Shown here piece after piece: positions 1 to 64,000 of a DNA stretch of 64,000 nt. The stretch spans positions 1 to 64,000 of the IMG/VR virus record IMGVR_UViG_3300034407_003088, one strand, 5' to 3'. The position numbers and the translations under genes are program-made. The notes beneath the pieces are model-generated. The model was not told the origin of the DNA. It was given only the letters and a program-made list of their open reading frames with translations, and did no database searches. Numbering within the stretch: the first letter of the stretch is position 1; each line of letters begins with the position of its first letter. This stretch comes from a virus. Taxonomy: Duplodnaviria > Caudoviricetes.

Positions 1-632
1 TTGACTTTTGTAGTTGGTCGCATTTTGTGTTTTGCATTATATTTTTGAAAAGAATCTTTGTCTTTGAAATCTATTTCATTTTTTTTCATTGAGTTTATGA
101 ATCTTCTATAGACAGCTGCCTGAGACTTTTTACCCATTTCTTTTGCTCGTTGTTCCATTGCAACTGCAGCCTGTATCTTATGTGCGTGAGTCTTACCACT
201 ATTTTTGATTTTACGAACTGACTTTTCTGCATCCTCTACGGTTGCAAACTTTAGTCCTTTGATTGTTCCTTTTGGATTTTCATCTGTGTATAAGTCGGAA
301 TGACTTGACGAATTTTGGTGTTGTCCTTTTTTTCTTGGAACCCTTGGAGCCTCAGTAAACTTCTTCACTCCTCTCATGTCACCATCAGGTGATGTGGAAT
401 CTTTATCTGTAGTTTTTTGTGGTAGTAACTTTTTACCTTGTTTTTGTATTCTGAATTTAAGTGCAGGTCTTCCATTGATAAGTAAGTCACCTTTATCATT
501 ATAATCTATTGACTTTACTTTTACGCGTTTGTTTTTGAACCTACCCATTAAGATAGTATCACCTACCTCTACATCTAAATCTATTCCTTCAATAAGTGGT
601 TTTACGAGCCATTCTGTAAGTGTCTTACTCAT
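1..632 (-). CDS. Hypothetical basic phage protein, partial (runs off the window start; not in the ORF track)
   Basis: Manual translation from ATG at 632 gives MSKTLTEWLVKPLIEGIDLDVEVGDTILMGRFKNK...DLYTDENPKGTIKGLKFAT...HAHKIQAAVAMEQRAKEMG..., open to position 1. The DLYTDENPKGTI module recurs in large phages. Confidence 0.8.
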   Translation of the reverse strand, partial: MSKTLTEWLVKPLIEGIDLDVEVGDTILMGRFKNKRVKVKSIDYNDKGDLLINGRPALKFRIQKQGKKLLPQKTTDKDSTSPDGDMRGVKKFTEAPRVPRKKGQHQNSSSHSDLYTDENPKGTIKGLKFATVEDAEKSVRKIKNSGKTHAHKIQAAVAMEQRAKEMGKKSQAAVYRRFINSMKKNEIDFKDKDSFQKYNAKHKMRPTTKV

Positions 633-638
633 GGTCTT

Positions 639-1010
639 TTACCACTTACGACATGACCAATAACGAGCTTTATGTCTTGGGCCTGGATTATCACAATTGT
701 GTCTTGCTCTAAATGACTTACGAGCTTTAGGATTAGATTTTCTAATCTTCATAGTTCCACCTTTAGCATCTCCACCTTGTCCAAAATTTACTTTAACAAC
801 ATTACCTTTTGGATTCTTTACATATACTTTGAACTTTTTAGCATCACCTTGCATTGGTTTACCAAGTTTTACTTTACGACCTTGATACTCTGCTTCTTCT
901 AAAGTGTTAACAAATTCAAAAGTGTATCCATAAGGTTTACCCTCTGATTCATAATAGATATGTGTAGTGGTTAATTTACCATTTGATTCTGATTCATAAA
1001 ATATATTCAT
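639..1010 (-). CDS. Conserved phage hypothetical protein (RKSFRARHNC...ARYWSC family)
   Basis: Track ORF 639..1064. The likely start is MNIFY at 1010, preceded by AAGGA; the longer start overlaps the upstream gene. Confidence 0.75.
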   Translation of the reverse strand: MNIFYESESNGKLTTTHIYYESEGKPYGYTFEFVNTLEEAEYQGRKVKLGKPMQGDAKKFKVYVKNPKGNVVKVNFGQGGDAKGGTMKIRKSNPKARKSFRARHNCDNPGPRHKARYWSCRKW

Positions 1011-1012
1011 AA

Positions 1013-1447
1013 TTATCCTTTTTTCCAACCACCACCAGCGGCTTTGTATTGTTTTGCTGCCCAACCATTTGCATATGCACTTGGATATACATCAAACTTT
1101 TTCTTAGCTTGTGCCTTGTAATAGGCCCACTTACTTGGGTTTGTTGGAACATTCTTCTCAACAAACAAGTTTAATTTATCTTCTGCAATGACTTCTTGGA
1201 CTGCTTGTTTAACAAACTTACTTAACTTCATTATAGTCTCCTTTTGGTCTTTACCTTTTTTAAACCTATGTTCTCCATCAGGATTGTTCTGTGGAACATT
1301 CCCAACATTTCTTAAATAATTTGGTGGATTCAACATCTCACTTTTTTTTCGTCCTGCACAATGTGCTTTCTGACTGAATCCTTTTGGATTATTACAATTA
1401 ATACTTTTCTTGTACTTCTGACTCCACTTCTCGTTTATCTCGTACAT
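1013..1447 (-). CDS. Basic phage hypothetical protein with two short conserved modules
   Basis: KWSQKYKKSINCNNPKGFSQKAHCAGRKK and KKKFDVYPSAYANGWAAKQYKAAGGGW modules; coupled to both neighbours. Confidence 0.75.
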   Translation of the reverse strand: MYEINEKWSQKYKKSINCNNPKGFSQKAHCAGRKKSEMLNPPNYLRNVGNVPQNNPDGEHRFKKGKDQKETIMKLSKFVKQAVQEVIAEDKLNLFVEKNVPTNPSKWAYYKAQAKKKFDVYPSAYANGWAAKQYKAAGGGWKKG

Positions 1448-2112
1448 TATGAACCTTTACCAGTTCCACTCTTTCTACCACCTGTATGTGTGGAAACATT
1501 GATTGGTTTCTTACCTTGTGAACCTGCACCTGTTTTTCCTCTACCACCTCTACCTGCTTTGTTTTGAGCTGCTCTCTTTCTACGAGTTGCACTTTCCTTT
1601 TCTTTCTTACTCATAGATGCGGCCTTACTTGCAGGAACACATTTTGCATATCCTTTTTTCTCACCACTTGTTCCACAAGGTGGATGTTTACCACCAACCT
1701 TTTTACCAATGTTCACCCATTTCTTTTTAAACCAATTTTTTAAATCTTCATTAACTGGATTACCACATTCAATACAGAGATTACCTTTGATAGTTTCAAT
1801 TACTTGTTGTGTTCGTTCATTGATTTTATTCTCAATATACATATCTTTAACATCTTTCCAATTAATATCTGTCATTGCGTGTTCTGGTTTATATACACCT
1901 TTCTTTGGTTTGAAGTCTCTCATATGTGGAACAACATCAATTCCTCTCTCACCTACAAAATTAGCGTGAAAACGATTGTATCCATTTTTCTTTGATTTTG
2001 TAATCACTACAAAACCATCACCTCTTGTTACCAACTTTTCCAAGTCTTTAGCGGTCTTCTTATCCATCTTACCACTTTTTACTTTAGATAATAATTGTTT
2101 TAGACTTTTCAT
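1447..2112 (-). CDS. Basic phage hypothetical protein (DUF5872-like C-terminal module)
   Basis: [12 protein letters not shown]...PCG...[12 protein letters not shown] motif, a CxxC knuckle (CIECG) and a K/G-rich tail. Confidence 0.7.
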
Positions 2113-2393
2113 TGAAAAAACTCCTTGTTGATTTCAATATATTTTGACCATTCTTCTGGTAACTCATCTTCATCATAAATAGCTTCTACAGGACACTCAG
2201 GTTCACATGCACCACAATCAATACATTCATCTGGGTCAATGTATAATTGTAATCCATCTACTGATTCTAATCCCTCTACTTCTGCACCTGCACCTGTTTT
2301 CTCTATTGGCCCATGGATACAATCCACAGGACAAACTGCGACACATGCCGTATCACAAGTACTTACACAAGGTTCTGCTATTATGAATGCCAT
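2109..2393 (-). CDS. Ferredoxin, dicluster (7Fe/FdxA-like)
   Basis: Cx3Cx3Cx3CPxxC ([17 protein letters not shown]) plus CxxCxxCx3CP ([12 protein letters not shown]), with the acidic C-terminal tail typical of FdxA-like proteins. Confidence 0.92.
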
Positions 2394-2399
2394 AATTTA

Positions 2400-2678
2400 T
2401 TAACTTAATAGTTTAATTGTCGTACCTACACCTGTCACAACTTTCTTTAATGCCACATTGTAAACTTGACCTGTTACTAATCCTGCAGTTAAATCACCAC
2501 CATCAACCGCAGTTAATGTGTATGATGTTCCTGCTTCAATTAAGAATGCAGAATTAAGATTAGAACCTGTTGGAAAGTATGTTGTTGATGCTGGTACTTC
2601 ATAAGTTCTTTTAAAAGAATTGGAAGTATCTATTGATTTGGTTCTACTTACGAAAGAACCTTGTTGCGGTGTTGCCAT
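2400..2678 (-). CDS. Hypothetical protein
   Basis: 92-aa ORF with a GGAGA RBS; Thr/Gly-rich, beta-strand character. Confidence 0.7.
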   Translation of the reverse strand: MATPQQGSFVSRTKSIDTSNSFKRTYEVPASTTYFPTGSNLNSAFLIEAGTSYTLTAVDGGDLTAGLVTGQVYNVALKKVVTGVGTTIKLLS

Positions 2679-2687
2679 TTTTATCTC

Positions 2688-3170
2688 CTATACTGATAAT
2701 GCTCGTTTAAACCAACCAAACAAAAATCTTTCTTGTTCTGGTTTTCTATTTACTAAATCATAATAATGTTTTAATCTGTAACAACGAACTCTCTCTAATG
2801 ATGGTTTATAAGTTTCAAGTGCACTTTTTGTACCTGGCCCGAATCCACCATCTATTGCCAAGTCTGCTCCTTTTGCATTACAAGCTCGTTGTAAAATCTT
2901 TACTGCGGTTCCTCTACCTTGATTTACACACATATCAAAAAAGATATGTTTTAATTGTTCATCAAGTTCATCCACTTTGTTTTTATCCCAATAATCTTTT
3001 TTATAGATTTCTTTTGCACCCTCTTCTGTAAGGTTTTTTATATCTACATCTGGATAAAATCTTTTTGCTATACCGAAGTTTGTTTCTCCGCCCAAATCAT
3101 TCGGGTCATGAACATAACCACCCTCGTGGTGTAAAGTTACTTCTATAATTTCGTCAAAAGTAATTAACAT
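2688..3170 (-). CDS. Glycoside hydrolase family 108 lysozyme/endolysin with peptidoglycan-binding domain
   Basis: HEGGYVHDPNDLGGETNFGI (EGGY catalytic motif), DMCVNQG, DGGFGPGT, FGWFKR. True start is ATG 3170 with AGGAGA upstream; the track's 3305 start overlaps the kinase. Confidence 0.92.
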   Translation of the reverse strand: MLITFDEIIEVTLHHEGGYVHDPNDLGGETNFGIAKRFYPDVDIKNLTEEGAKEIYKKDYWDKNKVDELDEQLKHIFFDMCVNQGRGTAVKILQRACNAKGADLAIDGGFGPGTKSALETYKPSLERVRCYRLKHYYDLVNRKPEQERFLFGWFKRALSV

Positions 3171-3171
3171 T

Positions 3172-4038
3172 TTATTTTCTCCTATTAAGTAATTTTTGTT
3201 TTTTAACCCACATTTTTCCAATTTTGTTTTTGATGGGTTTTGCCACAAACTTTCTAATAACTTTAGTAACCAATGGAACAAACTTTGCCTCCGCTTCTTT
3301 ATCATTCATATGTTTTGAATTATCCACAATTACAAAATTATTTTTAAATAATGCTTGGAATGAACCAAGATTTTTCTGTACATCTTTCCAACTCTTTTCT
3401 AATAATTTTGGTGGTAATATTCTATCTCTTAACTGATTTCTTTGTTGTGCTACCTCTAAAGAAGTATTCACCATCACCATATAAGTATCATATCCATCAT
3501 CTTCTAACATTTTTTTCATACTTTGTATCTTACCAAAGTCATGACCTGTACCATCAATAATCATTCCTAACTTACCTTCTTGATATAATTTCATTCTTTG
3601 TTTAGTAAGTTGTTTTGAGTATCCTCTTAATCCACTATAATCTTCATAATCCGGGTCTGTTAATTGTCTAAATAATTCATCTGGCATTTTGTCTAAATCT
3701 GTTCCAAATCCATATTTGTTTAATAAAAATTTTAACTCTTTATCTGAGTTTACCATTTTCATACCACTCATACTGATATTAAATCTTTCAGGTATACCAA
3801 ATATCCACCTTGCTACTCTTGTTTTACCACTACCTGGCCCACCTGCTAAGAATACTGCCTTAAATATTCCCTTATCTTTGACACCTTCTGCAAGAATCAT
3901 CTTTAATTTTTGGACTAAATCTTTCTTATAGGCATCATAATCTTCAGGCTTAACAAACCCTTTATACCCACCAAGTTGTTCAGAGTTTGCACTCTTACCT
4001 GTTTGGGATGATTCTAATAAGTCTTTTAATTTTATCAT
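3172..4038 (-). CDS. Zeta-toxin-like / AAA_33 P-loop kinase with N-terminal MIKLKDLLE leader
   Basis: AVFLAGGPGSGKT Walker A, VNSD, IIDGTG, VNTSLEVAQQRNQLR lid, VIVDNS. Confidence 0.85.
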   Translation of the reverse strand: MIKLKDLLESSQTGKSANSEQLGGYKGFVKPEDYDAYKKDLVQKLKMILAEGVKDKGIFKAVFLAGGPGSGKTRVARWIFGIPERFNISMSGMKMVNSDKELKFLLNKYGFGTDLDKMPDELFRQLTDPDYEDYSGLRGYSKQLTKQRMKLYQEGKLGMIIDGTGHDFGKIQSMKKMLEDDGYDTYMVMVNTSLEVAQQRNQLRDRILPPKLLEKSWKDVQKNLGSFQALFKNNFVIVDNSKHMNDKEAEAKFVPLVTKVIRKFVAKPIKNKIGKMWVKKQKLLNRRK

Positions 4039-4065
4039 TTAGAACTCCAAATATAGTTTATCAAC

Positions 4066-4073
4066 TATAAATA
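4066..4073 (-). promoter_or_regulatory. TATTTATA intergenic motif (putative phage late promoter)
   Basis: Lies in the 35-bp gap upstream of the kinase. The same octamer occurs in gaps at 33471, 35664, 47731 and 56428. Confidence 0.55.
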
Positions 4074-5996
4074 TTAAGTTATGGAAGTTTCGTATCTTCT
4101 GTTTCGTCTTCCCCACCACATATTTATAGTACACCATTTTTTTACATCAGAGTCCCAATTGTCTGAATTGAATTCGTATATATGACCACCATTTTTGATA
4201 GGTTTATTTTCATAAATAACCTCTTTGATATTGAAATTAAATGGTACTTTTTTGGGATATTGTTCAAATGGATTAGAACAAATCATTTTTTGAAATAAAA
4301 GTAAATCTTCAAGTAAAGACACATCTACACCCTTAAATTCACTTAATATAAAACTTCTAAGATTCTTATCAAATTCTTCACGATTAGTCACGATTCTGAT
4401 AGATGTTGCCTCTTCATAATCCCAATAATACTCTCCTGTTGTCTCTTCTACTTTTCTACCCCAAAGTTCTTCTTTTTTTAATACTTTTGTTAAGGTATCT
4501 TTAGTGATACTCATTTCTTTTCCTAAGAAAGTATTAGGATTATCTTTCATCCAATTATAAAACTTAGTATAAAATTCTTTATAAGATATATCATTTGTTG
4601 AACTTAATACTCTTGAAATATGTTGAGTAAATCCTAAAAAGTGTCCAAACATAAACATCCATCTCCAAATGGATGCCTCAACATATTCTTCTCTATTCAT
4701 AGTTTTACTACCTACTACCATATGTTCTTTTTCATCCTTTAACATATCAGGATAATCGTGATGAAAGAATGCAGGTGTAGTTTCAACAATATCAATACCA
4801 TATTCTTTTATATAACTTGGTTCAAAGAATGGTGTATTAGGTAATGCAGTCATTGGATATACCCCAACATAATCATGAAATTCCATGTCCATTATTTGAA
4901 ATATACCATCTTTAAATGTATCAATAGTTTCTAAAGGTAACCCTAAAATTAATTCTACATAACTGATGAGTTTTTTATCTTTATACAAATCAAAAAATTC
5001 TTGTAGTTTTCCATTATCAACATTTTTTCTTCTTACGGCCTTCAGTACATCAGGATTCATAGATTGTAATGCAATAGTAATTCCTTTCATCATACCTGCC
5101 TCTGTAAGTAAGTATGCATACTCAACAACTTTATCTGCCTTTGCCTTTGCCCAATCAACTCTAATGTTGTCAGGATATCCTGTTTTCTCTTTTAGTTTGG
5201 TCATGTACTTTACTTGGTCAAGGTGTTCTTTAAATAAACCATAATTAGAATCTGCATTATAGAAAAATTCTACTTTGTTTTTAGATAACCAATCTAATTC
5301 TTGAAATATTTTTTCATTAGTTTGTTTTGCAATCTTCTGAAAATATTTGTCACCAATCTCACAGAATGTACATTGATAAGGACATCCACGAACACTTTCT
5401 ATTGTACCCTCAAATGCATACTTATGGTCTTTGATTTTAACTAAGTCATCAAACAATCCATCTAAATAAGGACTTGGCATTGAATCAATATCTTTTAGTC
5501 TTTCTCTTGGTGGTGTTGTGATTAATTTACCTAATGGTGGATTAATAGTAATACCATTTACCTTTGTCCAATCTTTATCTATAAGATATCGTAACAATAT
5601 ATCTTCAAATGTTAACTCACCTTCACCATGAACTAATATATCAATGCCAGGATTATCATCACAGAATTGTTGACATCTATCTCCTTTAGGTGTTCCTTGT
5701 CCACCAAAAACAACTACACATTGTGGATTAATTTTTTTTATTTTTTTAATGATTGAAGTGTTTTGTACTGAATTCCATACAAAATTAGAAACACCAATGA
5801 TATGAGAATCTTTTATCTGTTCTATTATTTTATCCTCATCTTGTCTGTAGTACACCCAATCTTCCATTTGTAATGAAAAGTTTTCTTTAATGGTTGGATT
5901 TAAGCGACAATATCCCCATATCAAACCAGTAGAGTATGGTAACTTAACTTGGTTTGCAGTAATGTCTGATAACTCAAGGAAACTTATTTTGTACAT
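4074..5996 (-). CDS. Cobalamin-binding (class B-like) radical SAM protein
   Basis: N-terminal B12-binding-type region (IIGVSNFVWN, VVFGGQGTP, ILVHGEGE), RGCPYQCTFCE CxxxCxxC, DSNYG, LQSMN, ELILGLP. Confidence 0.9.
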   Translation of the reverse strand: MYKISFLELSDITANQVKLPYSTGLIWGYCRLNPTIKENFSLQMEDWVYYRQDEDKIIEQIKDSHIIGVSNFVWNSVQNTSIIKKIKKINPQCVVVFGGQGTPKGDRCQQFCDDNPGIDILVHGEGELTFEDILLRYLIDKDWTKVNGITINPPLGKLITTPPRERLKDIDSMPSPYLDGLFDDLVKIKDHKYAFEGTIESVRGCPYQCTFCEIGDKYFQKIAKQTNEKIFQELDWLSKNKVEFFYNADSNYGLFKEHLDQVKYMTKLKEKTGYPDNIRVDWAKAKADKVVEYAYLLTEAGMMKGITIALQSMNPDVLKAVRRKNVDNGKLQEFFDLYKDKKLISYVELILGLPLETIDTFKDGIFQIMDMEFHDYVGVYPMTALPNTPFFEPSYIKEYGIDIVETTPAFFHHDYPDMLKDEKEHMVVGSKTMNREEYVEASIWRWMFMFGHFLGFTQHISRVLSSTNDISYKEFYTKFYNWMKDNPNTFLGKEMSITKDTLTKVLKKEELWGRKVEETTGEYYWDYEEATSIRIVTNREEFDKNLRSFILSEFKGVDVSLLEDLLLFQKMICSNPFEQYPKKVPFNFNIKEVIYENKPIKNGGHIYEFNSDNWDSDVKKWCTINMWWGRRNRRYETSIT

Positions 5997-7387
5997 ATTT
6001 CTTCTATCTCGTCAAAAAGTTTTTTAAATTGTTCATTTCTTTTACTACCCAATTCCATAAAATGATTATAGTTGTGTAGTAATATATCTTTCATATCTGA
6101 ATACCACTTTATCATTTCCTTTTCAGAAATGTTTTGTAGTCTTTTTATTTCACCAAGAATCATATTATATCTTTTTTTATTATCTACTACCTTATCATAA
6201 GATTCATCTATGAATGGATGAAAAGTCTTAAACCCAAGATTTCTTAATTCTTTCATGGTATTGGGTCTACCAAAAGTTATAAATGGGTGAAAATTACCCA
6301 CACACTTCCAAGTCTTTTCAGTTATATAATCACTTCTCCTAAAAAAATTAGATTCTGTAACTATACTATAATAAGTATTTAACCAAGGTTTTTTAATATC
6401 TCCTCGGAAACCATGTATATCTGATAAATCCTCATGGTCAACCATTCTCTTTTTTAGTCTAACTGCCTTCTTAACATATCTTTCAAATTCTTTTCTATAT
6501 GTTTTTTCATCATCATATATCATTTTAAACTCTTCAATATAAGTGTCTGTTCTTTTAGGAAAATTAAAGTCACCATCTAATTTGAATTGAAAACTAACTA
6601 AGTTATCATCTAATACACCCATTTTAATTAATTCACCAATCAACATAACACGATGTGGATGCATTCTTCTATTAAAACATAAGAACTTATGGTCTCTACT
6701 TTTACCCAAACTATTTTGAAAATCCTTTACACTAACAGAACCAAGTTTTCCTTTTAATTCTACTGATTCAAAGTTTTCTATACCCATATTATATTCATGT
6801 CCCTTTTCATATAAAAAATAATGATAATTCATAACCTTAAATCTATCTGTAGTTTGTACATTTTTTTGATGCCATGTGTTATATTGTTTCTCAATACCAT
6901 GGTTACCACTTGTTAATATTATTATTTTTTTCATAGGTAATTTATTTGACATACAAATTTGCCACAATCTTTCAAAAAATGAATCAACAACTAAACCCTC
7001 ATGTACCATTGTTATTAATATGTATCCATTTGATTGTTTTAACTTTGTCATTGTAGTAGGTGGTATTGCCTGAGAAAAGTTCCAACCATCATATAAAGTA
7101 TTTGGTTTTTGATTAATCCCAAATGACTTTTGAAAATCCCCAAATATTTCAACAGGATAAATCCAAGTATCATCAGGATTAACTTTTTTTATATTTACTA
7201 TTTTATCTTCATAAAAGTTTCTAAAACTTGAATTATAAACATGCCATGGTTCACCAAAATGTTCTCTCACAGAACTCTCAGTAACATCATAGTTACCATT
7301 ATGATTTTGTAATACAAACTTTATAATTTCAGGATGACATGCGTTAGGTATTAAATAAGGCTTATTAACATCAAATACTATTTTCAT
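5984..7387 (-). CDS. Uncharacterised glycosyltransferase-like protein ('TEK' family, copy 1)
   Basis: FLCFNRRMHPHR...YSIVTES...ITEKTWK...HPFITFG...LGFKTF..FIDESYD; the C-terminus resembles the GT10/GT47-type TEK motif. Confidence 0.6.
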   Translation of the reverse strand: MKIVFDVNKPYLIPNACHPEIIKFVLQNHNGNYDVTESSVREHFGEPWHVYNSSFRNFYEDKIVNIKKVNPDDTWIYPVEIFGDFQKSFGINQKPNTLYDGWNFSQAIPPTTMTKLKQSNGYILITMVHEGLVVDSFFERLWQICMSNKLPMKKIIILTSGNHGIEKQYNTWHQKNVQTTDRFKVMNYHYFLYEKGHEYNMGIENFESVELKGKLGSVSVKDFQNSLGKSRDHKFLCFNRRMHPHRVMLIGELIKMGVLDDNLVSFQFKLDGDFNFPKRTDTYIEEFKMIYDDEKTYRKEFERYVKKAVRLKKRMVDHEDLSDIHGFRGDIKKPWLNTYYSIVTESNFFRRSDYITEKTWKCVGNFHPFITFGRPNTMKELRNLGFKTFHPFIDESYDKVVDNKKRYNMILGEIKRLQNISEKEMIKWYSDMKDILLHNYNHFMELGSKRNEQFKKLFDEIEEICTK

Positions 7388-8226
7388 ATCATCTCCAAGA
7401 TTCTTTTTTTAATAACATTGTTGAAATATATTTTATGACCATCCCATTGTACATGAAGATTATCATCCCAAAATGGTAATTTATTCTCAATTGCATATTC
7501 ATATAAACCATCATAATCATTTATAAATTGAAAATTTTCAAAGTCTATTTGTTCAAATAAATGTTCTGTTTCTTTATATTGTTTGTGTAGAAACTCACCA
7601 TCCTTATTAGTAAATATATTCTTCATTGTGTGAAATACATATTTTATTTTATTTAATTTACAAAAAGATTGTAATCTTAATATAGATTCAAAGGTATTAA
7701 TGATAGAATATTCATTTGTGTAGAAGTTTTCGTAATAAGTATTAAACCAATCTTTATACTCTTTAAATGTATAACCATCTTTATTTGGAAAACCACCACT
7801 TCTCAAATAACCCCAATTTCTATTTTCTTGATTATAAGAAGTATCAAAACCTTCTCCCAACCTCAATGGTTCAGTATTACCCTTGTGTTGAGTTAGTTCA
7901 GGCCATTTATATGTTTCATCTATGGATGCAAATAAATCAGTTCTTATTGGGTCACTCCACATTACTGAAAGTATTATTTCATCGGATTTAATATTTGGTA
8001 TTTTTAATATATTACTCAAAGTATAAATAACTCTTCTTGAAATTAAAGAATTACCTGATGCAGGTTCACCTGTATGATAGTAAAATGGAAAATCAAATGA
8101 TTCTTCAATTGCATTTGACCATGTTTTTTCTTGTTCTTTCATTATAGGTAAGTCTGCTCTTTTGGAAAAACTACAACCACCTGTAACTAATCTATAAGTC
8201 TTATCTGTCATTATAGTAGTCTCCAT
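7384..8226 (-). CDS. SGNH/GDSL-like protein (copy 1)
   Basis: LVTGGCSFS nucleophile block, GNSLISRR, VMWS, C-terminal NLHVQWDGH. Confidence 0.65.
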   Translation of the reverse strand: METTIMTDKTYRLVTGGCSFSKRADLPIMKEQEKTWSNAIEESFDFPFYYHTGEPASGNSLISRRVIYTLSNILKIPNIKSDEIILSVMWSDPIRTDLFASIDETYKWPELTQHKGNTEPLRLGEGFDTSYNQENRNWGYLRSGGFPNKDGYTFKEYKDWFNTYYENFYTNEYSIINTFESILRLQSFCKLNKIKYVFHTMKNIFTNKDGEFLHKQYKETEHLFEQIDFENFQFINDYDGLYEYAIENKLPFWDDNLHVQWDGHKIYFNNVIKKRILEMI

Positions 8227-9541
8227 ACTCTACTAATATAGTTGAACCATCTCTATCGTATGCTTTTGTAAATTCATTAAATATATCCTCTGTCCTATCA
8301 AGTACTACCACTTCTACTTCTGTTAACATACTTTTCAATTCCTCTATATAATTTTGTGTGTGTTGAACTCCACCATTTAGTGGTTCACGAGAACCGATTG
8401 CAGTCCTTATAATTACTTTTGGTTTCATTTGACCATTACTCATATTTTGAATTTTATCCAAATGATTTACTAAACTATCCATACATCTAAGTAAGAAGTC
8501 CATTCTTGGAAAACAACTAATTGGAACATGTCCATTAAGTGCCATACCTGTACTCATTCCCATTTGTATTTCTTCAAACACAGGTAATTCTAATCTCTTA
8601 TCATCATCAATGTCTTGTAATGTTCCATAAATAGAATTACCACTATACTTAACTGATTGTCCCATGAAAATAGTATCTTCTTTATCACTTAACCATTTCA
8701 TAGAACGATTTAATTCATCTTTATACTTCATAATAATTGGTTCTCCATTATCATCCTCTACTATTTGAAATTTCATATCCATATCATGAAATCCAAACGC
8801 AGTTTGTTTTCTATGTGGAAGAATAGATATTGTATGATTACCCAAAGAAAACTCACTTGTTAAACTTGGTGATGCAAACTTTAAATCATATTTTTTTAAT
8901 TCTTCGTAGTTCTCATGTATTAACAAATCTTCATTTTGTTTAAATATCATACCACCCATTTCATCAAATCTATAAATGATTCCATTTTTATTTTTTGTAT
9001 TAGTAAAATAATCAGAAGTAGATTCACAAAACTTTTTTGACCTTAGTGTTAATCCACCATTGAAATGTCTAATATCTTCTATAAATTCAGAATCATCTTT
9101 TTGAAATCCATCAGATATTGTATATACTAAGTCATAATCAAGAAACTCATCTTTCCATTTATCAATATTGGTTATGAAACAATCCCATTGAATCAATAGT
9201 ACATGTTTTGCATCAAAGTATTTATGTAGATATTTTAATACGAACTCTCCATAATCATGATAATCCATTGTACCTCTTAATTGAATCCAATTGTGTTCTT
9301 CACATGGATGTGGTGGTACGAGTGGTGAAACAATAGCGAAACTCCTAAAAGGTAATTTCTCCTCAAACTCTTTCAACACTTCAACACTTTTTTCAAGTCT
9401 TTGGTGTGAAACTGAATCACCACATCCATCAATCAATCTAACATCAATATCATATTTATAATTTTTATTTTTATAAACATGACTCATATTAGGATAGTAG
9501 TCATCTTGCCAATAATATCCTTCTGTATGGTCTTTAATCAT
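8201..9541 (-). CDS. Fusion of a DUF5672-like GT-A domain and a ThDP-dependent E1-beta/transketolase pyrimidine-binding domain
   Basis: N-half: VLLIQWDCFI..W.DEFLDYD, FNGGLTLRSKKF, NEDL, FGFH. C-half: MKYKDEL..FMGQSV, ELPVFEEIQMGMSTGMALNG, PRMDFL, NHLDK, HTQN. Internal GGAGA + ATG at 8731. Confidence 0.8.
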   Translation of the reverse strand: MIKDHTEGYYWQDDYYPNMSHVYKNKNYKYDIDVRLIDGCGDSVSHQRLEKSVEVLKEFEEKLPFRSFAIVSPLVPPHPCEEHNWIQLRGTMDYHDYGEFVLKYLHKYFDAKHVLLIQWDCFITNIDKWKDEFLDYDLVYTISDGFQKDDSEFIEDIRHFNGGLTLRSKKFCESTSDYFTNTKNKNGIIYRFDEMGGMIFKQNEDLLIHENYEELKKYDLKFASPSLTSEFSLGNHTISILPHRKQTAFGFHDMDMKFQIVEDDNGEPIIMKYKDELNRSMKWLSDKEDTIFMGQSVKYSGNSIYGTLQDIDDDKRLELPVFEEIQMGMSTGMALNGHVPISCFPRMDFLLRCMDSLVNHLDKIQNMSNGQMKPKVIIRTAIGSREPLNGGVQHTQNYIEELKSMLTEVEVVVLDRTEDIFNEFTKAYDRDGSTILVEYGDYYNDR

Positions 9542-10274
9542 AAAGATTTATTCTTTCCCTTTTCATTTGACCACCTGGATTAAAGTGTGCATCTTGTCTA
9601 AGATAACTACCAAGTGCAGCTCTTCTCCATTTAGTCTTTGATTTATTGGTCTCTGAACCATGGATTACATGTGAATGTAAAAATATAACATCACCTGAAT
9701 TCATTGGTAGATATACTTTTTCATATCTATCAGTCCAAACACCATCAACCCATTCTCCTGGTATGTGACAAGGTTTACCTCGTTCATTTCTCCAATCGTC
9801 TGGATTTGTTAATAGTCTATCCTCATCAATATTGATTGGTAGACATGATTCCACTTGTGAACCAGGATAAACATATAGACATCCACTTTCTTCATCACTA
9901 TCATCAACGGCACAAGATGCATTTATAATATCACCTCGGTTTGCATGAGAGTAAAAAATGTTTTGATGAACATCTCTACCCAACTCACCTGGTGGTTTAA
10001 AGTACATCCAAGTTTGTAATCCATCTACTTTACCACCAATTAGTGTTTCAAGTATTTCTAAAGTTCGTGGGTGTCTCCACAACTTATCAAATAACTCTGA
10101 ATCTCTATGTGTATATGCATATGGTCGTGTGTTATCATCTTCTTCTGAAGTTTTCCTTAATTCAATCAATCTGTTACCTTCTTCTCTATACTCATCCATT
10201 ACTTCTGTAGGAAAAATATTTTCTACATAATAACCATTCTCTTCATAAAAAGAAAGTATTTCATTATTCGTCAT
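9534..10274 (-). CDS. PhyH-family Fe(II)/2-oxoglutarate dioxygenase
   Basis: MYFKPPG..GRDVHQN, SCAVDD, GCLYVYPGS, GDVIFLHSHVIHGS, RRA. Confidence 0.85.
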   Translation of the reverse strand: MTNNEILSFYEENGYYVENIFPTEVMDEYREEGNRLIELRKTSEEDDNTRPYAYTHRDSELFDKLWRHPRTLEILETLIGGKVDGLQTWMYFKPPGELGRDVHQNIFYSHANRGDIINASCAVDDSDEESGCLYVYPGSQVESCLPINIDEDRLLTNPDDWRNERGKPCHIPGEWVDGVWTDRYEKVYLPMNSGDVIFLHSHVIHGSETNKSKTKWRRAALGSYLRQDAHFNPGGQMKRERINLYD

Positions 10275-11214
10275 TTCCGTACTCCTGTTTATACCAATCC
10301 ATTGTCTTTCGTATTCCCTCGGACAAAGAAGTCTGTGCTTCCCATTGGTATTTATTTTTCATCTTATCAGAACTTATTTTTCTGATTGGTATCATAGATG
10401 GTTTTCCACTAATATATTCAATTGGTGCTTTGTAATCTGCAACTTTCATACAAGTAGTTAGTATTTCATTAACATTATAACTCGTGTTAGAACCAATATT
10501 AACTACTTCGTGTTTCTCTTTACAATTTTCCATTACATTAACTAAACCATCTACAAAATCTTCTATGTATATAACATCTCTCACATCTCCACCTGTTCCC
10601 CAAACTTGAATTGGATTGTGTTGGTCAATTACTTTTCTAATTGTTGCAGGTGTAACATGACATTTATCAAAGTCCCATTTATCATGAGGCCCATAACAAT
10701 TACCTGGTCTCACTACTATACAATCCATACTTGGTGATAATTGATTTGCATATAAATCACACAACACTTCACCATATCTCTTCATCCAACCTACTGCATG
10801 ATAAACTGGATAAGGTTCTTCAAATATGTTCCAAGTCTCATCAACCAACTTATCACCACTTGGTGGATATACGGTTGAACTACTAATGAAAACATATTTT
10901 TTTACTTTATTAAAGTATGCTGCTTCAATTAATTGTGTATTTACAATTACATTTGGTGTGACATGAACCAAGGGTGATTTTACGGTATCAACTGCATTTG
11001 AAGTATTGGCAGAACAATTAACTACCACATCCATACCTTCTGTGATTTCTTTACAAAATTCCATATCTCGTAAATCACCATAAAAGTATTCTACACCCTT
11101 TACCCTTTTATTATTTTTATGTATTGTTCCATATACTTCATATCCATCTTTTAATAGTCTCTCTACAAGATTATATCCTATTAGTCCTGATGTTCCTGTT
11201 ACTAAAATTTTCAT
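10264..11214 (-). CDS. NAD-dependent epimerase/reductase, GDP-fucose-synthase-like extended SDR
   Basis: ILVTGTSGLIG, FISSSTVYP, RPGNCYGPHD, VWGTGGDVRDVIYIED. Confidence 0.88.
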   Translation of the reverse strand: MKILVTGTSGLIGYNLVERLLKDGYEVYGTIHKNNKRVKGVEYFYGDLRDMEFCKEITEGMDVVVNCSANTSNAVDTVKSPLVHVTPNVIVNTQLIEAAYFNKVKKYVFISSSTVYPPSGDKLVDETWNIFEEPYPVYHAVGWMKRYGEVLCDLYANQLSPSMDCIVVRPGNCYGPHDKWDFDKCHVTPATIRKVIDQHNPIQVWGTGGDVRDVIYIEDFVDGLVNVMENCKEKHEVVNIGSNTSYNVNEILTTCMKVADYKAPIEYISGKPSMIPIRKISSDKMKNKYQWEAQTSLSEGIRKTMDWYKQEYGNDE

Positions 11215-12506
11215 ACGATTTCTTTTGCTCCTAATATTTTATTTAAGTCTTCATATACTTTTGGTGTTTGGTTTAATAGTATATCAAGTATTACATTTCT
11301 GTTATTCACAAATTTATCTTCCATACTCCAATAAATTTTGTGTAATTCTTCTTTATCAAGTTTCATCACCCTATCAATTTCCGATAAAACCATTTTTAAT
11401 CTCTTTTGTGGGTCAAGTTCTTCATCATAACTTTCATCAAATAATTCAGAAAATGTTTCAAATCCCATTTCTCTCAATTTTTTTAAACTATGTCTTTGAT
11501 TCACTATAATGAATGGATGATATGACCATAATGCATTTAAAGTTTTTTCTGTTAAGAATATTGGTAAATGATATGAATGATTGTGACCATTGAATTCCAT
11601 CTCATAATTTGTCTCACATACAACACTAAAGTATGTGTTGTTATAAAAATCATAATTAGGACTATAACGACCTTCAAAAGATTGGGAATTATCAAACTCT
11701 TCCCAATCAATTCTAATCGGTATTCTATTTAAAAATTCTTCATTATAATATTTTAATAATTGAAAATTTTTCAAAATTTGCGGATTAAAAATATCTCTAT
11801 TAACCTTTTTTAAATCATCATTAAAACTAATTAACCCTTCATTATCATATTGATTTTTAAATAAATGATTTTGAACAATAACTCTATGAGTCATTGGATT
11901 TGCCACAAGTGATAAAATTTTATTATCTCTTAATTGACGATTAGGTTTTAAGAACAATCCTTCTTTTTCATACAATCTATTATACTCTCCACCCATAGTA
12001 GTAATTTGATTATCTCTGTTTATAAATTTATTAACACCAAAATATACAAATGATAAAAAGTCATTATCATAAAGTTTAAATGGTATTTCTTCTTCAGACT
12101 TTTTCCAACTTTTGTAACTCTCTTTAACATTTAAAGTTGTTAAAAATAAATTAATTTTATCTGGATAAATTCCTACATTATCACAAAAATCAAATAAATG
12201 TTTCCATCTCATTCCAATATCACCACCCTCACCTAAACCATCTATGATTATTTTGTATTCACTATTTGCATTATCAAGTAGTTGTTTCATATTTTTAATG
12301 TTTTCTTCATTATTATCTTGTGAAAAATATTTATCCAAATCAAATAATGACATTACAAAAATATCCCAATTTTTTTCATTATAGATTTGAGAACCATCTG
12401 TATCTTCTCGTTGTTGATAATAATTTTTAATATTCATTCTTGAATCACGATTGAAAAAAATTCTAAATAAATTATCACTATATGAATCTAATATTAATAC
12501 TTTCAT
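11211..12506 (-). CDS. Uncharacterised glycosyltransferase-like protein ('TEK' family, copy 2)
   Basis: YFSVVCET...FLTEKTLN..HPFIIV...LREMGFETF..FDESYDEE. Confidence 0.6.
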   Translation of the reverse strand: MKVLILDSYSDNLFRIFFNRDSRMNIKNYYQQREDTDGSQIYNEKNWDIFVMSLFDLDKYFSQDNNEENIKNMKQLLDNANSEYKIIIDGLGEGGDIGMRWKHLFDFCDNVGIYPDKINLFLTTLNVKESYKSWKKSEEEIPFKLYDNDFLSFVYFGVNKFINRDNQITTMGGEYNRLYEKEGLFLKPNRQLRDNKILSLVANPMTHRVIVQNHLFKNQYDNEGLISFNDDLKKVNRDIFNPQILKNFQLLKYYNEEFLNRIPIRIDWEEFDNSQSFEGRYSPNYDFYNNTYFSVVCETNYEMEFNGHNHSYHLPIFLTEKTLNALWSYHPFIIVNQRHSLKKLREMGFETFSELFDESYDEELDPQKRLKMVLSEIDRVMKLDKEELHKIYWSMEDKFVNNRNVILDILLNQTPKVYEDLNKILGAKEIV

Positions 12507-12508
12507 GT

Positions 12509-13537
12509 TTATTTATTATCCAATTCTTTTATTAAACTTGATAGTCTATCTATTTGATTCCATGATAATTTTTTAGCAATATGTACATTGTGTCTTAATT
12601 TAGATTGTGTATCATCACTATAATACCAACTATGTAATTCAGTTAAACTTTTTGATGAAAGTCTTTTAACTTCCATACACGCCTTACTCCATCTTGTCTT
12701 ATCATCTTCAATTTCGTCATAAGTTTCATCAATTAAATCAAAGAAAGTTTGAAATCCAAAACTTTTTAATGTTTTTAAAAATCCTTTAGTACCCAATATT
12801 ACAAATGGTTGAAAACTCAATATAGGTTTCCAAATTTTTTCATCTAAGAAATCATCATGACTCCCACCATAATTTGGTAATGTCACAATACTAAAATATG
12901 AATCAAAATACTTCGGATAATTAATTAATGTTGGGTCTAATATAGAATGTCTTCCCCAACTTGAATCACCATCAAGATATATTGGTTCAGTATTTTTTGT
13001 ATATGAATAATACATCTTTGGAAATAAATTATTTGATTTTATAAATTTATATAAATAATCTCTATGTGGTTTTTTCTCTCTATTCAAAGATATAAAATGT
13101 TTACTTCTTAAAAAGTTTTTACCTGACATACATAGTGTTGTTGATGTATCTAAATCATTTTTTTCTATCATATGTGATAACAAATAATTAAACACATTTT
13201 CATGTTGAGTAACACCAAATTGTGGAATGTCATTTGATATAGATGGTGTTATAACATAAATTGGTCTATTATCTACAATCTCGGTTTTAGTAGGGCCCCA
13301 CCCTAATGCAGAATCATCTACTATGATTATCACAGGACACAATACATTTTTTAATTTTTTATGTAATTGGCCTTGATGATAATCTGCAGTGAGTGGTTCT
13401 CCATTTACTATCAATACATCATCTATAGTATGTTCAAAGTCAAGGTCAACAACTTCTTTGACTTTAACATCTATCCATTTTAATGTTGTTTTTAATAATT
13501 TGGGAAACATATTTCCATTATCCAATATGTAAATCAT
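12509..13537 (-). CDS. Uncharacterised glycosyltransferase-like protein ('TEK' family, copy 3)
   Basis: FISLNREKKPHR, YFSIVT, FLDEKIWKPI..QPFVILG, FGFQTF..IDETYDE. Confidence 0.6.
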   Translation of the reverse strand: MIYILDNGNMFPKLLKTTLKWIDVKVKEVVDLDFEHTIDDVLIVNGEPLTADYHQGQLHKKLKNVLCPVIIIVDDSALGWGPTKTEIVDNRPIYVITPSISNDIPQFGVTQHENVFNYLLSHMIEKNDLDTSTTLCMSGKNFLRSKHFISLNREKKPHRDYLYKFIKSNNLFPKMYYSYTKNTEPIYLDGDSSWGRHSILDPTLINYPKYFDSYFSIVTLPNYGGSHDDFLDEKIWKPILSFQPFVILGTKGFLKTLKSFGFQTFFDLIDETYDEIEDDKTRWSKACMEVKRLSSKSLTELHSWYYSDDTQSKLRHNVHIAKKLSWNQIDRLSSLIKELDNK

Positions 13538-14457
13538 TTTTGTAACTCCTCATAATACTCTATTGTTTCAGTCAATCCCATTTGTAATGTGTATTCTCTT
13601 TCAAAACCATATGTCCTCATTTTATCTGTATCCATTTGTCTTCTCATATCACCATTTGGTTTTGTCAAATCATACTCTATCTCTGTTCCAAAGTATGTCC
13701 CAATCACACTGGCAATGTCTGATATCCTAACTTCTTCACCACTACCAAGATTCACAACATCATTTATTCTATTTTGAACCATATGAATCATACCACGAGC
13801 AACATCTTTTGAATATATGAAATCTCGTATTGGTGTTCCATCTCCCCAAACATTCAACACTTTATTATGATAACCTTTTTTAATCATAGATGCAATCACG
13901 GTAGATTCATCACCAAAATTATCAAAAGGGCCATAAATGTTTGATGGTCTAACAATGGATATATTTTTATAATCATTTGTAATACTAACAGCTTCACAAC
14001 TTAACTCTCCCATTCGTTTTATGTATGCAGGGATTCTATCATTCGGACTTGGAACATTATCCCATACATCATCTTCATTATAAAATTCACTTGGTGGATA
14101 AACACCTATTGAACTTGTGTAAAGAAACCAATCAGGTTTCCATCTACCAACTGCACGAATCACATTGGTATCAAATTGTAACATTGGTAAGTAATCCTCT
14201 GGTCTTTCCTTTACTCTCAAAGGTGAACCCTTAATACCTGCCAAATGATATATGTGGTCATAATCCGCAATGATACTTGTGTTTGTAGAATGAGTCATAT
14301 CCAACCCATAATACTTCGCGTTACTTGGTAAATCATTTGGTATGTTGTAATCTTTATCAACTACACCAACCTTTTTATAAATCTTTGAACACAATTCAAC
14401 AAGTTGTCTTCCTACCATTCCTCTACCACCTATTATTAATGCTTTTTTATCTTTCAT
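13534..14457 (-). CDS. NAD-dependent epimerase/reductase, GDP-fucose-synthase-like extended SDR
   Basis: LIIGGRGMVG, YTSSIGVY, RPSNIYGPFDNF, VWGDGTPIRDFIYSKD, NLGSG. Confidence 0.88.
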   Translation of the reverse strand: MKDKKALIIGGRGMVGRQLVELCSKIYKKVGVVDKDYNIPNDLPSNAKYYGLDMTHSTNTSIIADYDHIYHLAGIKGSPLRVKERPEDYLPMLQFDTNVIRAVGRWKPDWFLYTSSIGVYPPSEFYNEDDVWDNVPSPNDRIPAYIKRMGELSCEAVSITNDYKNISIVRPSNIYGPFDNFGDESTVIASMIKKGYHNKVLNVWGDGTPIRDFIYSKDVARGMIHMVQNRINDVVNLGSGEEVRISDIASVIGTYFGTEIEYDLTKPNGDMRRQMDTDKMRTYGFEREYTLQMGLTETIEYYEELQK

Positions 14458-15194
14458 TTTATCTCCTTGAGTAGATATTCAAACCATCTTTTGTTTCCTT
14501 TATCATTTGGATGACCATCATTTTTTGCATAAAAGGATATATCTTTATCATTTAGTTCTAAGTCAATGTAATGACCACCACAAAAATCTTCCCAACTAAT
14601 ATCTACTAATTTATCATATATTTTTAATTGGTTTGGAAAATAACTTTCTGTCATTTCTTTTAATTTACCCATTGAGTTAAACATCAAATAATCTATATTT
14701 TTATTTTCAAAAATATTTTGTAATGAAAAAATATATTGATTTGTTTTTTCAACATATTCTCTTTGTGTAAATAAATTTTTAAAATAAAATTCCCAATGTT
14801 TAAATTCTTCATTCGTCCATGTTTCAGGTTTATTTTCAACCATCACACTCATAATATCAATTTTTTCCCAATCTCTTTCAGGTCTTTTGGATATTTGTTC
14901 AGGATGTAAAAATTCAAATCTTGAAGATTCTGTCCAACCTATTAAAAATAATGTTTCATTTACTTTATCTTCATTATCATTAATCCAATTTATTATTTTT
15001 CTAAAAATCATTTGATTAGAACCACCACCCTCAGATAAGTTTATATCTTGTATTTTTAGATGATTTGATAATAAAGTTGATAATCTATTATTAGATTTTG
15101 CAATACCATCATCACTTACATAATAATCTGAAGTACCATATCCTTCAGTCCAACTACACCCACAAGTTACTAAGTATTTTAAAACTTTGGCCAT
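14454..15194 (-). CDS. SGNH/GDSL-like protein (copy 2)
   Basis: LVTCGCSWTEG, NLSEGGGSNQMIFR, IGWTESSR, DGHPNDKGN. Confidence 0.7.
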   Translation of the reverse strand: MAKVLKYLVTCGCSWTEGYGTSDYYVSDDGIAKSNNRLSTLLSNHLKIQDINLSEGGGSNQMIFRKIINWINDNEDKVNETLFLIGWTESSRFEFLHPEQISKRPERDWEKIDIMSVMVENKPETWTNEEFKHWEFYFKNLFTQREYVEKTNQYIFSLQNIFENKNIDYLMFNSMGKLKEMTESYFPNQLKIYDKLVDISWEDFCGGHYIDLELNDKDISFYAKNDGHPNDKGNKRWFEYLLKEIK

Positions 15195-15850
15195 AGTTTC
15201 TCCTTAAGTTTATCAAATAAATAATTAGCCCATTTCTTATGATTGTTTGGATTTGGATGACCATTTTCTGCACCAATGTATTCTCCTGAATCAAATCTAT
15301 GTCTTCCACCACAAAAATCTTCCCAACTTAAATCAACAAAATTTTTAAAATTATTTGGAACCTCTTTTAATATACCAGAAGTAGTATCAAATAAAATGTA
15401 ATCAAGGTTTCTAATCCTAAAAAATGATTCTAATAAATGAATATCTCTAACAAACTTGTCTCTCATAATCTTTTCATTATAAAAATTTTCTACAAAATAT
15501 TTCCAATGTTTTACATAATTTAATCCATGAAGTTTTTTTTCATTTTCTATCAAATTTGGTTCTGTAAAACTCATCGGATGTCCCTTTTTCCACTCTTCTT
15601 CTTTATCATCCCATATGTCCCATCTAAAGTAACCTGCAAAACCCAAAACAAATAAATGATTTTTTGGTTCATTTTCTAATACATAATCTATTGTTTGTCT
15701 AATTACCCAATCATTTGATGCACCACCCTCTGCAACATTTAACTCTTCACACTCAAGTAAATTAGAAAGATGATAACTGAATACCTCATCTTTTTCAACC
15801 CCATGACCTTGTACCCAACTGGCACCATTTACATATATTTTATCGTACAT
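15179..15850 (-). CDS. SGNH/GDSL-like protein (copy 3)
   Basis: IYVNGASWVQG, NVAEGGASNDWVIR, NGHPNPNNH; shares DLSWEDFCGG with copy 2 (DISWEDFCGG). Confidence 0.7.
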   Translation of the reverse strand: MYDKIYVNGASWVQGHGVEKDEVFSYHLSNLLECEELNVAEGGASNDWVIRQTIDYVLENEPKNHLFVLGFAGYFRWDIWDDKEEEWKKGHPMSFTEPNLIENEKKLHGLNYVKHWKYFVENFYNEKIMRDKFVRDIHLLESFFRIRNLDYILFDTTSGILKEVPNNFKNFVDLSWEDFCGGRHRFDSGEYIGAENGHPNPNNHKKWANYLFDKLKEKLWPKF

Positions 15851-16484
15851 TTTTAATTACCCTATAAAGTTTTCTAAAAAACATATTATTTGATTTTCTA
15901 CCAGGATGTGTTTTGTTATTACCATAGTCTTCATATTCTAACTTTATATCATTATCTAAATGTTGTGAATCTTCAACTGATAACAATACACTTGGTATAT
16001 CTTTTAATAAAATTTTTGTTGACTCAATATAATTTTCACTCATACTTTTTAATTTTTCTTCACCAATTAATTTAATAAGTTTTTCCCATTTTGAACTCCA
16101 TGGGCCACCTGGTTCCTCTATAAAATCAAAACGATGATGATATGTGAAGTAAACAACTACACATTTTATATTTTTTATATTTGGTAATTCTCTCTTTAAA
16201 GTGTTATAAATATATTCATTTGAACACGAACCTTGAGATAAATTAATTAAATTACAATTCATTTTTTCTGATAATCTATGTGACCAAGTATCTTCTATAT
16301 TTAATCCTAATCCAAAAGTAAAGCTATCTCCAATCACAACTAAGTTATCATCATACCATTTATCTGTACCATCATATCTATATCCACTTTCATTAAAATG
16401 ATAATCTGTTTTATTTGATGTATCACCTGCATAATATTTAGTATGAGTATTTATTGGATGTTCTCTGTTACCTATGTATTTCAT
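15840..16484 (-). CDS. SGNH/GDSL-like protein (copy 4)
   Basis: LVVIGDSFTFG, NLSQGSCSN, KTHPGRKSN. Confidence 0.75.
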   Translation of the reverse strand: MKYIGNREHPINTHTKYYAGDTSNKTDYHFNESGYRYDGTDKWYDDNLVVIGDSFTFGLGLNIEDTWSHRLSEKMNCNLINLSQGSCSNEYIYNTLKRELPNIKNIKCVVVYFTYHHRFDFIEEPGGPWSSKWEKLIKLIGEEKLKSMSENYIESTKILLKDIPSVLLSVEDSQHLDNDIKLEYEDYGNNKTHPGRKSNNMFFRKLYRVIKNVR

Positions 16485-17287
16485 TTTTTAAATTCACTCC
16501 CAAATGCAGGTAAGTCTTTTATACTTTCATCTACTTGTGTCTCTACAGATTGTTCCTCTCCAATGGTCGTACCTTTATATCGTATACCATTATTATAGGA
16601 ATCCATATTATACCCAACCTTTGATTTTGGTTTTTTCCAATGTAACCATTTGGATTGTGGTAAGTTAAACATTACATTACCACCAAAATATTCATATACA
16701 GATTTAATAACACCCGCGTGTATATTTGGAATGATATCACCATTAATATGTTCATACCCAAACCCATCAATAGTATCCTGTTCCAAGTCTTCTTTACTAA
16801 CTTCACTAATTCTATTTAGATAATAATCACCTGAATAATCATCTCCACACATAAATCCATTTACCTTTAATTTAGGATAACCAAGTTCAATGTCTTTTTT
16901 AACTATAGAATATTCGTGTGCACCATCAATATGAAATATATCAATAGAATCGTCTTCAATATCTTTAATTAAATCATTTGAATTACCAACTCTTAAATCA
17001 ATAACTTTTTTATTATCAGGATGAATATTACTCCAAAATAATTTTTTATTTTCTTCAATATTATCTTCATCATATTTTATATCACTATCATCAGTTACAG
17101 AAATATTACCCTTAAACCAATCAATAACAATTAATTCACCATTCCAATATCTAACCATCTCTGCAATCTGATTTGTTTCATGACCATTCCATGCACCAAT
17201 CTGAACTACTCTAATGTTCTCTTTACCAAAAACATTAACTAATGATGATGTCCAATATACTTTTGTATGACCTATCATCTTACCCAC
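16481..17287 (-). CDS. Class I SAM-dependent methyltransferase (Methyltransf_24-like)
   Basis: VQIGAWNGHET, IDWF, IDIFHIDGAHEYSIVKKDI, GFMCGDDY. Confidence 0.85.
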   Translation of the reverse strand: MGKMIGHTKVYWTSSLVNVFGKENIRVVQIGAWNGHETNQIAEMVRYWNGELIVIDWFKGNISVTDDSDIKYDEDNIEENKKLFWSNIHPDNKKVIDLRVGNSNDLIKDIEDDSIDIFHIDGAHEYSIVKKDIELGYPKLKVNGFMCGDDYSGDYYLNRISEVSKEDLEQDTIDGFGYEHINGDIIPNIHAGVIKSVYEYFGGNVMFNLPQSKWLHWKKPKSKVGYNMDSYNNGIRYKGTTIGEEQSVETQVDESIKDLPAFGSEFKK

Positions 17288-18783
17288 TCGGTTAAAAACT
17301 TTAGATGATTTTCAAATACATTATGATAAAAATCATTAATAAAATATTCATGATTATACACCATTTCTTTCTTATGACTATAAGTCAATTTATGTAATTC
17401 TTCTTTTGGCATATCAGTCAATCTTTTGATATTATCATAAATCATTTTAATTCTTTTATGTCCATCTTTTTCTTCATCAAAACTATAATCAAACATCTTA
17501 TCATATATTTTAAATCCTTGTTTTTGTAACGCCCTAATACTTCCTGGTTCTGAAACAGGTATGAATGGTGTTCCAAGTGCAAGTGGTCTATAAATCTTTT
17601 CAGTAAATACAGGCCCACCAGTTATCCTATCATTCTTAAACCCACCTGAATATGTTTCTGCACATACATCAAAGTATACATTTAAATAAGAAATAGGATT
17701 ATAATAAGGCCCATATGTACTATCGTAATGTGTCAATGTTCTTTTACCTTCATCCTCTAATGCATGTTCATATGAATGTGCCAAAGTCATTCCATCTGTG
17801 ATTCTTGCAGTAGTGTAATCTAAATTATCTAAAGTATCTTCTTGTTTTAATCCTACCATATCGTGTGATAAAGGTAATACATCTCTAATTACATCAATAT
17901 ATTTTCGTTTAAAATCACTTTGGTCTTTTAAACTACTATTTGCATGACATATTTCGTAAATATTAAAAGACCTATCTGCAAAAGATGCATCTCCCATTGA
18001 TGGAAAAAATATATTACCATCCTCACCTATATCTTGAAATGAACAAAAACCTTTTTTATGAATTTCTGATTTTATTATTTCTGCCATCAATATAACTCTT
18101 GCAAGTCTTGGCATAAAATTATTAAACATAAAATGTTTTGGTCTTAAAAAATATTCTTGATTTACAATTAACCTTGACCATAAATTATCTTTTGCTAATT
18201 TTTCAAAAGATTCCCATGCATTATTCATATGTAATGGTAATACTTTTACATTTATATCTTTAGAGTATTTTTCAAATAATTCATCAACAAGTTGGTCACC
18301 ATCTGTATATAAAATTGAACTATGTGGTATTTTTTCTTTATCAAGAAAGTTAACTAATTCACCTATTGTGTCATGTACAATTCGTTCTTCAGGTGTACAA
18401 TCAAGCCATAGTTTTGCAACACCTTTTTTTAAATTCTCTACATGTTTACCATCAAGACCCTCGGTAATTAGATATTTTATTTGTCTTGTTGGGCCTGGTG
18501 ATGATGAATCTGGTTGATATTCTACATAAATCAAATAAGGTTCATTTGTATTTAAAGTATTCTCATCATGGTGAATTTTAAATTTTTCACCACCACCATC
18601 AAAATAATAAAACATTTGTGATAGTGCATTACCATATTTTTGTTCATCATCTACAGGATATAAATAATCATGGGTATCAAATTCTTCATTTAAATGTGTA
18701 CTTTTTCTTGGTGGTTTACCAGACCTAAATTCATTAAAACTAAGTTCTTGTGATGAGTATTTGAATGCTAATATATTAATCAT
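17275..18783 (-). CDS. Uncharacterised glycosyltransferase-like protein ('TEK' family, copy 4)
   Basis: FMFNNFMPRLAR, YFDVCAET, VFTEKIYRPL..GTPFI, GFKIY..FDYSFDEE. Likely start is MINILAF at 18783 (track start 18807). Confidence 0.6.
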   Translation of the reverse strand: MINILAFKYSSQELSFNEFRSGKPPRKSTHLNEEFDTHDYLYPVDDEQKYGNALSQMFYYFDGGGEKFKIHHDENTLNTNEPYLIYVEYQPDSSSPGPTRQIKYLITEGLDGKHVENLKKGVAKLWLDCTPEERIVHDTIGELVNFLDKEKIPHSSILYTDGDQLVDELFEKYSKDINVKVLPLHMNNAWESFEKLAKDNLWSRLIVNQEYFLRPKHFMFNNFMPRLARVILMAEIIKSEIHKKGFCSFQDIGEDGNIFFPSMGDASFADRSFNIYEICHANSSLKDQSDFKRKYIDVIRDVLPLSHDMVGLKQEDTLDNLDYTTARITDGMTLAHSYEHALEDEGKRTLTHYDSTYGPYYNPISYLNVYFDVCAETYSGGFKNDRITGGPVFTEKIYRPLALGTPFIPVSEPGSIRALQKQGFKIYDKMFDYSFDEEKDGHKRIKMIYDNIKRLTDMPKEELHKLTYSHKKEMVYNHEYFINDFYHNVFENHLKFLTEWVR

Positions 18784-18791
18784 AATTTTTC

Positions 18792-19499
18792 CTAAAACAT
18801 TACCCAAGTACCAGTACCATGGTGTGGATAATCACTTTTGTATTGATAATAAAAAACATCTTCAGGTACCTCTTGTTTCTTACCCCAAGTTTCTTCTGTT
18901 GGTGTATTGGTGGATAAGTTATTATCCTCAATAACAAACTCTATTGGTAAATTATTATTACGAGAGTATTTATAAACTTCATGAAATATACCACTTTCAA
19001 ATGTCATATCACCAATGAAACACCATACCTTTGGTAATTTATCCTCTATAGTTTTTTCATTTTTGAGTTTTATAGATTTTGCAACTCCTAATGCTATTGG
19101 TAATCCACCACCCACAATAGAAGTTGAGTAAAACTTTCTCTGATAATTAAGTGGTGGTTGTGTTTCATCTTCACTATAGAAATGATTTACACTCATACTC
19201 TTACCATGTACAATATCACCCATTAAAGTATTACTATCAATACCATGAAGTAGTGCATGATAATGATTTCTCCAACTACTAAATACCCAATCTCTGTCAC
19301 TTACATACTGAAATATTTCAATCAGTTGTTCTTCGTTATTTGAACTTAAATGTACAGGTGCTTTAATTTCACCATCATTATATTTTTGCTTGACTTCTTT
19401 CTCAAAGTTTATTAAATTATCTTTGGTTAAAGTTACCTCTCTAACCTTTCCACCCTCTATAATATGTTTAGGTATCTGTACCATTTTTATCCCTCTCAC
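18792..19499 (-). CDS. ThDP-dependent dehydrogenase E1-alpha-like subunit (short form)
   Basis: VHLS..NEE, SWRNHYHALLHG, SIVGGGLPIALG, and the ThDP-binding GD...EDN motif (FIGDMTFESG...VIEDNNLS). Confidence 0.85.
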   Translation of the reverse strand: MRGIKMVQIPKHIIEGGKVREVTLTKDNLINFEKEVKQKYNDGEIKAPVHLSSNNEEQLIEIFQYVSDRDWVFSSWRNHYHALLHGIDSNTLMGDIVHGKSMSVNHFYSEDETQPPLNYQRKFYSTSIVGGGLPIALGVAKSIKLKNEKTIEDKLPKVWCFIGDMTFESGIFHEVYKYSRNNNLPIEFVIEDNNLSTNTPTEETWGKKQEVPEDVFYYQYKSDYPHHGTGTWVMF

Positions 19500-19986
19500 T
19501 TAATATTGGATTGTCTATTGGCCAATTTATTTTTAACATTGGGTCATTCCATCTGACTGATGTTTGTTCTTCCCAATCTACATAATCGTCAGGATAGGAT
19601 TGAGTATAATGAAATACACATTCATCTGATAAACACAGATGTCCATTTAGAAAACCTGGTGGAACCAATACACTTTTACAATTTTTGTCATCTAATGTAA
19701 AACTATCCCACTCCAAATAAGTTGGACTATCTTCACGATAATCAACAACTACTAAATAAAATGCACCATAAACACAAGTGATATGTTTCCAAGTTACATC
19801 ATCTCCATGTAAACCACGAAGTACATTTTTTCTTGAGTTTGTAAATTTAGAGATTTTGTGTTTGGGTGTGTCCCAAGGCCATTCCCAATTTGTCCACATT
19901 GTTCCACGATAATCTGTTTGTGTTTCTGGTTGAAATATCTTAATATCTTTTAAGATTTCACTTCTCCATGATGAATAATTAAACAT
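19468..19986 (-). CDS. rfbC: dTDP-4-dehydrorhamnose 3,5-epimerase family cupin
   Basis: DYRG, SRKNVLRGLHG, VVVDYREDSPTYLEW, VLVPPGFLNGH, RWNDP..INWP...ILSERD. Confidence 0.9.
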   Translation of the reverse strand: MFNYSSWRSEILKDIKIFQPETQTDYRGTMWTNWEWPWDTPKHKISKFTNSRKNVLRGLHGDDVTWKHITCVYGAFYLVVVDYREDSPTYLEWDSFTLDDKNCKSVLVPPGFLNGHLCLSDECVFHYTQSYPDDYVDWEEQTSVRWNDPMLKINWPIDNPILSERDKNGTDT

Positions 19987-20951
19987 TATAATGATGCTCC
20001 ATAACTTAATGGAAACGCATTTCTATAGTGTGAACTTTCATGTGGAACAATCATTTGATATGCCTTTATCAATTCTTCTATCCCATTGTCTAAACTAAAG
20101 TTTGGTTTCCATCCTGTTGATTCTATTTTTTTATTACTTACTATGTAATCTCTTTTATCAGGGTCTACAAAATAATCTGAATAGGTTACCGAAGTATCAG
20201 GAATATATTTTTGTATTCTCTCTACTAATTGTTTCTTATTTATATTTGTATCTGATAATCCTACATTGAATATCTCGTTTTGATATTCATTATATTTTAA
20301 TGTCATATAACTAAATACTGATGCCACATCTTGAATATGAACAAAATTACGAACAAATTCTTTTTCAAATATAGTAATATATTTATCGGTCAATAATTTA
20401 TAAACAAACTCATTAACTAATAAATCTAATCTCATACGACTTGACACACCAAATACGGTTGCCAATCTAAAAGTTATTCCATTACTATTGTTCTTTATAT
20501 AATCTTCTGAATTACACTTTGTAATACCATAATGACTGATTGGTGTTAGTGAATTTGTCTCATCTACTTCACCTTTATTTGTTCTACTACCATAACCACT
20601 ATTAGTATTTGGATAGAGTATTTGTTGATTTGGTGATAAATTATCTACGATATTTTTGATTTGATTAAAATTGACATCGGTTGCAAGTTGTTTGTCCTTT
20701 TCACAACTTGGAAAACCGACAAGAGCGGCAAGTGGAATAATAACATCATGTGTTTTTACTTGTTCAAGTAATAAGTTTTTGTCACGAACATCACCATAGA
20801 TAAAATTAAAACCTGGTTTACCAAATAAATCTAATAATGATGTTTGATTATACATCAAATTATCAATCACGGTAACCTCGTGATGTAACATTAGTTGTCT
20901 TGTGATAACTGAACCTAAATATCCAGCTCCACCTGTTATTAATATTCGCAT
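19986..20951 (-). CDS. NAD-dependent NDP-sugar epimerase/dehydratase (extended SDR)
   Basis: MRILITGGAGYLGS, LAALVG, HYGITK (YxxxK), FRLATVFGVS.RMRLDLLVN. Start ATG at 20951 follows GGAGG; the track start at 20978 lies inside the terminator. Confidence 0.9.
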   Translation of the reverse strand: MRILITGGAGYLGSVITRQLMLHHEVTVIDNLMYNQTSLLDLFGKPGFNFIYGDVRDKNLLLEQVKTHDVIIPLAALVGFPSCEKDKQLATDVNFNQIKNIVDNLSPNQQILYPNTNSGYGSRTNKGEVDETNSLTPISHYGITKCNSEDYIKNNSNGITFRLATVFGVSSRMRLDLLVNEFVYKLLTDKYITIFEKEFVRNFVHIQDVASVFSYMTLKYNEYQNEIFNVGLSDTNINKKQLVERIQKYIPDTSVTYSDYFVDPDKRDYIVSNKKIESTGWKPNFSLDNGIEELIKAYQMIVPHESSHYRNAFPLSYGASL

Positions 20952-20976
20952 AAAAAAGCCTCCAATAAATAGAGGC
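20952..20976 (-). terminator. Intrinsic terminator hairpin containing the epimerase RBS
   Basis: GCCTCTA-TTTAT-TGGAGGC followed by TTTTTT, then directly ATG. Confidence 0.7.
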
Positions 20977-21070
20977 ATCTATAATAGTAAAACTATTTAA
21001 ATGCCACCCTTGTTTTATAGTCTAAAGTAGTGGGTTAGGACTTTCTCCGAAGAGTGTTAGCACTACCTGA
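20952..21070 (-). ncRNA. Putative cis-regulatory 5' leader RNA (riboswitch/attenuator-like)
   Basis: GTAGTG/CACTAC stem enclosing CTC-TTCG-GAG, then a GGCAT..ATGCC hairpin that overlaps the terminator 5' arm; downstream of a TACTTATA motif. Confidence 0.5.
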
Positions 21071-21076
21071 CTTATA

Positions 21077-21084
21077 TATAAGTA
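21077..21084 (-). promoter_or_regulatory. TACTTATA variant of the putative promoter motif
   Basis: Immediately after the sulfotransferase stop codon and just upstream of the structured leader. Confidence 0.5.
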
Positions 21085-21870
21085 TTAGTAATCATTAAAA
21101 TTATCACTATATTTTAATAACTCAAAATCTTTTTTACACAACCTACTAACTATTTCTATTGTGTTATCATTATAGTAATCTTTCCAACTTGGTAAATATT
21201 TTTGTGATGGATTTTTAGATTCTTCTAATGTTCTACCATCATATAAATTATAATCTTTGAGTGGCAAATGTCCTTCATCGTTAAAAATTTTATTAAAGGT
21301 TTCTGATTCATGAACTTTTGATAATTTTATAAGTTCAAATTCATCTGTGGGCATGTTACTAAATTCATTCCACATTGGATGTGCATGACTATCATGTATT
21401 TCACCTTTATCAAATCTTATACACCATTCTTCAAAACTTTCTTGCCAATCTTGTTGAGTCATATCTTCTAAAGTAGTCTTGAGTTTTATAGGTTTATATG
21501 TACTATAATCATCAATGACATCATATAAATAGAATATTTCACCATCATTGTTATGTCTATGTTGTTCACTAATTTTTTGACCAAATGTCCAACAAGATAA
21601 AAATCGTTCATATGGATTTCTTGTGATACATATTTTGTGTAGATTATTCCATACCTCTTTATCTATAGAGTTATACACCCAAGAAGTCCTTAATGGATGA
21701 CCTTCTATTTCTAAATGTGTATCAACATAAGACCATTTTATACAATCTCCGATATAAGTAGAACCTGCTTTATTACCAACTATAATTACTGAATTTAATA
21801 TTGAATCTGTTTCTTGTAGATTATTATGGGTGTCCATATAAAATCTTTGTTTTAGTGTTAAATAAATCAT
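21085..21870 (-). CDS. Sulfotransferase (Sulfotransfer_2-like)
   Basis: NKAGST PAPS loop, ITRNPYERFLS, WKDYY....E.V..L.K.DF..L.Y. Confidence 0.85.
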   Translation of the reverse strand: MIYLTLKQRFYMDTHNNLQETDSILNSVIIVGNKAGSTYIGDCIKWSYVDTHLEIEGHPLRTSWVYNSIDKEVWNNLHKICITRNPYERFLSCWTFGQKISEQHRHNNDGEIFYLYDVIDDYSTYKPIKLKTTLEDMTQQDWQESFEEWCIRFDKGEIHDSHAHPMWNEFSNMPTDEFELIKLSKVHESETFNKIFNDEGHLPLKDYNLYDGRTLEESKNPSQKYLPSWKDYYNDNTIEIVSRLCKKDFELLKYSDNFNDY

Positions 21871-21871
21871 A

Positions 21872-23353
21872 TTAAAATACCTTTACATTATATTTTTTTT
21901 CAAATAAAACTCCATCTTGATAGGAATTTACAATTGGTTGACCTTTGATGTTTAATGATGTATTCAATACCATTGGACAACCTGTCTCTTGATAAAATTT
22001 TTTTATCAAATTGTAATAACCGATGTTATCTTCTTTACTTACGGTTTGAACTCTTGATGTTCCATCCACATGACATATCGCAGGATACTTATCAGGATAC
22101 TTACACTTTGCAACATACTGCATAAACTGAGATTTCTTTGTAGGCATTTCAAATATCTCGTGTGCATGTTCCTCTAATACACTTGGTGCAAATGGTCTGA
22201 ACTTCTGTCTGTTTTTAATCTCGTTCATTTGGTCTTTTATATTTGTCCCTCGTGGGTCTGCCAATAAACTACGATTACCCAATGCTCTTGGCCCAAACTC
22301 TGCTCTACCATTTGCAACACCAACTATGTTACCCTTTAGTAACTCACCCATTACCTCTTTTATTGGATACTCTCCCTTGATATTATATCCAAGAAAACAA
22401 TTATTAAAATTTATATGTTCACCTAAGATTGAAGATGCACACCCTAATGAACTACCACCATCACCAGGATTAGGTAATATCCAAAGATTAGGATACTTCT
22501 CAACAATCAAACTATTTGCCACACAATTCAATGCAACTCCACCACCATAACAATAGTTATCAGTTTCAGGAACTACTTCTTTTGCCTTTTCAAATATTTT
22601 TAGGATTTCCTCTTCACATATCGCCTGAACATTTGCCGCGATAGTGAACTTCCATTCATCTGAACCATCGTCTGGATAATAAACACTATCCCAACCTAAA
22701 CAACCTCTATGTAGATTTTCTTTTAATTTTAAGTCAAGTCCTTTAACAAAGAAATCATCATACAACTCACTCATTATATTTCTATCTAACTTACCCCATG
22801 CAGCCATTCCCATAAGAATGTATTCATCTTCTTGTGGTTTCAATCCTAATCGTTGTGTCATGGCACTATACCAAAGACCAAGTGAGTTTGGATAATTTAC
22901 AGAATATCTTTTCTCAAAGTGTGAACCCCATGCATACCAAATTGTTAAAGTTTCCCATTCACCAATGGCATCAATAGTAATAATACATGCCTCATCATAT
23001 GGACTTGAGTAGTAACTTGCAGCTGCATGACTTTCGTGGTGTCCAACATAATGGTCAATCTTATCAATACCAAATTGTTTCAGATATTGTGATGGTAAGT
23101 TTCCACTTTGAAATACTTCACCATATTGTCCTGCCCACAATTGTCTTGATTTCTTTAACCAAGGTTTTTCAAACCAAACAACCTTATCCCACTTACCATA
23201 TCTTTTGGCATCAGAAATCATCTCTTGAGTTAATAAGTGGTCATTTTTTATACCACTATATCTTTCCGAGTGTCCTGCAAACAATATCTCCTTACCATCA
23301 AGTAAAGTGATACATGCGTCATGGTTCAGTGCGTTAATTCCTAATATCTTCAT
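21872..23353 (-). CDS. Carbamoyltransferase (NodU/CmcH family)
   Basis: LGINALNHDAC, HHESHAAAS, IDAIGE, GGGVALNCVAN, PNPGDGG, RAEFGPRALGNRS, FRPFAP, HVDGTSRVQTV, LNTSLN. Confidence 0.95.
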   Translation of the reverse strand: MKILGINALNHDACITLLDGKEILFAGHSERYSGIKNDHLLTQEMISDAKRYGKWDKVVWFEKPWLKKSRQLWAGQYGEVFQSGNLPSQYLKQFGIDKIDHYVGHHESHAAASYYSSPYDEACIITIDAIGEWETLTIWYAWGSHFEKRYSVNYPNSLGLWYSAMTQRLGLKPQEDEYILMGMAAWGKLDRNIMSELYDDFFVKGLDLKLKENLHRGCLGWDSVYYPDDGSDEWKFTIAANVQAICEEEILKIFEKAKEVVPETDNYCYGGGVALNCVANSLIVEKYPNLWILPNPGDGGSSLGCASSILGEHINFNNCFLGYNIKGEYPIKEVMGELLKGNIVGVANGRAEFGPRALGNRSLLADPRGTNIKDQMNEIKNRQKFRPFAPSVLEEHAHEIFEMPTKKSQFMQYVAKCKYPDKYPAICHVDGTSRVQTVSKEDNIGYYNLIKKFYQETGCPMVLNTSLNIKGQPIVNSYQDGVLFEKKYNVKVF

Positions 23354-23454
23354 TTATAAATAAACGGGTCTCTTTTTTTAATCTCACGAAGTCTCTTTTT
23401 AAAAAGATACCATCTTTTAATTTTATTGTAATATTTTTTTAATAACTTTATCAT
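23350..23454 (-). CDS. 34-aa basic microprotein (MIKLLKKYYNKIKRWYLFKKRLREIKKRDPFIYK)
   Basis: Manual translation; fills the gap exactly with ATGA overlaps at both ends. Confidence 0.75.
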   Translation of the reverse strand: MIKLLKKYYNKIKRWYLFKKRLREIKKRDPFIYK

Positions 23455-24905
23455 ATAACATCACCTTTTTTAATTTTAGAACACTCGTCCCAAAATTGTT
23501 TTAATTCAGGAAACACTCCTAATATATTAGTGTTTCTTCTTTTATCATGATTAGTAAAAAACTTATAAAAGTCATATCTGTTTCTGTTTAGTGTTTTTTC
23601 AGGTATATCTGATTTTGACCAATCATAAATTCTTTGTAGTTTTTCCATTTCCATGTGTGAAAACACATCATCAGGCTTGTCTTCAAAACCTTTTTTGTGA
23701 ATCTCTCTCATCAATTCAACTTGTTTTTTTATCAACTCTTTAAATTCATCTGATAGTATTTGTACACTTTGATGAGATGGATGTCTTAAATACGAGATAT
23801 CTGCAACTACCGCATTAGGTGTATATCTATCTTTTGAATTAAACTTGTCTTTTAATAAATAGAGTTGTTCAATGAATATATCAAAATTAAATACACTAAG
23901 TGCATTATAAGTTACCATAAAAGTTAATGATGGTTTTTTCAACTCGGTTAAAGTTCTCTCACAATTTTTCCAAAACTTTCTATAATTTAATCCATGTCTA
24001 ATGTACTCTGCTTTCTTTCCCCAACCATCAATACTTGTGAATATTTGAAAATCTTTTACTAATCCCTTTTCTGTAATAATCTTAACTTTCTCAATAAACT
24101 TATCCATCAATTCATCTGGTGCACCCATATTAGTATTTACTGATAACACAAGATTCTTATTTGGTTTATCAGTTTCTATAATGTAATCTAATACTTTAAA
24201 TGTATCTCTTGATAACAATGGTTCTCCACCTGTAATTCTGAATGTGTGTAAATCTTGATAAAGGTCTGGCCACCATTTCCAAAATGCCTCTACATAAGGA
24301 TTTGGTTCATCCTTTGGAATTGGTAACAAGTCCATTTCTTTTAGTCCACCCAATGAATTAAATTTAGTAGTAGTTGGATAACCACCATGTTTTTTTACCT
24401 CTTGCATCCATTGTGTTGAAATGTGTGGTGCACAATAACTACATTTAAAATTACATGCACTTGAAAATACAACTTCTACATATGTTGGATTTACATTTTC
24501 TCTCCAATCAAGTAAATAGTTTTTACCATCTTTCTTATGTTGAAGTTTATTCCAAAATGGTTTTGCCCATGGTTCATTACTTTTTAATATTCTATCACTA
24601 AATACATCACTATTGTCTTCTACATTCCAACAATAATCACATTCGGATGGTCTTTGGTCGGTTAACATTTCTTTACGAGCATGTTTTTTATACCAAGTAT
24701 TGTGTAGTGCACTTGGATTCTTTTTAATTTCTTCCAAAGGTATTTTATGTGTTCTTGGATGATGACATGAATGTGTATGTCCATTTTGTAGATGAATAGT
24801 AACTTGCATCCATTTTGCAACACACATTCCACAACCAACCGAATCTAATCTCCCTTTGGTTTTATTTAACTCATGGATATCTTTCTGTGCTTGTGTTATT
24901 GCCAT
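23451..24905 (-). CDS. N-terminal twitch-domain radical SAM protein (copy 1)
   Basis: CVAKW....L..G.THSCHHP, RPSECDYCW twitch/SPASM-like Cys set; FSSACNFKCSYC; ITGGEPLL; VNTN; SIDG; RHG. Confidence 0.88.
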   Translation of the reverse strand: MAITQAQKDIHELNKTKGRLDSVGCGMCVAKWMQVTIHLQNGHTHSCHHPRTHKIPLEEIKKNPSALHNTWYKKHARKEMLTDQRPSECDYCWNVEDNSDVFSDRILKSNEPWAKPFWNKLQHKKDGKNYLLDWRENVNPTYVEVVFSSACNFKCSYCAPHISTQWMQEVKKHGGYPTTTKFNSLGGLKEMDLLPIPKDEPNPYVEAFWKWWPDLYQDLHTFRITGGEPLLSRDTFKVLDYIIETDKPNKNLVLSVNTNMGAPDELMDKFIEKVKIITEKGLVKDFQIFTSIDGWGKKAEYIRHGLNYRKFWKNCERTLTELKKPSLTFMVTYNALSVFNFDIFIEQLYLLKDKFNSKDRYTPNAVVADISYLRHPSHQSVQILSDEFKELIKKQVELMREIHKKGFEDKPDDVFSHMEMEKLQRIYDWSKSDIPEKTLNRNRYDFYKFFTNHDKRRNTNILGVFPELKQFWDECSKIKKGDVI

Positions 24906-26401
24906 TCTGGTATATTATCGTGTTTACATTTAAAATTAATAAAGTCATGACGACCCAATTTCTCTACTGAATCTACTTCATATTTTAAATCAGTTAATCC
25001 ATCTTTTTTTGTATCCCAAAGTCCATATTGAACTTCTGTAAAAAATCTTTTTTCATTTCTACTTGTATCTTCTTGAAACACAAACCTATTATTTACTATT
25101 CCATTAATTGGATGTTTCAAAGATTTGTATTTACCATTTCTACGATGTGGTACAATAGTATGAGATATATCATCTAAATTTTCTGTAGTGACTTCACACC
25201 CATGATTTATACCATGATTGTTATTACCACTAATATCATAAACATATTTTTCATCTACATTAGAAAACTCATAATGTAATACACACCCATCATAATCATT
25301 ACAATTAGTAATATCATTATTATAAAAATCTTTTATCTCACTATCATCAAGTACACGATTCCACATACCAACTTGTGCAACTTTACCATAGAAAAAATTA
25401 CTTGGACTGACCTCATTTGGATTTTTGACACCCAAGTAATATGGTACTCCACCATATCGTTTTGCATTACCACCCATAATTAGTGGTGATTCTACACCAT
25501 GACCAAATCGTGCATCACTTTCTTCACCATTTAAATAAAATCTTAAGGAATTATTTTCTGAATCATGTGTAATCATCAAATGACTCCATATATCAGGATT
25601 CCTTTTCAACCACATATAATTGTGATTATTTTTAAAATCATACATTGAGAAAGAAAAGGCTCTTGAGTTATCATATGCAAACCCCATTTGATATCCTGAC
25701 CTACCAAGTATGTAATTATGAATATATTTTCTATTTTGTAGGTCACCTATTAAATACATTGGAACATCAAAGTTATCATATGGATTTACCAATATACTCC
25801 AAGTAAAACTATTATTAGTTAAATCTCTTAATGTTTCAGATGGTGGTATCTCCACATATGAACCTAACCCATCAAATTGAATTGAGTTAATCATCGTGTT
25901 ACTTTTTGGTAATTTATTATCAATAACATAATTTTCTTGTTGACATCTCCACAACAAGTCATCATCTTCCATACCCCAATTCCAATAATCATTAGAGTAC
26001 CCATTGATGTTTTCAAATTGTTCTTTTGTAAACAAAATAGCACCACCGAAATATTGTATTGATGGTAACATATAATCAAATTGACTTATATGAACTGCAA
26101 GATGTTGTGGATTGTCTGTAGGATAACTATAATCACAAGTCTCATCTTCTGGTACCATATCAATATCATGAAAACAAAAATAATCAAATCCTTCTTTTAA
26201 TGCCTCATTAAAGGCGATGTTCTTTGCAGTTCCACGATTAAATCTCAAAACCGTATCTGGTTCTATTTGATTTGCTACAAAAATCTTAAACTCTATATCA
26301 GGATGATATTTTTTCATAAAGTCTTCCATATGTGGAATGAAAATATCTAAATGTTCTTTTCTTCTATAATGTGGAACACATATTGCTAATTTTTTACTCA
26401 T
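24896..26401 (-). CDS. GT7 (beta-1,4-galactosyltransferase-like) with inserted LamG/ConA-like domain (copy 1)
   Basis: ICVPHYRR.EHL, FNRG..KN, FHDIDM, YFGGA, NGYSNDYWNWGMEDDDL, then LamG (FFYGKVAQVGMWNRVL), then GKYKSLKH...DGL..LKY. Confidence 0.88.
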   Translation of the reverse strand: MSKKLAICVPHYRRKEHLDIFIPHMEDFMKKYHPDIEFKIFVANQIEPDTVLRFNRGTAKNIAFNEALKEGFDYFCFHDIDMVPEDETCDYSYPTDNPQHLAVHISQFDYMLPSIQYFGGAILFTKEQFENINGYSNDYWNWGMEDDDLLWRCQQENYVIDNKLPKSNTMINSIQFDGLGSYVEIPPSETLRDLTNNSFTWSILVNPYDNFDVPMYLIGDLQNRKYIHNYILGRSGYQMGFAYDNSRAFSFSMYDFKNNHNYMWLKRNPDIWSHLMITHDSENNSLRFYLNGEESDARFGHGVESPLIMGGNAKRYGGVPYYLGVKNPNEVSPSNFFYGKVAQVGMWNRVLDDSEIKDFYNNDITNCNDYDGCVLHYEFSNVDEKYVYDISGNNNHGINHGCEVTTENLDDISHTIVPHRRNGKYKSLKHPINGIVNNRFVFQEDTSRNEKRFFTEVQYGLWDTKKDGLTDLKYEVDSVEKLGRHDFINFKCKHDNIPEWQ

Positions 26402-27848
26402 TATCTATACTCACGAAGTTAATTTTTGCTTGACTTTCTTGTGATTTTATTGTATATTTTAAAGTGGATAATCCATCTTCTTTATAATCATCCATACCTG
26501 TTCTAACAAAATTAAAATATCGTATCTGATTATCTCTTGAACGCCAATCTTTAAATTTGGTTTTTGACCAACCATTCTCTTTATGGTCTAAACAGGTAAA
26601 TTTTCCATTTCTTCTTGTTGGTAATGACTTTGTTTCACCTATCACAAGTTCTTGTTTTTTTCTAATTCCACCAACTATTTCACCATTATGATTATACTTT
26701 GTTTTATCCATAACTCTTTCATTATCTATATTTTCAAAATCATATGCACAAAATAAATCATCAACAAATGAATATTCATTTTTTGGTTTAGTAACATCCC
26801 AAGGAACACCATCATTAAATAATTGTCTAACTGCTCTTCTGTCTACGGTTCTTCTCCACATACTAAATTGTGCAATGTTACCTTCAAACCAATTATTATC
26901 TCGTATTGATGTTGAGTCTACACATCCTAAGAAAAACTTATCACCTTTTATTTCTCTTAGATTACCAAAGTAAGATGTAGGTGAGTTTTGAACCTCTTCT
27001 CCATTAATATACATTTGTAATGTTTTTGTTGGTGCATCAACACAAACTACAATATGATTCCATTGTTCTGACATCTTATGACTAACCACCATATACTCAT
27101 CATGATTCATATTCCACACACCATATTTATATTGTTGTGCACTTGTCCAACATAATCCTGTATGATATCCTGGTTGTGCAAGTATATGAAATTCATCATA
27201 ATGTTTTTGATTATCAATCGTTAATAAGTCTGATGGTTGTACCCAAACTTCAAATGAATACGAACCTCTTGTTAGAATTTTTTGCCACAATGGTGAAATA
27301 GTTATATCTATATAATCACCCTTTTTAAAACTCATTGACCTAACAAAAGGATTTGTTAAATGTTGAGTAGATACAATATCTTCCTCTAAAGGTAGACCTG
27401 TAGTTCTACATCTATATAACAAATCATCATCTTCAAATCCCCATCCCCAATATTCATTTGAGTATCCATTAATTAATTCAAAATGTTGAATAGGAAACAA
27501 GGTTACCCCACCAAAGTATTCAGGATATGGTAATTTATATTTGTTGTTTGATAGTCGTGTTGATAATTGAGTTGGTCTATCTACCCATGAATAGTCACAT
27601 GAATTATCTTCAGGTAACATATCCACATCGTGAAAGCACACATAATCACACTTGGCGTTTTTTGCCAGTGTGAATCCTATATTACATAACCATCCACGAT
27701 TAAAAGGTAATTCATTATCTTGATTTACAACAAATACTTCATAATCATCAATAGAAGTTTTTTCAAGATGAGATTCTATCTCTGGTATAAATCTTGATAA
27801 ATGTTCTTCTCTATCTCGGTATGGTACAATTATACCAAGTTTTGCCAC
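26394..27848 (-). CDS. GT7 with inserted LamG/ConA-like domain (copy 2)
   Basis: IIVPYRDREEHL, FNRGWLCNIG, FHDVDMLP, YFGGV, YWGWGFEDDDL, LamG (WNHIVV, FEGNIAQFSMW), GKFTCLDH, DGLSTLKY. Confidence 0.9.
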   Translation of the reverse strand: MAKLGIIVPYRDREEHLSRFIPEIESHLEKTSIDDYEVFVVNQDNELPFNRGWLCNIGFTLAKNAKCDYVCFHDVDMLPEDNSCDYSWVDRPTQLSTRLSNNKYKLPYPEYFGGVTLFPIQHFELINGYSNEYWGWGFEDDDLLYRCRTTGLPLEEDIVSTQHLTNPFVRSMSFKKGDYIDITISPLWQKILTRGSYSFEVWVQPSDLLTIDNQKHYDEFHILAQPGYHTGLCWTSAQQYKYGVWNMNHDEYMVVSHKMSEQWNHIVVCVDAPTKTLQMYINGEEVQNSPTSYFGNLREIKGDKFFLGCVDSTSIRDNNWFEGNIAQFSMWRRTVDRRAVRQLFNDGVPWDVTKPKNEYSFVDDLFCAYDFENIDNERVMDKTKYNHNGEIVGGIRKKQELVIGETKSLPTRRNGKFTCLDHKENGWSKTKFKDWRSRDNQIRYFNFVRTGMDDYKEDGLSTLKYTIKSQESQAKINFVSIDNE

Positions 27849-28159
27849 TATTTTTTACTACCAAATATACTTTTTAGTACACCACCATCGTTTTGTGATT
27901 GTTGAACAGATGGTTGTTGTGTCTGTACAGGTGGTTGTTGACCAACAGGTCGTTGAACTGGTTGGTTTGGTTGTGTAGATGAGTTTAATCCCATTTGATA
28001 CATTTCCCATAACTTCCAATCAATAGCTTCCAACTTTTCTTCTATACTTGTCAATGCCTTTAACAAAAGTGCAAAATTATCACTACCTGTTAATCCACTA
28101 TCAAGTGCATCTCTTGCATCTTTGATATCAGTATTTTCTGTTTTCTTCTTTGTTGCCAT
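27848..28159 (-). CDS. Hypothetical protein with Q/P-rich tail
   Basis: 103-aa ORF with an AGGAG RBS, IDWKLWE helix and QPVQ repeats. Confidence 0.7.
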   Translation of the reverse strand: MATKKKTENTDIKDARDALDSGLTGSDNFALLLKALTSIEEKLEAIDWKLWEMYQMGLNSSTQPNQPVQRPVGQQPPVQTQQPSVQQSQNDGGVLKSIFGSKK

Positions 28160-28169
28160 GTTTATCTCC

Positions 28170-29639
28170 TTAGGCTTGTATTGTTAATATTGAATGTTTA
28201 TCAAAATATTTTTCGGTTTTTAAAACACGAAACCTACACTCTTGTAAATCATTCGTTACTTTATTACCTATTAACTTTGTTAAAATTTTGTAATTATTTT
28301 GAGAGTTAGAACCTTCATAATTTTCTTTATTTAATTTATTATAATTTGTACCTATATAACCATAATTTCCTCTACTTCTTATAGGTAAATATAACTCATC
28401 TCCCTCTTTCACTATGTTTTTTTTAGGTGAAACAGGAATAGTTAAAATCATATTATTACCATTACCACTTTCATCCCAAATCATATTTTTATATCCTGCA
28501 CTAAAATCATAATAACCAGATGGACATTCAATTGTATACTCATTGTTAAAATTACCATTTTTATAAATTTTATTTAATGATATTTCATTTAAAAATATAT
28601 CATAAAAACTTAAATCTCCAATTGAGATATCACATCTGGCCTGTGATGTGTGTGTTTCTTCTGTTGCAATACCAACATAAAATGGTGTTTCTAATGGATA
28701 TTTTTTAATTGAACTTTTAACTACCACACTACTACATAATAATCCATTTACATACATGTTAGCAGTCTTATTATCTTTACTATAAGATAATCCTACATGT
28801 ACCCATTCACCAATGTCTATTGGATAATCACCTACTCTAATATATTCATTTTTAAAAGTCCAAAGATTTGTACTCAATGTGAAATGTGAATCTTCTTCAT
28901 TGTATAAAAATTTTATACCTGAATGATAACCTGGTCTACTAACTGCATATCCTTCCTTTACAACACCTTTATTTAATCTGACCCAACATGTGATGGTAAA
29001 ACTATTATTCATAACATCCTTCATTGAACGAGTATTAGTCTGTATTTTTGTATAATTGTTGTAATCTATATCAATTGTATTTACTGATTTTGATTCTTCT
29101 ATTGTTCTTATAGTAGGATAATTTAATTGGTTCATTTTATATAATAAATGTAAATCCTCGTAACCATCACCCCAAAAATTATTATAAAACCCACCTATGT
29201 TTTCAAATTCTTTTTTAGTAAACATCAACGCACCATTAAAAAAAAACTTACTTGGTAAACTATACCCTTCTGGTACAAAATCAGGATGAATACCAAATGA
29301 TATTTCATTCAGAGAACCAACTAAACACTTAGGTCTTTCATCAAATGAGTAGTCACATTCATCATCTAAAGGTATAAAGTCACTACGATGGAATACAACA
29401 TAATCCCAATCATAATCAATGTTGTATATATTTTTAAAGACTTTAGTACCACTTAGAAATCCAACATTATATAACTTACCATAATTTACTAAATTTTTAT
29501 TTGATTTCAAATCAACTAATATAATTCTATATTCTACATCTTTGTCTTTCATGAACTCATCAAAATGTGCAACAAAGTTTTCATTATATTGTTCATTAAA
29601 ATCTGAAACTATTAATAATTTATTCATGACGATAATCAA
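28170..29639 (-). CDS. Degenerate GT7-LamG protein (copy 3)
   Basis: NYGKLYNVG, FHRSDFIP (DxD lost), FWGDGYEDLHL, LamG (WVHVGLSY, MYVNG). Confidence 0.75.
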   Translation of the reverse strand: MIIVMNKLLIVSDFNEQYNENFVAHFDEFMKDKDVEYRIILVDLKSNKNLVNYGKLYNVGFLSGTKVFKNIYNIDYDWDYVVFHRSDFIPLDDECDYSFDERPKCLVGSLNEISFGIHPDFVPEGYSLPSKFFFNGALMFTKKEFENIGGFYNNFWGDGYEDLHLLYKMNQLNYPTIRTIEESKSVNTIDIDYNNYTKIQTNTRSMKDVMNNSFTITCWVRLNKGVVKEGYAVSRPGYHSGIKFLYNEEDSHFTLSTNLWTFKNEYIRVGDYPIDIGEWVHVGLSYSKDNKTANMYVNGLLCSSVVVKSSIKKYPLETPFYVGIATEETHTSQARCDISIGDLSFYDIFLNEISLNKIYKNGNFNNEYTIECPSGYYDFSAGYKNMIWDESGNGNNMILTIPVSPKKNIVKEGDELYLPIRSRGNYGYIGTNYNKLNKENYEGSNSQNNYKILTKLIGNKVTNDLQECRFRVLKTEKYFDKHSILTIQA

Positions 29640-30477
29640 TACATTTTTGTTTTATGTCTTCCCAATAGGAATACCAGTTATTATCACTTAAATCCTCTAT
29701 CATAAAATCTTTTATATTTATTCTAAAGTTATTATCTAATAGATATTCATACATTTTCTTATACTCAAAGTAATAAGAGTAATCTTGTTTTATCATTGTT
29801 ACTTGTCTTAGTCTTTCAAAACAATCAAAGTCCCACTTCATATGATTAACTATTACAAAACACTCATCAACAGGATATTTCTTAGGATGATTCCATCTAT
29901 CACCATATGTGTCTTGACCATCAATGATGGCATAATGTTGACCTGGTGTAACATCAATATATCCTTTACTTAATACTATTTTGTTAGGACATGCATTTGA
30001 TATTGGTTCTCTAAAAAATCCACCCAATGGAAACTCTTCCCATATATTTGAGTCTCTATTTATTTTAGGAAATGTCCCATCAACTCCCAATCTATCAAGA
30101 AAACCACCACTTACAAAATCCCAACCATTCTCTTCACAATCATATATTATCTCTTCTAATGGTTTTGGATACTCATGAAACTCATCATCATCTGAAATAA
30201 CCCACCAATCATTTGGTTTTGTTCGTTTAGTCTCGTTATACAAATGTGTTACATGATTCCAATCATATGGTGGGTGTTTACTAATATTATATATTTTTAA
30301 TCCATAGTGACTTAAAACATCTTCAACCTCACCCACGAGATTTTTATTCTTACCATTGTCATATACATTCACAAACACATCATCAACTATATCTTGATAG
30401 TGACCAATCATATGATATAACATATTAGGATTATGACCACATACCGTAACTAAATTTTTGGGACTTTTACTGACCAA
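29620..30477 (-). CDS. GT2-like (GT-A fold) glycosyltransferase
   Basis: WWVISDDDEF acidic motif, GGFLDRLG, PNKI, PGQH, NHMKW. Confidence 0.7.
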   Translation of the reverse strand: MVSKSPKNLVTVCGHNPNMLYHMIGHYQDIVDDVFVNVYDNGKNKNLVGEVEDVLSHYGLKIYNISKHPPYDWNHVTHLYNETKRTKPNDWWVISDDDEFHEYPKPLEEIIYDCEENGWDFVSGGFLDRLGVDGTFPKINRDSNIWEEFPLGGFFREPISNACPNKIVLSKGYIDVTPGQHYAIIDGQDTYGDRWNHPKKYPVDECFVIVNHMKWDFDCFERLRQVTMIKQDYSYYFEYKKMYEYLLDNNFRINIKDFMIEDLSDNNWYSYWEDIKQKCIDYRHE

Positions 30478-32750
30478 CTGGCTCTCCTACAATTTTCCCA
30501 AAATTCTGCAAGTTCAGGAAATGTTTCCATAAAATTTTTATCTCTTCTATTATCATATTCATTGAAAAAATTAAAAAAGTCTCCACGATTCTTCACCAAC
30601 CAATCAACATCATCCAATGGTGACTCCGCATAATCAATCAATCGTCTAAACTTTTCTATTTCAAAATCATAGAATCCACTATGTCCATGACCATAAATGT
30701 GTAGATATTTATCTTCACGATATTTTTTCATCAACTCAATATCTTCCTTCATCTTATCAATCCATTTAGTAGGTAAGATTCTCAATGATTGGTGTGATGG
30801 TTGTCTTAAATATGCAACATCTAATAAGATTGCATAATGTCTGTATCGTTTACCATTGTAATGTTTTCTCTTTAGATGAAATACACCTTCAATAAGTTTA
30901 TCAAAGTTTGGTGCACTTAATGCATTATAAGTTGACATAATTGTAACAGATGCCTTTGGAACTTCTGTTAAGAATCTGTCTATGTTATACCAAAACTTTT
31001 CAAAGTCTAATCCATCACGAATATATTCTGCCTGGTCTCCCCATGATTCTATACTTGTATAAACTGAATAATTCCAAACCAAATCATTCTCTGTAATGTA
31101 TTTTGATTTCTCAATAAACTTATCAAACAAATCATCAGGTGGACAAAAGTTTGAATTAATACTAATCTCTAATTCTGGATTAATATCAGGATTTTCAATA
31201 ATATAGTCCAAGACCCTAAATGTTCCCTTATGAAGAATTGGTTCACCACCAGTAATTCTCAATGTATGTAGGTCAGGATATAAATCTGGCCACCATTTCC
31301 AAAATGCTTGTTCATATGGATTGAATTGTTTGTAAGGTATCGGCATCATATCTGCTCTTTTCAACCAATCTGTATTATTGAATAATCCACTTGTTGGGTA
31401 TGGGCCTTTCTTTTCTATCTCTTGTTGCCATCTTGATGAACTCTTCACATCACAATAACTACATGCAAAGTTACATTGATTACTAAATGATATCTCAACA
31501 TAAGGTGGATTGGTATCTTCTCTCCAATCTGAATCTCTAATCTTTCTAAAGTCTGGTAATGCCCATGCCTCTGCACTCTTCATATGTCTGTCACTAAATG
31601 CATCTTTATTTGCATCTTCTACTTTCCAACAATAATCACATTCTTTAGGTCTTCCACCCTCTAACATCATTTTTCTTTGAAGTTTTTTAAACTTCGTATT
31701 ATGTAGTGCAGATTTATTTTCTTCTAATTCCTCTAATGGTATTTTATGTGGAACAGGATGGTGACAACTATGAGTCATACCATTCTGTAATAATAATGAA
31801 ACTTGATTCCATTTTGCCAAACAGAATCCTCTACCGACTTTATTTAATTCTCTTTTAAGAATATTAATTTCTTTTAAACCATGAAGACTTTTTTCTTTAA
31901 AAATATCAATATCTACTTCTTGTTTTTGTGCCTCTTCATCTTTTATTTCAAATTGTTCCAAATGAATTCTCATCTTTAATTCTTCACTTGGTTTTTTCAA
32001 TTGTCCTTTTTCTTTTAGTCTATTTATTTCATTCTCAATATAAGGTGATGAATGTTTTAATAAATGATATTTGTAAGTTTCAAAATCAACATCAAGACCT
32101 TGACATATTTCCATAAACAGAATATGTTTCATTATATCAGAATTTTTGATATCATTTCTCTCTCTTTTCATTCTACTTAATTCTGATTCTGTATCTTTTC
32201 TTAAATCAGAGTTCAACATTTGAAGTCTTTTTCTTATTTCTTCTTTACCATACTCTGCATCTTTATCCATGTTCTCATACCAAACATCGGTATTTCTGTT
32301 ATACTTATTTATAATAACAACTCGTTGTTCTAATTCTTGGTATGGACTTAAAACTTTATTAGATTTTTTTATTTTATTAATTTCTCTCTCAACTTCTGGT
32401 GAAGTATGTTTTAAACATTGTTTTATCGCAACTCTATACTCAAGTTCTTGTGTAACATTTGTAATCTTTGCACTATCAGGAACATCGTGATAATATCTAT
32501 AGATTTCCTCATCAATATATTCATTTTGATATTTTTCACACTCAGATAACTTAATTAAATAATAACACTCTTTATCAAATTGTTTTGTGAAGAAATCTTT
32601 ATCTTGTGCACGATATAAATCCATTCTTTTTGAAACCCACTCTGTTGAATGTTGTTGTCTGATTTCATAATCAAATTGTTTTTCGGGCCATGCATTCAAA
32701 TGGTTAAACTCTTTAATACCCTTAACTTCTATTTGTACAAAATTGTTCAT
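30450..32750 (-). CDS. N-terminal twitch-domain radical SAM protein (copy 2) with an approximately 290-aa helical N-terminal extension
   Basis: FCLAKW...LQNGMTHSCHHP, RPKECDYCW, FSNQCNFACSYC, ITGGEP, INSN, D.RR..NF..TFPEL. Confidence 0.88.
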   Translation of the reverse strand: MNNFVQIEVKGIKEFNHLNAWPEKQFDYEIRQQHSTEWVSKRMDLYRAQDKDFFTKQFDKECYYLIKLSECEKYQNEYIDEEIYRYYHDVPDSAKITNVTQELEYRVAIKQCLKHTSPEVEREINKIKKSNKVLSPYQELEQRVVIINKYNRNTDVWYENMDKDAEYGKEEIRKRLQMLNSDLRKDTESELSRMKRERNDIKNSDIMKHILFMEICQGLDVDFETYKYHLLKHSSPYIENEINRLKEKGQLKKPSEELKMRIHLEQFEIKDEEAQKQEVDIDIFKEKSLHGLKEINILKRELNKVGRGFCLAKWNQVSLLLQNGMTHSCHHPVPHKIPLEELEENKSALHNTKFKKLQRKMMLEGGRPKECDYCWKVEDANKDAFSDRHMKSAEAWALPDFRKIRDSDWREDTNPPYVEISFSNQCNFACSYCDVKSSSRWQQEIEKKGPYPTSGLFNNTDWLKRADMMPIPYKQFNPYEQAFWKWWPDLYPDLHTLRITGGEPILHKGTFRVLDYIIENPDINPELEISINSNFCPPDDLFDKFIEKSKYITENDLVWNYSVYTSIESWGDQAEYIRDGLDFEKFWYNIDRFLTEVPKASVTIMSTYNALSAPNFDKLIEGVFHLKRKHYNGKRYRHYAILLDVAYLRQPSHQSLRILPTKWIDKMKEDIELMKKYREDKYLHIYGHGHSGFYDFEIEKFRRLIDYAESPLDDVDWLVKNRGDFFNFFNEYDNRRDKNFMETFPELAEFWENCRRASWSVKVPKI

Positions 32751-33454
32751 TTCTTCCTCACTAAAGTTGTTCCTGTAGAGAATGGTAGTGGTGTTTTTGA
32801 TTTAAAATCAAAGAAATCAAATACTTCCCATTTCTTACTCTTTTTAAGTTTCTTGATTAACTTAGCTGGGCCTGACATATCATCAAACTTCTCACCTTTT
32901 GGTACAATTAAACTATCGTAATATTTTTCATCTGTATCATGAATACTGATTATACCATTATCACTTAATCTTTCACTATATAATTCAAAATCTAATTCAA
33001 CTTGTTCAAATGAATGACCTGCATCAATGTGTAAATAATCTATTTGAATATCTTTTCTTAAGAAAAAGTTATAATAGGCGTCATCTGTAAGTGCCTCTAT
33101 GACTTTTGGTTGAAATGTTTCTACAAAATAACTTTCATCGTTCCAATCAGGTTCACCATTAACACCATTTTTTGCATCAACAACATATGTGATACCATAT
33201 ATATCATCGGTGAAAACATCTAATTCTTTTAAATCCCATTGTGCAGCAATCATCATTCGTGGAACAAATCCACCACCACTTCCTAAACAAACACAAGTAC
33301 GAGACTTCATTAAGTATGGTATTGTATAAAACAATAAACCACCACCCAAGTAAATGTGTGTTGCACCATGTGTATCTCTGTATTTTACTGGTTCTTTTTC
33401 ATCACCATTATGTAGTAATGAATCATATATCCAGCCTTGATTTAATAACCCCAT
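32747..33454 (-). CDS. Class I SAM-dependent methyltransferase (Methyltransf_24-like)
   Basis: VCLGSGGGF, YVVDA, IDYLHIDAGHSFEQVELDF, GIISIHDT. Confidence 0.85.
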   Translation of the reverse strand: MGLLNQGWIYDSLLHNGDEKEPVKYRDTHGATHIYLGGGLLFYTIPYLMKSRTCVCLGSGGGFVPRMMIAAQWDLKELDVFTDDIYGITYVVDAKNGVNGEPDWNDESYFVETFQPKVIEALTDDAYYNFFLRKDIQIDYLHIDAGHSFEQVELDFELYSERLSDNGIISIHDTDEKYYDSLIVPKGEKFDDMSGPAKLIKKLKKSKKWEVFDFFDFKSKTPLPFSTGTTLVRKK

Positions 33455-33470
33455 AATAAAACCTCTTTGT

Positions 33471-33478
33471 TATAAATA
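33471..33478 (-). promoter_or_regulatory. TATTTATA intergenic motif
   Basis: In the 29-bp gap upstream of the methyltransferase, followed by AGAGG and ATG. Confidence 0.55.
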
Positions 33479-33483
33479 TAATC

Positions 33484-34176
33484 CTACCATCTCAAACGAT
33501 TATAAAATGTTGCAACATGGTCTGAAAAATAAAATCTTTTTTCACATCCGTATTTCTCTTGGTCTTCTTTAAATGCATTTTGATAAAACCAATAGTCTGC
33601 ATCATATAAATCATTATCTTTTGTTGGTTTTGTAGGATATGGTTTCCAAACTGAATGATGAAATACTACTTGTCCACTATCACATGTTGAAGGTCTTATA
33701 TAAGTACCAGTATCATCATGTATAATCTGTGGATGATTATATCTACTTTCTCTTGATAAACTAACTTTAAATTGTTCACCTGTATCATGACCAAGAACTA
33801 TAAATTTAACTTTATCGGTTAATGATGGATTTTGTCCATTTAATATTGGATAAAGTACGGTATATAAGTCATAATGTAAAACATTATCATCATCAACAAG
33901 TAAAACCCATCCTTCATTTACATTTTCCATTAATGCATTTTTACCTTGATTTCCCCAACAACCACATTCTGTTTCTGTAAATGAATACATATCATCAAAT
34001 AAACTTGATTCAATATCCGACTTACTACAAACTAAAGTATCAATAGAAACATGCCATCTTATATCAAACATTTCATCATTAACTAATGGTTGTTTAAAGA
34101 TTGAATCTCTAATTAAATGTAAATTGTGTGGATTCAATCCACAAGGTGTTCCTATATTTATAACTATCGGTTTCAT
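33484..34176 (-). CDS. GT-A fold glycosyltransferase-like protein
   Basis: IGTPC, WGNQGKN, WVLLVDDDN (DxD), DSGQVV, ADYWF, TFYNRLR. Confidence 0.7.
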   Translation of the reverse strand: MKPIVINIGTPCGLNPHNLHLIRDSIFKQPLVNDEMFDIRWHVSIDTLVCSKSDIESSLFDDMYSFTETECGCWGNQGKNALMENVNEGWVLLVDDDNVLHYDLYTVLYPILNGQNPSLTDKVKFIVLGHDTGEQFKVSLSRESRYNHPQIIHDDTGTYIRPSTCDSGQVVFHHSVWKPYPTKPTKDNDLYDADYWFYQNAFKEDQEKYGCEKRFYFSDHVATFYNRLRW

Positions 34177-35660
34177 TATGGTGCTGAATTTGTTCCTTTA
34201 TTATGTACTAATATTCCATTTACAAGATATACATCAGAAGGTTCTACATCAAGATTAACAACTTCAACTTCACCTTCTACTCTTGATATTTGGTCAATTA
34301 AAATTAATGATTTATCTTCACCCAATAAAGATTGTCCAACTTTACAATTACCTGCCTTCATCCATTTCCATACATTGTCTGTATCTTTTATTAATAATTC
34401 ATGTTCACCAGTAACTTTAAGTTCTGAGTTAAATCCTGTAGTATTGTTTACACCAAATAAAACATAATAATGTGATGCATAATCAAAATAATAATTATCA
34501 ATTACTGCAGTACTTGATTCAAATCCATCTATTGATGATGTTGTCCAAGTTGACCATTCTTCATATCCTAAATCCTCATCAGGTAAAGTTTGAATATTAA
34601 ATGTATTTACCTCATCTCCAATATCTAAGTCCTCTATGTTTTTATCACCACTTGGTGTGGATACTTTTGAACCTGGTAGGAAACATGCAACCGTTTGTCC
34701 ACCATATGTATCTTGTACCTCTACAACCTTTGTTACTGCGGTGTTATATCTTGTGGAATGGTCATTGAATCCATCCGATTGTCCATCATCATTATACTTA
34801 CCAGATATTGTTACGGTTTGGTCATTGTATTGTGGCCCTGCCCACTTCTTTAATGTAATATGGTCAATAAAAATATTACCTGCACTACCTGTAAACTCTA
34901 ATCTTAAATCTACTGAAGTGGAACCACTTGTATAAAAGTTATCGGTAAATAAATTCCAATTGTTTGTATTGTTTGCACCATTTCTACCAAATGTATGTGA
35001 GTTACTTTTTAGTACAACTTGTATATTTCTATCACCAGCACTTGTATTATAAAATCTTCCTTGAATTTCATAAGTAGAATATGCATCTACACTAATAGTT
35101 TGAGTCAATGCACCATCGTCAATCTGTGCTGCAAACGAAGAACCACTACCTGCAGGGTCTGCATTTGGTGTTCCACCACTATAAGTGTGTTTCGTAACTG
35201 CATCTACAACTTCCTTTGTCCATGTTCCTGGTGTAGAAAGATTTGTCCAAGTTGCAAAATTACTATTACCAACAAGATTACTACCAACTGCAGTTTTTAA
35301 ATCCGATATGGTTCCTGCACTGAATGTTCTTTGATAACCACTATCTGTTGATAAACTAAATGCATCACTTTGATTTGTAGTCCATGTAAAGTTATCACTA
35401 CGAGAACCAATTTTACTTAAGAATTTACTACCAGCATTTTGAAAAGTCAAGTTATAATTCTCAGATGTTTGTTCATCAACATAGGCGAAACCATTTAATG
35501 TATTATCCACACTATCAATTGAAAACTCAGACATCTTAGTTTGTCCACCACCACCTGCACTTGTAAGTGAAGTGTTTGCGGTCGTATAACTTGAGATAGA
35601 CGAACTAACTGCTCTTCTTAGTTTTCCTAATGATAAGTTTTGGTTTATTGTTGTACTCAT
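34176..35660 (-). CDS. Virion-type protein with CBM-like jelly-roll and C-terminal Hint domain
   Basis: CBM4/9-like segment (NLVGNSNF..W...FIDHITLK). Hint about 34200-34685: CFLPGSKV, IEDLDIGD, VTGEH, VNLDVE, ILVHN followed by K. Confidence 0.85.
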   Translation of the reverse strand: MSTTINQNLSLGKLRRAVSSSISSYTTANTSLTSAGGGGQTKMSEFSIDSVDNTLNGFAYVDEQTSENYNLTFQNAGSKFLSKIGSRSDNFTWTTNQSDAFSLSTDSGYQRTFSAGTISDLKTAVGSNLVGNSNFATWTNLSTPGTWTKEVVDAVTKHTYSGGTPNADPAGSGSSFAAQIDDGALTQTISVDAYSTYEIQGRFYNTSAGDRNIQVVLKSNSHTFGRNGANNTNNWNLFTDNFYTSGSTSVDLRLEFTGSAGNIFIDHITLKKWAGPQYNDQTVTISGKYNDDGQSDGFNDHSTRYNTAVTKVVEVQDTYGGQTVACFLPGSKVSTPSGDKNIEDLDIGDEVNTFNIQTLPDEDLGYEEWSTWTTSSIDGFESSTAVIDNYYFDYASHYYVLFGVNNTTGFNSELKVTGEHELLIKDTDNVWKWMKAGNCKVGQSLLGEDKSLILIDQISRVEGEVEVVNLDVEPSDVYLVNGILVHNKGTNSAP

Positions 35661-35663
35661 AAT

Positions 35664-35671
35664 TATAAATA
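35664..35671 (-). promoter_or_regulatory. TATTTATA intergenic motif
   Basis: Fills the 11-bp gap, 3 nt before the ATG of the Hint protein; no SD is visible. Confidence 0.5.
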
Positions 35672-36679
35672 TTACTCGTTGTAGATTCGTAGATATTTTT
35701 CAACCCATTCTTCTTTATTATCGTATTTTTTTAAATTTTTTCTCAACCCTTCAAGTAAAGTTTTTCTATGTAATTCTGATAATGTTTTTATCTCTTCTAC
35801 ACATTTATCAAACTCTTCCTTTGTGGTTGCTCTAAATGGATAATGCATATCATCACACCAATTATGTGGTAAAATTGGTAATTTACCATAGTCAATTGCC
35901 TCAAAAATACTATATCCAAAAGGTTCATTGAGATGTGCAGAATGACTTATTCCCCAATCATCTCTATCTAAAAACTTTTTTAAGAACTGATACTTAAATT
36001 GATAAAATCTTGTATCAGAAAATTTAATTTTTAGTTTCTTTTCCCACTCTTGAACATCAAAGATATCGGTGAATGCAAATGATTTATGTCCTAATAGGAA
36101 GTGTGGGGCCTTTCTCGTTTCCATTCTGGCGGCAAAACCAATAGTGTCATTCATCACGATATCTTTGTTTCGTTCAAATTCATAATAATTCGGTATATCA
36201 ATTAAATCAAAATCTTTATGTAATGGTGTTTTTTGTACACCTATCCAAATCTTGTGTTTTGACCATTTCAAAACATCTCTTTCCCAATCTTTTGATGAGG
36301 CAAAGTGCATTAATCTCGGTAGATTTAAAGTAAACCCTGCCTGTAAACTTAAGTCTAAACTAACATGAACTACATTAGAATGTATCTTATCACGATGTTC
36401 AGATATTAATTTATGTGGTGTGTAGTATCCATGAAGTATATTGATTCTTCTACACTCTTTTATGTATTGTTCAAACTTGATTGGGTCATCACTTTGCCAT
36501 ACCACCTCAACATCAGTATCAAACTCCACATTTAAATCATCTATACGATTACGATGTATCAATAGTTTACTTGGATATGTAAGTTTTGGACTAACTTCTT
36601 TTAACCATTTGTTAACCCAAACATCACTTCCACCATAAACTAATGAACCACCACCTGTACTATAATATACATCAAACAT
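35672..36679 (-). CDS. GT4-family (GT-B) glycosyltransferase
   Basis: YGGSDVWV, IGFAARMETRK, EPFGYSIFEA (EX7E signature), GKLPI. Confidence 0.85.
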   Translation of the reverse strand: MFDVYYSTGGGSLVYGGSDVWVNKWLKEVSPKLTYPSKLLIHRNRIDDLNVEFDTDVEVVWQSDDPIKFEQYIKECRRINILHGYYTPHKLISEHRDKIHSNVVHVSLDLSLQAGFTLNLPRLMHFASSKDWERDVLKWSKHKIWIGVQKTPLHKDFDLIDIPNYYEFERNKDIVMNDTIGFAARMETRKAPHFLLGHKSFAFTDIFDVQEWEKKLKIKFSDTRFYQFKYQFLKKFLDRDDWGISHSAHLNEPFGYSIFEAIDYGKLPILPHNWCDDMHYPFRATTKEEFDKCVEEIKTLSELHRKTLLEGLRKNLKKYDNKEEWVEKYLRIYNE

Positions 36680-36687
36680 AATAACCT

Positions 36688-37743
36688 CTATTTTGCGTGA
36701 ACATTATGAGTCATATATCCTTGTGCAAAATATACATCATAAGGTTCACAATTTAAATTAACAACCTCTACTTCTTCCTCTACTTTTTGTATAGTGACAA
36801 TTTGTACTTCTGTTAAATCGTCTCTTATTAAATAGTCATCATACTGAACTAATTCATCAGTTCTTTTATATTGATAAATATATCCACTACCCTCTTCACC
36901 TCTACTGATAGCACTTTTAACTAACCATGGATGTTCTTCTGTAGTATTGATAATACTATTGATTCTATAATAACTTTCATAATAATCAAAGTATAAATGT
37001 TTTACACTTCCTGTTACTATTCTTGTGTCTGATATATCATCATCACTCCACTCACCCCAAGTGTCTGTAGAGTCAAAGTCTAATGGAATATCATCATTGT
37101 GATATGCCACAATAGTATCACCTACATTTACATCTTCAATATTTTTATAAAAAGTATTACCCTTTTCATCTTGTAAAGTGATAGAAGTACCAATCAATAA
37201 ACATCCACCACCACCATAAGTGTCATATACTGCACCATAAAATTCATCAAAGTGTATTGGATGTTGTGCACTACCACTTACTGGCCCACCTTGGTCATAA
37301 TCAAAGTTAGGTTTATTGTCTGTTGCATCAGGTGAAATATTAACATTCTCACCTGCGTCATTTACACCACCTACTGAAGCAAAGTCTTGATACAAATCAT
37401 GAATATCTGAGTTTGCACTATTGACTGCAATACCCTTTTCTTGATTCATATCTGATATACTCATGGAAACATTTTGACCAATAACAGGAATTAACAATGC
37501 ACCATGTCCTGGTGCATCCAATATACCTAATGTTGTGGAACCACTTGAGTAGTTCTCACCATTATTAGTGATGTTTGTTGAGACGATAACACCACTACCA
37601 TTACTTGTACAAGTACCTGCAAAACTTTGTCCATGTTTTGATTTAGTTCTTGCATTTAAAGTATAGGTTTGTGAACTACCATACCCACTACCACCATCGG
37701 TAATATTAATACTTAGTATTTTCCAACCACTTTGAAGTGCCAC
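36688..37743 (-). CDS. Virion-type protein with N-terminal GSGY fibre module and C-terminal Hint domain
   Basis: SINITDGGSGY / ITNNGENY modules. Hint about 36703-37203: CLLIGTSI, IEDVNVGD, TTEEHP, VNLNCE, MTHN followed by V. Confidence 0.85.
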   Translation of the reverse strand: MALQSGWKILSINITDGGSGYGSSQTYTLNARTKSKHGQSFAGTCTSNGSGVIVSTNITNNGENYSSGSTTLGILDAPGHGALLIPVIGQNVSMSISDMNQEKGIAVNSANSDIHDLYQDFASVGGVNDAGENVNISPDATDNKPNFDYDQGGPVSGSAQHPIHFDEFYGAVYDTYGGGGCLLIGTSITLQDEKGNTFYKNIEDVNVGDTIVAYHNDDIPLDFDSTDTWGEWSDDDISDTRIVTGSVKHLYFDYYESYYRINSIINTTEEHPWLVKSAISRGEEGSGYIYQYKRTDELVQYDDYLIRDDLTEVQIVTIQKVEEEVEVVNLNCEPYDVYFAQGYMTHNVHAK

Positions 37744-37745
37744 TT

Positions 37746-38327
37746 CTATAACCTCTTTTTAATTTCATCTAATTCTTTTTTCAAATCTTCTATTTGTTTT
37801 TGTTGGTCATTAATACCTTGAACCAATAAAGATACAACCTTATCATATTGTATTGCTTTATATCCATCTTTACGAGTAGTTACAATTTCAGGTAATACTT
37901 GTTCAACCTCTTGTGCAATCAGTCCAATATCATGTCCCTTTTCTCTTTCAACGATATCTGCCTTTTCATTCCAATCAAACTCTACTCCTCGTAGTCTACT
38001 GATTTTAAATAGTGAATCCTCTATAGGTCTGATGTTATCTTTTAATCTTATATCTGAAGAATAGTAAGCTGTTAGATTACCAGTAAATCTACCTGCACCA
38101 TCAACATCCAATGCAACACCAGGTGAAGTATCATTAATACCCAAACCTGTATCTGAGATTGTTATTTGTGTTGATGTGGCATTATCATCTATCCCAAGAG
38201 AATTGAATTTCTTGATATTGATGTTATCAAAAGTAATAGTACCAGTTAGTGCATCATATAAATTAGTTATATGAGCCGTTGTGATTGTATTACCACTTGA
38301 TATTCCTGATTTGTCTAAATTAGCCAT
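37746..38327 (-). CDS. Short tail-fibre protein with peptidase S74 intramolecular chaperone
   Basis: YSSDIRLKDNI, LRGVEFDW, IGLIAQEVEQVLPEIV, YDKVVSLLVQGI plus coiled coil. Confidence 0.92.
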   Translation of the reverse strand: MANLDKSGISSGNTITTAHITNLYDALTGTITFDNINIKKFNSLGIDDNATSTQITISDTGLGINDTSPGVALDVDGAGRFTGNLTAYYSSDIRLKDNIRPIEDSLFKISRLRGVEFDWNEKADIVEREKGHDIGLIAQEVEQVLPEIVTTRKDGYKAIQYDKVVSLLVQGINDQQKQIEDLKKELDEIKKRL

Positions 38328-38334
38328 TTATATC

Positions 38335-38928
38335 CTAAACCTGTATTATTATTTCTTTACCATTTCCACCATTACTACCATTATTTCCATTTGATGCATT
38401 AGAGGCAGATGGGCCAGCTTTACTTCCACCAGTTCCACCTCTTCCTCTTCTTGTAGAAATATTACCATTTGAAGTAGAAGTACTATAACTTGCCGTATTA
38501 CTTGTACCGACACTTGATACAGGTGTAGTGGTTATTATTACGATAGCACCACCTGTACCACCTCCACCTCCTCCACCTCCAGCGGATGAGGCTATTGTAG
38601 ATGCAGTTCCATTTGTAGATGTACCACCACTTCCACCTTGTGCAGAGTTACCTGGTATAATACTTCTTGTTACTGCACCACCACTCAATCCAGCACCACC
38701 ATTTAAAGGAGTACCACTTACACTACCATCCATGGCACCACCACCACCACCTCCAGATGGGCCTGCACCTGGTGATAATCTACCAGTAGTATCTTCAGAA
38801 CTTAATACATCTCTCATCATCTGTACTAAGTGTGGGTCAATTACATTTATTCTTGTGGTTCCAGATGCTGCAGATGAGGCACCACCAGCACCACCACTAC
38901 CACCTATATTTCCAGTTGTTACTGCCAT
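38335..38928 (-). CDS. Glycine-rich virion/fibre-associated protein
   Basis: GGGGGGGTGGAIVII and GNNGSNGGNG motifs like the C-terminus of the adjacent giant protein; own AGGAGA RBS. Confidence 0.75.
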   Translation of the reverse strand: MAVTTGNIGGSGGAGGASSAASGTTRINVIDPHLVQMMRDVLSSEDTTGRLSPGAGPSGGGGGGAMDGSVSGTPLNGGAGLSGGAVTRSIIPGNSAQGGSGGTSTNGTASTIASSAGGGGGGGGTGGAIVIITTTPVSSVGTSNTASYSTSTSNGNISTRRGRGGTGGSKAGPSASNASNGNNGSNGGNGKEIIIQV

Positions 38929-38955
38929 ATAATATCTCCTGTATTAAATTTTATG

Positions 38956-41900
38956 TTATGGTAAAAGTTCTTCACCATTTCCTCCATCACCACCTTTACC
39001 ACCATCGGCCTTGAATCCATATCCAGTATTCGCATTATTAACAATTTTTCTTGAGGCTATAAACATTATACCACCTGAACCACCAGCACCACCACCGCCA
39101 CCACCAGTTACATCTGCTGTACCACTATTTGGGCCACTATTTCCACCTTGTCCACCATCACTACCACTTACTAATGTTGTTGTTAAATTTGTTGAAACAC
39201 TTTTTCCTTTAGCACCACCAGCACCACCAGCACCACCAGCTTTACCAGCACCACTCTGGCCAGCAGCTTGTCCATCAGTTCCATTTTCTCCACTGGCATC
39301 TATTAAACCTGTGGTATTAATTGTTAATGTATCGTTTACATATAATCTAAATCCATTTGTGTATAAAGTTTTACCATTATCTACTATTAAGTTTGTAACA
39401 TAAACATCCCTCACTAATGCAAAGGAATTACTTCCGTCACCTTTTATAATTTCAGCACTATCATCTTCTGATGTGATACTTGTCTGACTAGCTAATGTTA
39501 TTGTGGTTGAATTGTCTGTACCTGCACCGAACAATCTACTTCTTTCAAGTAAATAATCTTTTGATTCAATATTACCCTCTGGTGTGAATCTAATTTGATT
39601 AGAACCAGTCATAAATGTTGCTTGTCCATCTGGTAATAATGCATAACCACTACTACTGATTTCTAAATTATTTCCTGAACTACTGATGTATGCGTTATCA
39701 CTTCCTTTTGAACCTAAGAAAAATGTAGATGAACTCATAATCAAATTAGTACCATCCCACGATATTCTATGTCCATTACCTTCACCAGCTCTGAAGTGTC
39801 CACTACTATTTAATAAGACTCCTGTACCACTCGTTAAGGTTTGTGATGCTGCACTTGCACCATATATAAGTGTTGAATTATTCATTCGTAATGTTGTACT
39901 ACCACTTAAATGGAAATCATCTGTAACTAATTTAAGTGTGTTGGTTCCATCAAATGAAATCCTTGAACCTGTAGAACTACCAACTAATAATCTACCTTGA
40001 CCATCTGCATAAAATCCATTACCACTATCAAAGGCAGTTGGTGGTGATACACCTAATGAAACTTTACCATTATTAGTTGCACTATCCATAATGATAGTCC
40101 CTGCATCTAATGCAAAAGTATCGGATTTTAATTGTAAAGTGTTACCAACTGCATCAAACTTGATTAAATTATTGGCATCTCCTCGTACTAAGAAGTCTCC
40201 AGTACCATCCATGAAGATACCTTTATTAGTTCCACTAACACTTGTGTTTAAGGTTGCACCCATTGCAAATACTGGTGTACTTGCAGTGGAATCTAATTTG
40301 ATTTTATTTGTACCTGTTGTTAATAAATCTATATCTGTAGTTTTTATACTTAAGGTTGAACCATCAAAGTTAACATGGTTTGCACTTGTGTTTCCAAATA
40401 AGAATGTTCCATCACCTTTTAAGAAAATACCACTACCTGCAGTTGCACTTTCTGGTGGTGTAGAACCAAGTGCAATTGTTCCAACACCAGACGAGGACGC
40501 AATCAATGTATTTGTGGTTAAATTAAAATCTCCTGTTACTATTTTTAAACTATCATCTCTACCATATGCAAATGATTGATAATTACTTTCACCGAAGTTT
40601 ATTGTTGCATTGGTATCAACTGCCAAGTTCGTAGAGAATAGGAATGCACTTGCACTTAATGCACCTGCAGTAGAGACAAAGAAGTCACTACCACTTAACT
40701 CACCACCATCAACTTTGATTATTGGAACTCCACCTGTTCCACCATCTGCATCTAATACAATCTTACCACTACCCAAATCTATTTTTTGGTTTGTAGAACT
40801 TATATCAAGAGCTGCAGTATCTAATTCAAATTGTGTTGTTTTAATGTTAAATGTACTACCACCATCAAAATTAATATGATTACCACTTGTATCACCAATT
40901 AAGAACTTACCTGTCCCATCCACATAAAAACCATCACCATTATCATATGCAACTGGTGGTGTTGCACCTAATGCAATCACCCCACTATTAGATGATGATA
41001 CTCTCATTGTTGAAACATCTAAATCAAGTTGTGTTGTTTTGATGTTAAATGTACTACTACCATCAAAGTTAATATGATTACCACTTGTATTACCGATTAG
41101 GAATTTACCTGTCCCATCTACATAGAATCCATTACCATTATCATATGCAACTGGTGGTGTTGAACCAAGTGCAATTACTCCTGAATTAGATGATGATACT
41201 CTCATTGTTGAAACATCTAAATCAAAATTAGTTGTTCCAATCTCAATATTACTACCACTTATTTTTGCTCGTGTAGTTCTTAAATCTAAATCACCACCAT
41301 TGAATTGTAAATATTTATTGGCACCTGCCTTGAAGATAAAGTCACCATCACCCTCAATGTATACACCTTTATTAGTTCCACCTGTATCTGTTACACTTGA
41401 AACACCATTACCAACTTGGATTGCACCATTACCTGAACCATCAAGGTTAATCGCTCTATCATTACCAAGACTCATTGAGGCTTGTGTGGATGATATCTCA
41501 ATACCACTTGATGTTACTTCAAGTCTTGAAGTTGATACTTGTAAATTATCTACAGCAAGGTCAAATGTACTACCAGTCATTATTAAGTAATTGGTTGGAT
41601 TTCTATATATAGAAATTTCACCACTACCACTCATGAATATTCCTTCAGTTCCAAATGTTGTTGCAGATGAACCAAGTGCGATTTTTCCACCACCATCTGT
41701 TTTAACATCAAATGTGGATGTATCTACATTTAAGTTTTCTGTTTTTACTTCTAAACCACTTGAATCAAATCTTATATATTCATTTGAGTCTTTTTGTAAA
41801 TTAAATTCTCCACTACCACTTAAGAATATACCATTACTTGATAAGTTTGTTGGGATTACACCACCCAATCCGATACTACCGCCTGCAGTACCTTTTAATT

Positions 41901-44900
41901 TTATTCCACCATCATTATTTGGGTCACTATCGTGACCTAAACTCATTGATGCTTGTGTTGATGATATATGTAGGTCTGTTGCATCTAATTCAAATTTTTG
42001 TGATTGTATTTGTATATCACCACTACCATCATGTGATAGGAAATTGGTTCCTGAACCTACTTTAAATTGTCCTGTAGTATACCAATAGTTATGGTCATTA
42101 ACACTAATACCATCGTTACTACCATTTACATCAGTACCAATTATAATCTTATTACTTGCACCAACTCCTGTATGTACAAATAACTTACCAGTAATAGAAC
42201 CTGTAGTTGCAGTTATACCACCAGTAAAGTAACCATTACTTGTATAAATACCAAACCCTGCATTTGCTGGTGTGATACCAAACTCTGCAAACTCACTAAC
42301 ATTCACTCCACTTAAATCACCAACACGAGCTTTCAAATCTACATCATAAATCCCACTACCTGTTCTTTCTACAATATCAATGTATGGTGTGGTTACATCA
42401 TTTGGATTTGCATTTAATTTAATGTATCCACTTCCTGATGTATTTGTACCAGTTCCACTTACATAACGACCAGTACTAACAATTACTTGTCCTTCTTCAT
42501 AGTCTTGTGCATTACTTGCCAAGTCTCCTACAAAGGAACCTTGACCACCTGCACCCCAACTTCTTGAAACATAAAGTTTACCTGCAAAATTAGTAGCACT
42601 ATCAGGAAAATCTCTTGAGGCACTTTGAACTAATACATACTCTGTACTAAATCCTGTTGCTCCTATTTTCTTTATTTGTAAAATTTCACCATTTACAAGT
42701 GCTGCATTTGTCAATACACCTGATGAATTAAATCCATTATAACTACCTGTAAATCCAGTTGCATTTACTACCGACATAGTTGAGTAACTTGCAGATATTA
42801 CACCTGAACCAGTTAATGATGTTGAGTTTGCAACATATAATTGTCCACCAACGGCATTTACGGTTTCTTTCTCAAAGACTGCCGTAGATAATGTACCACG
42901 AATTCTTGCATTTTCAAACTCTGCAGTTCCATTACCCTCTGCAGATATTCTCCAACCTTTTAGATTAGATGCAAAGTCTGCAGTTTCTATTGTTCCTGTA
43001 CTTCTTATAAATAAATTATCAGAGAATATATTACCTGAGTCTATTGTCCACCCTGCAATCCTATTACCCTCTTCACCAAACTTAACTAAAGTATTACTAT
43101 CGGCAGTTCCACTTCCATCATAGATTTTCATCCCATAATCATCACTACCACCCGCATCACTTGTTTCACCAATTCTTATATATTCATCACCACTATCGTT
43201 AAATACTTGTATTCTTTTTGTAGATGTATTAATATCAATATTAGTTGTATCAATTTGTAATTGGTTTGAAACTATTGTAAAATCAGCACCATCAAATTGT
43301 ATTCTATTACCATCATGTATACCAATTAAAAGTTTACCATTACCATCTGCATAGAAACCTGTTCCACTATTGTATGCAGTTGGTGGTGTACCACCTAATG
43401 CAATAATACCATTGTTGGTTCCACTATCTAATATCAATGTTCCTGCATCTAAATCAAAATTTTCTGCCTTTATATCTAAATCTGCAAATGATTTTCTAAT
43501 GTAGTTAGTGGCATTTGTATATGCAAGAAAGTCACCAGTACCATCCATATAGATACCAGCATTTGTACCACTACCAGTTGTGTTTGGTGTTGCCCCTAAT
43601 GCTATCTGACCACTCTTTGTTCCACTATCTATTACTAATGTAGAAGTTGCCAAGTCAAATGTACCTGCCTTGATATCAATACCACCACCATGGAATTTTA
43701 GATACTCTGCATTTGCACCACCTTGTTTAATCAGTACATTACCACTTGAATCCACATGGAATCCTGTAGATGCATCTGCGATATCAGTAGCACTTGCCAA
43801 TGTACCTATACTGATTTTATCATTTGATATTTCTAAGTTTGTTCCTGTTAATGAGAATGTACCTGATTTTATTGTTACATTACCACTATTGAATTGTAGG
43901 TATTCAGCGTTTGCACCACCTTGTTTAATCAATACATTACCACTTGAGTCAACTAAGAAACCTGTAGATGTATCTGCAACATCGGTAATAGCACTTAATG
44001 TACCTATGCTAATTTTATCATTTGATATTTCTAAATCTGTTCCTGTTAATGAGAATGTTTCAGATTTTATTGTGAGTGCAGTACCTATCTTTCTTACTAA
44101 GTTTGTTGCATTACCTTGAAAATTAAAATCACCACTACCACTTAATAATAATCCATCACTTGTTAGATTTTGTGGTATGGTATCACCCATGGCAATTGTT
44201 CCACCACCTGATGATGAGATAAACATTTTAGGTGCACTTAATTCAACATCAGTTCCATCAAATTTAAAAAATCTATCACTACCATCTCCAATATAACCTC
44301 TCGGTGTTCCACTATTATATTCTAATTGAATCCCTTGATTTCCGAATGTGGTATTGTTTATTGTAATGGCCTTTGTTGCAGAATTTAAACCAACATTTGT
44401 TCCACTTTTAATCTCATCCGAATCAATTGTAAATCCACCAATTTTACCACCATCAAATAAAACTTTTGAACCTGTAATTTGTCCACTTGATTTTAATAAT
44501 AAGTTATCACCTGTATCATTTATTTGTGTTGAAGTTAATTCAAAACCACCAATTTTACCACCATCAAAAAATACACTTGAACCACTTACATCACCGTCTG
44601 CCTCAACTTGGAAGTTAGAACTTGAGATAAAATAACTATTACCTGTTGCTCCACCATCTAAGTGAAATGATGTTCCTTGTTGTAATTTTGTTCCACTTAT
44701 ATCAAATCCAGCAATTTTACCACCAGTAAATAATACATTTGAACCTGTTATATCTCCATCTTGTTTTACATTAAATTTTGATGTAGAGATAAACATATAT
44801 GAAGCACTATCTTGACCACCTATTGTTGGTGAACCACTAATGAATATATTGGTACTACTAAATGAATGTGAATCAGTAGTGAATCCACCAATCAAACCTG

Positions 44901-47703
44901 CACTTGCAGTTATCGTACCTTCAAATTTTGCACCACTTGCAATCAACACACCATCTTTATCCACCATGAAGTTTGGCCCCATCTTGATATAAAAATTATC
45001 AGGACTTTCTTCAAGTGGTGTAAAGTCTATGTAGTATTCATCTCTTAAATGGTCAAATGCTGCAGATGTATCAGAACCTGGGCCTTGGTCTGTTTTGAAT
45101 ATCGTGGAATTATTTGCATTCATTGTGATATTACTACCACTAATTTGTCCATCTATTATTTGGAAATCTCCAATGTTACCAGCAGTAGCATTAATTGTAC
45201 CACTCATGGTTACATCACCTTGTTGTGTTAGGTGAAAGTTACTTGAACTAATCTCTATGTTTCCACCACTACCACTAACAAATGCAGAACTTTCACTACC
45301 CAAGAAGAATGTATCAGTTACAACTTCAAAAATACTTGGTTGAGTTCTAAATCTTAAATATCTATCATTTGAACTATGAGCATCAACTAATTCTAATCCC
45401 ACTCCATCATAACTTTGTGATGTACCTATTGATTCAGATACAGAACCACTAAACATTAAGAATCCACCTTTGTTCTCTGCTATTGTTCTATCAAAACCAT
45501 TATACCCAATACTTCTAATATAGGCAGAACCACCATGCATTTGGATACCACTACCTTCTACACTTCCCATATACATGGAACCACTAAGTAGATTACCATC
45601 ACCATCAATGTTTATTGCAGCACCTACGAATGGTACATTTTCTGTTAAGGCAATTGTCTCTGCAATATTATTATTTACATCAAAAAACTCTGCCAAGAAA
45701 TCATATTGGTCTGGTTTTTTAGGCATTGGATGAGGCATCGGTACGATTGCCTTAAAGAATTCAGGATTAAAGTTTGTTTCACTATAAGGTCGTAACATCA
45801 CATCGGATATTACAAATCTACCTGCCTCTACTCTAAATATAATTTGTGTTTTTGGGTCACCTGTTTTTGAAGATATAAATGTATTAAAGATGTTCTCAAT
45901 TGTACCTTGTGGTGTAGAGTTATTAGTTGGTATATCAACTTCACCTAAGAAATGGTTATCTTCTCCACCTGTTCCAGTAATTGCAGAACCACTTAAAAAT
46001 ACTTTTAGAGTAGCTCTTTTTTCTATATCTCCACTTTGTTTTGATATTTGTTTATCTTCTTTTAAATAATGTGCATTGAACTGAATCGTATATGGTACAT
46101 TATATTCTAACTCTACACTTTGTGATGTTATTAAATCTACATTTTCAGTTAAACCTTTATTACTACCACTAATTAACATCCCATCAATGATATAATCATC
46201 ATTTCGTGTTTTAGTACCATTACTTATTGTCCAATAATCATCTATGATATCTTGTTTATAAAAATATCCTGTGTTTGCAAAACCTGTTGTACCGAATGGG
46301 TCTATTAATAGTTGTGGTGATTCAATTGGTGTTTCATATATCTTCTCAAAGTCACCAAGAGTTCCTCTACTTTTTGCATAAATCTTAGTTTTATAAACAT
46401 CACCACTAAATGTCCTTAAGTTACCAACCGTAATATCTGCAAATGACCTAAAGTGTGTATTACTTATGGATTGAGATGGTGCTGGTGTATATGACATTGT
46501 AACTTGTGATATTCCTGCCGTTTCATCAGGTTCAAGTAATATATCTGCAGGAAACTTTATACCTGAATCTTTTTCAATTACAAAGAATTGGTCTTCAGGT
46601 ACACACACTCCACCATTTTTGACTTTTTTAATTTTAGTTTCAAAACTTGTAGGTATTGTAAACTTGTCACTTGGAAATTTATTTGTATCTACTTTCGGAT
46701 TATTAACCGTAAGTGTTCCACCAGTAAGTGCACTTGAGATTTTATTTGAATCATTTTCAGTTCCACTTTCTAAACCATTTATTACAAATTCTGACTTTTC
46801 TTGTTCAGGTGATTCCCTTCTAACAATTCTACCACGAACTGCCAATGCTGGTTGTCGTATAACCTCAATCTTATTCTTTCTATTGTTTTTAAGTCTTTCT
46901 ATATGATTGGTAATACTTTCAACACTATCAAAATCAATTGGTTTAATACCTTCAAATGGTAATGGGTCTGGTGGTGGTTTTTGACCTTCAGTATGGTCTG
47001 GTAGATTAACTATCTCACCACTACCTGTAATCGTTACGGTTGTGTCTGCAGTACTATTATTTATAAATCCTTTAACAATTTCCCTTGCAGTTATTGTGGG
47101 TGCACCATGGAAAATAATTGGTTCTGTATTCGGTATAGTGGAATTAATAAAGATAGGTCTTACATATCTAACATTGTAAATACCTTGATAAGCCTGTGGT
47201 ATATCTTGTACTTGTGCCTGTTGTTGATTACCTTGTGATATATTTTTTATTTTCTCAAGTTCTTCAATTTCATCAAGAACATCATTACCGAATTTTGCTT
47301 GTTGTTTTAAGTCTTCTAATAGTGGGTCAAATGGACTTTGATTTGGTGAAGTTGTTGTATCTACATGACCATCTTTTAATTCACCAACAATGTAAAGAAA
47401 CCCATCACCTGGTGCAACATCATCATACACTTCCATTGATATTCTACGAGCATTACCCTCAAGATAATTTGGAATAGGTTCTGTATATACGGTGTTACCT
47501 GCAGAGTCAAGTATTTCTATTTTTAACTCTACATTTTCTTTTAGAAATCTTGAACCAGCAATAATAAAGGAAGAAGCACCTTTTGGAATGGCACTCGGAA
47601 AGTCTACTACATTGAAATATTTACTGGTAAGTCCAGATTCTTCAACGAGTACATCTAAATCTTTTAATCCTTGGAATTTATTTATCTTTTTTAATACTGG
47701 CAT
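38956..47703 (-). CDS. Giant (2915 aa) repeat-rich virion/tail-fibre protein
   Basis: Globular N-terminal region, G/S/T-rich beta repeats, a phage tail motif (GTAEFENARIRGTLSTAVFE) and a Gly-rich C-terminal domain. Confidence 0.85.
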   Translation of the reverse strand: MPVLKKINKFQGLKDLDVLVEESGLTSKYFNVVDFPSAIPKGASSFIIAGSRFLKENVELKIEILDSAGNTVYTEPIPNYLEGNARRISMEVYDDVAPGDGFLYIVGELKDGHVDTTTSPNQSPFDPLLEDLKQQAKFGNDVLDEIEELEKIKNISQGNQQQAQVQDIPQAYQGIYNVRYVRPIFINSTIPNTEPIIFHGAPTITAREIVKGFINNSTADTTVTITGSGEIVNLPDHTEGQKPPPDPLPFEGIKPIDFDSVESITNHIERLKNNRKNKIEVIRQPALAVRGRIVRRESPEQEKSEFVINGLESGTENDSNKISSALTGGTLTVNNPKVDTNKFPSDKFTIPTSFETKIKKVKNGGVCVPEDQFFVIEKDSGIKFPADILLEPDETAGISQVTMSYTPAPSQSISNTHFRSFADITVGNLRTFSGDVYKTKIYAKSRGTLGDFEKIYETPIESPQLLIDPFGTTGFANTGYFYKQDIIDDYWTISNGTKTRNDDYIIDGMLISGSNKGLTENVDLITSQSVELEYNVPYTIQFNAHYLKEDKQISKQSGDIEKRATLKVFLSGSAITGTGGEDNHFLGEVDIPTNNSTPQGTIENIFNTFISSKTGDPKTQIIFRVEAGRFVISDVMLRPYSETNFNPEFFKAIVPMPHPMPKKPDQYDFLAEFFDVNNNIAETIALTENVPFVGAAINIDGDGNLLSGSMYMGSVEGSGIQMHGGSAYIRSIGYNGFDRTIAENKGGFLMFSGSVSESIGTSQSYDGVGLELVDAHSSNDRYLRFRTQPSIFEVVTDTFFLGSESSAFVSGSGGNIEISSSNFHLTQQGDVTMSGTINATAGNIGDFQIIDGQISGSNITMNANNSTIFKTDQGPGSDTSAAFDHLRDEYYIDFTPLEESPDNFYIKMGPNFMVDKDGVLIASGAKFEGTITASAGLIGGFTTDSHSFSSTNIFISGSPTIGGQDSASYMFISTSKFNVKQDGDITGSNVLFTGGKIAGFDISGTKLQQGTSFHLDGGATGNSYFISSSNFQVEADGDVSGSSVFFDGGKIGGFELTSTQINDTGDNLLLKSSGQITGSKVLFDGGKIGGFTIDSDEIKSGTNVGLNSATKAITINNTTFGNQGIQLEYNSGTPRGYIGDGSDRFFKFDGTDVELSAPKMFISSSGGGTIAMGDTIPQNLTSDGLLLSGSGDFNFQGNATNLVRKIGTALTIKSETFSLTGTDLEISNDKISIGTLSAITDVADTSTGFLVDSSGNVLIKQGGANAEYLQFNSGNVTIKSGTFSLTGTNLEISNDKISIGTLASATDIADASTGFHVDSSGNVLIKQGGANAEYLKFHGGGIDIKAGTFDLATSTLVIDSGTKSGQIALGATPNTTGSGTNAGIYMDGTGDFLAYTNATNYIRKSFADLDIKAENFDLDAGTLILDSGTNNGIIALGGTPPTAYNSGTGFYADGNGKLLIGIHDGNRIQFDGADFTIVSNQLQIDTTNIDINTSTKRIQVFNDSGDEYIRIGETSDAGGSDDYGMKIYDGSGTADSNTLVKFGEEGNRIAGWTIDSGNIFSDNLFIRSTGTIETADFASNLKGWRISAEGNGTAEFENARIRGTLSTAVFEKETVNAVGGQLYVANSTSLTGSGVISASYSTMSVVNATGFTGSYNGFNSSGVLTNAALVNGEILQIKKIGATGFSTEYVLVQSASRDFPDSATNFAGKLYVSRSWGAGGQGSFVGDLASNAQDYEEGQVIVSTGRYVSGTGTNTSGSGYIKLNANPNDVTTPYIDIVERTGSGIYDVDLKARVGDLSGVNVSEFAEFGITPANAGFGIYTSNGYFTGGITATTGSITGKLFVHTGVGASNKIIIGTDVNGSNDGISVNDHNYWYTTGQFKVGSGTNFLSHDGSGDIQIQSQKFELDATDLHISSTQASMSLGHDSDPNNDGGIKLKGTAGGSIGLGGVIPTNLSSNGIFLSGSGEFNLQKDSNEYIRFDSSGLEVKTENLNVDTSTFDVKTDGGGKIALGSSATTFGTEGIFMSGSGEISIYRNPTNYLIMTGSTFDLAVDNLQVSTSRLEVTSSGIEISSTQASMSLGNDRAINLDGSGNGAIQVGNGVSSVTDTGGTNKGVYIEGDGDFIFKAGANKYLQFNGGDLDLRTTRAKISGSNIEIGTTNFDLDVSTMRVSSSNSGVIALGSTPPVAYDNGNGFYVDGTGKFLIGNTSGNHINFDGSSTFNIKTTQLDLDVSTMRVSSSNSGVIALGATPPVAYDNGDGFYVDGTGKFLIGDTSGNHINFDGGSTFNIKTTQFELDTAALDISSTNQKIDLGSGKIVLDADGGTGGVPIIKVDGGELSGSDFFVSTAGALSASAFLFSTNLAVDTNATINFGESNYQSFAYGRDDSLKIVTGDFNLTTNTLIASSSGVGTIALGSTPPESATAGSGIFLKGDGTFLFGNTSANHVNFDGSTLSIKTTDIDLLTTGTNKIKLDSTASTPVFAMGATLNTSVSGTNKGIFMDGTGDFLVRGDANNLIKFDAVGNTLQLKSDTFALDAGTIIMDSATNNGKVSLGVSPPTAFDSGNGFYADGQGRLLVGSSTGSRISFDGTNTLKLVTDDFHLSGSTTLRMNNSTLIYGASAASQTLTSGTGVLLNSSGHFRAGEGNGHRISWDGTNLIMSSSTFFLGSKGSDNAYISSSGNNLEISSSGYALLPDGQATFMTGSNQIRFTPEGNIESKDYLLERSRLFGAGTDNSTTITLASQTSITSEDDSAEIIKGDGSNSFALVRDVYVTNLIVDNGKTLYTNGFRLYVNDTLTINTTGLIDASGENGTDGQAAGQSGAGKAGGAGGAGGAKGKSVSTNLTTTLVSGSDGGQGGNSGPNSGTADVTGGGGGGAGGSGGIMFIASRKIVNNANTGYGFKADGGKGGDGGNGEELLP
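40831..41226 (-). repeat. Tandem 198-nt (66-aa) duplication in the giant fibre gene
   Basis: DLDVSTMRVSSSNSGVIALG.TPPVAYDNG.GFYVDGTGKFLIG.TSGNHINFDG occurs twice; GTACT anchors at 40853 and 41051 are 198 nt apart. Confidence 0.9.
43665..44060 (-). repeat. Second tandem 198-nt (66-aa) duplication in the giant fibre gene
   Basis: TFSLTGT.LEISNDKISIGTL....D.AD.STGF.VDSSGNVLIKQGGANAEYL occurs twice; TCCTGTTAATGAGAATG at 43843 and 44041. Confidence 0.9.
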
Positions 47704-47730
47704 TTTGTTCCCACAACTTAAGTGATTTAC

Positions 47731-47769
47731 TATAAATATAAAACAAGGGCAGTTATATACTTATTAATA
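47731..47769. promoter_or_regulatory. Divergent promoter region: TATTTATA on minus (47731-47738) and TATACTTATTAATA on plus (47756-47769)
   Basis: Back-to-back motif copies, each oriented toward its gene (giant fibre on minus, RHH on plus). Confidence 0.55.
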
Positions 47770-47803
47770 CACAAAAAGTGTGTATAAAATATGTAGGATT
47801 ATT

Positions 47804-47989
47804 ATGAATAAGAAAAGATATAACTTTACATTAGATGAAGATTTAGTAAATTGGTTAAAAATGCATTGTAAAGAGAATAGAACTTCCCTTTCGTCATTTA
47901 TAAATCAACAAATACATAAGGTTTATAGAGAAAACTCTGTTAGACCACAAAATGTTTTAAGGTCAACTTCTGGCAAACCTAACAGATGA
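47804..47989 (+). CDS. Ribbon-helix-helix (CopG/Arc-like) DNA-binding protein
   Basis: MNKKRYNFTLDEDLVNWLKMHCKENRTSLSSFINQQI fits the strand-helix-helix pattern; AGGA RBS before ATG 47804. The only credible plus-strand gene. Confidence 0.75.
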   Translation: MNKKRYNFTLDEDLVNWLKMHCKENRTSLSSFINQQIHKVYRENSVRPQNVLRSTSGKPNR

Positions 47990-50900
47990 ACTTCCCTTTA
48001 CCTTCTTGATTTCCAATAAGGTATCTACAAAATCTCTCATTGTTTCAATGTGTGATACAACTAAATTAAACTGAAACTCTGATTTCAGATATTGGAATAG
48101 TTGTGCAACTGAGTTCAGATTATCACTATCCATTGTTCCCCAACCCTCATCAATAGCAAGGAAGTTACTTCGTGGTAAATTACTTACATTCATTAAACCA
48201 ACTCTTATTGCAAGAGAACTAATGAATCGTTCCATACCACTTGATAATTCTAAAGGCCATACTCTATCATCATCATAAACAATATGTGTATCAATTTGTT
48301 TACCATCCATATTAAACACAATACTAAAGTCAACTATCTGTGCCAATATATCATTTACTGCACCTTCTACGGTAGGTAATGATTTACTAATCAAATCATA
48401 AGGTACACCATCTCGTTTGATGGCCTCTAATAAATATTGATATGCCTGATGTGAATCTTCAAGTTCTGCAACTTTATCAATGTTATCATTGATTTGTTTT
48501 TCATTAGTTTTATGAACTTGTATTTCACCATGAAGTTTAGTTAATTTATCACTAACCACATCTAATTGATAATCTAAATCAGTTAAACCATTTTCTAAAT
48601 TGTCAATCTCTTCTAATACTTGAGAATTAAACATTACATTTTGTTCTTGTGATTTAGACCTTTCCATATCACTTGTAATAAGATTAAATTGTGTAGTGAT
48701 ATTTTTTTGTTTTTCTTTTGTGATGTTTATATTAGATATGATGTTATCTTGATATCTTTGTTTTTCACTTAGTTTATCTTGTAATTCATCTAAATCTTTT
48801 TTGAATGCACGAACTTTGAAATGTTTCTGTATTTCATCTTCCATCTCTTGTTTCTTCTGTACATACTCTTGTGCAAGAGTTTTATCTTTTTCAAGATTCT
48901 TTTTGGTTTCAATAGCATCTAATGTGAATGGATTACTCATACAATGTTCACAATTCTCATCGTGTGTCAAATTACCAAGTTTATCAATCTTATCTAATTT
49001 AACTCTTACATCTGCCTTTAGTTTATCTAATTCTATTTGAAATAAATCTCGTTCCTCTTCAAGTTTTTCTAACTTGTAATAATTCTCTTCAACACCATCT
49101 TGTTTATAGATAACAATTTTATTCTCTATTTCTTGAACTGCTCTTTCAAAGTCATATTGTTCTACTTCATACTCTGCAAGTTTTTCCTTGACATTTTCTG
49201 ATAATGTTGTTAACTTAGAGTGTTGAACTTCCAACTCTTCTATACTCTTTAGATTATCATCTACAGGTTTTAATCGTTTGGTTTGTTCCTTGATGTCACT
49301 TTGAACCTTTTTGATTTGAGTCTTTAAATCTTTTTCATCTTTTTTAAACTCTTTTTCTTTACCCTCAAGTAAAATTAAATCATCAGTAATTGTAGCAAGT
49401 TCTTTATCATAATCTGACTTTTTAAAATCAGTTAACAATGCATTAACTTCTCTGATGTCTTCGTTTGCCTGAATCCATAATGAATCAAATATCTTTAATC
49501 CCATAAACTGAGATAATAATTCTTTTCGTTCTTTCTGAGTTTTATTAATAAATACGGTAGAATCGTTTTGACTACTCATGGATGTAAGTATAAAATCATC
49601 AAAACTACCAATAACCCTTTGGATATTTTTTTGTGTAGTTCTTCTTTGGTCACCATTTAAACTTACATTTTCACCTGTTTCATCTACCATCCAAAAATCA
49701 ATATCAACTTTAACATGACCTGTTCTTAGATTTTTCTTACCAAACTTCTCAATAAAATAATCTATACCATCTATCTCAAAGTTTACTTTACAATGTAAAT
49801 TGTTTTTTGACTTGTTAATAATATTATCTGCTTTATATGCACGAGAACTTAAATCAAATAAGTTAAAACATAATGCATCTAACAATGCAGATTTACCACT
49901 TGCATTAGGAGCAAACAATCCAATCATTCCATTTAGTTTAGTGAAGTCAACTATATTATCTTCACCATAACTGAATAGGTTACTAAATTCAAACTTCTTT
50001 AACTTCCAACTAATATTTCTTTGTACATCTGCATCAGGTATAACTTGATTTAATTCTTTCAATATATCTTTAATCTTAATCATAGTATCATCATCAACAA
50101 TATAATTGTTTTTTAAATACTCACTAACTAAATCATATTGATAGTCAGGATTATTTACATCACCAATATTAATCTTTTTATCACGAATCTTTTCGGTACT
50201 TAGTCCATCTACTTTTGTGATAACACTTTCTTGAATCTTAGCCTTCTTCTGTAATTGTGTCATCAACTTTTTTAATTGTGATGGTTTTGTATTACTTACT
50301 CTAATACGAACTCTTGGTTTTGCTGGAAAGTCTGGTAGTTCAGGTAGTTTACCATTATCAATGTTGATTGTGTAATAACCATATTCATTTGGAATCTCAA
50401 TGTATTCTGATTTAAGAGTTTCCATATCCCATAACAAATAACCTTTACCAATATCTTCACCATGATTCTGTTGAACTAATGAACCACAATATGCAATCCT
50501 TTCATCTTTATCAAGGAATTGTCTTTTGTGAATATCACCAAGTAATCCTAAGTCATATCCTTTGAACATACTCATCTTTACTTTAGATGGTAACTTGAAT
50601 CCTAAATCAGTTTCACTTCTATCTACCGTACCATGAAATAATACAACTTTCTTCCTATCACCAGGTACATCCTTTGCCTTGATATAATCTTTTTCTTTAT
50701 CCCATACATCCCATACGATTAAATCAGTATCAGCACAAGTGTAAATACCTGTTTTCTTTAGGTAATGTAAGTTTGGATGATTAAGGTTTTCAACAATAGG
50801 TGTTAAAACATCCATACGACTTAAATTATTTAGATTTGCATCGTGATTACCTGCGATAATAACTAATGGACATATGTCTGCCAAGTTCTTAAATAAACGA

Positions 50901-51124
50901 GATAATTGGTCTACTAACTCTGGTGACATTTCTGTTTTACTATGTGCAATATCACCACCAATATACGATATTGCATTCTTAGGATTCTTCTTTACTTCTT
51001 TGTAAAGTCCTTCAAATACTTGTTCGTATTCTTTATGTCGTTGTAAATTTCTAATCTGTATATCACTTATGTGATGTATGTGTTTTAGTTTCCTAAAGGA
51101 AACTTTTAATTTATCTGTTACCAT
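47963..51124 (-). CDS. Mre11/SbcD nuclease - Rad50/SbcC ATPase fusion (T4 gp47-gp46-like)
   Basis: SDIQ, GGD, AGNHD, FHG, GDIH phosphoesterase motifs; PNASGKS Walker A, SQ Q-loop, CEHC zinc hook, LSSGME signature, IDEGWG Walker B/D-loop, VVSH. Confidence 0.93.
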   Translation of the reverse strand: MVTDKLKVSFRKLKHIHHISDIQIRNLQRHKEYEQVFEGLYKEVKKNPKNAISYIGGDIAHSKTEMSPELVDQLSRLFKNLADICPLVIIAGNHDANLNNLSRMDVLTPIVENLNHPNLHYLKKTGIYTCADTDLIVWDVWDKEKDYIKAKDVPGDRKKVVLFHGTVDRSETDLGFKLPSKVKMSMFKGYDLGLLGDIHKRQFLDKDERIAYCGSLVQQNHGEDIGKGYLLWDMETLKSEYIEIPNEYGYYTINIDNGKLPELPDFPAKPRVRIRVSNTKPSQLKKLMTQLQKKAKIQESVITKVDGLSTEKIRDKKINIGDVNNPDYQYDLVSEYLKNNYIVDDDTMIKIKDILKELNQVIPDADVQRNISWKLKKFEFSNLFSYGEDNIVDFTKLNGMIGLFAPNASGKSALLDALCFNLFDLSSRAYKADNIINKSKNNLHCKVNFEIDGIDYFIEKFGKKNLRTGHVKVDIDFWMVDETGENVSLNGDQRRTTQKNIQRVIGSFDDFILTSMSSQNDSTVFINKTQKERKELLSQFMGLKIFDSLWIQANEDIREVNALLTDFKKSDYDKELATITDDLILLEGKEKEFKKDEKDLKTQIKKVQSDIKEQTKRLKPVDDNLKSIEELEVQHSKLTTLSENVKEKLAEYEVEQYDFERAVQEIENKIVIYKQDGVEENYYKLEKLEEERDLFQIELDKLKADVRVKLDKIDKLGNLTHDENCEHCMSNPFTLDAIETKKNLEKDKTLAQEYVQKKQEMEDEIQKHFKVRAFKKDLDELQDKLSEKQRYQDNIISNINITKEKQKNITTQFNLITSDMERSKSQEQNVMFNSQVLEEIDNLENGLTDLDYQLDVVSDKLTKLHGEIQVHKTNEKQINDNIDKVAELEDSHQAYQYLLEAIKRDGVPYDLISKSLPTVEGAVNDILAQIVDFSIVFNMDGKQIDTHIVYDDDRVWPLELSSGMERFISSLAIRVGLMNVSNLPRSNFLAIDEGWGTMDSDNLNSVAQLFQYLKSEFQFNLVVSHIETMRDFVDTLLEIKKVKGSSSVRFARS

Positions 51125-52034
51125 ATATTTTCATTCTCATTAGTTCTTTAAAATTAACCTCGGTTGATTCATTTAAGTGATGTATCATCTTTTTATACCC
51201 TAAATCACTTGGGTCTTTTCCTTCAAGTTTAACAAAGTCTACTTGTATTCCCATGTTAAGAAACTTGTCAATCATCTTCAAAGAGTCCTTAAATGCATCA
51301 TCATCCAAAACGATGACGATATTTTTCACTCTCTTTTCAACGATTTTTTTCTCAAGTTTAGGAAGTATTGTTTTTCCAAAAAGTGGAATCGTATTATTCT
51401 TGATGGCCATTGCATCAAACACGCCTTCACAAAGGATAATCGGTTCACTCCAATCTACATATAGGTCAAAACCGATGATGTCCTTTTGTATAGGTGGATT
51501 TTTGTATTTCATGGTAGACTTATAAAAGTCTCTACCTACAAAGTAATTCAATATACCATCTGAATCATAACTTGGTATAATGATTCTATTCTGATATTGT
51601 CCATGTAAACAATAATGTAGATTATATCGTATGATGTCACTCATATCTAATCCTCTTTCCATGACGAACTTCAATGCATGTAACTTCTGAAGTGAATCAC
51701 CACCATTCCATAATGGTTTGGCTTCCTTTGGAAGATTTAATATTGTTTGTTTGGTTTCTTTTTTATCTGATGAATAGAATGTACCACCGATACTATCACT
51801 TAATTCTTTAAATAATTCTCTTGGTGCACCCACCTGTTTTAACAATTGGAATAAGTTGTGTCCACCTTGATTACTTACCCAACAATGCCACTTACCTGTT
51901 TGTATATTTACTTGTAATTTAGGTTTGTGATGTGATACAAAAGGACTCCAATACATATACTCATTGGTTTTCTTAAGAGATTGTCCTTTTGTTTTTAGTG
52001 CTTTATCTAATATGTTTATAACTAATTGACTCAA
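51111..52034 (-). CDS. DNA primase (Toprim; gp61/DnaG-like)
   Basis: Partial zinc-binding region (SPF..HHK...WHCWV), RIIIP, YFVGR, IILCEGVFDA, VLDDDA, KDP; TTG start. Confidence 0.88.
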   Translation of the reverse strand: MSQLVINILDKALKTKGQSLKKTNEYMYWSPFVSHHKPKLQVNIQTGKWHCWVSNQGGHNLFQLLKQVGAPRELFKELSDSIGGTFYSSDKKETKQTILNLPKEAKPLWNGGDSLQKLHALKFVMERGLDMSDIIRYNLHYCLHGQYQNRIIIPSYDSDGILNYFVGRDFYKSTMKYKNPPIQKDIIGFDLYVDWSEPIILCEGVFDAMAIKNNTIPLFGKTILPKLEKKIVEKRVKNIVIVLDDDAFKDSLKMIDKFLNMGIQVDFVKLEGKDPSDLGYKKMIHHLNESTEVNFKELMRMKIYGNR

Positions 52035-52193
52035 TTAAAACTCATTTTTGTTTAATTTCTTTTTACCTATTCTATACTTCCACAAATCTTTTGTATCTGG
52101 TACTGGCATATCACTAAACTCTTCCATTCGTTTTTTCAATATATCAATAGACTTAACTGCTCTTATAAATTCGTCTGAATGTCTATCTTTCAT
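52035..52193 (-). CDS. 52-aa hypothetical protein (MKDRHSDEFIRAV...)
   Basis: Manual translation; fills the gap with an ATGA overlap and abuts the primase start. Confidence 0.6.
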   Translation of the reverse strand: MKDRHSDEFIRAVKSIDILKKRMEEFSDMPVPDTKDLWKYRIGKKKLNKNEF

Positions 52194-53506
52194 GGTTTTG
52201 GTAAGTGGTGTGTTGTTGTTATAATAGTATTCTCCAAATAATAATTGTCATAACCTTCAATTTGTAATCCATAAAAAGACATAGGTTCCTCATGTAATTC
52301 TACATGTGTTATTGGATTATCTAAAAACCTATCTCCAACTTTTACATCTGTAGTTTTTACAAATTGGAATTCATTGTCTCTATTAATATATATAAACTCA
52401 ATTGGTGAAAACATAAAATTATTTATCTCAACCCAAGTTTTAAAAGTATACTGATGGATATTACTTACTTTTCCATAATCACATATGTCATTGTGTTGTT
52501 TTTCTTTATAATCTACCCATGGTCTGTTTATATCAACTATTGTATCATCATTTACTTTATTTAATATAAAAGGTTTTGCAGGTGTTGGATAGTGATGTCC
52601 CACTAATTCTTTTATTGTACTTACTTTTACCTTATCACCTATTTCTACTTCTCGTATTGGTTTATCAATTACAAAAGTTGAAGATTCAAGTACCTCTACT
52701 TTTGTCTCACCACCTACTTGAGCCCATATCCCACTTCTTACAAATGTACTATTTTCAAATTTCATTTCAAACATATTGTCTAACTTAGGATTTTTATTTA
52801 CATGAGTTGGATTACCAACTAAATTAATAATTTCTGAATAACTTATATTTGAACTTTGTGGTCTAATAGGTATCATTCCTAACTTATCCATTAAAAATAA
52901 ACACTTCAATACTATTGGATTCCCATACTCGTCTGTATATGGTTTGATATATTCTTCACAATAATCACTATCATCATATTGACAATTAGGCATATAATCA
53001 TAATAAGGTGTAGTTTTTAGAAAGTCTCTGAATAGATTCTTATATCTTGATAAAGTAATTAAACCTTCACCATGTTTTGTTGTGGGTAAATTTTTTATAT
53101 AATATGTGTCATCGTCTTTTGAAAAATTTTCTCTTGATTTTGCATAAATTACTTGACATTGTGGTAATTCCTTTGTAAGTTTAGATATAAATTGTGGTTC
53201 TGGATTGAATCCTTTATCCTCTTCTCTTATAACTAATTTTACTTTTTCATAACCCTTAACCCACAAATGTTTTTTTATTCGTTCAAAGTCTATTCCCGCA
53301 GAACCATATAACATTAAATCAGTAAGTGCAAGGTCTGTATTTATTTCTAACAAATATAACTTTTTATCTTCAGACAAAATCCAATCAAAAGTTAATAACT
53401 CACCCTCATTTACATCATTACTTACATAATCACTAAGATAAAGTGGTGTACCAATCTGTAGTGATTTGATAATTGCCTCATTTATGATATGGAAACTTCT
53501 GACCAC
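52190..53506 (-). CDS. ATP-grasp-like N-terminal domain fused to a degenerate Hint-like domain
   Basis: TFDWILSEDKKLYLLEINTD (ATP-grasp D...ExN motif). C-terminal KPIREVEIGDKV, TDVKVGD, FYGLQIEGYDNYYL follow the Hint pattern but lack C1, TxxH and HN. Confidence 0.55.
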   Translation of the reverse strand: MVRSFHIINEAIIKSLQIGTPLYLSDYVSNDVNEGELLTFDWILSEDKKLYLLEINTDLALTDLMLYGSAGIDFERIKKHLWVKGYEKVKLVIREEDKGFNPEPQFISKLTKELPQCQVIYAKSRENFSKDDDTYYIKNLPTTKHGEGLITLSRYKNLFRDFLKTTPYYDYMPNCQYDDSDYCEEYIKPYTDEYGNPIVLKCLFLMDKLGMIPIRPQSSNISYSEIINLVGNPTHVNKNPKLDNMFEMKFENSTFVRSGIWAQVGGETKVEVLESSTFVIDKPIREVEIGDKVKVSTIKELVGHHYPTPAKPFILNKVNDDTIVDINRPWVDYKEKQHNDICDYGKVSNIHQYTFKTWVEINNFMFSPIEFIYINRDNEFQFVKTTDVKVGDRFLDNPITHVELHEEPMSFYGLQIEGYDNYYLENTIITTTHHLPKP

Positions 53507-54056
53507 TTGGTATCTCTCTTTTTAAAAATTTACATAATACTTCCCAACCATCACCTTTTGATAAATCCATATGTAAGATGTTTTTGGGATTCACTCTCTT
53601 ATTTAACCAAAGTAAATTACTTTGATGTTTAAAATCTGTTTTACCTTTTATCCAATCTTTTTGATATTGTGGATAATTTTCAAATACTTCTTTACCACCA
53701 ACTCCTAACCAATTCCAAGAATCAACGATACCATCATCTAATCTTTTTATCTTATCTCTCAATACCGATTCTACATAGTCATCAAGTGGTCGTGTTAAGG
53801 ATATGTATCTTGCCCATGGATAATCATCTACTAAATGTGGAAATACTATTGGGTCATAAATAGGATAATCAAGAAATGCTTCATACTCATCGTAATCAGT
53901 TAATAGTTTCTTTTTGGTTTTCATATATTGATATACTGATTCAAGAAGTTCTCCACCACCACCTGTATGATATACTTTGAACCCAAGAATACTTAATGCA
54001 TCTGATAAACTTTTTGTACCTGTCTTATTGTAACCTAAAACAAATATTTTAGTCAT
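53478..54056 (-). CDS. Sulfotransferase-like P-loop protein (Sulfotransfer_4-like)
   Basis: VLGYNKTGTKSL..AL..LGFKVYH, ISLTR, GDGWEVLCKFL....P...FP. Confidence 0.85.
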   Translation of the reverse strand: MTKIFVLGYNKTGTKSLSDALSILGFKVYHTGGGGELLESVYQYMKTKKKLLTDYDEYEAFLDYPIYDPIVFPHLVDDYPWARYISLTRPLDDYVESVLRDKIKRLDDGIVDSWNWLGVGGKEVFENYPQYQKDWIKGKTDFKHQSNLLWLNKRVNPKNILHMDLSKGDGWEVLCKFLKREIPSGQKFPYHK

Positions 54057-54384
54057 CTAATAAGTCCAATAAGTCATTTATCTCTAATGCAATATATGTT
54101 TTACTTCTGTTTCTCTTAAATACTAATAGTGGTTTATGACCACCTGCATTTGTTTCTGCTTGTTCAAGAGAACTCCATATGTTTAATTTTTCTTGGTTTT
54201 TACACTCTACTGAGAATGGGAATAATTTACGAGCTGCTGGTGATAATAATATATCTTCACCACTATCTCCCATAGTAGTTGAACGAACATCGTCTGGTTC
54301 TAATTGTGTGAATTTCTCCAAGATTAAATCTCGGACATTGTTTTGTAACCGTTTTCCTTTGTTCTTTGCTGAACGAGTTTTCAT
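54049..54384 (-). CDS. PD-(D/E)xK nuclease, Holliday-junction-resolvase-like
   Basis: SAKNKGKRLQ, MGDSGEDI, SVECKNQEKLNIW, PLLVFKRNRS. Confidence 0.8.
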   Translation of the reverse strand: MKTRSAKNKGKRLQNNVRDLILEKFTQLEPDDVRSTTMGDSGEDILLSPAARKLFPFSVECKNQEKLNIWSSLEQAETNAGGHKPLLVFKRNRSKTYIALEINDLLDLLDD

Positions 54385-54409
54385 ATAAAACCTAATTTAG
54401 TTATGCAAT

Positions 54410-54438
54410 TGCTTTATTGCTTTTGCTTTTAATGCTTT
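54410..54438. repeat. Four TGCTTT direct repeats in the AT-rich intergenic region
   Basis: Copies at 54410, 54418, 54424 and 54433. Confidence 0.7.
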
Positions 54439-54441
54439 AGT

Positions 54442-54455
54442 TATTAATAAGTATA
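54442..54455 (-). promoter_or_regulatory. TATACTTATTAATA motif (identical to 47756-47769 on plus)
   Basis: Exact 14-mer match in two intergenic regions, each oriented toward the downstream gene. Confidence 0.55.
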
Positions 54456-54594
54456 TTATAAATCTCTCAGAATGTAATTTTTATTTAGAATTAGGCGTAT
54501 TTATTTCAGAGAAAAATAAGGTTGGATTTTTCTTAAAACCTTTAATGTTAACATAACTATAGTTAATAATATATATAAGACAAGAGAAGAAAAA

Positions 54595-54987
54595 TTAGAA
54601 TTTATTTTTCCATTTTCTGGAATATTCTTGTTTTGCCCAATTCTCAGCTTTTCTTTCCCATTTATTGGCCCAATATCTATCTTTACCATCTAAGTCTGCC
54701 ATATTGGAAGCTTGTTGGTATTTCTTTATAAACTTTTTTCTACCATATTTTGATATTTGTTTTGCATGATGTATCTCATGTAATACGGTAATAATAAACT
54801 CAGAAACCTTTGGATAAAATTTATTCAACATTATTGTATCTTTTGTCCAATCATACCCACCTTCATCTTTACCATATGTTCCAAATTTAACTTTAGATTT
54901 CAATCCATAGTATTTTACTAATTCAGATGCAACAAATAGTAAATCAACTCTTTCTTGTAATAAAAATATTTTCTTTAATGATGTCAC
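54595..54987 (-). CDS. HExxH zinc metallopeptidase-like protein
   Basis: TVLHEIHHAKQ ... WERKAENWA. Confidence 0.75.
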   Translation of the reverse strand: MTSLKKIFLLQERVDLLFVASELVKYYGLKSKVKFGTYGKDEGGYDWTKDTIMLNKFYPKVSEFIITVLHEIHHAKQISKYGRKKFIKKYQQASNMADLDGKDRYWANKWERKAENWAKQEYSRKWKNKF

Positions 54988-55607
54988 TTCTTCATACCTC
55001 TGAATAAAGCTTTTGCAACTTGTTTACCATAATCTCTATCACTTGGATAGTGTGCCTTTGCAATAATTCTTGATTCAGCGATATCAGAACCTTTTCCCAA
55101 ATATTCTTCAGAGTTAGATGGGTCTTTATATGATAGATACTCACCAATTAAATAACCTTGGATTGCATGTCCACTTGGATAACTTGGTGTTTTCATACTA
55201 TCTAATGTAGTACCATTTAAATCAATATCATAGAACTCTGCAATTTGATATGGTCGTGGTCTATTGTAATGATATTTTAACTCCATAATAAACTTGACAC
55301 TTTCTTTTACAATTTTTTTAATATCTTTTCTACTGATATCTAAACTATTTTTTTCTATTAACTCCATAAATGAATCTACAACATCATCATGTGATTTTGC
55401 AAACTCTTCATTGGGTTTAACATTTGATAAATATTTTATTTCTTTTAATGTTAGTGATGCATCATTTTCAGGTGGTTGTCGTCTTGGTAATACCAAATTT
55501 TCATCCCACAATTCTAATTTACGAGACATTCTTTTTTCGTCTTTAGGTCTAACACTTTCTGCATACACCATATTACGAAGTTCTAATAATTCTTTTAATT
55601 TAATCAT
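54984..55607 (-). CDS. PAP2/haloperoxidase-family phosphatase with MIKLKELLE leader
   Basis: KYHYNRPRP, TPSYPSGH, SRIIAKAHYPSD (all three PAP2 motifs). Confidence 0.92.
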   Translation of the reverse strand: MIKLKELLELRNMVYAESVRPKDEKRMSRKLELWDENLVLPRRQPPENDASLTLKEIKYLSNVKPNEEFAKSHDDVVDSFMELIEKNSLDISRKDIKKIVKESVKFIMELKYHYNRPRPYQIAEFYDIDLNGTTLDSMKTPSYPSGHAIQGYLIGEYLSYKDPSNSEEYLGKGSDIAESRIIAKAHYPSDRDYGKQVAKALFRGMKK

Positions 55608-56260
55608 TTCTTAACATTACCTATAACTACTGGTTTAGAACTTTTATTTTTTGTATGACTATTAATGTAATAATGTGCATCACTCAAATTAAAATCAAAA
55701 CCTTTTTTATTAAGTGCAAATCCTTTAATATCAAAAATCTTTGTAAGATATTCATCATTCATAAATGAACCTATCTTTTGATTACCAATATCTGATTGTT
55801 TTGCCTTTGGAAATACCTTTGATACTTTTTGACTATTGAATTTCTCAAGGTTCTTAACAATACTACTTATCTTTTTATATTTAGGCATAAATAATTTTGT
55901 AAAACTTTTACCACCTGGTAATGCATTTATTACTCTGTTTGGTTCTTTAAAGTTTTTCTTAGGATTTTTTAATGCCTGTTCTAATTTCTTTACAGAAGTT
56001 AAGATTGGTTCTTTTATTGGTCTTTTTTTCCAATCACCTAAATTATAAAATGGTTTTAATAATTCTCTATCATCAAAATCAGTAGCAACTATATCTACTT
56101 TCCTACATAATTCATATAGTTCTTTCATTGCCTGACCTAATGGTTTAAGGTAAAACTTACCATAATTAATGTGTCCAAATGCAATAACCCCACCCTTTTC
56201 TCTTGGTGGCGACATTGTTGATATTGGATTCTCTACTAATAAATCTTTTAATTTAATCAT
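55604..56260 (-). CDS. Hypothetical protein with MIKLKDLLVE leader
   Basis: Start ATG 56260 via a TAATG overlap with the upstream small ORF. Confidence 0.75.
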   Translation of the reverse strand: MIKLKDLLVENPISTMSPPREKGGVIAFGHINYGKFYLKPLGQAMKELYELCRKVDIVATDFDDRELLKPFYNLGDWKKRPIKEPILTSVKKLEQALKNPKKNFKEPNRVINALPGGKSFTKLFMPKYKKISSIVKNLEKFNSQKVSKVFPKAKQSDIGNQKIGSFMNDEYLTKIFDIKGFALNKKGFDFNLSDAHYYINSHTKNKSSKPVVIGNVKK

Positions 56261-56406
56261 TATCTTCCCCAACGATTTTGTTGTTGTGCATCAGGATTCT
56301 TTGCTTTCCACTTTTTATGTTGGTTTGCAGTTCTTCCCTCTCGTGCCCACTTTTTATTTAATGCATGTCTTTTTTGTTTTCTACTTTTTGCTTCTCTATT
56401 TGGCAT
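56260..56406 (-). CDS. 48-aa basic microprotein (MPNREAKSRKQKRHALNKKWAREGRTANQHKK...)
   Basis: Manual translation; AAGGA upstream, TATTTATA motif at 56428-56435, TAATG coupling to the next gene. Confidence 0.7.
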   Translation of the reverse strand: MPNREAKSRKQKRHALNKKWAREGRTANQHKKWKAKNPDAQQQNRWGR

Positions 56407-56427
56407 ATCATGTATTCCTTATCCATA

Positions 56428-56435
56428 TATAAATA
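56428..56435 (-). promoter_or_regulatory. TATTTATA intergenic motif
   Basis: In the gap upstream of the 48-aa ORF and the leader-bearing enzyme cluster. Confidence 0.55.
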
Positions 56436-56478
56436 GTAATCGTAGTAAAGATTACCGCTGTTCCTAATGCTAAATCTA

Positions 56479-57231
56479 TCATCTCCAATCCCATACTTTA
56501 AGTGCATTATAGGTGATTCCAAATCCAACTACTGGTTCTGTTAAACCTGTAGTTTGGTCATATGTGATTCCAAAAAACGGCCCAACACTTATTTGGTTTC
56601 TCGGTGGTTTAATTTTAAAGGGATTACTTCTTCTACTATTCAATCTTATACCATCAAATTGTCTTTCAGGTACAATTGCATACCATTCACCTTTAATTTC
56701 ACCTTCTTCTATAAAAGGTTCTCCTTGTTGAATACTACCATCAAATCCTAAATCTGTTTCTGAATCTACAATACTATCATTTACTATTGCAACACCAGTT
56801 CTACCAAAGATTCTTAAGTAGTCATCTTGTCTACCAAATTCTTTTTCAAATGGAACTACTCCAGCACCACTTGAATGTGATTCTCTATTATCATAAATAG
56901 AAGCCTTCTTAGAAAGTTGTTCCTTAATAGTATCTAATTCTACTTGGAACTCATCCATTTTTTTCTTTAGATTTCTATTCTCAATACCACGAGTTTTATC
57001 ATGGTCGTGTAAATCTTTTAATAAATTGTTATTTTGTTTTACCAAAATCTCAACCGAGTCTTGTAACTCTGTAATCATTACATCTTGTCGTGCAGAATCT
57101 TCTCTCAAGAAATCCATCTCTTCTTGAGCATAATAATAACGAATTCCCACGATACATAAAATAAAGAGAATATTTAGGAATCCACCTATTACCCACTCTC
57201 TTCTTTTTTGTGGCCAATGTTTTAACAACAT
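56479..57231 (-). CDS. Membrane-anchored coiled-coil protein with amphipathic beta C-terminus (spanin-like architecture)
   Basis: N-terminal TM (VIGGFLNILFILCIVGI), heptad region, C-terminal ISVGPFFGITY...VVGFGITYN. Confidence 0.6.
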   Translation of the reverse strand: MLLKHWPQKRREWVIGGFLNILFILCIVGIRYYYAQEEMDFLREDSARQDVMITELQDSVEILVKQNNNLLKDLHDHDKTRGIENRNLKKKMDEFQVELDTIKEQLSKKASIYDNRESHSSGAGVVPFEKEFGRQDDYLRIFGRTGVAIVNDSIVDSETDLGFDGSIQQGEPFIEEGEIKGEWYAIVPERQFDGIRLNSRRSNPFKIKPPRNQISVGPFFGITYDQTTGLTEPVVGFGITYNALKVWDWR

Positions 57232-57239
57232 ATGAACTC

Positions 57240-57758
57240 CTATTCTATATTTTCAAGAGCATCCTCAATGGCCTTCTTCAAAGAACCACCTAACTCACTC
57301 TTACCAAACTCCACATCCTCTTGAATTTGTAAACCTGCAGCTGATACTTGTGTAGTTGTTTCACCAATACCACGATAACTTCTCTGTACACCTTCTTTGT
57401 TTTGTACTAAGTTTAAAAGTAATCTAACTTCGGTTTTTTGATTTCTACGATTAAATAAACCTGCAATACTAAATGCTTCATTAGGTTTACCAATATATAG
57501 AATCTCTACATTTGCAGTATAATCGGCATTATCATCATCTGTTAATCTATATCGTGTATCTTGAAATTGTTCTTCAAGTAATTGTTTCACACCTAAAGTT
57601 ACTCTTTCATCAACCACACCAATCGTTTCATCTACTTTAACAAATTGTGATATTTTTAATGTAGGAAACTCAACATCTTTACCAACCACTGCTGGTTGTG
57701 GTAATGATTGTGAATATCCAAATCCTATCAATAATAACATCATAATTAGTTTCTTCAT
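57240..57758 (-). CDS. Exported CsgG/TolB-N-like alpha/beta protein
   Basis: Signal peptide MKKLIMMLLLIGFGYS; LGVKQLLEEQF...RYRL; beta-hairpins; terminal GSLKKAIEDAL helix, paralleling the CsgG-like gene nearby. Confidence 0.55.
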   Translation of the reverse strand: MKKLIMMLLLIGFGYSQSLPQPAVVGKDVEFPTLKISQFVKVDETIGVVDERVTLGVKQLLEEQFQDTRYRLTDDDNADYTANVEILYIGKPNEAFSIAGLFNRRNQKTEVRLLLNLVQNKEGVQRSYRGIGETTTQVSAAGLQIQEDVEFGKSELGGSLKKAIEDALENIE

Positions 57759-57768
57759 TTTGTTCTCC

Positions 57769-58752
57769 TTAAAAGTATGTTCCGAACATTATAGCATAAG
57801 TTTTAGTTCTTTCACCATAATCGTTCACAACCGTATTGTATCCCATTGAGAATCCTAAGTTCACCTTAAATGCTTGACTCAATTGAAAATCAAAAGAAAT
57901 CGTAGGCATAAGTATGATAGGACTCTTCAATAATAAATATTGTTTTCCTGAATTTAATCCCTTATAATATCTTAATAATGTATAAGATACATAGTTAGTA
58001 AGTGTTATTTTACCAAATGATAAATCTAATGGCATTCTCATACCATATAATACTGATAAATTACCAAATGCATTTTTACTAACATTTCCATATGCAGTTG
58101 TTAAGACAATTACTTCAGAATTTTGTTTAACAAGTGACTTTGCATATGAACTTGATAATAACCAATCAGTTCCTTCAAATGTTCTAAAGAAAACACCTGA
58201 TGCACTTATCACTTGATTTTGTTTCTTTGCAAGAAAATTTATTCCTTGACCATATGATGCATTAAATCTACTGAAATCATCAGTAAAACTAAAGTTACCA
58301 TCGTATCTTGATTTACCATCAAAACTTTCTCTTGTATAAATACTATTAAAAGATGTTACCCAACTACTATCTATGGTTGGTGAAGTTTTAATACCATAAT
58401 TAACTGCACCCACATCATTACTTACATCTTGTTTTGTGAATTGTTCTGTAGCGTTACTTGCCAGAACTGACGATAATATTTCTTCTGCAACCCTTACTGC
58501 ACATGGAAATAAATCTTCAAAATCTCGGTAGACATTTTCAGTCCATGTCTCCAATGTTCCATTTGTTATTTGTTCAAATGTAAAAAATTTAGATTTATTA
58601 TAGTATGTAACATAAAATCCACCATTAGTGGGTTCAAGATTATAATTATCACGAACCACTATCTGATTACATGGGTCAATATAACTATAAAGAAAACCTT
58701 GGGCAGAGACACTACCCCATAAAAGTATTATTAATAATAATCTCTGCCACAT
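57769..58752 (-). CDS. Exported protein, probable outer-membrane beta-barrel
   Basis: Signal peptide ending VSA|Q, alternating aromatic strands, C-terminal YAIMFGTYF beta-signal. Confidence 0.6.
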   Translation of the reverse strand: MWQRLLLIILLWGSVSAQGFLYSYIDPCNQIVVRDNYNLEPTNGGFYVTYYNKSKFFTFEQITNGTLETWTENVYRDFEDLFPCAVRVAEEILSSVLASNATEQFTKQDVSNDVGAVNYGIKTSPTIDSSWVTSFNSIYTRESFDGKSRYDGNFSFTDDFSRFNASYGQGINFLAKKQNQVISASGVFFRTFEGTDWLLSSSYAKSLVKQNSEVIVLTTAYGNVSKNAFGNLSVLYGMRMPLDLSFGKITLTNYVSYTLLRYYKGLNSGKQYLLLKSPIILMPTISFDFQLSQAFKVNLGFSMGYNTVVNDYGERTKTYAIMFGTYF

Positions 58753-58757
58753 TCATT

Positions 58758-59396
58758 CTACCAACCTCTTCTGTCAATTGCTTTAATAACATTGACAACA
58801 GCTGTTTCCATAGCCTTGTTAGATGCAGAACTTAAAGAACTTTGATTCCATTCCATATTAGGATTCTTTAAAAATCCTTGTCCTATGGTGGATGCTCTTC
58901 CTTGTCCACTTCCAACAACATACTGAGTATTCTCATTATTGATTACTTTAACTTGGATACCAACAATAGTTTCATTTATTGTTTGAACTTTACCAGTTTT
59001 GATATCTTCTTTCAAGTTAACAGCGAAATCATAAATAGTTACATACGCAGTGTATTTAGTTTTCTCTATTTTAGCTTCGTTGGCTTTAAGGTCGTTCAAC
59101 ATAGATAATTGTATATCTCTGTCCGCCTCTACGAGATTGAATCTACCAATGAAAGAAATAACATTTGCAAGTTCTTGGTTTAACCCAAATGCAACTCGTT
59201 TATCTCCAAGTTCTGGATATCTATCCTCAAGTTCTTTATTGAACTTAACATCCAAAATCTTTAGATTATCAACTTTAGTTATTTCAACTTCATCAAGAGA
59301 TTTCTGTTTCTCATACTCACCAACATATTGTTCAGTTGATACTGATGCAGCACATCCCATAAAAACCATTAACGATAATAGTAATAGTTTTTTCAT
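58758..59396 (-). CDS. CsgG/HfaB-family lipoprotein
   Basis: Lipobox VFMGC; GLNQELANVI...RFNLVE; VTIYDF; VGIQVKVIN; GSGQG; KAMETAV. Confidence 0.72.
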   Translation of the reverse strand: MKKLLLLSLMVFMGCAASVSTEQYVGEYEKQKSLDEVEITKVDNLKILDVKFNKELEDRYPELGDKRVAFGLNQELANVISFIGRFNLVEADRDIQLSMLNDLKANEAKIEKTKYTAYVTIYDFAVNLKEDIKTGKVQTINETIVGIQVKVINNENTQYVVGSGQGRASTIGQGFLKNPNMEWNQSSLSSASNKAMETAVVNVIKAIDRRGW

Positions 59397-59740
59397 TACT
59401 TTGCTCCTATATGATAACCAACTACCATCCCCATAAGGAAGTTAATTAGTCGTCTTTGTTTTACTTTTCGTTTGAACTTCTTTCGTTGTTCATGTTTATT
59501 CTTATGAACATTCATCTTATGTTTCATACGAATTTTGTGATGTCGGTTGTGTTGAAACCTCATCTTATCCTCTTTCCATCTTTTGTTTTCATCTTGAATA
59601 CGATAATGGTTGTCTCTTTGTTCTTGTTTTTGAATAGCCTTATCAACTTCTTCAGGTGTCATATAGGCATCTTGTCCAAATAACTGAGAACTCACACTAA
59701 ACAAAACCACAGCAATTAGTAGTTTTACAAATTTACTCAT
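59396..59740 (-). CDS. Signal-peptide protein with H/K/R-rich helix and C-terminal membrane segment
   Basis: LFG|Q signal, RFQHNRHHKIRMKHK, LINFLMGMVVGYHIG. Confidence 0.7.
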   Translation of the reverse strand: MSKFVKLLIAVVLFSVSSQLFGQDAYMTPEEVDKAIQKQEQRDNHYRIQDENKRWKEDKMRFQHNRHHKIRMKHKMNVHKNKHEQRKKFKRKVKQRRLINFLMGMVVGYHIGAK

Positions 59741-59749
59741 AAGTACTCC

Positions 59750-60130
59750 TTACTTGAAATCAGACAATGGGTCTTTTAATAACTTCTCTAATCTTGAGAT
59801 TTCACTTTTTAATTTATCAATCTCATTCTGTAGTTTAATTATATCACCATCGTATGATTTCACTTTTGGTGTTTTTAAACCATCTACTTTTTCTCGTAGA
59901 TATTTTAATTCTTCATCAATATTGTTAAAGTTATTCGTTACAATTTCAATATCACTTGCTTCTGCAAATCCTTGTACTACTTCTTCCAACGAATCAATAC
60001 GGCCAGTAAAACTATACCAACCAGCAATTGCGGTAGAAAGAAAAGTAACAATAGCAATAATATTGTTAATTGATACTCCGAACTTTTTCCCTTTAACATC
60101 TTCAATAGCTTGTTCTATATCTTTTGCCAT
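59750..60130 (-). CDS. Single-TM coiled-coil protein
   Basis: IIAIVTFLSTAIAGWY TM followed by heptads; AAGGAG RBS. Confidence 0.75.
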   Translation of the reverse strand: MAKDIEQAIEDVKGKKFGVSINNIIAIVTFLSTAIAGWYSFTGRIDSLEEVVQGFAEASDIEIVTNNFNNIDEELKYLREKVDGLKTPKVKSYDGDIIKLQNEIDKLKSEISRLEKLLKDPLSDFK

Positions 60131-60141
60131 TTTATTTCTCC

Positions 60142-60198
60142 TTAATTACAACAACCACATTCACAACCGCAGTCACAATTACAATTTGTTTTTTTCAT
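60142..60198 (-). CDS. 18-aa Cys-rich microprotein MKKTNCNCDCGCECGCCN
   Basis: Manual translation; GGAGA 7 nt before ATG; fills the gap between two genes; 7 Cys. Confidence 0.7.
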   Translation of the reverse strand: MKKTNCNCDCGCECGCCN

Positions 60199-60199
60199 T

Positions 60200-61069
60200 T
60201 TATATCTCCATGTTTATTGTTAACAATAATGTGTTTTTTAATGGATGGGTTTCATTACCATTTAATACACCCAATCCAAACTTCCACTTTTCAAATTTAA
60301 AATCAAATCCTAATGATGAGTAATTTAAATCATGTTCTACATCATTATAGTACCCAGCATTTACCCAAAACATATTTTTTAAGTTATAGGAAATACCTTG
60401 TCCATGAGTATGATATCCATCATAAAGATTCCATTGATTATAAATATCCCACTTATCTTTTATTGGTATGTGTAAACCAACATTAAATGCAGATGGTTGT
60501 GTTATTTCAAATCCATTCATCTTGGTCATATAACCAACATTAGATATTCCTAAATCTAAATTAACCATTCCATATAATTTATGAAAATGTAAACCTACAT
60601 CAAGTAACAAACCATCAGTTTTTTCAGTATATAAATCGTGGAATATTGCCTTACCTCTAAGTCCAATAGATACACTATCTACTCGTTTACCTTTGTTAAG
60701 TAAATCAGTTCCCCAACCTATTCCTAATACTAAAGTACTTGGTGAAAAGTTACCATTTATAATACCACTTTCATCTGCGAAGTTTTGTTCACCATAATTA
60801 AAATATAAAAGTGAATAATCAAGTTTACCTTTTTCAACTTCTATATAATTGTATCCCATATCATCTACAATGTTACCTAACCATTGTACATTAGTGAAAC
60901 TAACATTAGTAGTAGTATCAAGGTTTAAATTGTTAAGTGCAGGATTTCTAAATGCAAGTGATTGGTTACCCAATATTGTTTCACTTGTAGTAGGTGAAAG
61001 TGTAAGGACACTATTTACCTGTCCAAACAAACTACCAATCATTAATAATCCTATTAATATATTTTTCAT
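60200..61069 (-). CDS. PorV/PorQ-like outer-membrane beta-barrel
   Basis: Signal peptide; NPA motif (FRNPAL), SFTNVQWL...DMGYNY, YFNYGE..DESG...G.F, DVGLH, NVG; alternating strands to the C-terminus. Confidence 0.7.
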   Translation of the reverse strand: MKNILIGLLMIGSLFGQVNSVLTLSPTTSETILGNQSLAFRNPALNNLNLDTTTNVSFTNVQWLGNIVDDMGYNYIEVEKGKLDYSLLYFNYGEQNFADESGIINGNFSPSTLVLGIGWGTDLLNKGKRVDSVSIGLRGKAIFHDLYTEKTDGLLLDVGLHFHKLYGMVNLDLGISNVGYMTKMNGFEITQPSAFNVGLHIPIKDKWDIYNQWNLYDGYHTHGQGISYNLKNMFWVNAGYYNDVEHDLNYSSLGFDFKFEKWKFGLGVLNGNETHPLKNTLLLTINMEI

Positions 61070-61173
61070 TTTCTGTTCTCCAATTTTTCAGATATCCAAA
61101 CAATACCCTTTAGAGTCAAATACCCTAATGGTAGTATTAAAAATAATAATCCAAAAAATTTTATAGTTTCCAT
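61066..61173 (-). CDS. 35-aa single-TM microprotein (METIKFFGLLFLILPLGYLTLKGIVWISEKLENRK)
   Basis: Manual translation; TAATG and ATGA overlaps at the two ends. Confidence 0.65.
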   Translation of the reverse strand: METIKFFGLLFLILPLGYLTLKGIVWISEKLENRK

Positions 61174-64000
61174 TATTTTACCACCGTAAATTTATTAGCT
61201 TTTATTTTCTTGTCTGTTTCAAGAACAAATATATAAACACCTGGTTCTAAAGTTTGATGATTCTCATATACACTTACTTCAGGTAACCAAACACTTGGTT
61301 CATTTGTAAAGTCAAATGTATGTATTCCTGAATCAACTACTTCATCTAATAATGTTCCAATGTATTGTCCATTAGAATTTAATATATAAAGTTTTACTTG
61401 TTCCGTTTGGTCTAAGAAGAATTGGAACTTAGTGTTTTCTGTAAAAGGATTTGGGTAGTTATAAGTTATCTCATCATCACCTGGTTCTCCACCACCGAAT
61501 GCCCAATACTTATTCCATACCATCACTTTACCACTTTCTCTTTTCATATTTAAATCATCACCATTTGGATTACCTGCTGCATATTTACCAATGAATCTAA
61601 TAGGAGCTTCACTCCATTCTTCATCAGGAAACTCTGCTCTGAACATTAATTTTAATGCACTCATCGGTTCATTAATCCAATAATTATTTGGTGAGTTACC
61701 TGGTGAATAATCCATACCACCAAATCTTACTCTTTGCCATCCCTCTTCAACTTCACCTACATTAACATAGGTCATCCATGGGCCTGGTAGATTACCAGTC
61801 TTCATATCAATAAATGTTAATTCATTTGTATTAAACTCAACTTCAAATTCAAACCCTGCAATATCAATACCCTCTGTTGGTGTGATATTTAATGGTACTT
61901 CAATTACCTCACCACTTTGAACTCTTACGGTTGAATCAGGTGGGAATGATAATGTTACATCATGGTCTGTCATGAATGATTTCATTGCCATTCTATTATT
62001 TCCACCACCAACTATTCTTGCCCACTCATCAGGTGCGTCTCCATTACCCCAACGATAATATGTTGTTCCGTCTACGGTTGGTGTAATTGCAGTTCCATTG
62101 TTATCAACTTTTAAACCTGTTAAATTCACATCACCTGTAAAGTAGTATGCAATATCTGAGTCATTATCAGTTCCAACAATATCTACTTGTTTAGAACCAT
62201 CTTGTGTTTCTGTATCATTGAAGTAATAATCAGGATTAGCATCACTACCAAATGTAGAACTACCTGCCCCAACTTTAATACTTAATACATCTAATCTGGT
62301 CTCAACATCATTCATCAATGGATTCAATCTAATAATACCACCACCATCAGTAGTTAGTTCTGTAGTTTCTTGTGCTAAATCACCATCAACAAATATACTG
62401 AACTCTCCTCTTTGGTTTCTTGTGTATCCATCATAATCTTCTTTGTAAGTATAAGAGTCATCACTTCCATTTAAATTATCTATACTTGACCATTGTTGAT
62501 AAGTTTCTCCATTGTAGTGTGTGTATGATGTTTCAAACACTCCACTTGTGTATGCCCATAAGAAGTAGGCATCATTTAATTGGAACTTATCATCACCATC
62601 AACATCACCAACTAAATATCCACTTGGTGATTCTATTTCTATATCTGTTTCGTTATCAAATTTATTTGATTGAAAATTAAATCCTGCAATAGCATCATTA
62701 ATATTTGTAATTGCATCTCTATCTAATAGATAAGTGGTATGGTCTCCAACCACATCATCTGCTTCTGGTGGCCAGAATGATACTTTATATCTGTTGTTTC
62801 GTGGTAAAGAAATATTGAAATATCCTTTATCATCTGTGTATGTCCAATACGAATAAGTTACATCTCTAAATCCTTGATTCTGAATCTTTTGGTCTGATGT
62901 TGTTCCGGCATTTTGTTCATAGTATCTCATATGTTGATACCCTAATGCAAAATTTCCAAACTCATCGTAAGTTCCCATAACATCATCATTTAAAGATTCA
63001 TCTGTTAAACTTGTTGGATAATTAATATCTCGTATGTTTCTCCAATTAGAAAGATTATCTGTATTAGTTTCATCTACTTCAAAGATAACTTTCATCATTG
63101 CATATTTGTTTTGTGAAAAATCTTCACCACTATCTTTTGTTCCATCTTTATCAGTATCAATCCATTCACCAATGTATCTTAAGTATCCCTCAAGTTGTAC
63201 AAGTTTTGGATGTAGTGTGATATCTCCACGAGCACCACCATTGTAAGTTCTTTCTGCTGAATAGTAATCACCCCAATTACCATCAATGTAAACTTTATAA
63301 TCTAAAAGATAATCATCTGAAACATATGTGTAGTATCCCTCACTACCATCGTATTGAGTTGCAACTCTAAATGCTCTTGGTGCAAAATCATCAACTACAT
63401 CATTAATTAAAAATTCAAGTTTTAAAATTTGTTTCTGAACTCCATCACCACCACCAAACATTTTATCTGGTGTTCCATCGTTATCTGAATCAACTCCGTG
63501 AGATACTGCAGTTATTCTTAACCAATCATATCTTGTATCTGTTATGGACTCTTCTACTAATGATTCAGAACTACCAACTGCTAATGAATCTTGATATCCT
63601 ACATTTGGATAATGAACTACTTCAAAAGAATAATCTGCATTAGATGATTCATCACCTTCAGTCCAACCACTTATGTGTGAACCTTTAATAACTCTTGAAT
63701 TTCCTTGTGTCCAAGCATTAACTGATGTTTCACCACTCTCCACCCAAGTGATTAAATCATTATCAAATGCTATATCTATTCTGAATGTTGTGATATCTGC
63801 ACCATTATCATCAAGTGTAACTTCCATCTCCAATACTTTATCTCTCCAAATATCAAAGTTATTATTATCTTCAGCTGGTTTAGTTACATCTTGTGCTAAG
63901 AAATCGTCTAAATCTTGTGTAACTGAGTCTTTCCACCACATTGCTGGCGTAGACCAATTACCTAATTGTTTTACTCTAATAATTGGGTCTTGTGCAAACA
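61173..64000 (-). CDS. Large secreted protein with cohesin-like, dockerin-like and T9SS type A C-terminal sorting domains (5' end off window)
   Basis: Frame stays open past 63941 to 64000 (..FAQDPIIRVKQ). Two cohesin-like domains (TFRIDIAFDNDLITW; AGFEFEVEFNTNELTF), GDVDGDDKFQLNDA dockerin-like repeat, NYPNPF...VKLYILNSNGQ.I..L...LEPGVYIFVL...KFTVVK CTD. Confidence 0.85.
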   Translation of the reverse strand, partial: FAQDPIIRVKQLGNWSTPAMWWKDSVTQDLDDFLAQDVTKPAEDNNNFDIWRDKVLEMEVTLDDNGADITTFRIDIAFDNDLITWVESGETSVNAWTQGNSRVIKGSHISGWTEGDESSNADYSFEVVHYPNVGYQDSLAVGSSESLVEESITDTRYDWLRITAVSHGVDSDNDGTPDKMFGGGDGVQKQILKLEFLINDVVDDFAPRAFRVATQYDGSEGYYTYVSDDYLLDYKVYIDGNWGDYYSAERTYNGGARGDITLHPKLVQLEGYLRYIGEWIDTDKDGTKDSGEDFSQNKYAMMKVIFEVDETNTDNLSNWRNIRDINYPTSLTDESLNDDVMGTYDEFGNFALGYQHMRYYEQNAGTTSDQKIQNQGFRDVTYSYWTYTDDKGYFNISLPRNNRYKVSFWPPEADDVVGDHTTYLLDRDAITNINDAIAGFNFQSNKFDNETDIEIESPSGYLVGDVDGDDKFQLNDAYFLWAYTSGVFETSYTHYNGETYQQWSSIDNLNGSDDSYTYKEDYDGYTRNQRGEFSIFVDGDLAQETTELTTDGGGIIRLNPLMNDVETRLDVLSIKVGAGSSTFGSDANPDYYFNDTETQDGSKQVDIVGTDNDSDIAYYFTGDVNLTGLKVDNNGTAITPTVDGTTYYRWGNGDAPDEWARIVGGGNNRMAMKSFMTDHDVTLSFPPDSTVRVQSGEVIEVPLNITPTEGIDIAGFEFEVEFNTNELTFIDMKTGNLPGPWMTYVNVGEVEEGWQRVRFGGMDYSPGNSPNNYWINEPMSALKLMFRAEFPDEEWSEAPIRFIGKYAAGNPNGDDLNMKRESGKVMVWNKYWAFGGGEPGDDEITYNYPNPFTENTKFQFFLDQTEQVKLYILNSNGQYIGTLLDEVVDSGIHTFDFTNEPSVWLPEVSVYENHQTLEPGVYIFVLETDKKIKANKFTVVK

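Follow-up and report, generated by a model that had tools for sequence, protein, structure and literature searches.

Several small riboswitches, namely preQ1-I and preQ1-II, SAM-II and SAM-V, and NAD+-II, hide the Shine-Dalgarno (SD) sequence in a pseudoknot, and formation of the pseudoknot is the OFF state. To our knowledge, no validated riboswitch class senses a nucleotide-sugar, and it is rare for a new class to offer clear covariation together with a defined pseudoknot and several expression platforms. The EAR element, a leader of Bacillus, is now known to act in processive antitermination. This epsC or EAR element had earlier been described as a riboswitch candidate, as had the wcaG motif, an orphan found almost only in marine metagenomes and phages, where it occupies the 5' UTRs of exopolysaccharide or NDP-sugar genes, wcaG-type SDRs among them (Weinberg et al. 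2010, PMC2864571).

Here we describe a phage leader that lies before an NDP-sugar cassette and for which a literature search returned no description of the motif. Our reading, to which we assign a probability of roughly 60%, is that it is a promoter-proximal, cis-acting, OFF-type riboswitch-like switch of an uncatalogued family, serving a phage cassette for nucleotide-sugar tailoring.

The locus and its promoter-like box

The window, that is, the whole stretch of DNA analyzed, covers the initial 64 kb of a linear 79-kb IMG/VR virus record whose completeness is put at about 41%. The G+C content of the window is about 30%, and its tightly packed genes are all encoded by the minus strand. No cultured phage is close, as judged from a single protein: the SbcC-like protein is 37.5% identical to its counterpart in the nearest one, Microcystis phage Mel-JY01. 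The leader fills a 133-nt intergenic gap (20952-21084; minus strand, as are all leader features and genes given below) between a sulfotransferase-like gene (21085-21870, with its stop codon at 21087-21085) and an SDR epimerase/dehydratase-family gene (19986-20951; Pfam PF01370, 2.2e-27). This SDR gene, the first that the leader would regulate, is followed by genes for an RmlC-like cupin (19468-19986; PF00908, 6e-35) and a ThDP E1-alpha protein (18792-19499; PF00676, 1.1e-11), in agreement with the first-pass annotation, which had named the downstream genes as SDR epimerase, RmlC and E1-alpha. A long run of glycan-tailoring genes lies beyond these three.

The SDR gene starts with the ATG at 20951 (MRILITGGAGYLG), directly after a U-tract. 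The start given by the ORF lister, at 20978 (ATG 20976-20978), was rejected: this in-frame ATG lies inside the 3' arm of a hairpin (H2, discussed later), has no SD, and is out of frame in the relative L247. Gene callers over-extend the gene likewise in other relatives, for instance in a 204-aa call in L299.

At its 5' end the leader begins with a promoter-like box, TACTTATA (21084-21077), which stands 4 nt before a conserved AGUC and was not recognized in the first-pass annotation. Every lineage has such a box before AGUC, at a distance of 4-9 nt; it reads TACTTATA in the window and in L299, and TATTTATA in most relatives. Of the 15 copies of TATTTATA on the sense strand of the window, 6 lie outside ORFs of at least 100 aa (4066-4073, 23355-23362, 33471-33478, 35664-35671, 47731-47738, and 56428-56435), where about 0.5 would be expected, as such sequence makes up 3.2% of the bases; none of the eight antisense copies does so. 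TATTTATA is thus probably the phage's promoter box, of the -10-only kind, which would place the conserved core at the 5' end of the transcript.

Parts of the window are also present in four RNA-library runs as assembled contigs at a depth of 2-7, and these pieces cover and bridge the leader; such contigs are uninformative on where transcripts start or end, on strand and on level, and may derive from DNA carry-over. In one metatranscriptome contig (run X18), 20917-20952 is fused to opposite-strand sequence from 20657-20434, with the break exactly at the last U before the ATG. The break may have arisen as an artefact of assembly or cDNA synthesis, or may hint at an RNA end at 20952.

A conserved core with a pseudoknot

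Relatives of the leader were sought among SDR homologues on viral and metagenome contigs, by pattern scans, with a covariance model (R1) run on whole virus records, and through homologues of the downstream proteins. The leader was found in about 30 phage and metagenome contigs, from uncultured marine phages, that fall into 11 sequence lineages. Lineage 1, the window type, also holds L002-L006, L167-L172, L174, L180, and L230; lineages 2-5 are L176/L250/L292, L212, L247/L248, and L271/L272; and lineages 6-11 are L249, L299, L273, L295, L297/L298, and L294. The window core scores 84.1 bits with R1 (E = 1.9e-16) and is the sole copy in the 79-kb record. Exactly one copy is present per leader-carrying phage record, including a 216-kb record rated 100% complete. 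To the left of the leader the neighboring gene varies (sulfotransferase-like, 2OG-Fe(II) oxygenase, and others), while to its right there is, in all cases, one cassette of SDR, RmlC-like cupin and ThDP E1 alpha/beta genes, which argues that the leader belongs to the downstream genes. As is general for riboswitches, the element thus occupies a 5' UTR before a functionally coherent gene set.

The covariance model found no leader in 34 of 41 related virus records searched, and most phages that carry the SDR, RmlC-like and E1 alpha/beta genes have no spacer before them, so control by the leader must be dispensable. In L283, L285, L286, L290, and most of L007-L051, the cassette genes (with DegT) overlap and there is no leader. 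Because most cassette-bearing marine phages are without it, we regard the RNA as a lineage-specific addition to a widespread cassette. The contexts of RmlC homologues yielded no further lineage, the leader being missing in most. A degenerate pattern built on two CUAAC boxes matched 115 stretches, all of them chance matches or contigs already found, and two looser patterns run on IMG/VR returned the same 9-12 contigs and nothing further. A pattern for the tail of the core, run against 185,579 species genomes, gave 13 matches, of which 12 had no core. The remaining match was L265 (NZZP01000015.1, 14.7 kb), a phage contig that is identical to L002 throughout the leader region and is binned in the Gammaproteobacteria MAG NAT245; its presence there more likely reflects misbinning than the identity of the host.

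The core common to these relatives is about 70 nt long and comprises two helices (P1 and P2), the invariant junctions CUAACR and AAAGWCCWAWCC, an A-rich tail, and GGGWGG. Its elements follow a conserved order: a TATTTATW box, a spacer of 4-9 nt, AGUC with a short spacer, the P1 5' strand, and (C/A)UAACN make up the 5' part; P2, AAAGWCCWAWCY, the P1 3' strand, a variable linker of 2-7 nt, a GACUAUAAAA-rich tail, and GGGWGG make up the 3' part. In the window, the core extends from AGUC to GGGUGG (21004-21072), as delimited by model R1 and covariation. The P1 5' strand GUAGUG (21066-21061) pairs with CACUAC (21032-21027). Between the two strands lie junction J1/2, CUAACA (21060-21055), where the family consensus is (C/A)UAACN; the P2 hairpin CUC-UUCG-GAG (21054-21045), which has a counterpart at the corresponding place in every relative; and junction J2/1, AAAGUCCUAACC (21044-21033), whose CCU (21039-21037) and CC (21034-21033) form the 5' strand of a pseudoknot. 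P1 is followed by GACU and the A-rich tail, AUAAAACAA (21010-21022), a nearly invariant segment, and by GGGUGG (21004-21009), which serves as the 3' strand of the pseudoknot and mimics an SD.

The first-pass annotation had proposed a structured stem-loop domain in the upstream part of the leader, and had suggested collecting homologous leaders and looking for covariation. Such homologues exist, and in them the domain behaves as a conserved RNA whose P1, P2 and pseudoknot covary around invariant junctions. In alignment A4 (14 sequences, fitted to the model, which favors the structure), 97% of the 234 pair cells of P1, P2 base, pseudoknot, and a candidate outer helix P0 are standard pairs, compared with 36-60% when the 3' partners are slid by 1-3 columns. 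The observed covariation score of A4 was reached by none of 500 column shuffles. Taking A4 together with the smaller alignments, standard pairs fill 97-100% of the pair cells versus 27-61% in the shifted controls.

Compensatory changes occur at six pairs: three in P1, one in P2, and two in the pseudoknot. Those in P1 affect half of its six pairs (G-C to A-U, A-U to G-C, and U-A to A-U), and P1 contains G-U wobbles too; the G-U pairs indicate that the gene-sense strand is the functional RNA. P2 has six different stem sequences, with lengths of 10-28 nt across lineages; its first pair is always C-G, and its second alternates among U-A, G-U and A-U. The junctions of A4 are invariant while the helices vary: UAAC of J1/2 is the same in all 14 aligned sequences, as are AAAG, CC, A, and C of J2/1. 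Close relatives differ less in the core than in the coding sequence beside it (conservation of 100% vs. 89.5%, and 94% vs. 79%). RNAalifold, applied to A4, predicts P0 and P1. P0 would pair AGUC (21072-21069) with GACU; it never covaries and has one mismatch, at the outer pair, in L294, and we therefore treat it as tentative, neither supported nor refuted. AGUC may alternatively be part of the transcription start region.

Folding of the leader as a single sequence was not significant (z = -1.57), its minimum-free-energy fold misses P1, and a terminator scan of the region found sites no more numerous than in shuffles. That the leader is more than chance is thus a conclusion from the comparison with relatives, through the pairing and the compensatory changes, and not from single-sequence folding. 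A long-range pairing of GAAAGUC with the U-tract, which appears in the minimum-free-energy fold, was dropped as it is not conserved in L176/L250.

The pseudoknot goes beyond what the first-pass annotation described, and links the core to the hairpin H2 that follows it. The tail GGGWGG is complementary to the junction strand CCW(AW)CY, and the two would form an H-type pseudoknot. The only two changes of L271/L272 at otherwise invariant positions, a junction C to U (the column of 21033) and a tail G to A, are complementary in the pseudoknot register (C-G to U-A). At the W:W position (the column of 21037), four lineages have A-U, four have U-A and three have U.U, and A.A never occurs; pseudoknot covariation consists of the one C-G to U-A event and this one position, with U.U in three of the 11 lineages. 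The tail consensus holds across lineages, one of which has GAG and one UGG. In L297, L298, and L294, the tail reads GGGAGG and is the sole SD, 9 nt before the AUG, with no downstream hairpin; in these relatives a formed pseudoknot would necessarily cover the ribosome-binding site. An alternative pseudoknot, UGCUA:UGGCA, was rejected: it uses one of the bases of P1, and L249 changes a C to A without compensation. A third candidate pair of the pseudoknot, C21032-G21009, has U and U in L295, where P1 retains a G-U pair. Comparison across the lineages shows a core predicted to fold as P1 and P2 around two invariant junctions, together with an H-type pseudoknot. A conserved, structured, aptamer-like domain with covariation, as riboswitches generally have, is thus present.

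Expression platforms and candidate switching

Downstream of the core, the last GG of GGGUGG supplies the first two bases of H2 (GGCAU...AUGCC; 20974-21005), a candidate antiterminator or anti-sequestor. The second hairpin, GCCUCUA-UUUAU-UGGAGGC (20958-20976), was found by the terminator scan and is predicted from its sequence to be an intrinsic terminator that also sequesters the SD: it has a 7-bp stem with four G-C pairs and a 5-nt loop, and U6 follows. Its 3' arm contains the SD, GGAGG (20963-20959), and the U6 tract (20957-20952), also recovered by the terminator scan, doubles as the spacer between SD and AUG. The GCC at 20976-20974 is common to H2 and the terminator. All of the hairpins that had been described in the gap from the sequence alone are present at the positions given for them.

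Three types of expression platform can be distinguished. Type A (the window, L176/L250, L212, L247, L271, L249, and L299) has H2 and an SD-containing terminator. In these leaders the last GG of the tail opens H2, the 3' arm of H2 ends in GCC (or UC), which is the start of the terminator hairpin, the SD forms the 3' arm of that hairpin, and the AUG is spaced from it by the U-tract, U5-U9 in the relatives. Type B (L273 and L295) has H2 and an SD hairpin with no U-tract, which points to an action on translation only. Type C (L297, L298, and L294) has no hairpins, and its GGGAGG tail is the SD. H2 is present in all type A and type B lineages, and its arms covary between lineages (GGCAU/AUGCC, GGCAUC/GGUGCC, GGCACU/AGUGCC, and GGCAC/GUGUC). 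Among close relatives the terminator varies in its loop only; other lineages rebuild the stem with different sequences. In L212 (1415-1503) and L249 (reverse strand, 2495-2584), the loop of H2 accommodates a further terminator-like hairpin with a separate U-run, and these two lineages would thus have a tandem platform with two potential stop points.

The first-pass annotation had further held that antiterminator and terminator are mutually exclusive and that one switch could control both transcription and translation. The first of these proposals gains from the relatives, in that the GCC overlap between H2 and the terminator or SD hairpin recurs, with differing sequences, in every lineage having hairpins; the second is supported by the position of GGAGG inside the 3' arm of the terminator and of the ATG directly after U6. 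When the segment from tail to start codon was folded, the state with H2 complete and that with the tail free and a full terminator differed by 0.2-0.9 kcal/mol in all type A lineages, and such near-equality means that a few pseudoknot pairs could decide between them. In silico, then, the alternative structures of the expression platform overlap the aptamer-like core, an arrangement general among riboswitches.

These structures suggest the following course. With the pseudoknot formed, and presumably stabilized by a ligand, the tail would be occupied and H2 would lose its closing G-C pairs; the weakened H2 would free the shared GCC, and the terminator could form. Transcription would then stop at the U-tract and GGAGG would be buried, giving the OFF state. 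With the pseudoknot open, the tail would nucleate H2, the terminator would be blocked and the SD exposed. The relatives would follow an equal logic through a hairpin for the SD only (type B) or through the tail itself as SD (type C). As modeled, all three types share one parity: a closed pseudoknot would hide the SD (and, in type A, also give the terminator), and an open one would leave the SD free. The comparative evidence establishes the leader, at the level of predicted structure, as a conserved, pseudoknotted, cis-acting RNA whose pseudoknot strand is coupled to SD and terminator. We infer that an effector stabilizes the pseudoknot and so shuts the cassette off.

Candidate effectors and comparison with known families

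We consider a small metabolite the most likely effector on account of the compact core, the invariant junctions, and the variety of platforms. For the putative ligand of an OFF switch, the most natural guess is a compound of the NDP-sugar pathway, either its end product or an intermediate. That the leader is a new phage-encoded riboswitch class that binds a nucleotide-sugar, formed as the product or as an intermediate in the branched or deoxy-sugar pathway under its control, is a specific form of this guess that we put forward tentatively. The same RNA and wiring could instead answer to a protein, either a phage regulator or an encoded enzyme acting on its own mRNA, that binds the junctions and stabilizes or opens the pseudoknot. 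Protein-controlled phage leaders are well known, among them the T4 gene 32 pseudoknot and the targets of RegA, and invariant junction loops with a pseudoknot beside an A-rich strand would suit a protein site equally. However, no gene for a candidate RNA-binding protein was seen travelling with the leader, the left neighbor of which varies, and a compact pseudoknotted core with three expression platforms is a pattern typical of metabolite riboswitches; we regard a protein effector as possible but doubtful.

The leader might also act with no ligand at all, as a constitutive attenuator that sets a fixed, low level of read-through and translation, a 5'-terminal mRNA stabilizer, or a fold sensitive to temperature or Mg. 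Its position at the predicted 5' end of the transcript would be in keeping with this, and nearly isoenergetic alternative folds would give a fixed partition just as well; but a leader of this sort would need neither at least 25 invariant unpaired nucleotides at two junctions nor a tail re-wired in three ways with unchanged logic, and we think it unlikely. Less probable still is a stand-alone, trans-acting small RNA gene of about 120 nt that abuts the SDR gene by chance. Although a promoter-like box and an intrinsic terminator do bracket the element in the window, types B and C have no terminator, which makes such a gene improbable, and type C uses its conserved tail as the SD for the gene that follows; the constant downstream cassette and the single-copy nature of the element likewise speak against it. 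As for an ordinary intergenic spacer, in which the terminator of the upstream gene is joined by chance hairpins in AT-rich DNA, the folding score (z = -1.57) and the ordinary number of terminator sites would be expected of it. We give this explanation almost no weight: it is refuted by the covariation, and runs against the invariance, the variable upstream gene, and the order of the elements, with a promoter box first and a terminator last, abutting the ATG.

If the leader does prove to be a nucleotide-sugar riboswitch, it would be the first of that kind, and the virus could tune glycan tailoring by feedback during infection. The candidate is small (about 70 nt) and comes with a clean, testable OFF model, and it occurs in phages, for which little is understood of riboswitch-like control over auxiliary metabolic genes. 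The type C version, in which the pseudoknot strand is the SD, is minimal and suits a simple reporter assay. The identity of the ligand would reveal the sugar made by the unusual ThDP-dependent cassette and would provide a compact sensor part. Were the effector a protein, the leader would still be a new phage element for translational and transcriptional control.

Among catalogued RNA families there is no counterpart. At gathering scores, Rfam 15 gave no match in the 64-kb window, and at E <= 10 only chance-level matches were found at the locus and in the other lineages, so that an Infernal search of the kind proposed at first pass leaves the leader with no Rfam 15 family. The earlier remark that the sequence could not be matched to the wcaG or manA motifs is confirmed by their covariance models: that for wcaG (RF01761, cut-off 42 bits) has no match at the locus or in the other lineages, and that for manA (RF01745, cut-off 55.2 bits) has none in the whole record at E <= 10. 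The only wcaG match in the record, a weak one outside the window (G000:C1:68925-69003; 16.2 bits, cut-off 42), is probably chance, since below-cut-off matches occurred in 12 of 14 control genomes too. The original proposal of a new riboswitch- or attenuator-like leader is therefore supported by the lack of an Rfam match as well as by the covariation and the constant NDP-sugar cassette.

By biology, the closest known family is wcaG, which is likewise a marine phage leader before NDP-sugar or SDR genes; it was, however, reported from T4-like cyanophages, and this phage has no close cultured relative, the nearest showing only about 37% identity in a single protein. The epsC/EAR element resembles the leader as a structured RNA heading a long polysaccharide gene cluster, but there is no sequence or model match, and a coupling of tail and SD would be unexpected for a processive antitermination element. 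With preQ1, SAM-II, SAM-V, and NAD+-II, the leader family would share a small H-type pseudoknot in which an A-rich strand precedes a G-rich 3' strand that is, or overlaps, the SD, and the type C relatives L297, L298, and L294 work in the manner of preQ1 and SAM-II switches on paper. It departs from preQ1, SAM-II, SAM-V, and NAD+-II in its extra helix P2, its other conserved junctions and the absence of an Rfam model match; in the window, moreover, the tail is only an SD mimic, the real SD lying in the terminator, and the pseudoknot would act indirectly through a relay of antiterminator and terminator. That relay recalls the platforms of classical transcriptional riboswitches and attenuators, as the aptamer 3' strand overlaps the 5' arm of the antiterminator, and the antiterminator 3' arm overlaps the 5' arm of the terminator. 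Unlike those platforms, the terminator of this leader has the SD as its 3' arm and the spacer between SD and AUG as its U-tract, so that one hairpin would block transcription and translation alike.

Follow-up and report, generated by a model that had tools for sequence, protein, structure and literature searches.

Two neighbouring genes in a stretch of DNA from an uncultured marine phage (IMGVR_UViG_3300034407_003088:1-64000; the whole 64,000 nucleotides are called the window here) each encode a protein that terminates in a Hint domain, with a glycosyltransferase gene between them. The locus raises the question of what these domains do to the proteins that carry them. An earlier note had proposed that they cannot splice and that, in the manner of Hedgehog, they may ligate the N-terminal parts to a lipid, glycan or partner protein, possibly in connection with the product of the glycosyltransferase.

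Organization of the locus

The features below are all on the minus strand of the window; a hyphen within a sequence motif marks the boundary of the Hint domain.

33484..34176 (-): 230-aa protein; its start codon overlaps the HintA stop, and it has no Pfam match
34176..35660 (-): HintA gene, 494 aa
34179..34199 (-): HintA C-flank stub KGTNSAP (+1 to +7), read as VHN-KGTNSAP and then stop
34200..34685 (-): HintA Hint domain, type-A BIL-like by conservation, Foldseek and profile, Cys326 to Asn487
34401-34412 (-): HintA block B, TGEH
34683-34685 (-): HintA Cys326, in QDTYGGQTVA-C
34698..34712 (-): HintA pre-site motif DTYGG, residues 317-321, four residues N-terminal of Cys1
35672..36679 (-): 335-aa glycosyltransferase between the Hint genes, predicted to have a GT-B fold and to be GT4-like (AlphaFold, Foldseek, EX7E)
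36688..37743 (-): HintB gene, 351 aa, with a Gly/Ser-rich N-terminal domain (1-180)
36691-36702 (-): HintB tail VHAK, read as THN-VHAK and then stop
36703-37203 (-): HintB Hint domain, Cys181 to Asn347
36931-36942 (-): HintB TEEH
37201-37203 (-): HintB Cys181, in DTYGGGG-C
37746..38327 (-): 193-aa short tail fibre that ends in a self-cleaving intramolecular chaperone of the Peptidase_S74 type (PF13884, E 7.5e-18)

Re-translation of the ORFs recovered every motif of both proteins at its coordinates and reproduced the complete C-terminal Hint domains reported earlier, each having Cys1, TxxH and HN at its end. Position +1 is occupied by Lys in HintA and by Val in HintB, the tails total 7 and 4 residues, and the absence of Cys, Ser or Thr at this position leaves neither domain a canonical class-1 splicing route. 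A thioester at Cys1 is the intermediate to be expected for both domains, as the note had assumed.

HintA begins with a conserved module, continues with a CBM-like beta-sandwich (residues ~130-275) and a pre-site module (DGFNDHxTRYNT...VExQDTYGG), and closes with the Hint domain and the 7-residue tail. Its AlphaFold model (pLDDT 76) gives CBM-like and BIL fold matches in Foldseek; at the sequence level it matches PHROG 38766 (E 1.5e-18) and, weakly, the Pfam family DUF642. The Hint regions of HintA and HintB align over ~185 residues with 29% identity (BLASTP, E 3e-15) and by this similarity are paralogous. Gene position, domain types and the PHROG label suggest that both are virion proteins, probably tail-module proteins that are fibre-associated or receptor-binding.

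Conservation of the Hint domains and their flanks

We found 292 relatives of HintA. In an alignment of 36 sequences five positions of the domain never vary (C326, T417, E419, H486 and N487), and H420 is conserved at 90% or more; invariance extends into the tail at K488 and G489, with P494 likewise conserved at 90% or more. The same picture holds in 120 relatives, where Cys1, the block B Thr, Glu and His, the HN, K+1 and G+2 are all conserved at 90% or more, the tail follows the pattern HN-KG...P in 120/120, and +1 is Lys in 120/120. For HintB (n=120) the motifs YGGxGC, PLDFDxEDTWxxW, TxEHPF and HNVHxK each reach at least 90% conservation; 117/120 relatives have HN and then a tail, which reads V(H/Y)xK in 117/117, with Val at +1 in 117/117. 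Hint domains are retained in relatives from ~40% to 97% identity.

The DTYGG that precedes Cys1 in both proteins, to which the note had drawn attention, is likewise a conserved feature. In the 36-sequence alignment D317, T318, Y319 and G321 are invariant, and a D[ST/A]Y[G/D/N] pre-site recurs in orthologues with long C-exteins and in more distant relatives. Gly-rich and poly-Gly -1 flanks are found among the Hint relatives. The acidic W-x2-W...YFDY insert is present in both proteins as described, in HintA as the family-specific PDEDLGYEEW...YYFDY between blocks A and B. Its conservation divides the two families: the WxxW is kept in HintB relatives as part of the PLDFDxEDTWxxW motif, but not in those of HintA, where of its Trp residues the first alone, W369, is invariant.

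The short C-terminal flanks show a marked preference for lysine. A Lys follows HN in all 62 related C-terminal Hint proteins; direct parsing detects it in 61 (14.4 expected), and the lone exception has an earlier HN-KG junction. In a diverse set of 30 tails Lys is present in 29 against 7.8 expected, and Arg in 3. Some tails of the related set are a single Lys with nothing beyond it. Elsewhere the stub gives way to a true C-terminal domain, for example FN3-like or LamG-like, placed behind HN-KG in 61 of 93 Hints that are adjacent to this glycosyltransferase in other phages. At the viral loci that carry the glycosyltransferase, the C-extein is at most 10 residues long in 29 cases and longer than 30 in 61. 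The tails are thus as short as the note stated but not inert, being conserved, Lys-bearing and in many orthologues swapped for a domain. The Hint is kept within the same ORF at each of 55 loci whose C-exteins are related LamG-like or FN3-like domains, and no Hint-less allele was found among these 55 or the 80 glycosyltransferase-linked loci. A relative from a huge phage (LR756508) has SASQ instead of TxxH, so some members may lack activity or act in another way. It is also possible that HN and the stub are conserved for structural packing rather than for chemistry.

Relationship to known Hint domains

Single-sequence searches gave Pfam Hint matches that all lie under the curated cut-offs. A six-sequence profile matches the C. 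thermocellum BIL domain 2LWY best (E 1e-8), and the HintA AlphaFold model superposes on the same domain with TM 0.88 and an rmsd of 2.0 A (Foldseek). Tetrahymena BIL2 is second-best in fold and profile (profile E ~1e-7), Hedgehog 1AT0 matches the HintA model with a Foldseek E of 6e-7, and over 30 solved structures of BILs, inteins and Hedgehog proteins match the model with probability 1.00. The horseshoe fold and blocks A, B, F and G of the HINT superfamily are present in the model and the profile matches. The assignment of HintA and HintB as Hint domains is settled by PHROG 38766, the match of the six-sequence profile to 2LWY and the AlphaFold superposition.

By predicted fold and profile, the closest kin of both domains is the type-A BIL, and Hedgehog and canonical inteins are farther. 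With type-A BILs they share Cys1, TxxH, a terminal His-Asn and the lack of Cys, Ser or Thr at +1. The Hint measures 162-167 residues with no homing endonuclease or extra domain, and the N- and C-exteins vary between orthologues (CBM-like, FN3-like, LamG-like), much as type-A BILs occur in variable, non-housekeeping proteins (PMC4031507, PMC7765530). Unlike type-A BILs, HintA and HintB are phage-encoded, reside in presumed tail-module proteins and are fixed rather than sporadic. They also differ by the acidic, Trp-rich insert of 20-25 residues between blocks A and B, by the invariant Lys+1-Gly+2 (HintA) or V-H-x-K (HintB), and by a C-extein of often just 4-9 residues. Type-A BILs undergo cleavage and are also able to join their flanks through aminolysis, although cleavage products dominate in the characterized ones; type-B BILs have no HN (PMC4031507). 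Since type-A BILs with this motif set can ligate, the verdict that the domains cannot splice was too strong.

The Tetrahymena BUBL domain BIL2 (6Y75/6TMM) resembles the phage domains in having C1 and the terminal Asn in the Hint. In BIL2 a Lys amine attacks the thioester and an epsilon-isopeptide forms, and the N-extein is conjugated to Lys of other proteins (PMC8616854); for the phage domains, such a role of Lys is a proposal. BIL2 is eukaryotic and flanked by ubiquitin-like domains, and its acceptor Lys belongs either to a folded C-extein or to a foreign protein.

Three other classes were considered and rejected. A canonical class-1 intein disagrees with Lys or Val at +1 and with a site that is C-terminal or amid variable domains of a tail-module protein. 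Pretoxin-HINT (PF07591) scores 21.9 bits (E 2e-4) against a gathering cut-off of 27.7, a weak similarity; release of a neighbouring domain by the Hint is common to it and, as predicted, to the phage proteins. Pretoxin-HINT precedes a C-terminal toxin domain, whereas the phage Hint precedes a stub of 4-9 residues or, in orthologues, an FN3-like or LamG-like domain, and in the window neither protein has a downstream domain. Hedgehog (1AT0) shares with the phage proteins the fold, a C-terminal Hint on a functional N-domain, a Gly/Ala-Cys-Phe site and the predicted thioester chemistry. Hedgehog Hog domains lack the terminal HN and carry a sterol-recognition region after the Hint; in the phage proteins the HN is present and invariant and is followed by just 4-9 residues. 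The proposed Hedgehog-like lipid or glycan acceptor finds no support: nothing resembling a sterol-recognition region comes after the Hint, the insert is contained within the Hint fold itself, and BILs are closer both in fold and in sequence.

The glycosyltransferase and its neighbourhood

The middle gene was taken for a GT4, and by its structural model it is a GT-B glycosyltransferase of GT4-like type. The AlphaFold model is confident (pLDDT 91, pTM 0.88), and its top Foldseek matches are all GT-B and mostly GT4, including tll1591, BshA, PimA, MshA and BA1558. It has the two-Rossmann GT-B arrangement and N-terminal Gly-rich loop of GT4 enzymes (motif YYSTGGGS...GGSDVWV) and an EX7E motif, EPFGYSIFE (E252-E260), of which E252, P253, F254, G255, Y256, S257, I258 and F259 do not vary across 35 sequences and E260 aligns with E or Q. 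It differs from these enzymes in a sequence that has diverged beyond the reach of Pfam and NCBIfam and in a position directly upstream of a KG-type Hint gene. Neither Pfam, PHROG nor NCBIfam gave a match at E <= 0.1, a profile search of PDB sequences matched nothing, and no Pfam domain was present in 120 listed relatives out of 520.

The adjacency of glycosyltransferase and Hint, posed earlier as a check, is conserved: the downstream gene has a Hint with an HN-KG junction in 80/80 viral loci that carry the glycosyltransferase, and the arrangement recurs in the distant 484-kb phage LR756508. The downstream glycan island is, however, wholly conserved too, the methyltransferase and GT7 genes are conserved as much as the adjacency itself, and the adjacency may simply reflect synteny kept within one phage lineage. 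Erwinia jumbo phages encode a collagen-like tail-module protein that ends in a similar Hint without an adjacent glycosyltransferase. The always-adjacent enzyme, encoded within a large phage glycan island, might act on the same Hint proteins; its most likely substrates are virion or host-surface targets, and it probably does not supply the thioester acceptor. The 230-aa protein has language-model neighbours in viral clusters, some with Glycos_transf_2, and is probably a GT-A (GT2-like) glycosyltransferase, a lead only.

On the other side of the locus, the S74 fibre lies directly upstream of HintB in the same gene string and matches many PHROG tail-fibre families; its position is also filled in L004, L006 and L009. 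Peptidase S74 of phage fibres and endosialidases is a C-terminal, self-cleaving and discarded maturation domain, as the phage Hint may be, with a fold and chemistry unrelated to those of the phage Hint: a Ser-Lys dyad and a trimeric chaperone, with no thioester.

Fate of the Hint domains

We consider it probable that the C-termini of HintA and HintB are fixed, catalytically competent type-A BIL Hints that excise themselves during maturation, a reading in which cleavage is predicted from motif conservation. In its favour are the closeness to BILs in fold and profile, the conserved motif set, the universal C-flank Lys, the constant presence of the Hint at the 80 and 55 loci, the self-cleaving fibre next to HintB and the Hint protein of Erwinia phages; the sub-threshold Pfam matches, the SASQ of LR756508 and the possible role of structural packing count against it. 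After folding, Cys326 of HintA or Cys181 of HintB would undergo an N-to-S acyl shift that places the N-terminal domain on a thioester, and cyclization of Asn487 or Asn347 would cut the bond to the short C-flank. The Hint domain would be freed once the thioester is resolved, either through hydrolysis or through attack by the amine of the C-flank Lys, which is invariant; after an attack by the amine the N-terminal domain would keep the stub or, in orthologues, the complete FN3-like or LamG-like domain. In this view the Hint would serve as a single-turnover maturation module built into the protein, functionally akin to the S74 chaperone on the adjacent fibre. In the literature we found no description of a Hint or BIL maturation route for phage tail proteins.

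A sub-case of self-excision is that cleavage is hydrolytic only, with the Hint serving as a pro-domain or folding aid that is later removed, and with the Lys and stub chemically idle. The dominance of cleavage products in characterized type-A BILs (PMC4031507) and the precedent of the discarded S74 domain agree with it, as do the single-Lys tails, which leave nothing more to ligate. It is possible but doubtful, as the conservation is specific to Lys (29/30 tails, against 3/30 for Arg), HN and KG are invariant, and hydrolysis alone would sever the FN3-like and LamG-like domains that stay intact behind the junction of orthologues from their anchor domain.

Trans-ligation, in which an external nucleophile (a virion-protein Lys, or a glycan or lipid from the glycosyltransferase or its island) resolves the thioester and covalently anchors the N-domain, as in Hedgehog or BUBL proteins, appears unlikely. 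Such a reaction is within the reach of thioester chemistry, BIL2 couples its N-extein to foreign Lys (PMC8616854), and the Gly-rich -1 flanks recall the GG end of ubiquitin. The 80/80 adjacency, with LR756508, would fit as well, but falls within one syntenic lineage with an equally conserved methyltransferase and GT7, and the Erwinia Hint proteins do without it. A region for adduct recognition is absent after the Hint, and the conserved HN and stub would be unneeded for N-side transfer alone, a step that Hedgehog performs without HN.

It is more improbable still that the Hint is retained unprocessed as a structural or binding module, its motifs kept for fold stability. The missing block B His of the LR756508 relative and the insert, a potential binding surface, could be read in this way; against it, Cys1, the block B Thr, the block F acidic residues and HN are invariant or nearly so in hundreds of relatives, the block B His is conserved at 90% or more, and poly-Gly -1 linkers are typical for cleavage sites. 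Degenerate selfish inteins merely lingering at the ends of these genes are scarcely credible, given that a homing endonuclease is absent, that the Hint is found in 80/80 and 55/55 loci with no Hint-less allele seen there, that both diverged paralogues keep it, and that a stop codon before Cys1 would drop a short-tail Hint at no obvious cost.

Within the favoured reading of self-excision, we tentatively suggest that Lys-resolved BILs may form a distinct mechanistic subclass, in which the side-chain amine of the invariant Lys just past the terminal Asn attacks the C1 thioester and Asn cyclization frees the Hint. The N-domain would then be joined to the stub or to the FN3-like or LamG-like domain through an isopeptide bond, or through a peptide bond after Asn cyclization. 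If this holds true, Lys-resolved BILs would represent a natural, cysteine-free form of protein splicing that matures phage tail proteins.

Locus and lineage

The window spans the opening 64 kb of an IMG/VR viral contig that is 79 kb long and was judged about 41% complete. It is AT-rich, and its minus strand carries all genes. For the SbcC-like gene, the nearest cultured relative comes from Microcystis phage Mel-JY01, at only 37.5% identity, which led us to reject a T4-like identity; the next relative is LR756508, an uncultured 484-kb phage. These distant relatives, and homologues drawn from Tara, JGI and ENA marine metagenomes, place the source phage in a poorly sampled marine lineage. Neighbouring genes from the fibres to the glycan enzymes abut or overlap by a few bases, and thus form one gene string, listed here in order of transcription.

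38956-47703, minus: 2915-aa repetitive fibre with many repeated modules, first in transcription order
38335-38928, minus: Gly/Ser-rich 197-aa protein, second in transcription order
37746-38327, minus: 193-aa tail fibre with a self-cleaving Peptidase_S74 chaperone (Pfam E 7.5e-18)
36688-37743, minus: HintB, 351 aa, ending in a Hint domain
35672-36679, minus: middle (GT) gene, 335 aa
34176-35660, minus: HintA, 494 aa, ending in a Hint domain
directly after HintA, minus: 230-aa protein, putative GT-A enzyme
32747-33454, minus: Methyltransf_24 enzyme
30450-32750, minus: radical-SAM protein, 766 aa
24896-29639, minus: three GT7 (beta4GalT-like) enzymes fused to LamG_3 domains
23451-24905, minus: second long radical-SAM protein
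21872-23353, minus: NodU/Nol-type carbamoyltransferase
21085-21870, minus: sulfotransferase
19986-20978, minus: NDP-sugar epimerase/dehydratase

The 2915-aa fibre terminates in a Gly-rich segment resembling the 197-aa protein, which is itself opposed by a long spurious proline-rich antisense ORF. A large glycan-modification island (17000-34176, minus strand) directly follows the tail-fibre and Hint genes and is kept in related loci; its content suggests chemistry on virion or host-surface glycans. The 230-aa protein is probably a GT-A enzyme, judging from its language-model neighbours.

Identity of the two Hint domains

Checking each motif of HintA and HintB bore out every sequence detail described in the earlier note: HintA carries QDTYGGQTVA↓C (Cys326), TGEH and VHN↓KGTNSAP, and HintB carries DTYGGGG↓C (Cys181), TEEH and THN↓VHAK (arrows mark the Hint boundaries). 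Their Hint regions are paralogues of each other, at 29% identity (E 3e-15). Single-sequence Pfam matches (Hint_2, PT-HINT, Intein_splicing, Hint) all fall under the curated cut-offs; the Hint call is nevertheless settled by a match to PHROG 38766 ('virion structural protein', E 1.5e-18), a profile match to bacterial intein-like (BIL) domains and a structural superposition. The profile, built from six Hint domains of the window locus and two related loci, matches the Clostridium thermocellum BIL (E 1e-8) and, at about 1e-7, Tetrahymena BIL2, with classical inteins scoring weaker. Modelled by AlphaFold from a 36-sequence alignment (mean pLDDT 76, with most of the Hint part at 80-95), HintA superposes best on 2LWY, the C. 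thermocellum type-A BIL structure (TM 0.88, rmsd 2.0 A); BIL2 comes next, then many mini-inteins and Hedgehog 1AT0. HintA's N-terminal portion shows a fold match to carbohydrate-binding beta-sandwich modules and a weak DUF642 match.

Both proteins combine Cys1, TxxH and a terminal HN with the lack of a +1 nucleophile and of an endonuclease, and both are variable, non-housekeeping proteins; these are the features by which type-A BIL domains are defined. A canonical intein was rejected on both its +1 residue and its insertion site, and a PT-HINT toxin module on the lack of a toxin domain.

Conservation among close relatives

The 292 relatives of HintA barely differ in length. In the 120 retrieved, YNTAI-K-VEIQDTY-G..ACFLPG, PDEDLGY..W, DY, VT.EH, EV.N.DVEP.D.Y and LVHNKG...P are at least 90% conserved, and the +1 residue is Lys in all 120. 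Across a 36-sequence spread, C326, T417, E419, H486, N487, K488 and G489 are invariant, with H420 at least 90% conserved. HintB has 133 relatives, and in 120 of them conservation reaches at least 90% for the segments YGG.GC, PLDFD.EDTW..W, T.EHPF and HNVH.K; its tail reads V-(H/Y)-x-K plus 0-5 more residues in all 117 HN-ending relatives of the 120 examined. The tails of both proteins are therefore far from random. The DTYGG motif preceding the catalytic cysteine, singled out by the earlier note, is likewise conserved (VEIQDTY-G in HintA, YGG.GC in HintB, at least 90% of 120 each). The family-specific insert is largely kept; of its tryptophans, the first alone is invariant across the HintA relatives.

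The middle gene

For the 335-aa middle gene, Pfam, PHROGs, NCBIfam and a profile run against PDB sequences all gave no match, and the 120 relatives listed likewise lack precomputed Pfam domains. Its nature is resolved by fold search only: the model is a two-Rossmann GT-B fold (pLDDT 91, pTM 0.88), and the best solved matches are GT4 enzymes, led by tll1591 (E 3.5e-10) and followed by BshA, PimA, MshA, BA1558, HepE and WbnH. The protein also has a GT4-type EX7E motif, EPFGYSIFE, which is nearly invariant. Fold and motif thus support the GT4 label initially given to this gene, as a 'GT4-like' prediction; family models do not.

Synteny and orthologues with C-exteins

The gene order S74 fibre, HintB, GT, HintA, methyltransferase, radical SAM and GT7-LamG is kept where HintA is only 46-55% identical, and the same S74-to-GT7-LamG order persists in loci whose GT is 44-47% identical. 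Adjacency of GT and Hint genes, conservation of which was a question raised at the outset, is kept in this set: all 80 IMG/VR loci encoding the GT (42-99% GT identity) have a Hint protein with the HN↓KG junction in the gene just downstream. A Hint protein of the VHxK type lies upstream of the GT in 11 of 74 loci.

The sequence behind the terminal HN varies greatly in length among 93 GT-adjoining Hint domains: 29 have at most 10 residues there, and 61 have over 30. The versions with long C-exteins (sequence C-terminal of the Hint domain) are HintA orthologues and share with it an N-terminal LSLGKL.RA module and the pre-site module DGFNDHAT.YNT...V.D[ST]Y. Read from sequence, they place an FN3-like or LamG-like domain behind KGGN(T/S)(F/H) or KGAATAPIP. 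Three examples from related loci follow.

L055:5006-6679: LamG-like domain of about 220 aa after HN↓KG
L083:5008-6282: FN3-like domain of about 96 aa after HN↓KG
L025:4996-6435: other domain of about 140 aa after HN↓KG

The N-terminal and pre-site modules are unchanged in these three, and HintA of the window instead has a CBM-like domain before the Hint. Domains in HintA orthologues are shuffled around a constant Hint. Since the orthologues carry real domains behind the common HN↓KG junction, the 7-residue tail in the window is the conserved first segment of a C-extein reduced to a stub. The Hint is kept in the same ORF in all 27 LamG-like and all 28 FN3-like C-extein loci, all on viral contigs; a search for Hint-less alleles, reaching close relatives only, found none among these 55.

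Variants among relatives

LR756508 encodes a fibre-like 432-aa protein (L008:7632-8930) ending in a Hint domain with Cys1 and HN↓KH, in which SASQ replaces TxxH; a GT-B homologue of 39% identity directly follows it. This Hint member is either inactive or mechanistically different. Erwinia and Dickeya jumbo phages possess a collagen-like tail-module protein with the same kind of C-terminal Hint (VHN↓TDIVAKAEKT), without an adjacent GT. One of them is gp105 of the cultured Erwinia phage pEa_SNUABM_35 (L003:5023-6465, 'virion structural protein'), where collagen-like Gly-X-Y repeats precede the Hint. Its +1 residue is Thr, so canonical splicing to a 10-residue stub is chemically possible. An Erwinia jumbo-phage proteomics paper mentions neither Hint nor the homologous protein, and is silent on Hint domains in virions. 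A terminal His-Gln in place of His-Asn occurs in a 1333-aa FN3 protein (L011:2098-6099, ...LVHQ↓GIEDLK...), and an upstream Hint protein (L022:3264-3968) ends exactly in ...GYLCHQ, tail-less and with Cys before HQ.

The wider class and the flank lysine

At E <= 0.001 the six-domain profile retrieves 12,366 cluster representatives, of which 100 score below 1e-30. Among the best 148, proteins range from 119 to 3399 aa, and 79 end in HN plus 25 residues or fewer; 32 have K at +1, and a single one has T. Gly occupies positions -1 and -2 in about half, often within poly-Gly linkers, and a D-T/S-Y-G/N motif recurs in a subset.

The most consistent property of the tails is a lysine. Of the 62 proteins whose Cys1 is aligned, 61 have it, where their own composition predicts 14.4; the lone exception has an earlier HN↓KGSETSP junction. 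Once the K+1 and VHxK types are set aside, 29 of the 30 remaining diverse tails contain Lys, usually at +4 or +5, against 7.8 expected; when windows of equal length are drawn at random from these proteins, the mean is 7.5 and no trial out of 2000 exceeds 15. Just three of these 30 tails contain Arg. The sequences behind these counts are related and hence not independent events, but the tails share little besides Lys. With Arg seldom substituting, the pattern suggests that lysine itself is needed, not just positive charge, which points to its amine and to amine resolution of the thioester.

Tandem Hint arrays occur in six metagenomic proteins (P0242, P0243, P0253, P0257, P0258 and P0261), with up to 7 or more junctions. 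Their joints read HN-K-(G)0-4-CF, the inter-Hint 'extein' being only Lys or Lys and glycines. If Lys amines resolve thioesters, such arrays could free tiny peptides, cyclise or concatenate.

Mechanism and rival readings

Type-A BILs undergo cleavage at either end and are also able to join their flanks, in which case the Asn cyclises and the freed amine then attacks the thioester (PMC4031507; PMC7765530). In Tetrahymena BIL2, the second-best structural match to the phage Hint domain, the thioester is resolved by a Lys side chain, producing an isopeptide (PMC8616854). Taken together, the evidence makes it probable that HintA and HintB are fixed, active BIL-class domains which excise themselves during maturation. 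Once this chemistry starts, the thioester would be resolved by either water or the flank Lys. The near-universal tail lysine, the invariant HN and KG, and the intact domains that orthologues keep behind the junction speak for lysine; hydrolysis is favoured by the predominance of cleavage among characterised BILs and by the tails that consist of a single Lys.

The earlier note had proposed a Hedgehog-like modification of virion parts, possibly tied to the GT product. Such a transfer is chemically possible, but we found nothing that specifically favours it: an adduct-recognition region is lacking, Hedgehog is a more distant relative, and the GT adjacency sits in a lineage where the whole module is syntenic. 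We regard it as improbable. A retained but inactive Hint domain is a poor fit to the conservation pattern and less probable again, and a selfish remnant, which also fits that pattern poorly, is very unlikely.

Significance

Type-A BILs have been known since 2003, and some phage proteins are already labelled 'Hint domain containing' in public databases. Our searches of the literature on phage-tail C-terminal Hint domains, on phage Hint, thioester or isopeptide chemistry and on Mel-JY01 found no paper describing the module or the flank-lysine rule. Particular to the window locus are the two diverged paralogues flanking a GT-B gene, the adjacency of the GT and the KG-type Hint in 80 of 80 loci, and the stub as a minimal C-extein. 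Curated libraries, at their own thresholds, miss both HintA and HintB; given the 12,366 profile matches, the mature length and domain content annotated for many phage tail proteins are probably wrong. A compact, self-contained Hint that ligates or cleaves independently of Cys+1 would be of interest to the intein field and to protein engineers, and the only natural precedent we found for amine resolution of the thioester is Tetrahymena BIL2. If the Hint domains are active, they would constitute a second self-maturation route for phage tail and fibre proteins, chemically unlike the S74 chaperone, and one that could in principle ligate as well as cut, because it passes through a thioester.

Follow-up and report, generated by a model that had tools for sequence, protein, structure and literature searches.

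A phage-encoded cassette of predicted envelope proteins combining a T9SS-type cargo, a PorV/PorQ-family barrel and CsgG-superfamily members

What would a phage gain from a run of genes whose products all appear to be directed to the envelope of its host? The question is raised by one end of a 64,000-nucleotide stretch of viral DNA (the window), where a preliminary description had seen ten consecutive, tightly coupled genes, most with export signals, and had read them as a possible hybrid outer-membrane device. Here we ask which of these parts can be recognized, whether they belong to the phage, and what they might do together.

The block and its place in a phage genome

The cassette occupies positions 56479–64000 and comprises eight substantial, tightly packed genes, all on the minus strand and designated A to H (Table 1). 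It extends past the window in the 79-kb virus record, where H starts at 64052 (MIRF...) or 64085. From A to H, the gaps between genes are 8, 10, 5, -1, 9, 69 and 103 nt. The tight coupling was thus borne out, as were the export signals, since Sec, lipoprotein or transmembrane (TM) signals are present on all eight products, while the count of ten is replaced by eight genes, a micro-ORF and two tiny ORFs immediately downstream of A. SPI-type signal peptides were predicted for B, C, E, G and H, D has a lipobox (FMGC), and F and A begin with a TM helix followed by a coiled coil. At the micro-ORF position, 13 of 19 related loci have a CxC-rich ORF of 11–24 aa with divergent sequence. Apart from a dockerin, every part previously named was located where it had been placed, on the minus strand.

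Table 1. Features of the cassette, in window coordinates.
Feature	Position	Strand	Predicted product	Basis
A	56479-57231	-	250 aa, bitopic inner-membrane protein	hydropathy
B	57240-57758	-	172 aa, exported soluble D paralogue	hhalign
C	57769-58752	-	327 aa, signal peptide and C-terminal barrel	alignments and AF2
D	58758-59396	-	212 aa, CsgG superfamily lipoprotein	lipobox, profile, fold
E	59396-59740	-	114 aa, signal peptide and C-terminal TM helix	
F	59750-60130	-	126 aa, bitopic inner-membrane coiled-coil protein	hydropathy
Cys-rich micro-ORF	60142-60198	-	18 aa, CxC repeats, between G and F	
G	60200-61069	-	289 aa, PorV/PorQ-family outer-membrane barrel	NF033709
H	61173 to beyond 64000	-	T9SS cargo, about 959-970 aa	

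The block lies in a variable slot between tail-fibre/baseplate genes and replication genes. Upstream are genes for gp6- and gp25-like wedge (baseplate) proteins, with the tail-fibre-like genes I and J directly preceding the cassette; a primase and SbcCD follow downstream, and PAP2, sulfotransferase and radical-SAM genes are nearby, the first two just downstream of the block. The block is syntenic, with identical junctions, in more than 25 viral contigs from different samples, and the retention of the whole gene order in so many independent contigs places it far beyond chance. At least 18 seawater metagenome runs, drawn from at least 8 studies, contained near-identical DNA. Among about 400 sampled Bacteroidia genomes, no member of the D family was found besides that in the starting MAG, and a tblastn search with D returned a single cultured phage, Flavobacterium phage immuto. 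These flanks, the synteny, the cultured counterpart and the absence of D from the sampled Bacteroidia genomes other than the starting MAG uphold the claim that the cassette is phage-encoded and not a chimera with a host operon; the synteny survey suggested in the preliminary description turned up no chromosomal-operon chimera. That the genes are a mis-assembled host operon, or encode virion proteins associated with the tail fibres, is hardly credible and largely refuted. Some copies do fall in MAG bins, and the position next to I and J would suit virion proteins, but export or membrane signals occur on all the products, and proteins of a cytoplasm-assembled virion would not need them.

The closest cultured relatives of the carrier are Microcystis phage Mel-JY01 and immuto. 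Mel-JY01 matches the gene order but lacks the cassette, as do five further relatives (L060, L061, L062, L073 and L075; primase up to 83% identical); in L060 the slot is filled by other exported proteins, including a TM-plus-coiled-coil protein and a 64-aa lipoprotein. Because close relatives either lack the block or have other envelope genes in its slot, these comparisons argue that it is accessory rather than essential. In each of the five SPI signal peptides the residue at the predicted cleavage site is Gln, invariant or nearly so in the B, C and G alignments, which fits the Bacteroidetes Q-rule, i.e. Gln at this site (PMC5837995), and was counted toward a Bacteroidota host. The carrier is assigned as a large marine myovirus of Bacteroidota. 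The host assignment is indirect, and binning had placed phage contigs of the clade in MAGs of Flavobacteriales, Gammaproteobacteria and Pelagibacter.

The counterpart in immuto (vB_FspM_immuto, NC_055915; cultured on Flavobacterium sp. LMO8) is gp015–gp019, where the annotation names one "cohesin domain-containing protein" and otherwise hypotheticals only. The core genes follow the order seen here, namely a cohesin and type-A C-terminal domain (CTD) protein, a small TM protein, and homologues of D (29% identity, hhalign 100%), C and B. No A homologue was detected in immuto; its D has an SPI signal rather than a lipobox, a long Gly/Ser/Thr linker is present in its C, and its block sits among replication genes, preceded by a C-type lectin protein. 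More broadly, four divergent lineages (this clade, immuto, L046 and L048) have a CTD cargo gene immediately upstream of D, and in the first three the cargo also has a cohesin module, with homologues of C and B following it, a pattern counted as a sign of functional coupling.

A T9SS-type cargo and its candidate barrel

H consists of a Sec signal peptide (..FAQ|DP), conserved N-terminal domains, a Ca-motif region, a cohesin-like module (about residues 715–860 of P0001) and, at about 875–970, a type-A C-terminal sorting domain. The sorting domain scored 27.2 bits against TIGR04183 (cut-off 23), in agreement with the earlier reading of H as a T9SS-type cargo. It is the best-conserved part of H (0.75–0.93 identity) and, with the cohesin module, tops the conservation of the protein; the signal peptide and mature N-terminus (Q-x-PIIR) are kept in 19 homologues. 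The cohesin assignment is marginal, at 24.5 bits against Pfam Cohesin (cut-off 24.1) over 48 residues only. Profile matches of H in the PDB were weak and to cohesins only, and its C-terminal part aligned by hhalign (95.8–96%) to the cohesin and CTD proteins of immuto and L046, which exceed the Pfam cut-off at 36.7 and 36.8 bits. H had been described as a cohesin/dockerin protein; the cohesin-like half of this stands, whereas Pfam found no dockerin in H at E<=0.1, a single EF-hand-like DVDGDD motif being visible, and no dockerin partner for the module was identified. On these profiles, H is classed as a T9SS type-A cargo carrying a cohesin-like module.

G, whose signal peptide reads ..FGQ|V, matched the PorV/PorQ family model NF033709 with E 2e-21, its 76.9 bits lying under the curated cut-off of 90, and scored 54 bits for the PorQ and 39.8 bits for the PorV equivalog, under both equivalog cut-offs. 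The sole PDB match of its family profile was F. johnsoniae PorV (6h3i_F, E 2.6e-8). The PorV-like barrel noted earlier is thereby recovered, and G is best classed by profile as a divergent PorV/PorQ-family barrel. PorV recognizes type-A CTDs, and cargo genes are frequently linked to shuttle genes (PMC12618676). Known pairings include PorV as type-A CTD shuttle, PorU–PorV, PorZ–PorQ, and type-B cargo linked to PorP/SprF (PMC5562754, PMC12618676, PMC12365241), with PorQ, PorU, PorV and PorZ forming the T9SS attachment complexes (PMC12365241). The present locus resembles these systems in that a CTD cargo gene, its type-A motifs kept, adjoins a PorV/PorQ-family barrel gene, but it differs in that the pair is virus-encoded, that G is short (289 aa against about 340–400 aa for PorQ and PorV), and that the cassette has no PorU-, PorZ- or sortase-like partner. 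A role for G as dedicated shuttle or anchor for H is probable. Since no PorV-like gene was detectable in immuto or L046, such a shuttle would lie outside the conserved core.

CsgG-superfamily proteins, a small barrel and coiled-coil partners

The presence of two CsgG-like exported proteins, also proposed earlier, was confirmed by profile and fold for D and by paralogy for B. D itself has no direct match in Pfam; PF03783 (CsgG) is matched by 16 of 31 members of its family (best E 1.9e-17), and the family profile aligned to E. coli CsgG over the full length (hhalign, 92.7%, E 4.4e-7). The AF2 model of D (pLDDT 81.8) resembled CsgG in structure comparison (VIA) with Z 12.5 and an rmsd of 3.1 A over 159 residues, followed by PelC (Z 10.6), LptE (about 10) and TraT (7.4). 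Foldseek matched PelC and CsgG, the top BFVD match being a phage CsgG. Profile and predicted fold thus place D, which is 78–99% identical among relatives, in the CsgG superfamily as a lipoprotein, and because no acidic export signal follows the Cys, it probably faces the periplasm from the outer membrane. B has no lipobox and, by hhalign of alignments A1 and A3 (97.2%, E 3.1e-11), is assigned as an exported soluble paralogue of D; its homologues are immuto gp019 and a 148-aa protein of L046, and it has a weak TraT match (E 0.048).

A curli-type pore, to which the preliminary description had alluded, is unsupported. In the constriction loop of D the Tyr-Pro of CsgG is kept and the Asn and Phe are lost, the segments equivalent to TM1 and TM2 are polar and about 4–6 residues shorter (from alignment gaps), and no CsgA, B, E or F was found in the cassette with Pfam. 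These same features speak against a curli-like (type VIII) route by which an amyloid or adhesive fibre would be secreted to bring about aggregation ("sibling capture"). Such a role has been the subject of published speculation for pelagimyophages (PMC7029224) and could appeal to the homology of D with CsgG, but it appears very improbable here. Melnitz, moreover, showed no clumping (PMC9004378). The partial curli (csgG/csgF) operons of pelagimyophages (HTVC008M group) and Methylophilales phage Melnitz do resemble this locus as phage-borne CsgG-family clusters of marine myoviruses, absent from the host and flanked by the structural module on one side and the replication module on the other (PMC7029224, PMC9004378). 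Theirs are recognizable CsgG and CsgF in Proteobacteria-type operons, whereas here D is too divergent for Pfam, CsgF is lacking and the partners are T9SS-type.

C was without a match in Pfam and NCBIfam. Its signal peptide is followed by an N-terminal domain, in which two Cys (C28, C84) are invariant, then by a helix and a predicted C-terminal barrel. Its AF2 model has 12 strands between residues 117 and 326 at a pLDDT of just 52; with this weak model, VIA-wide returned 12-strand barrels (NalP, Z 15.5; EspP; KdgM; FapF, 12.1). The L046 homologue aligns to the N-terminal domain and barrel alike. C, which ends ...GTYF, probably forms a small barrel with about 12 strands, in keeping with the Phe-terminal barrel described before. 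A D-type lipoprotein with a separate barrel encoded nearby recalls PelC–PelB and LptE–LptD, although sequence homology with PelB or LptD is lacking and no substrate pathway was identified in the cassette. On this basis D could act as a ring or plug in the manner of PelC or LptE, with C as the barrel of an outer-membrane conduit for a phage-made glycan or other polymer, an idea to which the PAP2, sulfotransferase and radical-SAM genes lend some color. It is nevertheless improbable, given that 12 strands make a small barrel for exporting polysaccharide, the cassette has no recognizable Wzx/Wzy, ABC or OPX/PCP parts, the immuto core is not among glycan genes, and L062 and L075 retain PAP2 without the cassette.

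Of the remaining products, F and A are bitopic inner-membrane proteins by hydropathy. E has a very basic middle and is variable and frequently absent in relatives; at loci without it, F is coupled straight to D. In F a single TM helix joins a short cytoplasmic N-terminus to a coiled coil of about 85 aa in the periplasm; the protein is 67–99% identical among relatives and, like D, exceeds the primase in conservation. Its only matches are weak and of coiled-coil type (DUF2730, E 0.0016; phrog_739 Rz-like spanin, E 0.0055). In A, the coiled coil is followed by a beta-rich C-terminal domain related to DUF6808; its Atlas neighbours are viral DUF6808/DUF6549 clusters at 0.95, PF20647 matched the C-terminus of an A homologue weakly and under cut-off (E 3.7e-4), and A also matched phrog_739 weakly (E 0.0059).

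This architecture brings in the main rival to a surface-display role, namely that F and/or A act as i-spanins with D as outer-membrane lipoprotein partner and, with C and B, permeabilize or disrupt the outer membrane or time lysis. F and A resemble Rz/Rz1 in being type-II inner-membrane proteins whose coiled coils lie in the periplasm, and both have the weak phrog_739 matches given above; the highly conserved F and D genes are adjacent or overlapping, D directly downstream. In L046 about 750 bp separate the module from a GH19 endolysin gene, the L060 replacement likewise pairs a TM-plus-coiled-coil protein with a lipoprotein, and Melnitz CsgGF has been proposed to act in lysis timing (PMC9004378). 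On the other hand, D is a 197-aa globular CsgG-fold protein rather than a short Pro-rich o-spanin, its immuto and L046 homologues are not lipoproteins, and a T9SS cohesin cargo has no obvious part in lysis. No holin or endolysin adjoins the cassette, the immuto endolysin is about 7.7 kb distant, and close relatives dispense with the block altogether. We therefore consider a lysis role unlikely.

A proposed role at the host surface

No published description of such a cassette was found. Of the original interpretation, the phage-borne nature and the cargo, PorV-like, CsgG-like and barrel parts are retained, the suggested profile and fold checks having recovered a CsgG fold for D and the PorV family for G; the curli-type pore, the dockerin and the gene count are not, and a single hybrid device made up of all the parts is conjectural. 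We find it somewhat probable that the block is an accessory host-envelope cassette in which a module for surface display or anchoring, which may serve exclusion, is assembled by way of host Sec, Lol, BAM and T9SS. The proteins would enter the host Sec, Lol and BAM pathways during infection, and the host T9SS would carry H across the outer membrane via its CTD, after which G would hold or shuttle it, as PorQ does PorZ and PorV does PorU. Lipid-anchored D and soluble B might form ring-type assemblies under the outer membrane beside C, more like PelC with PelB or LptE with LptD than like a self-sufficient CsgG pore, and F and A could link this assembly to the inner membrane.

Points that weigh against this role are the scores of G under the PorV/PorQ cut-off, the marginal cohesin of H, the low-confidence model of C, the i-spanin-like character of F and A, the endolysin gene close to the module in L046, the lack of a detectable PorV-like gene in immuto and L046, and the indirect host assignment.

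Mobile elements are known to make outer-membrane lipoproteins that act against re-entry. Llp of phage T5 blocks re-entry and is encoded beside the receptor-binding protein gene, much as the present cassette adjoins tail-fibre-like genes. TraT of the F plasmid is a decameric surface-exclusion lipoprotein of the same fold class as D, the likeness being fold-level or marginal only. The cassette probably rebuilds the outer surface of the infected cell, which would come to show a cohesin-type binding module. The likeliest purpose would be the masking or blocking of receptors, which would result in superinfection exclusion or shield progeny from cell debris, with adhesion as the alternative.

Layout, phage origin and probable host of the cassette

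The envelope cassette consists of eight closely packed genes, with -1 to 103 nt separating neighbors, that fill the window from position 56479 up to its end; they are named A to H in ascending coordinates and transcribed from H to A, as every gene lies on the minus strand. The window covers bases 1-64000 of the source virus record (79,130 bp, 41% complete by CheckV estimate), and the start of H falls in the rest of that record, either at 64052 (MIRF..., then a hydrophobic leader) or at 64085. Hydropathy and N-terminal inspection indicated SPI-type signal peptides on B, C, E, G and H and a lipobox (FMGC) on D, and hydropathy gave F and A a single N-terminal TM helix followed by a coiled coil. 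No export or membrane signals were detected on the upstream phage genes I, J, K and L or on g222, PAP2 and others downstream, so the exported set has sharp borders. The preliminary description listed ten genes here; we count eight substantial ones, and the micro-ORF and the two tiny ORFs in the table may account for the larger number. A CxC-rich ORF of 11-24 aa occupies the equivalent spot in 13 of 19 related loci despite sequence divergence, and its product may bind metal, act as a leader peptide or have a regulatory role. The PAP2 gene is kept both in relatives with the cassette and in relatives without it; together with its sulfotransferase neighbor it has a possible link to lipid or LPS modification. 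A scan for sigma-70 promoters and terminators was uninformative.

Positions of features in and around the cassette, and contents of the corresponding slot in L060, a relative that lacks it (for these, coordinates are those of the whole slot in L060)
Feature	Coordinates	Strand	Remarks
Sulfotransferase and PAP2 phosphatase	53478-55607	-	PF17784, E 9e-23 (sulfotransferase); E 5e-8 (PAP2); between cassette and primase
Two tiny ORFs directly 3' of A	56260-56494	-	28-aa single-TM peptide and 48-aa very basic peptide
Gene A	56479-57231	-	TM helix and coiled coil
Cys-rich micro-ORF, 18 aa	60142-60198	-	CxC repeats; between G and F; without signal peptide
Gene H	61173 onward	-	predicted T9SS cargo
420-aa barrel-like protein (L060 slot)	4400-9200		Q-rule signal peptide
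190-aa protein (L060 slot)	4400-9200		TM plus coiled coil
64-aa lipoprotein (L060 slot)	4400-9200		
142-aa exported protein (L060 slot)	4400-9200		
360-aa acidic repeat protein (L060 slot)	4400-9200		

Phage genes flank the cassette on both sides: gp25- and gp6-like baseplate wedge genes and a gene for a 1720-aa Vint-containing protein lie upstream, and a PDDEXK nuclease, a primase and a fused SbcCD are encoded downstream. More than 25 viral contigs, recovered from different metagenomes, share the full gene order L-K-J-I-H-G-F-(E)-D-C-B-A, with identities of 35-99%. When 185,579 species genomes were searched for the D family, every occurrence was on a contig that either is short or carries phage-type genes, and about 400 sampled genomes from the class of a Flavobacterium MAG contained no D homologue besides the MAG that served as the starting point. 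The phage flanks, the synteny and these genome scans together argue against a host operon joined at a contig chimera, the alternative raised in the preliminary description. The MAGs into which these D-family contigs were binned disagree with one another, being labeled Flavobacteriales, Gammaproteobacteria and Pelagibacter. Phage contigs of this clade occur in MAGs as NZWA01000008, NZZP01000013 and NHJA01000023, and because of the inconsistent binning their MAG labels are not host evidence.

At the predicted cleavage site, each of the five SPI signal peptides carries Gln; this residue is invariant or nearly so in the alignments of B, C and G and is kept in all 19 H homologues. Gln at this position is the Bacteroidetes Q-rule, reported to be specific to that phylum (PMC5837995), and Q-rule signal peptides of P. 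gingivalis phages were noted in one study (PMC10367356). In addition, the type-A C-terminal sorting domain (CTD) of H and the PorV-family barrel G point to a host that bears a type IX secretion system (T9SS), and from these sequence features we infer a host among the Bacteroidota. The nearest cultured relatives are the Microcystis phage Mel-JY01 (baseplate wedge 47.5%, SbcCD 37.5%) and the Flavobacterium phage vB_FspM_immuto (wedge 40%); no pelagimyophage is among them. A pelagimyophage identity was also considered, given the low GC content, the curli-like genes and one Pelagibacter-binned contig. It was rejected on the basis of these closest wedge and SbcCD relatives, the Q-rule signal peptides and the T9SS parts.

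The predicted T9SS cargo H and PorV/PorQ-family barrel G

H was proposed to be a T9SS-type cargo, and its sequence bears this out. Its C-terminus (residues 848-939 of the 941-aa frame) scores 27.2 bits against TIGR04183, above the cut-off of 23, while Pfam PF18962 gives only 18 bits against a cut-off of 27, and the sorting-domain motifs YPNPF...GVY...K are conserved. At the other end, the hydrophobic Sec leader, with its junction of ..FAQ and DP at the cleavage site, is conserved in all 19 homologues, as is the mature N-terminus that follows the signal peptide. Across the same set, the best-conserved parts of H are the CTD (0.75-0.93 identity) and the cohesin region (0.78). The match of H itself to Cohesin PF00963 narrowly exceeds the cut-off (24.5 versus 24.1 bits) and spans only 48 of 139 model positions. 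However, the same region aligns at 95.8-96% (hhalign) to proteins of immuto and of a 254-kb contig, L046 (CAIWBA010000291.1), which score 36.7 and 36.8 bits, respectively, the latter over the full model; the cohesin call in H is thus supported transitively. The dockerin that had been read alongside the cohesin was not recovered: PF00404 gave no Pfam match in H at E<=0.1, and a single calcium motif, DVDGDD...ND, is all that was seen.

G, a predicted PorV-like barrel, is related to PorV by family and not by orthology. The match to the PorV/PorQ family model NF033709 (E 2e-21, 76.9 bits) lies under the curated cut-off of 90, and the scores against the PorV equivalog (39.8 bits, cut-off 250) and the PorQ equivalog (54 bits, cut-off 220) are far under theirs. 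When the G-family profile was compared with the PDB, the sole match was F. johnsoniae PorV (6h3i_F, E 2.6e-8), over the C-terminal 70 residues only. At the sequence level, homology of G to the PorV/PorQ family is clear, and the scores relative to their cut-offs identify G as a divergent family member that is an orthologue of neither PorV nor PorQ.

CsgG-superfamily proteins D and B and the other envelope components

Pfam and NCBIfam scans of D, B and C themselves returned no match. An alignment of 31 D-family members was built from an exhaustive representative search. Sixteen of the 31 match PF03783 CsgG (best E 1.9e-17) and five match LpoB. The family profile aligns with E. coli CsgG over its full length (hhalign 92.7%, E 4.4e-7); against PDB sequences it gave nothing significant. 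The AF2 model of D (pLDDT 81.8) is nearest to CsgG 4q79/4uv2 (VIA Z 12.5, rmsd 3.1 A over 159 residues), followed by PelC, FlgT and LptE at Z of about 10-11 and the TraT decamer at 7.4, and BFVD gives a phage protein named CsgG as its top match. Nearly all sequences in the family alignment keep the lipobox Cys15. B is a D paralogue without the lipobox (hhalign 97.2%, E 3e-11). By profile and predicted fold D is thus placed in the CsgG superfamily, and the proposed pair of CsgG-like proteins holds, with B included as the paralogue. As a side observation, distant bacterial D relatives are fused to or adjoin caspase-type Peptidase_C14/CHAT domains (P0180, P0203, P0217; L038, GCA_029261835.1) and are not accompanied by other cassette parts, a setting for the CsgG-like domain unlike that in the phages.

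The further suggestion of a curli-type secretion pore fared less well. The constriction loop of CsgG is formed by Tyr66, Asn70 and Phe71 (PMC7304575). In the alignment to E. coli CsgG, the nearly invariant Tyr60 and invariant Pro61 of D pair with Tyr66-Pro67, while Asn70 stands opposite Gly64 and Phe71 opposite a gap. Two transmembrane hairpins per CsgG subunit build the 36-strand barrel; compared by alignment and monomer model, the matching segments of D fall short by about 4-6 residues, as counted from alignment gaps, their tips are charged, and the second is predicted as a loop. Neither Pfam nor NCBIfam detected the curli partners CsgA, B, E or F in the cassette. Because the constriction Asn and Phe are lost, the hairpin segments are short and charged-tipped, and the partners were not detected, a curli-type channel is not supported for D by sequence or model, and we consider a curli-like fiber system one of the less likely readings of the cassette.

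PelC and LptE, which share the fold of D, each function with a separate barrel. In the cassette, the predicted barrel gene C always lies 3' of D. Alignments of C reveal two invariant Cys in an N-terminal domain, and a C-terminal region whose last residue is Phe. Its AF2 model is poor (pLDDT 52), with a helix followed by 12 strands, and its best alignments are to 12-strand barrels preceded by a helix, namely autotransporter translocators, KdgM and FapF; these fold matches indicate such a predicted barrel and nothing further. A profile search aimed at remote relatives of C retrieved only close, unnamed marine proteins. The bacterial 419-aa neighbor of a D homologue was considered as a C counterpart and is not detectably C-like. 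That the cassette serves as a conduit for the neighboring glycan island is another of the less likely readings.

The architecture of F and A, an N-terminal TM helix and a periplasmic coiled coil, is that of i-spanins, and their matches to PHROGs are weak or marginal and spanin-like (E about 0.006). A shares language-model features with viral DUF6808/DUF6549 proteins, a resemblance also seen as a weak HMM match in a homologue; the DUF6808 match is under its cut-off, and DUF6549 was detected nowhere. The main rival to a surface-display role is that the cassette acts in lysis or its timing, a reading favored by spanin-like F and A, by the endolysin that adjoins the module in L046 and by a published proposal for the CsgGF proteins of phage Melnitz (PMC9004378). 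However, the outer component of a two-component spanin is a short Pro-rich lipoprotein associated with holin and endolysin genes, while mature D has about 197 aa and a globular AF2 model. Endolysin families were not detected in the incomplete 79-kb record, nor were GH19, T4-type lysozyme or the immuto endolysin in four partial records of the clade; in genomes this incomplete, such a negative carries no weight.

Recurrence of the core and a possible surface platform

A smaller set of these genes recurs in other lineages. In immuto, the order is a cohesin protein that also matches Por_Secre_tail (34.6 bits), a small TM protein, and homologues of D, C and B. L046 has the same order, beginning with a cohesin-CTD protein of 642 aa, and its module adjoins a GH19 plus PG_binding endolysin with a DUF481 outer-membrane protein. 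The contig sits in a Bacteroidetes MAG and carries a Tad6 anti-Thoeris gene and a PRPP synthetase gene; it is probably a jumbo phage binned as bacterial. On a Cloacimonadota-binned contig, two CTD proteins directly precede a D lipoprotein and a barrel-like protein, and F-D-C-B is found on a short marine contig, with identities of about 38-53%. Judged from these gene orders, the recurring unit is a T9SS cargo, a small inner-membrane protein, D, C and B. PorV-like (G) and A-like proteins were not detected by hhalign in immuto, L046 or L048, and both are found only in this clade among the lineages compared. Of the proteins of this clade, D (78-99%) and F (67-99%) exceed the primase in conservation, and G and H are the most variable.

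The cassette is also optional. Mel-JY01 (PP395634, 160-190 kb) has the gp25-to-primase order seen here (gp25, gp6, N, L, K, several I/J-like paralogues, primase, SbcCD) without it; provided that the host on record is correct, this would agree with a host lacking T9SS. It is likewise missing in L060, L061, L062 and L075, whose primases are 81-83% identical, and in L073 (primase 55%). L060 carries other envelope genes at this position (table), which identifies the junction of the tail and replication genes as a hot spot for swappable envelope cassettes.

The targeting signals, family and fold assignments, conserved linkage and accessory status are observed; the following model is drawn from known systems. 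The CTD of H would direct the protein into the host T9SS and so across the outer membrane, and G might afterwards hold or shuttle H, by analogy with PorV and type-A cargo and with the PorQ-PorZ and PorV-PorU pairs; PorV acts on type-A cargo, and PorQ and PorV hold PorZ and PorU (PMC5562754, PMC12618676, PMC12365241). D and B may form rings under the membrane beside barrel C, with F and A anchoring them to the inner membrane, and the outcome would be a remodeled cell surface bearing a cohesin-type binding module. Its most attractive purpose, as yet unproven, would be receptor masking or exclusion, which is suggested by the tail-fiber-like neighbors I and J, the dispensability of the cassette and the fold kinship of D with TraT. 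The most far-reaching version, in which Bacteroidota phages build an outer-membrane platform of their own from a tethered D/B ring under C and display a cohesin scaffold together with a hijacked T9SS and a PorV-like anchor, we hold to be rather unlikely. If true, it would represent a previously unknown virus-encoded surface-display system for superinfection exclusion or progeny protection.

Among published systems, the nearest is the partial csgG/csgF operon carried by pelagimyophages and Melnitz, which likewise lies between structural and replication modules and whose function is also unsettled (PMC7029224, PMC9004378). The present cassette is a second, independent case of phage-borne CsgG-family proteins with a role in question. 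In the searchable literature we found no description of phage-encoded T9SS cargo, PorV-like genes, phage T9SS/PorV modules, phage cohesins, DUF6808/DUF6549 or the cassette itself. The module is abundant in the ocean: at least 18 metagenome runs of seawater or marine samples, spread over at least eight studies, contain near-identical DNA, and the module is present in hundreds of protein clusters. One contig from a metatranscriptome library, from a relative about 90-95% identical, spans D to G and is weak evidence of transcription, with DNA carry-over possible. The T9SS is central to the surface biology of Bacteroidota, and its surface proteins are implicated in the phage sensitivity of Flavobacterium. 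A phage supplying a T9SS cargo and a PorV-like barrel of its own would demonstrate phage exploitation of the system, which is unreported in the searchable literature, and because the core of the module is present in the cultured pair of Flavobacterium sp. LMO8 and immuto, its function is directly testable.
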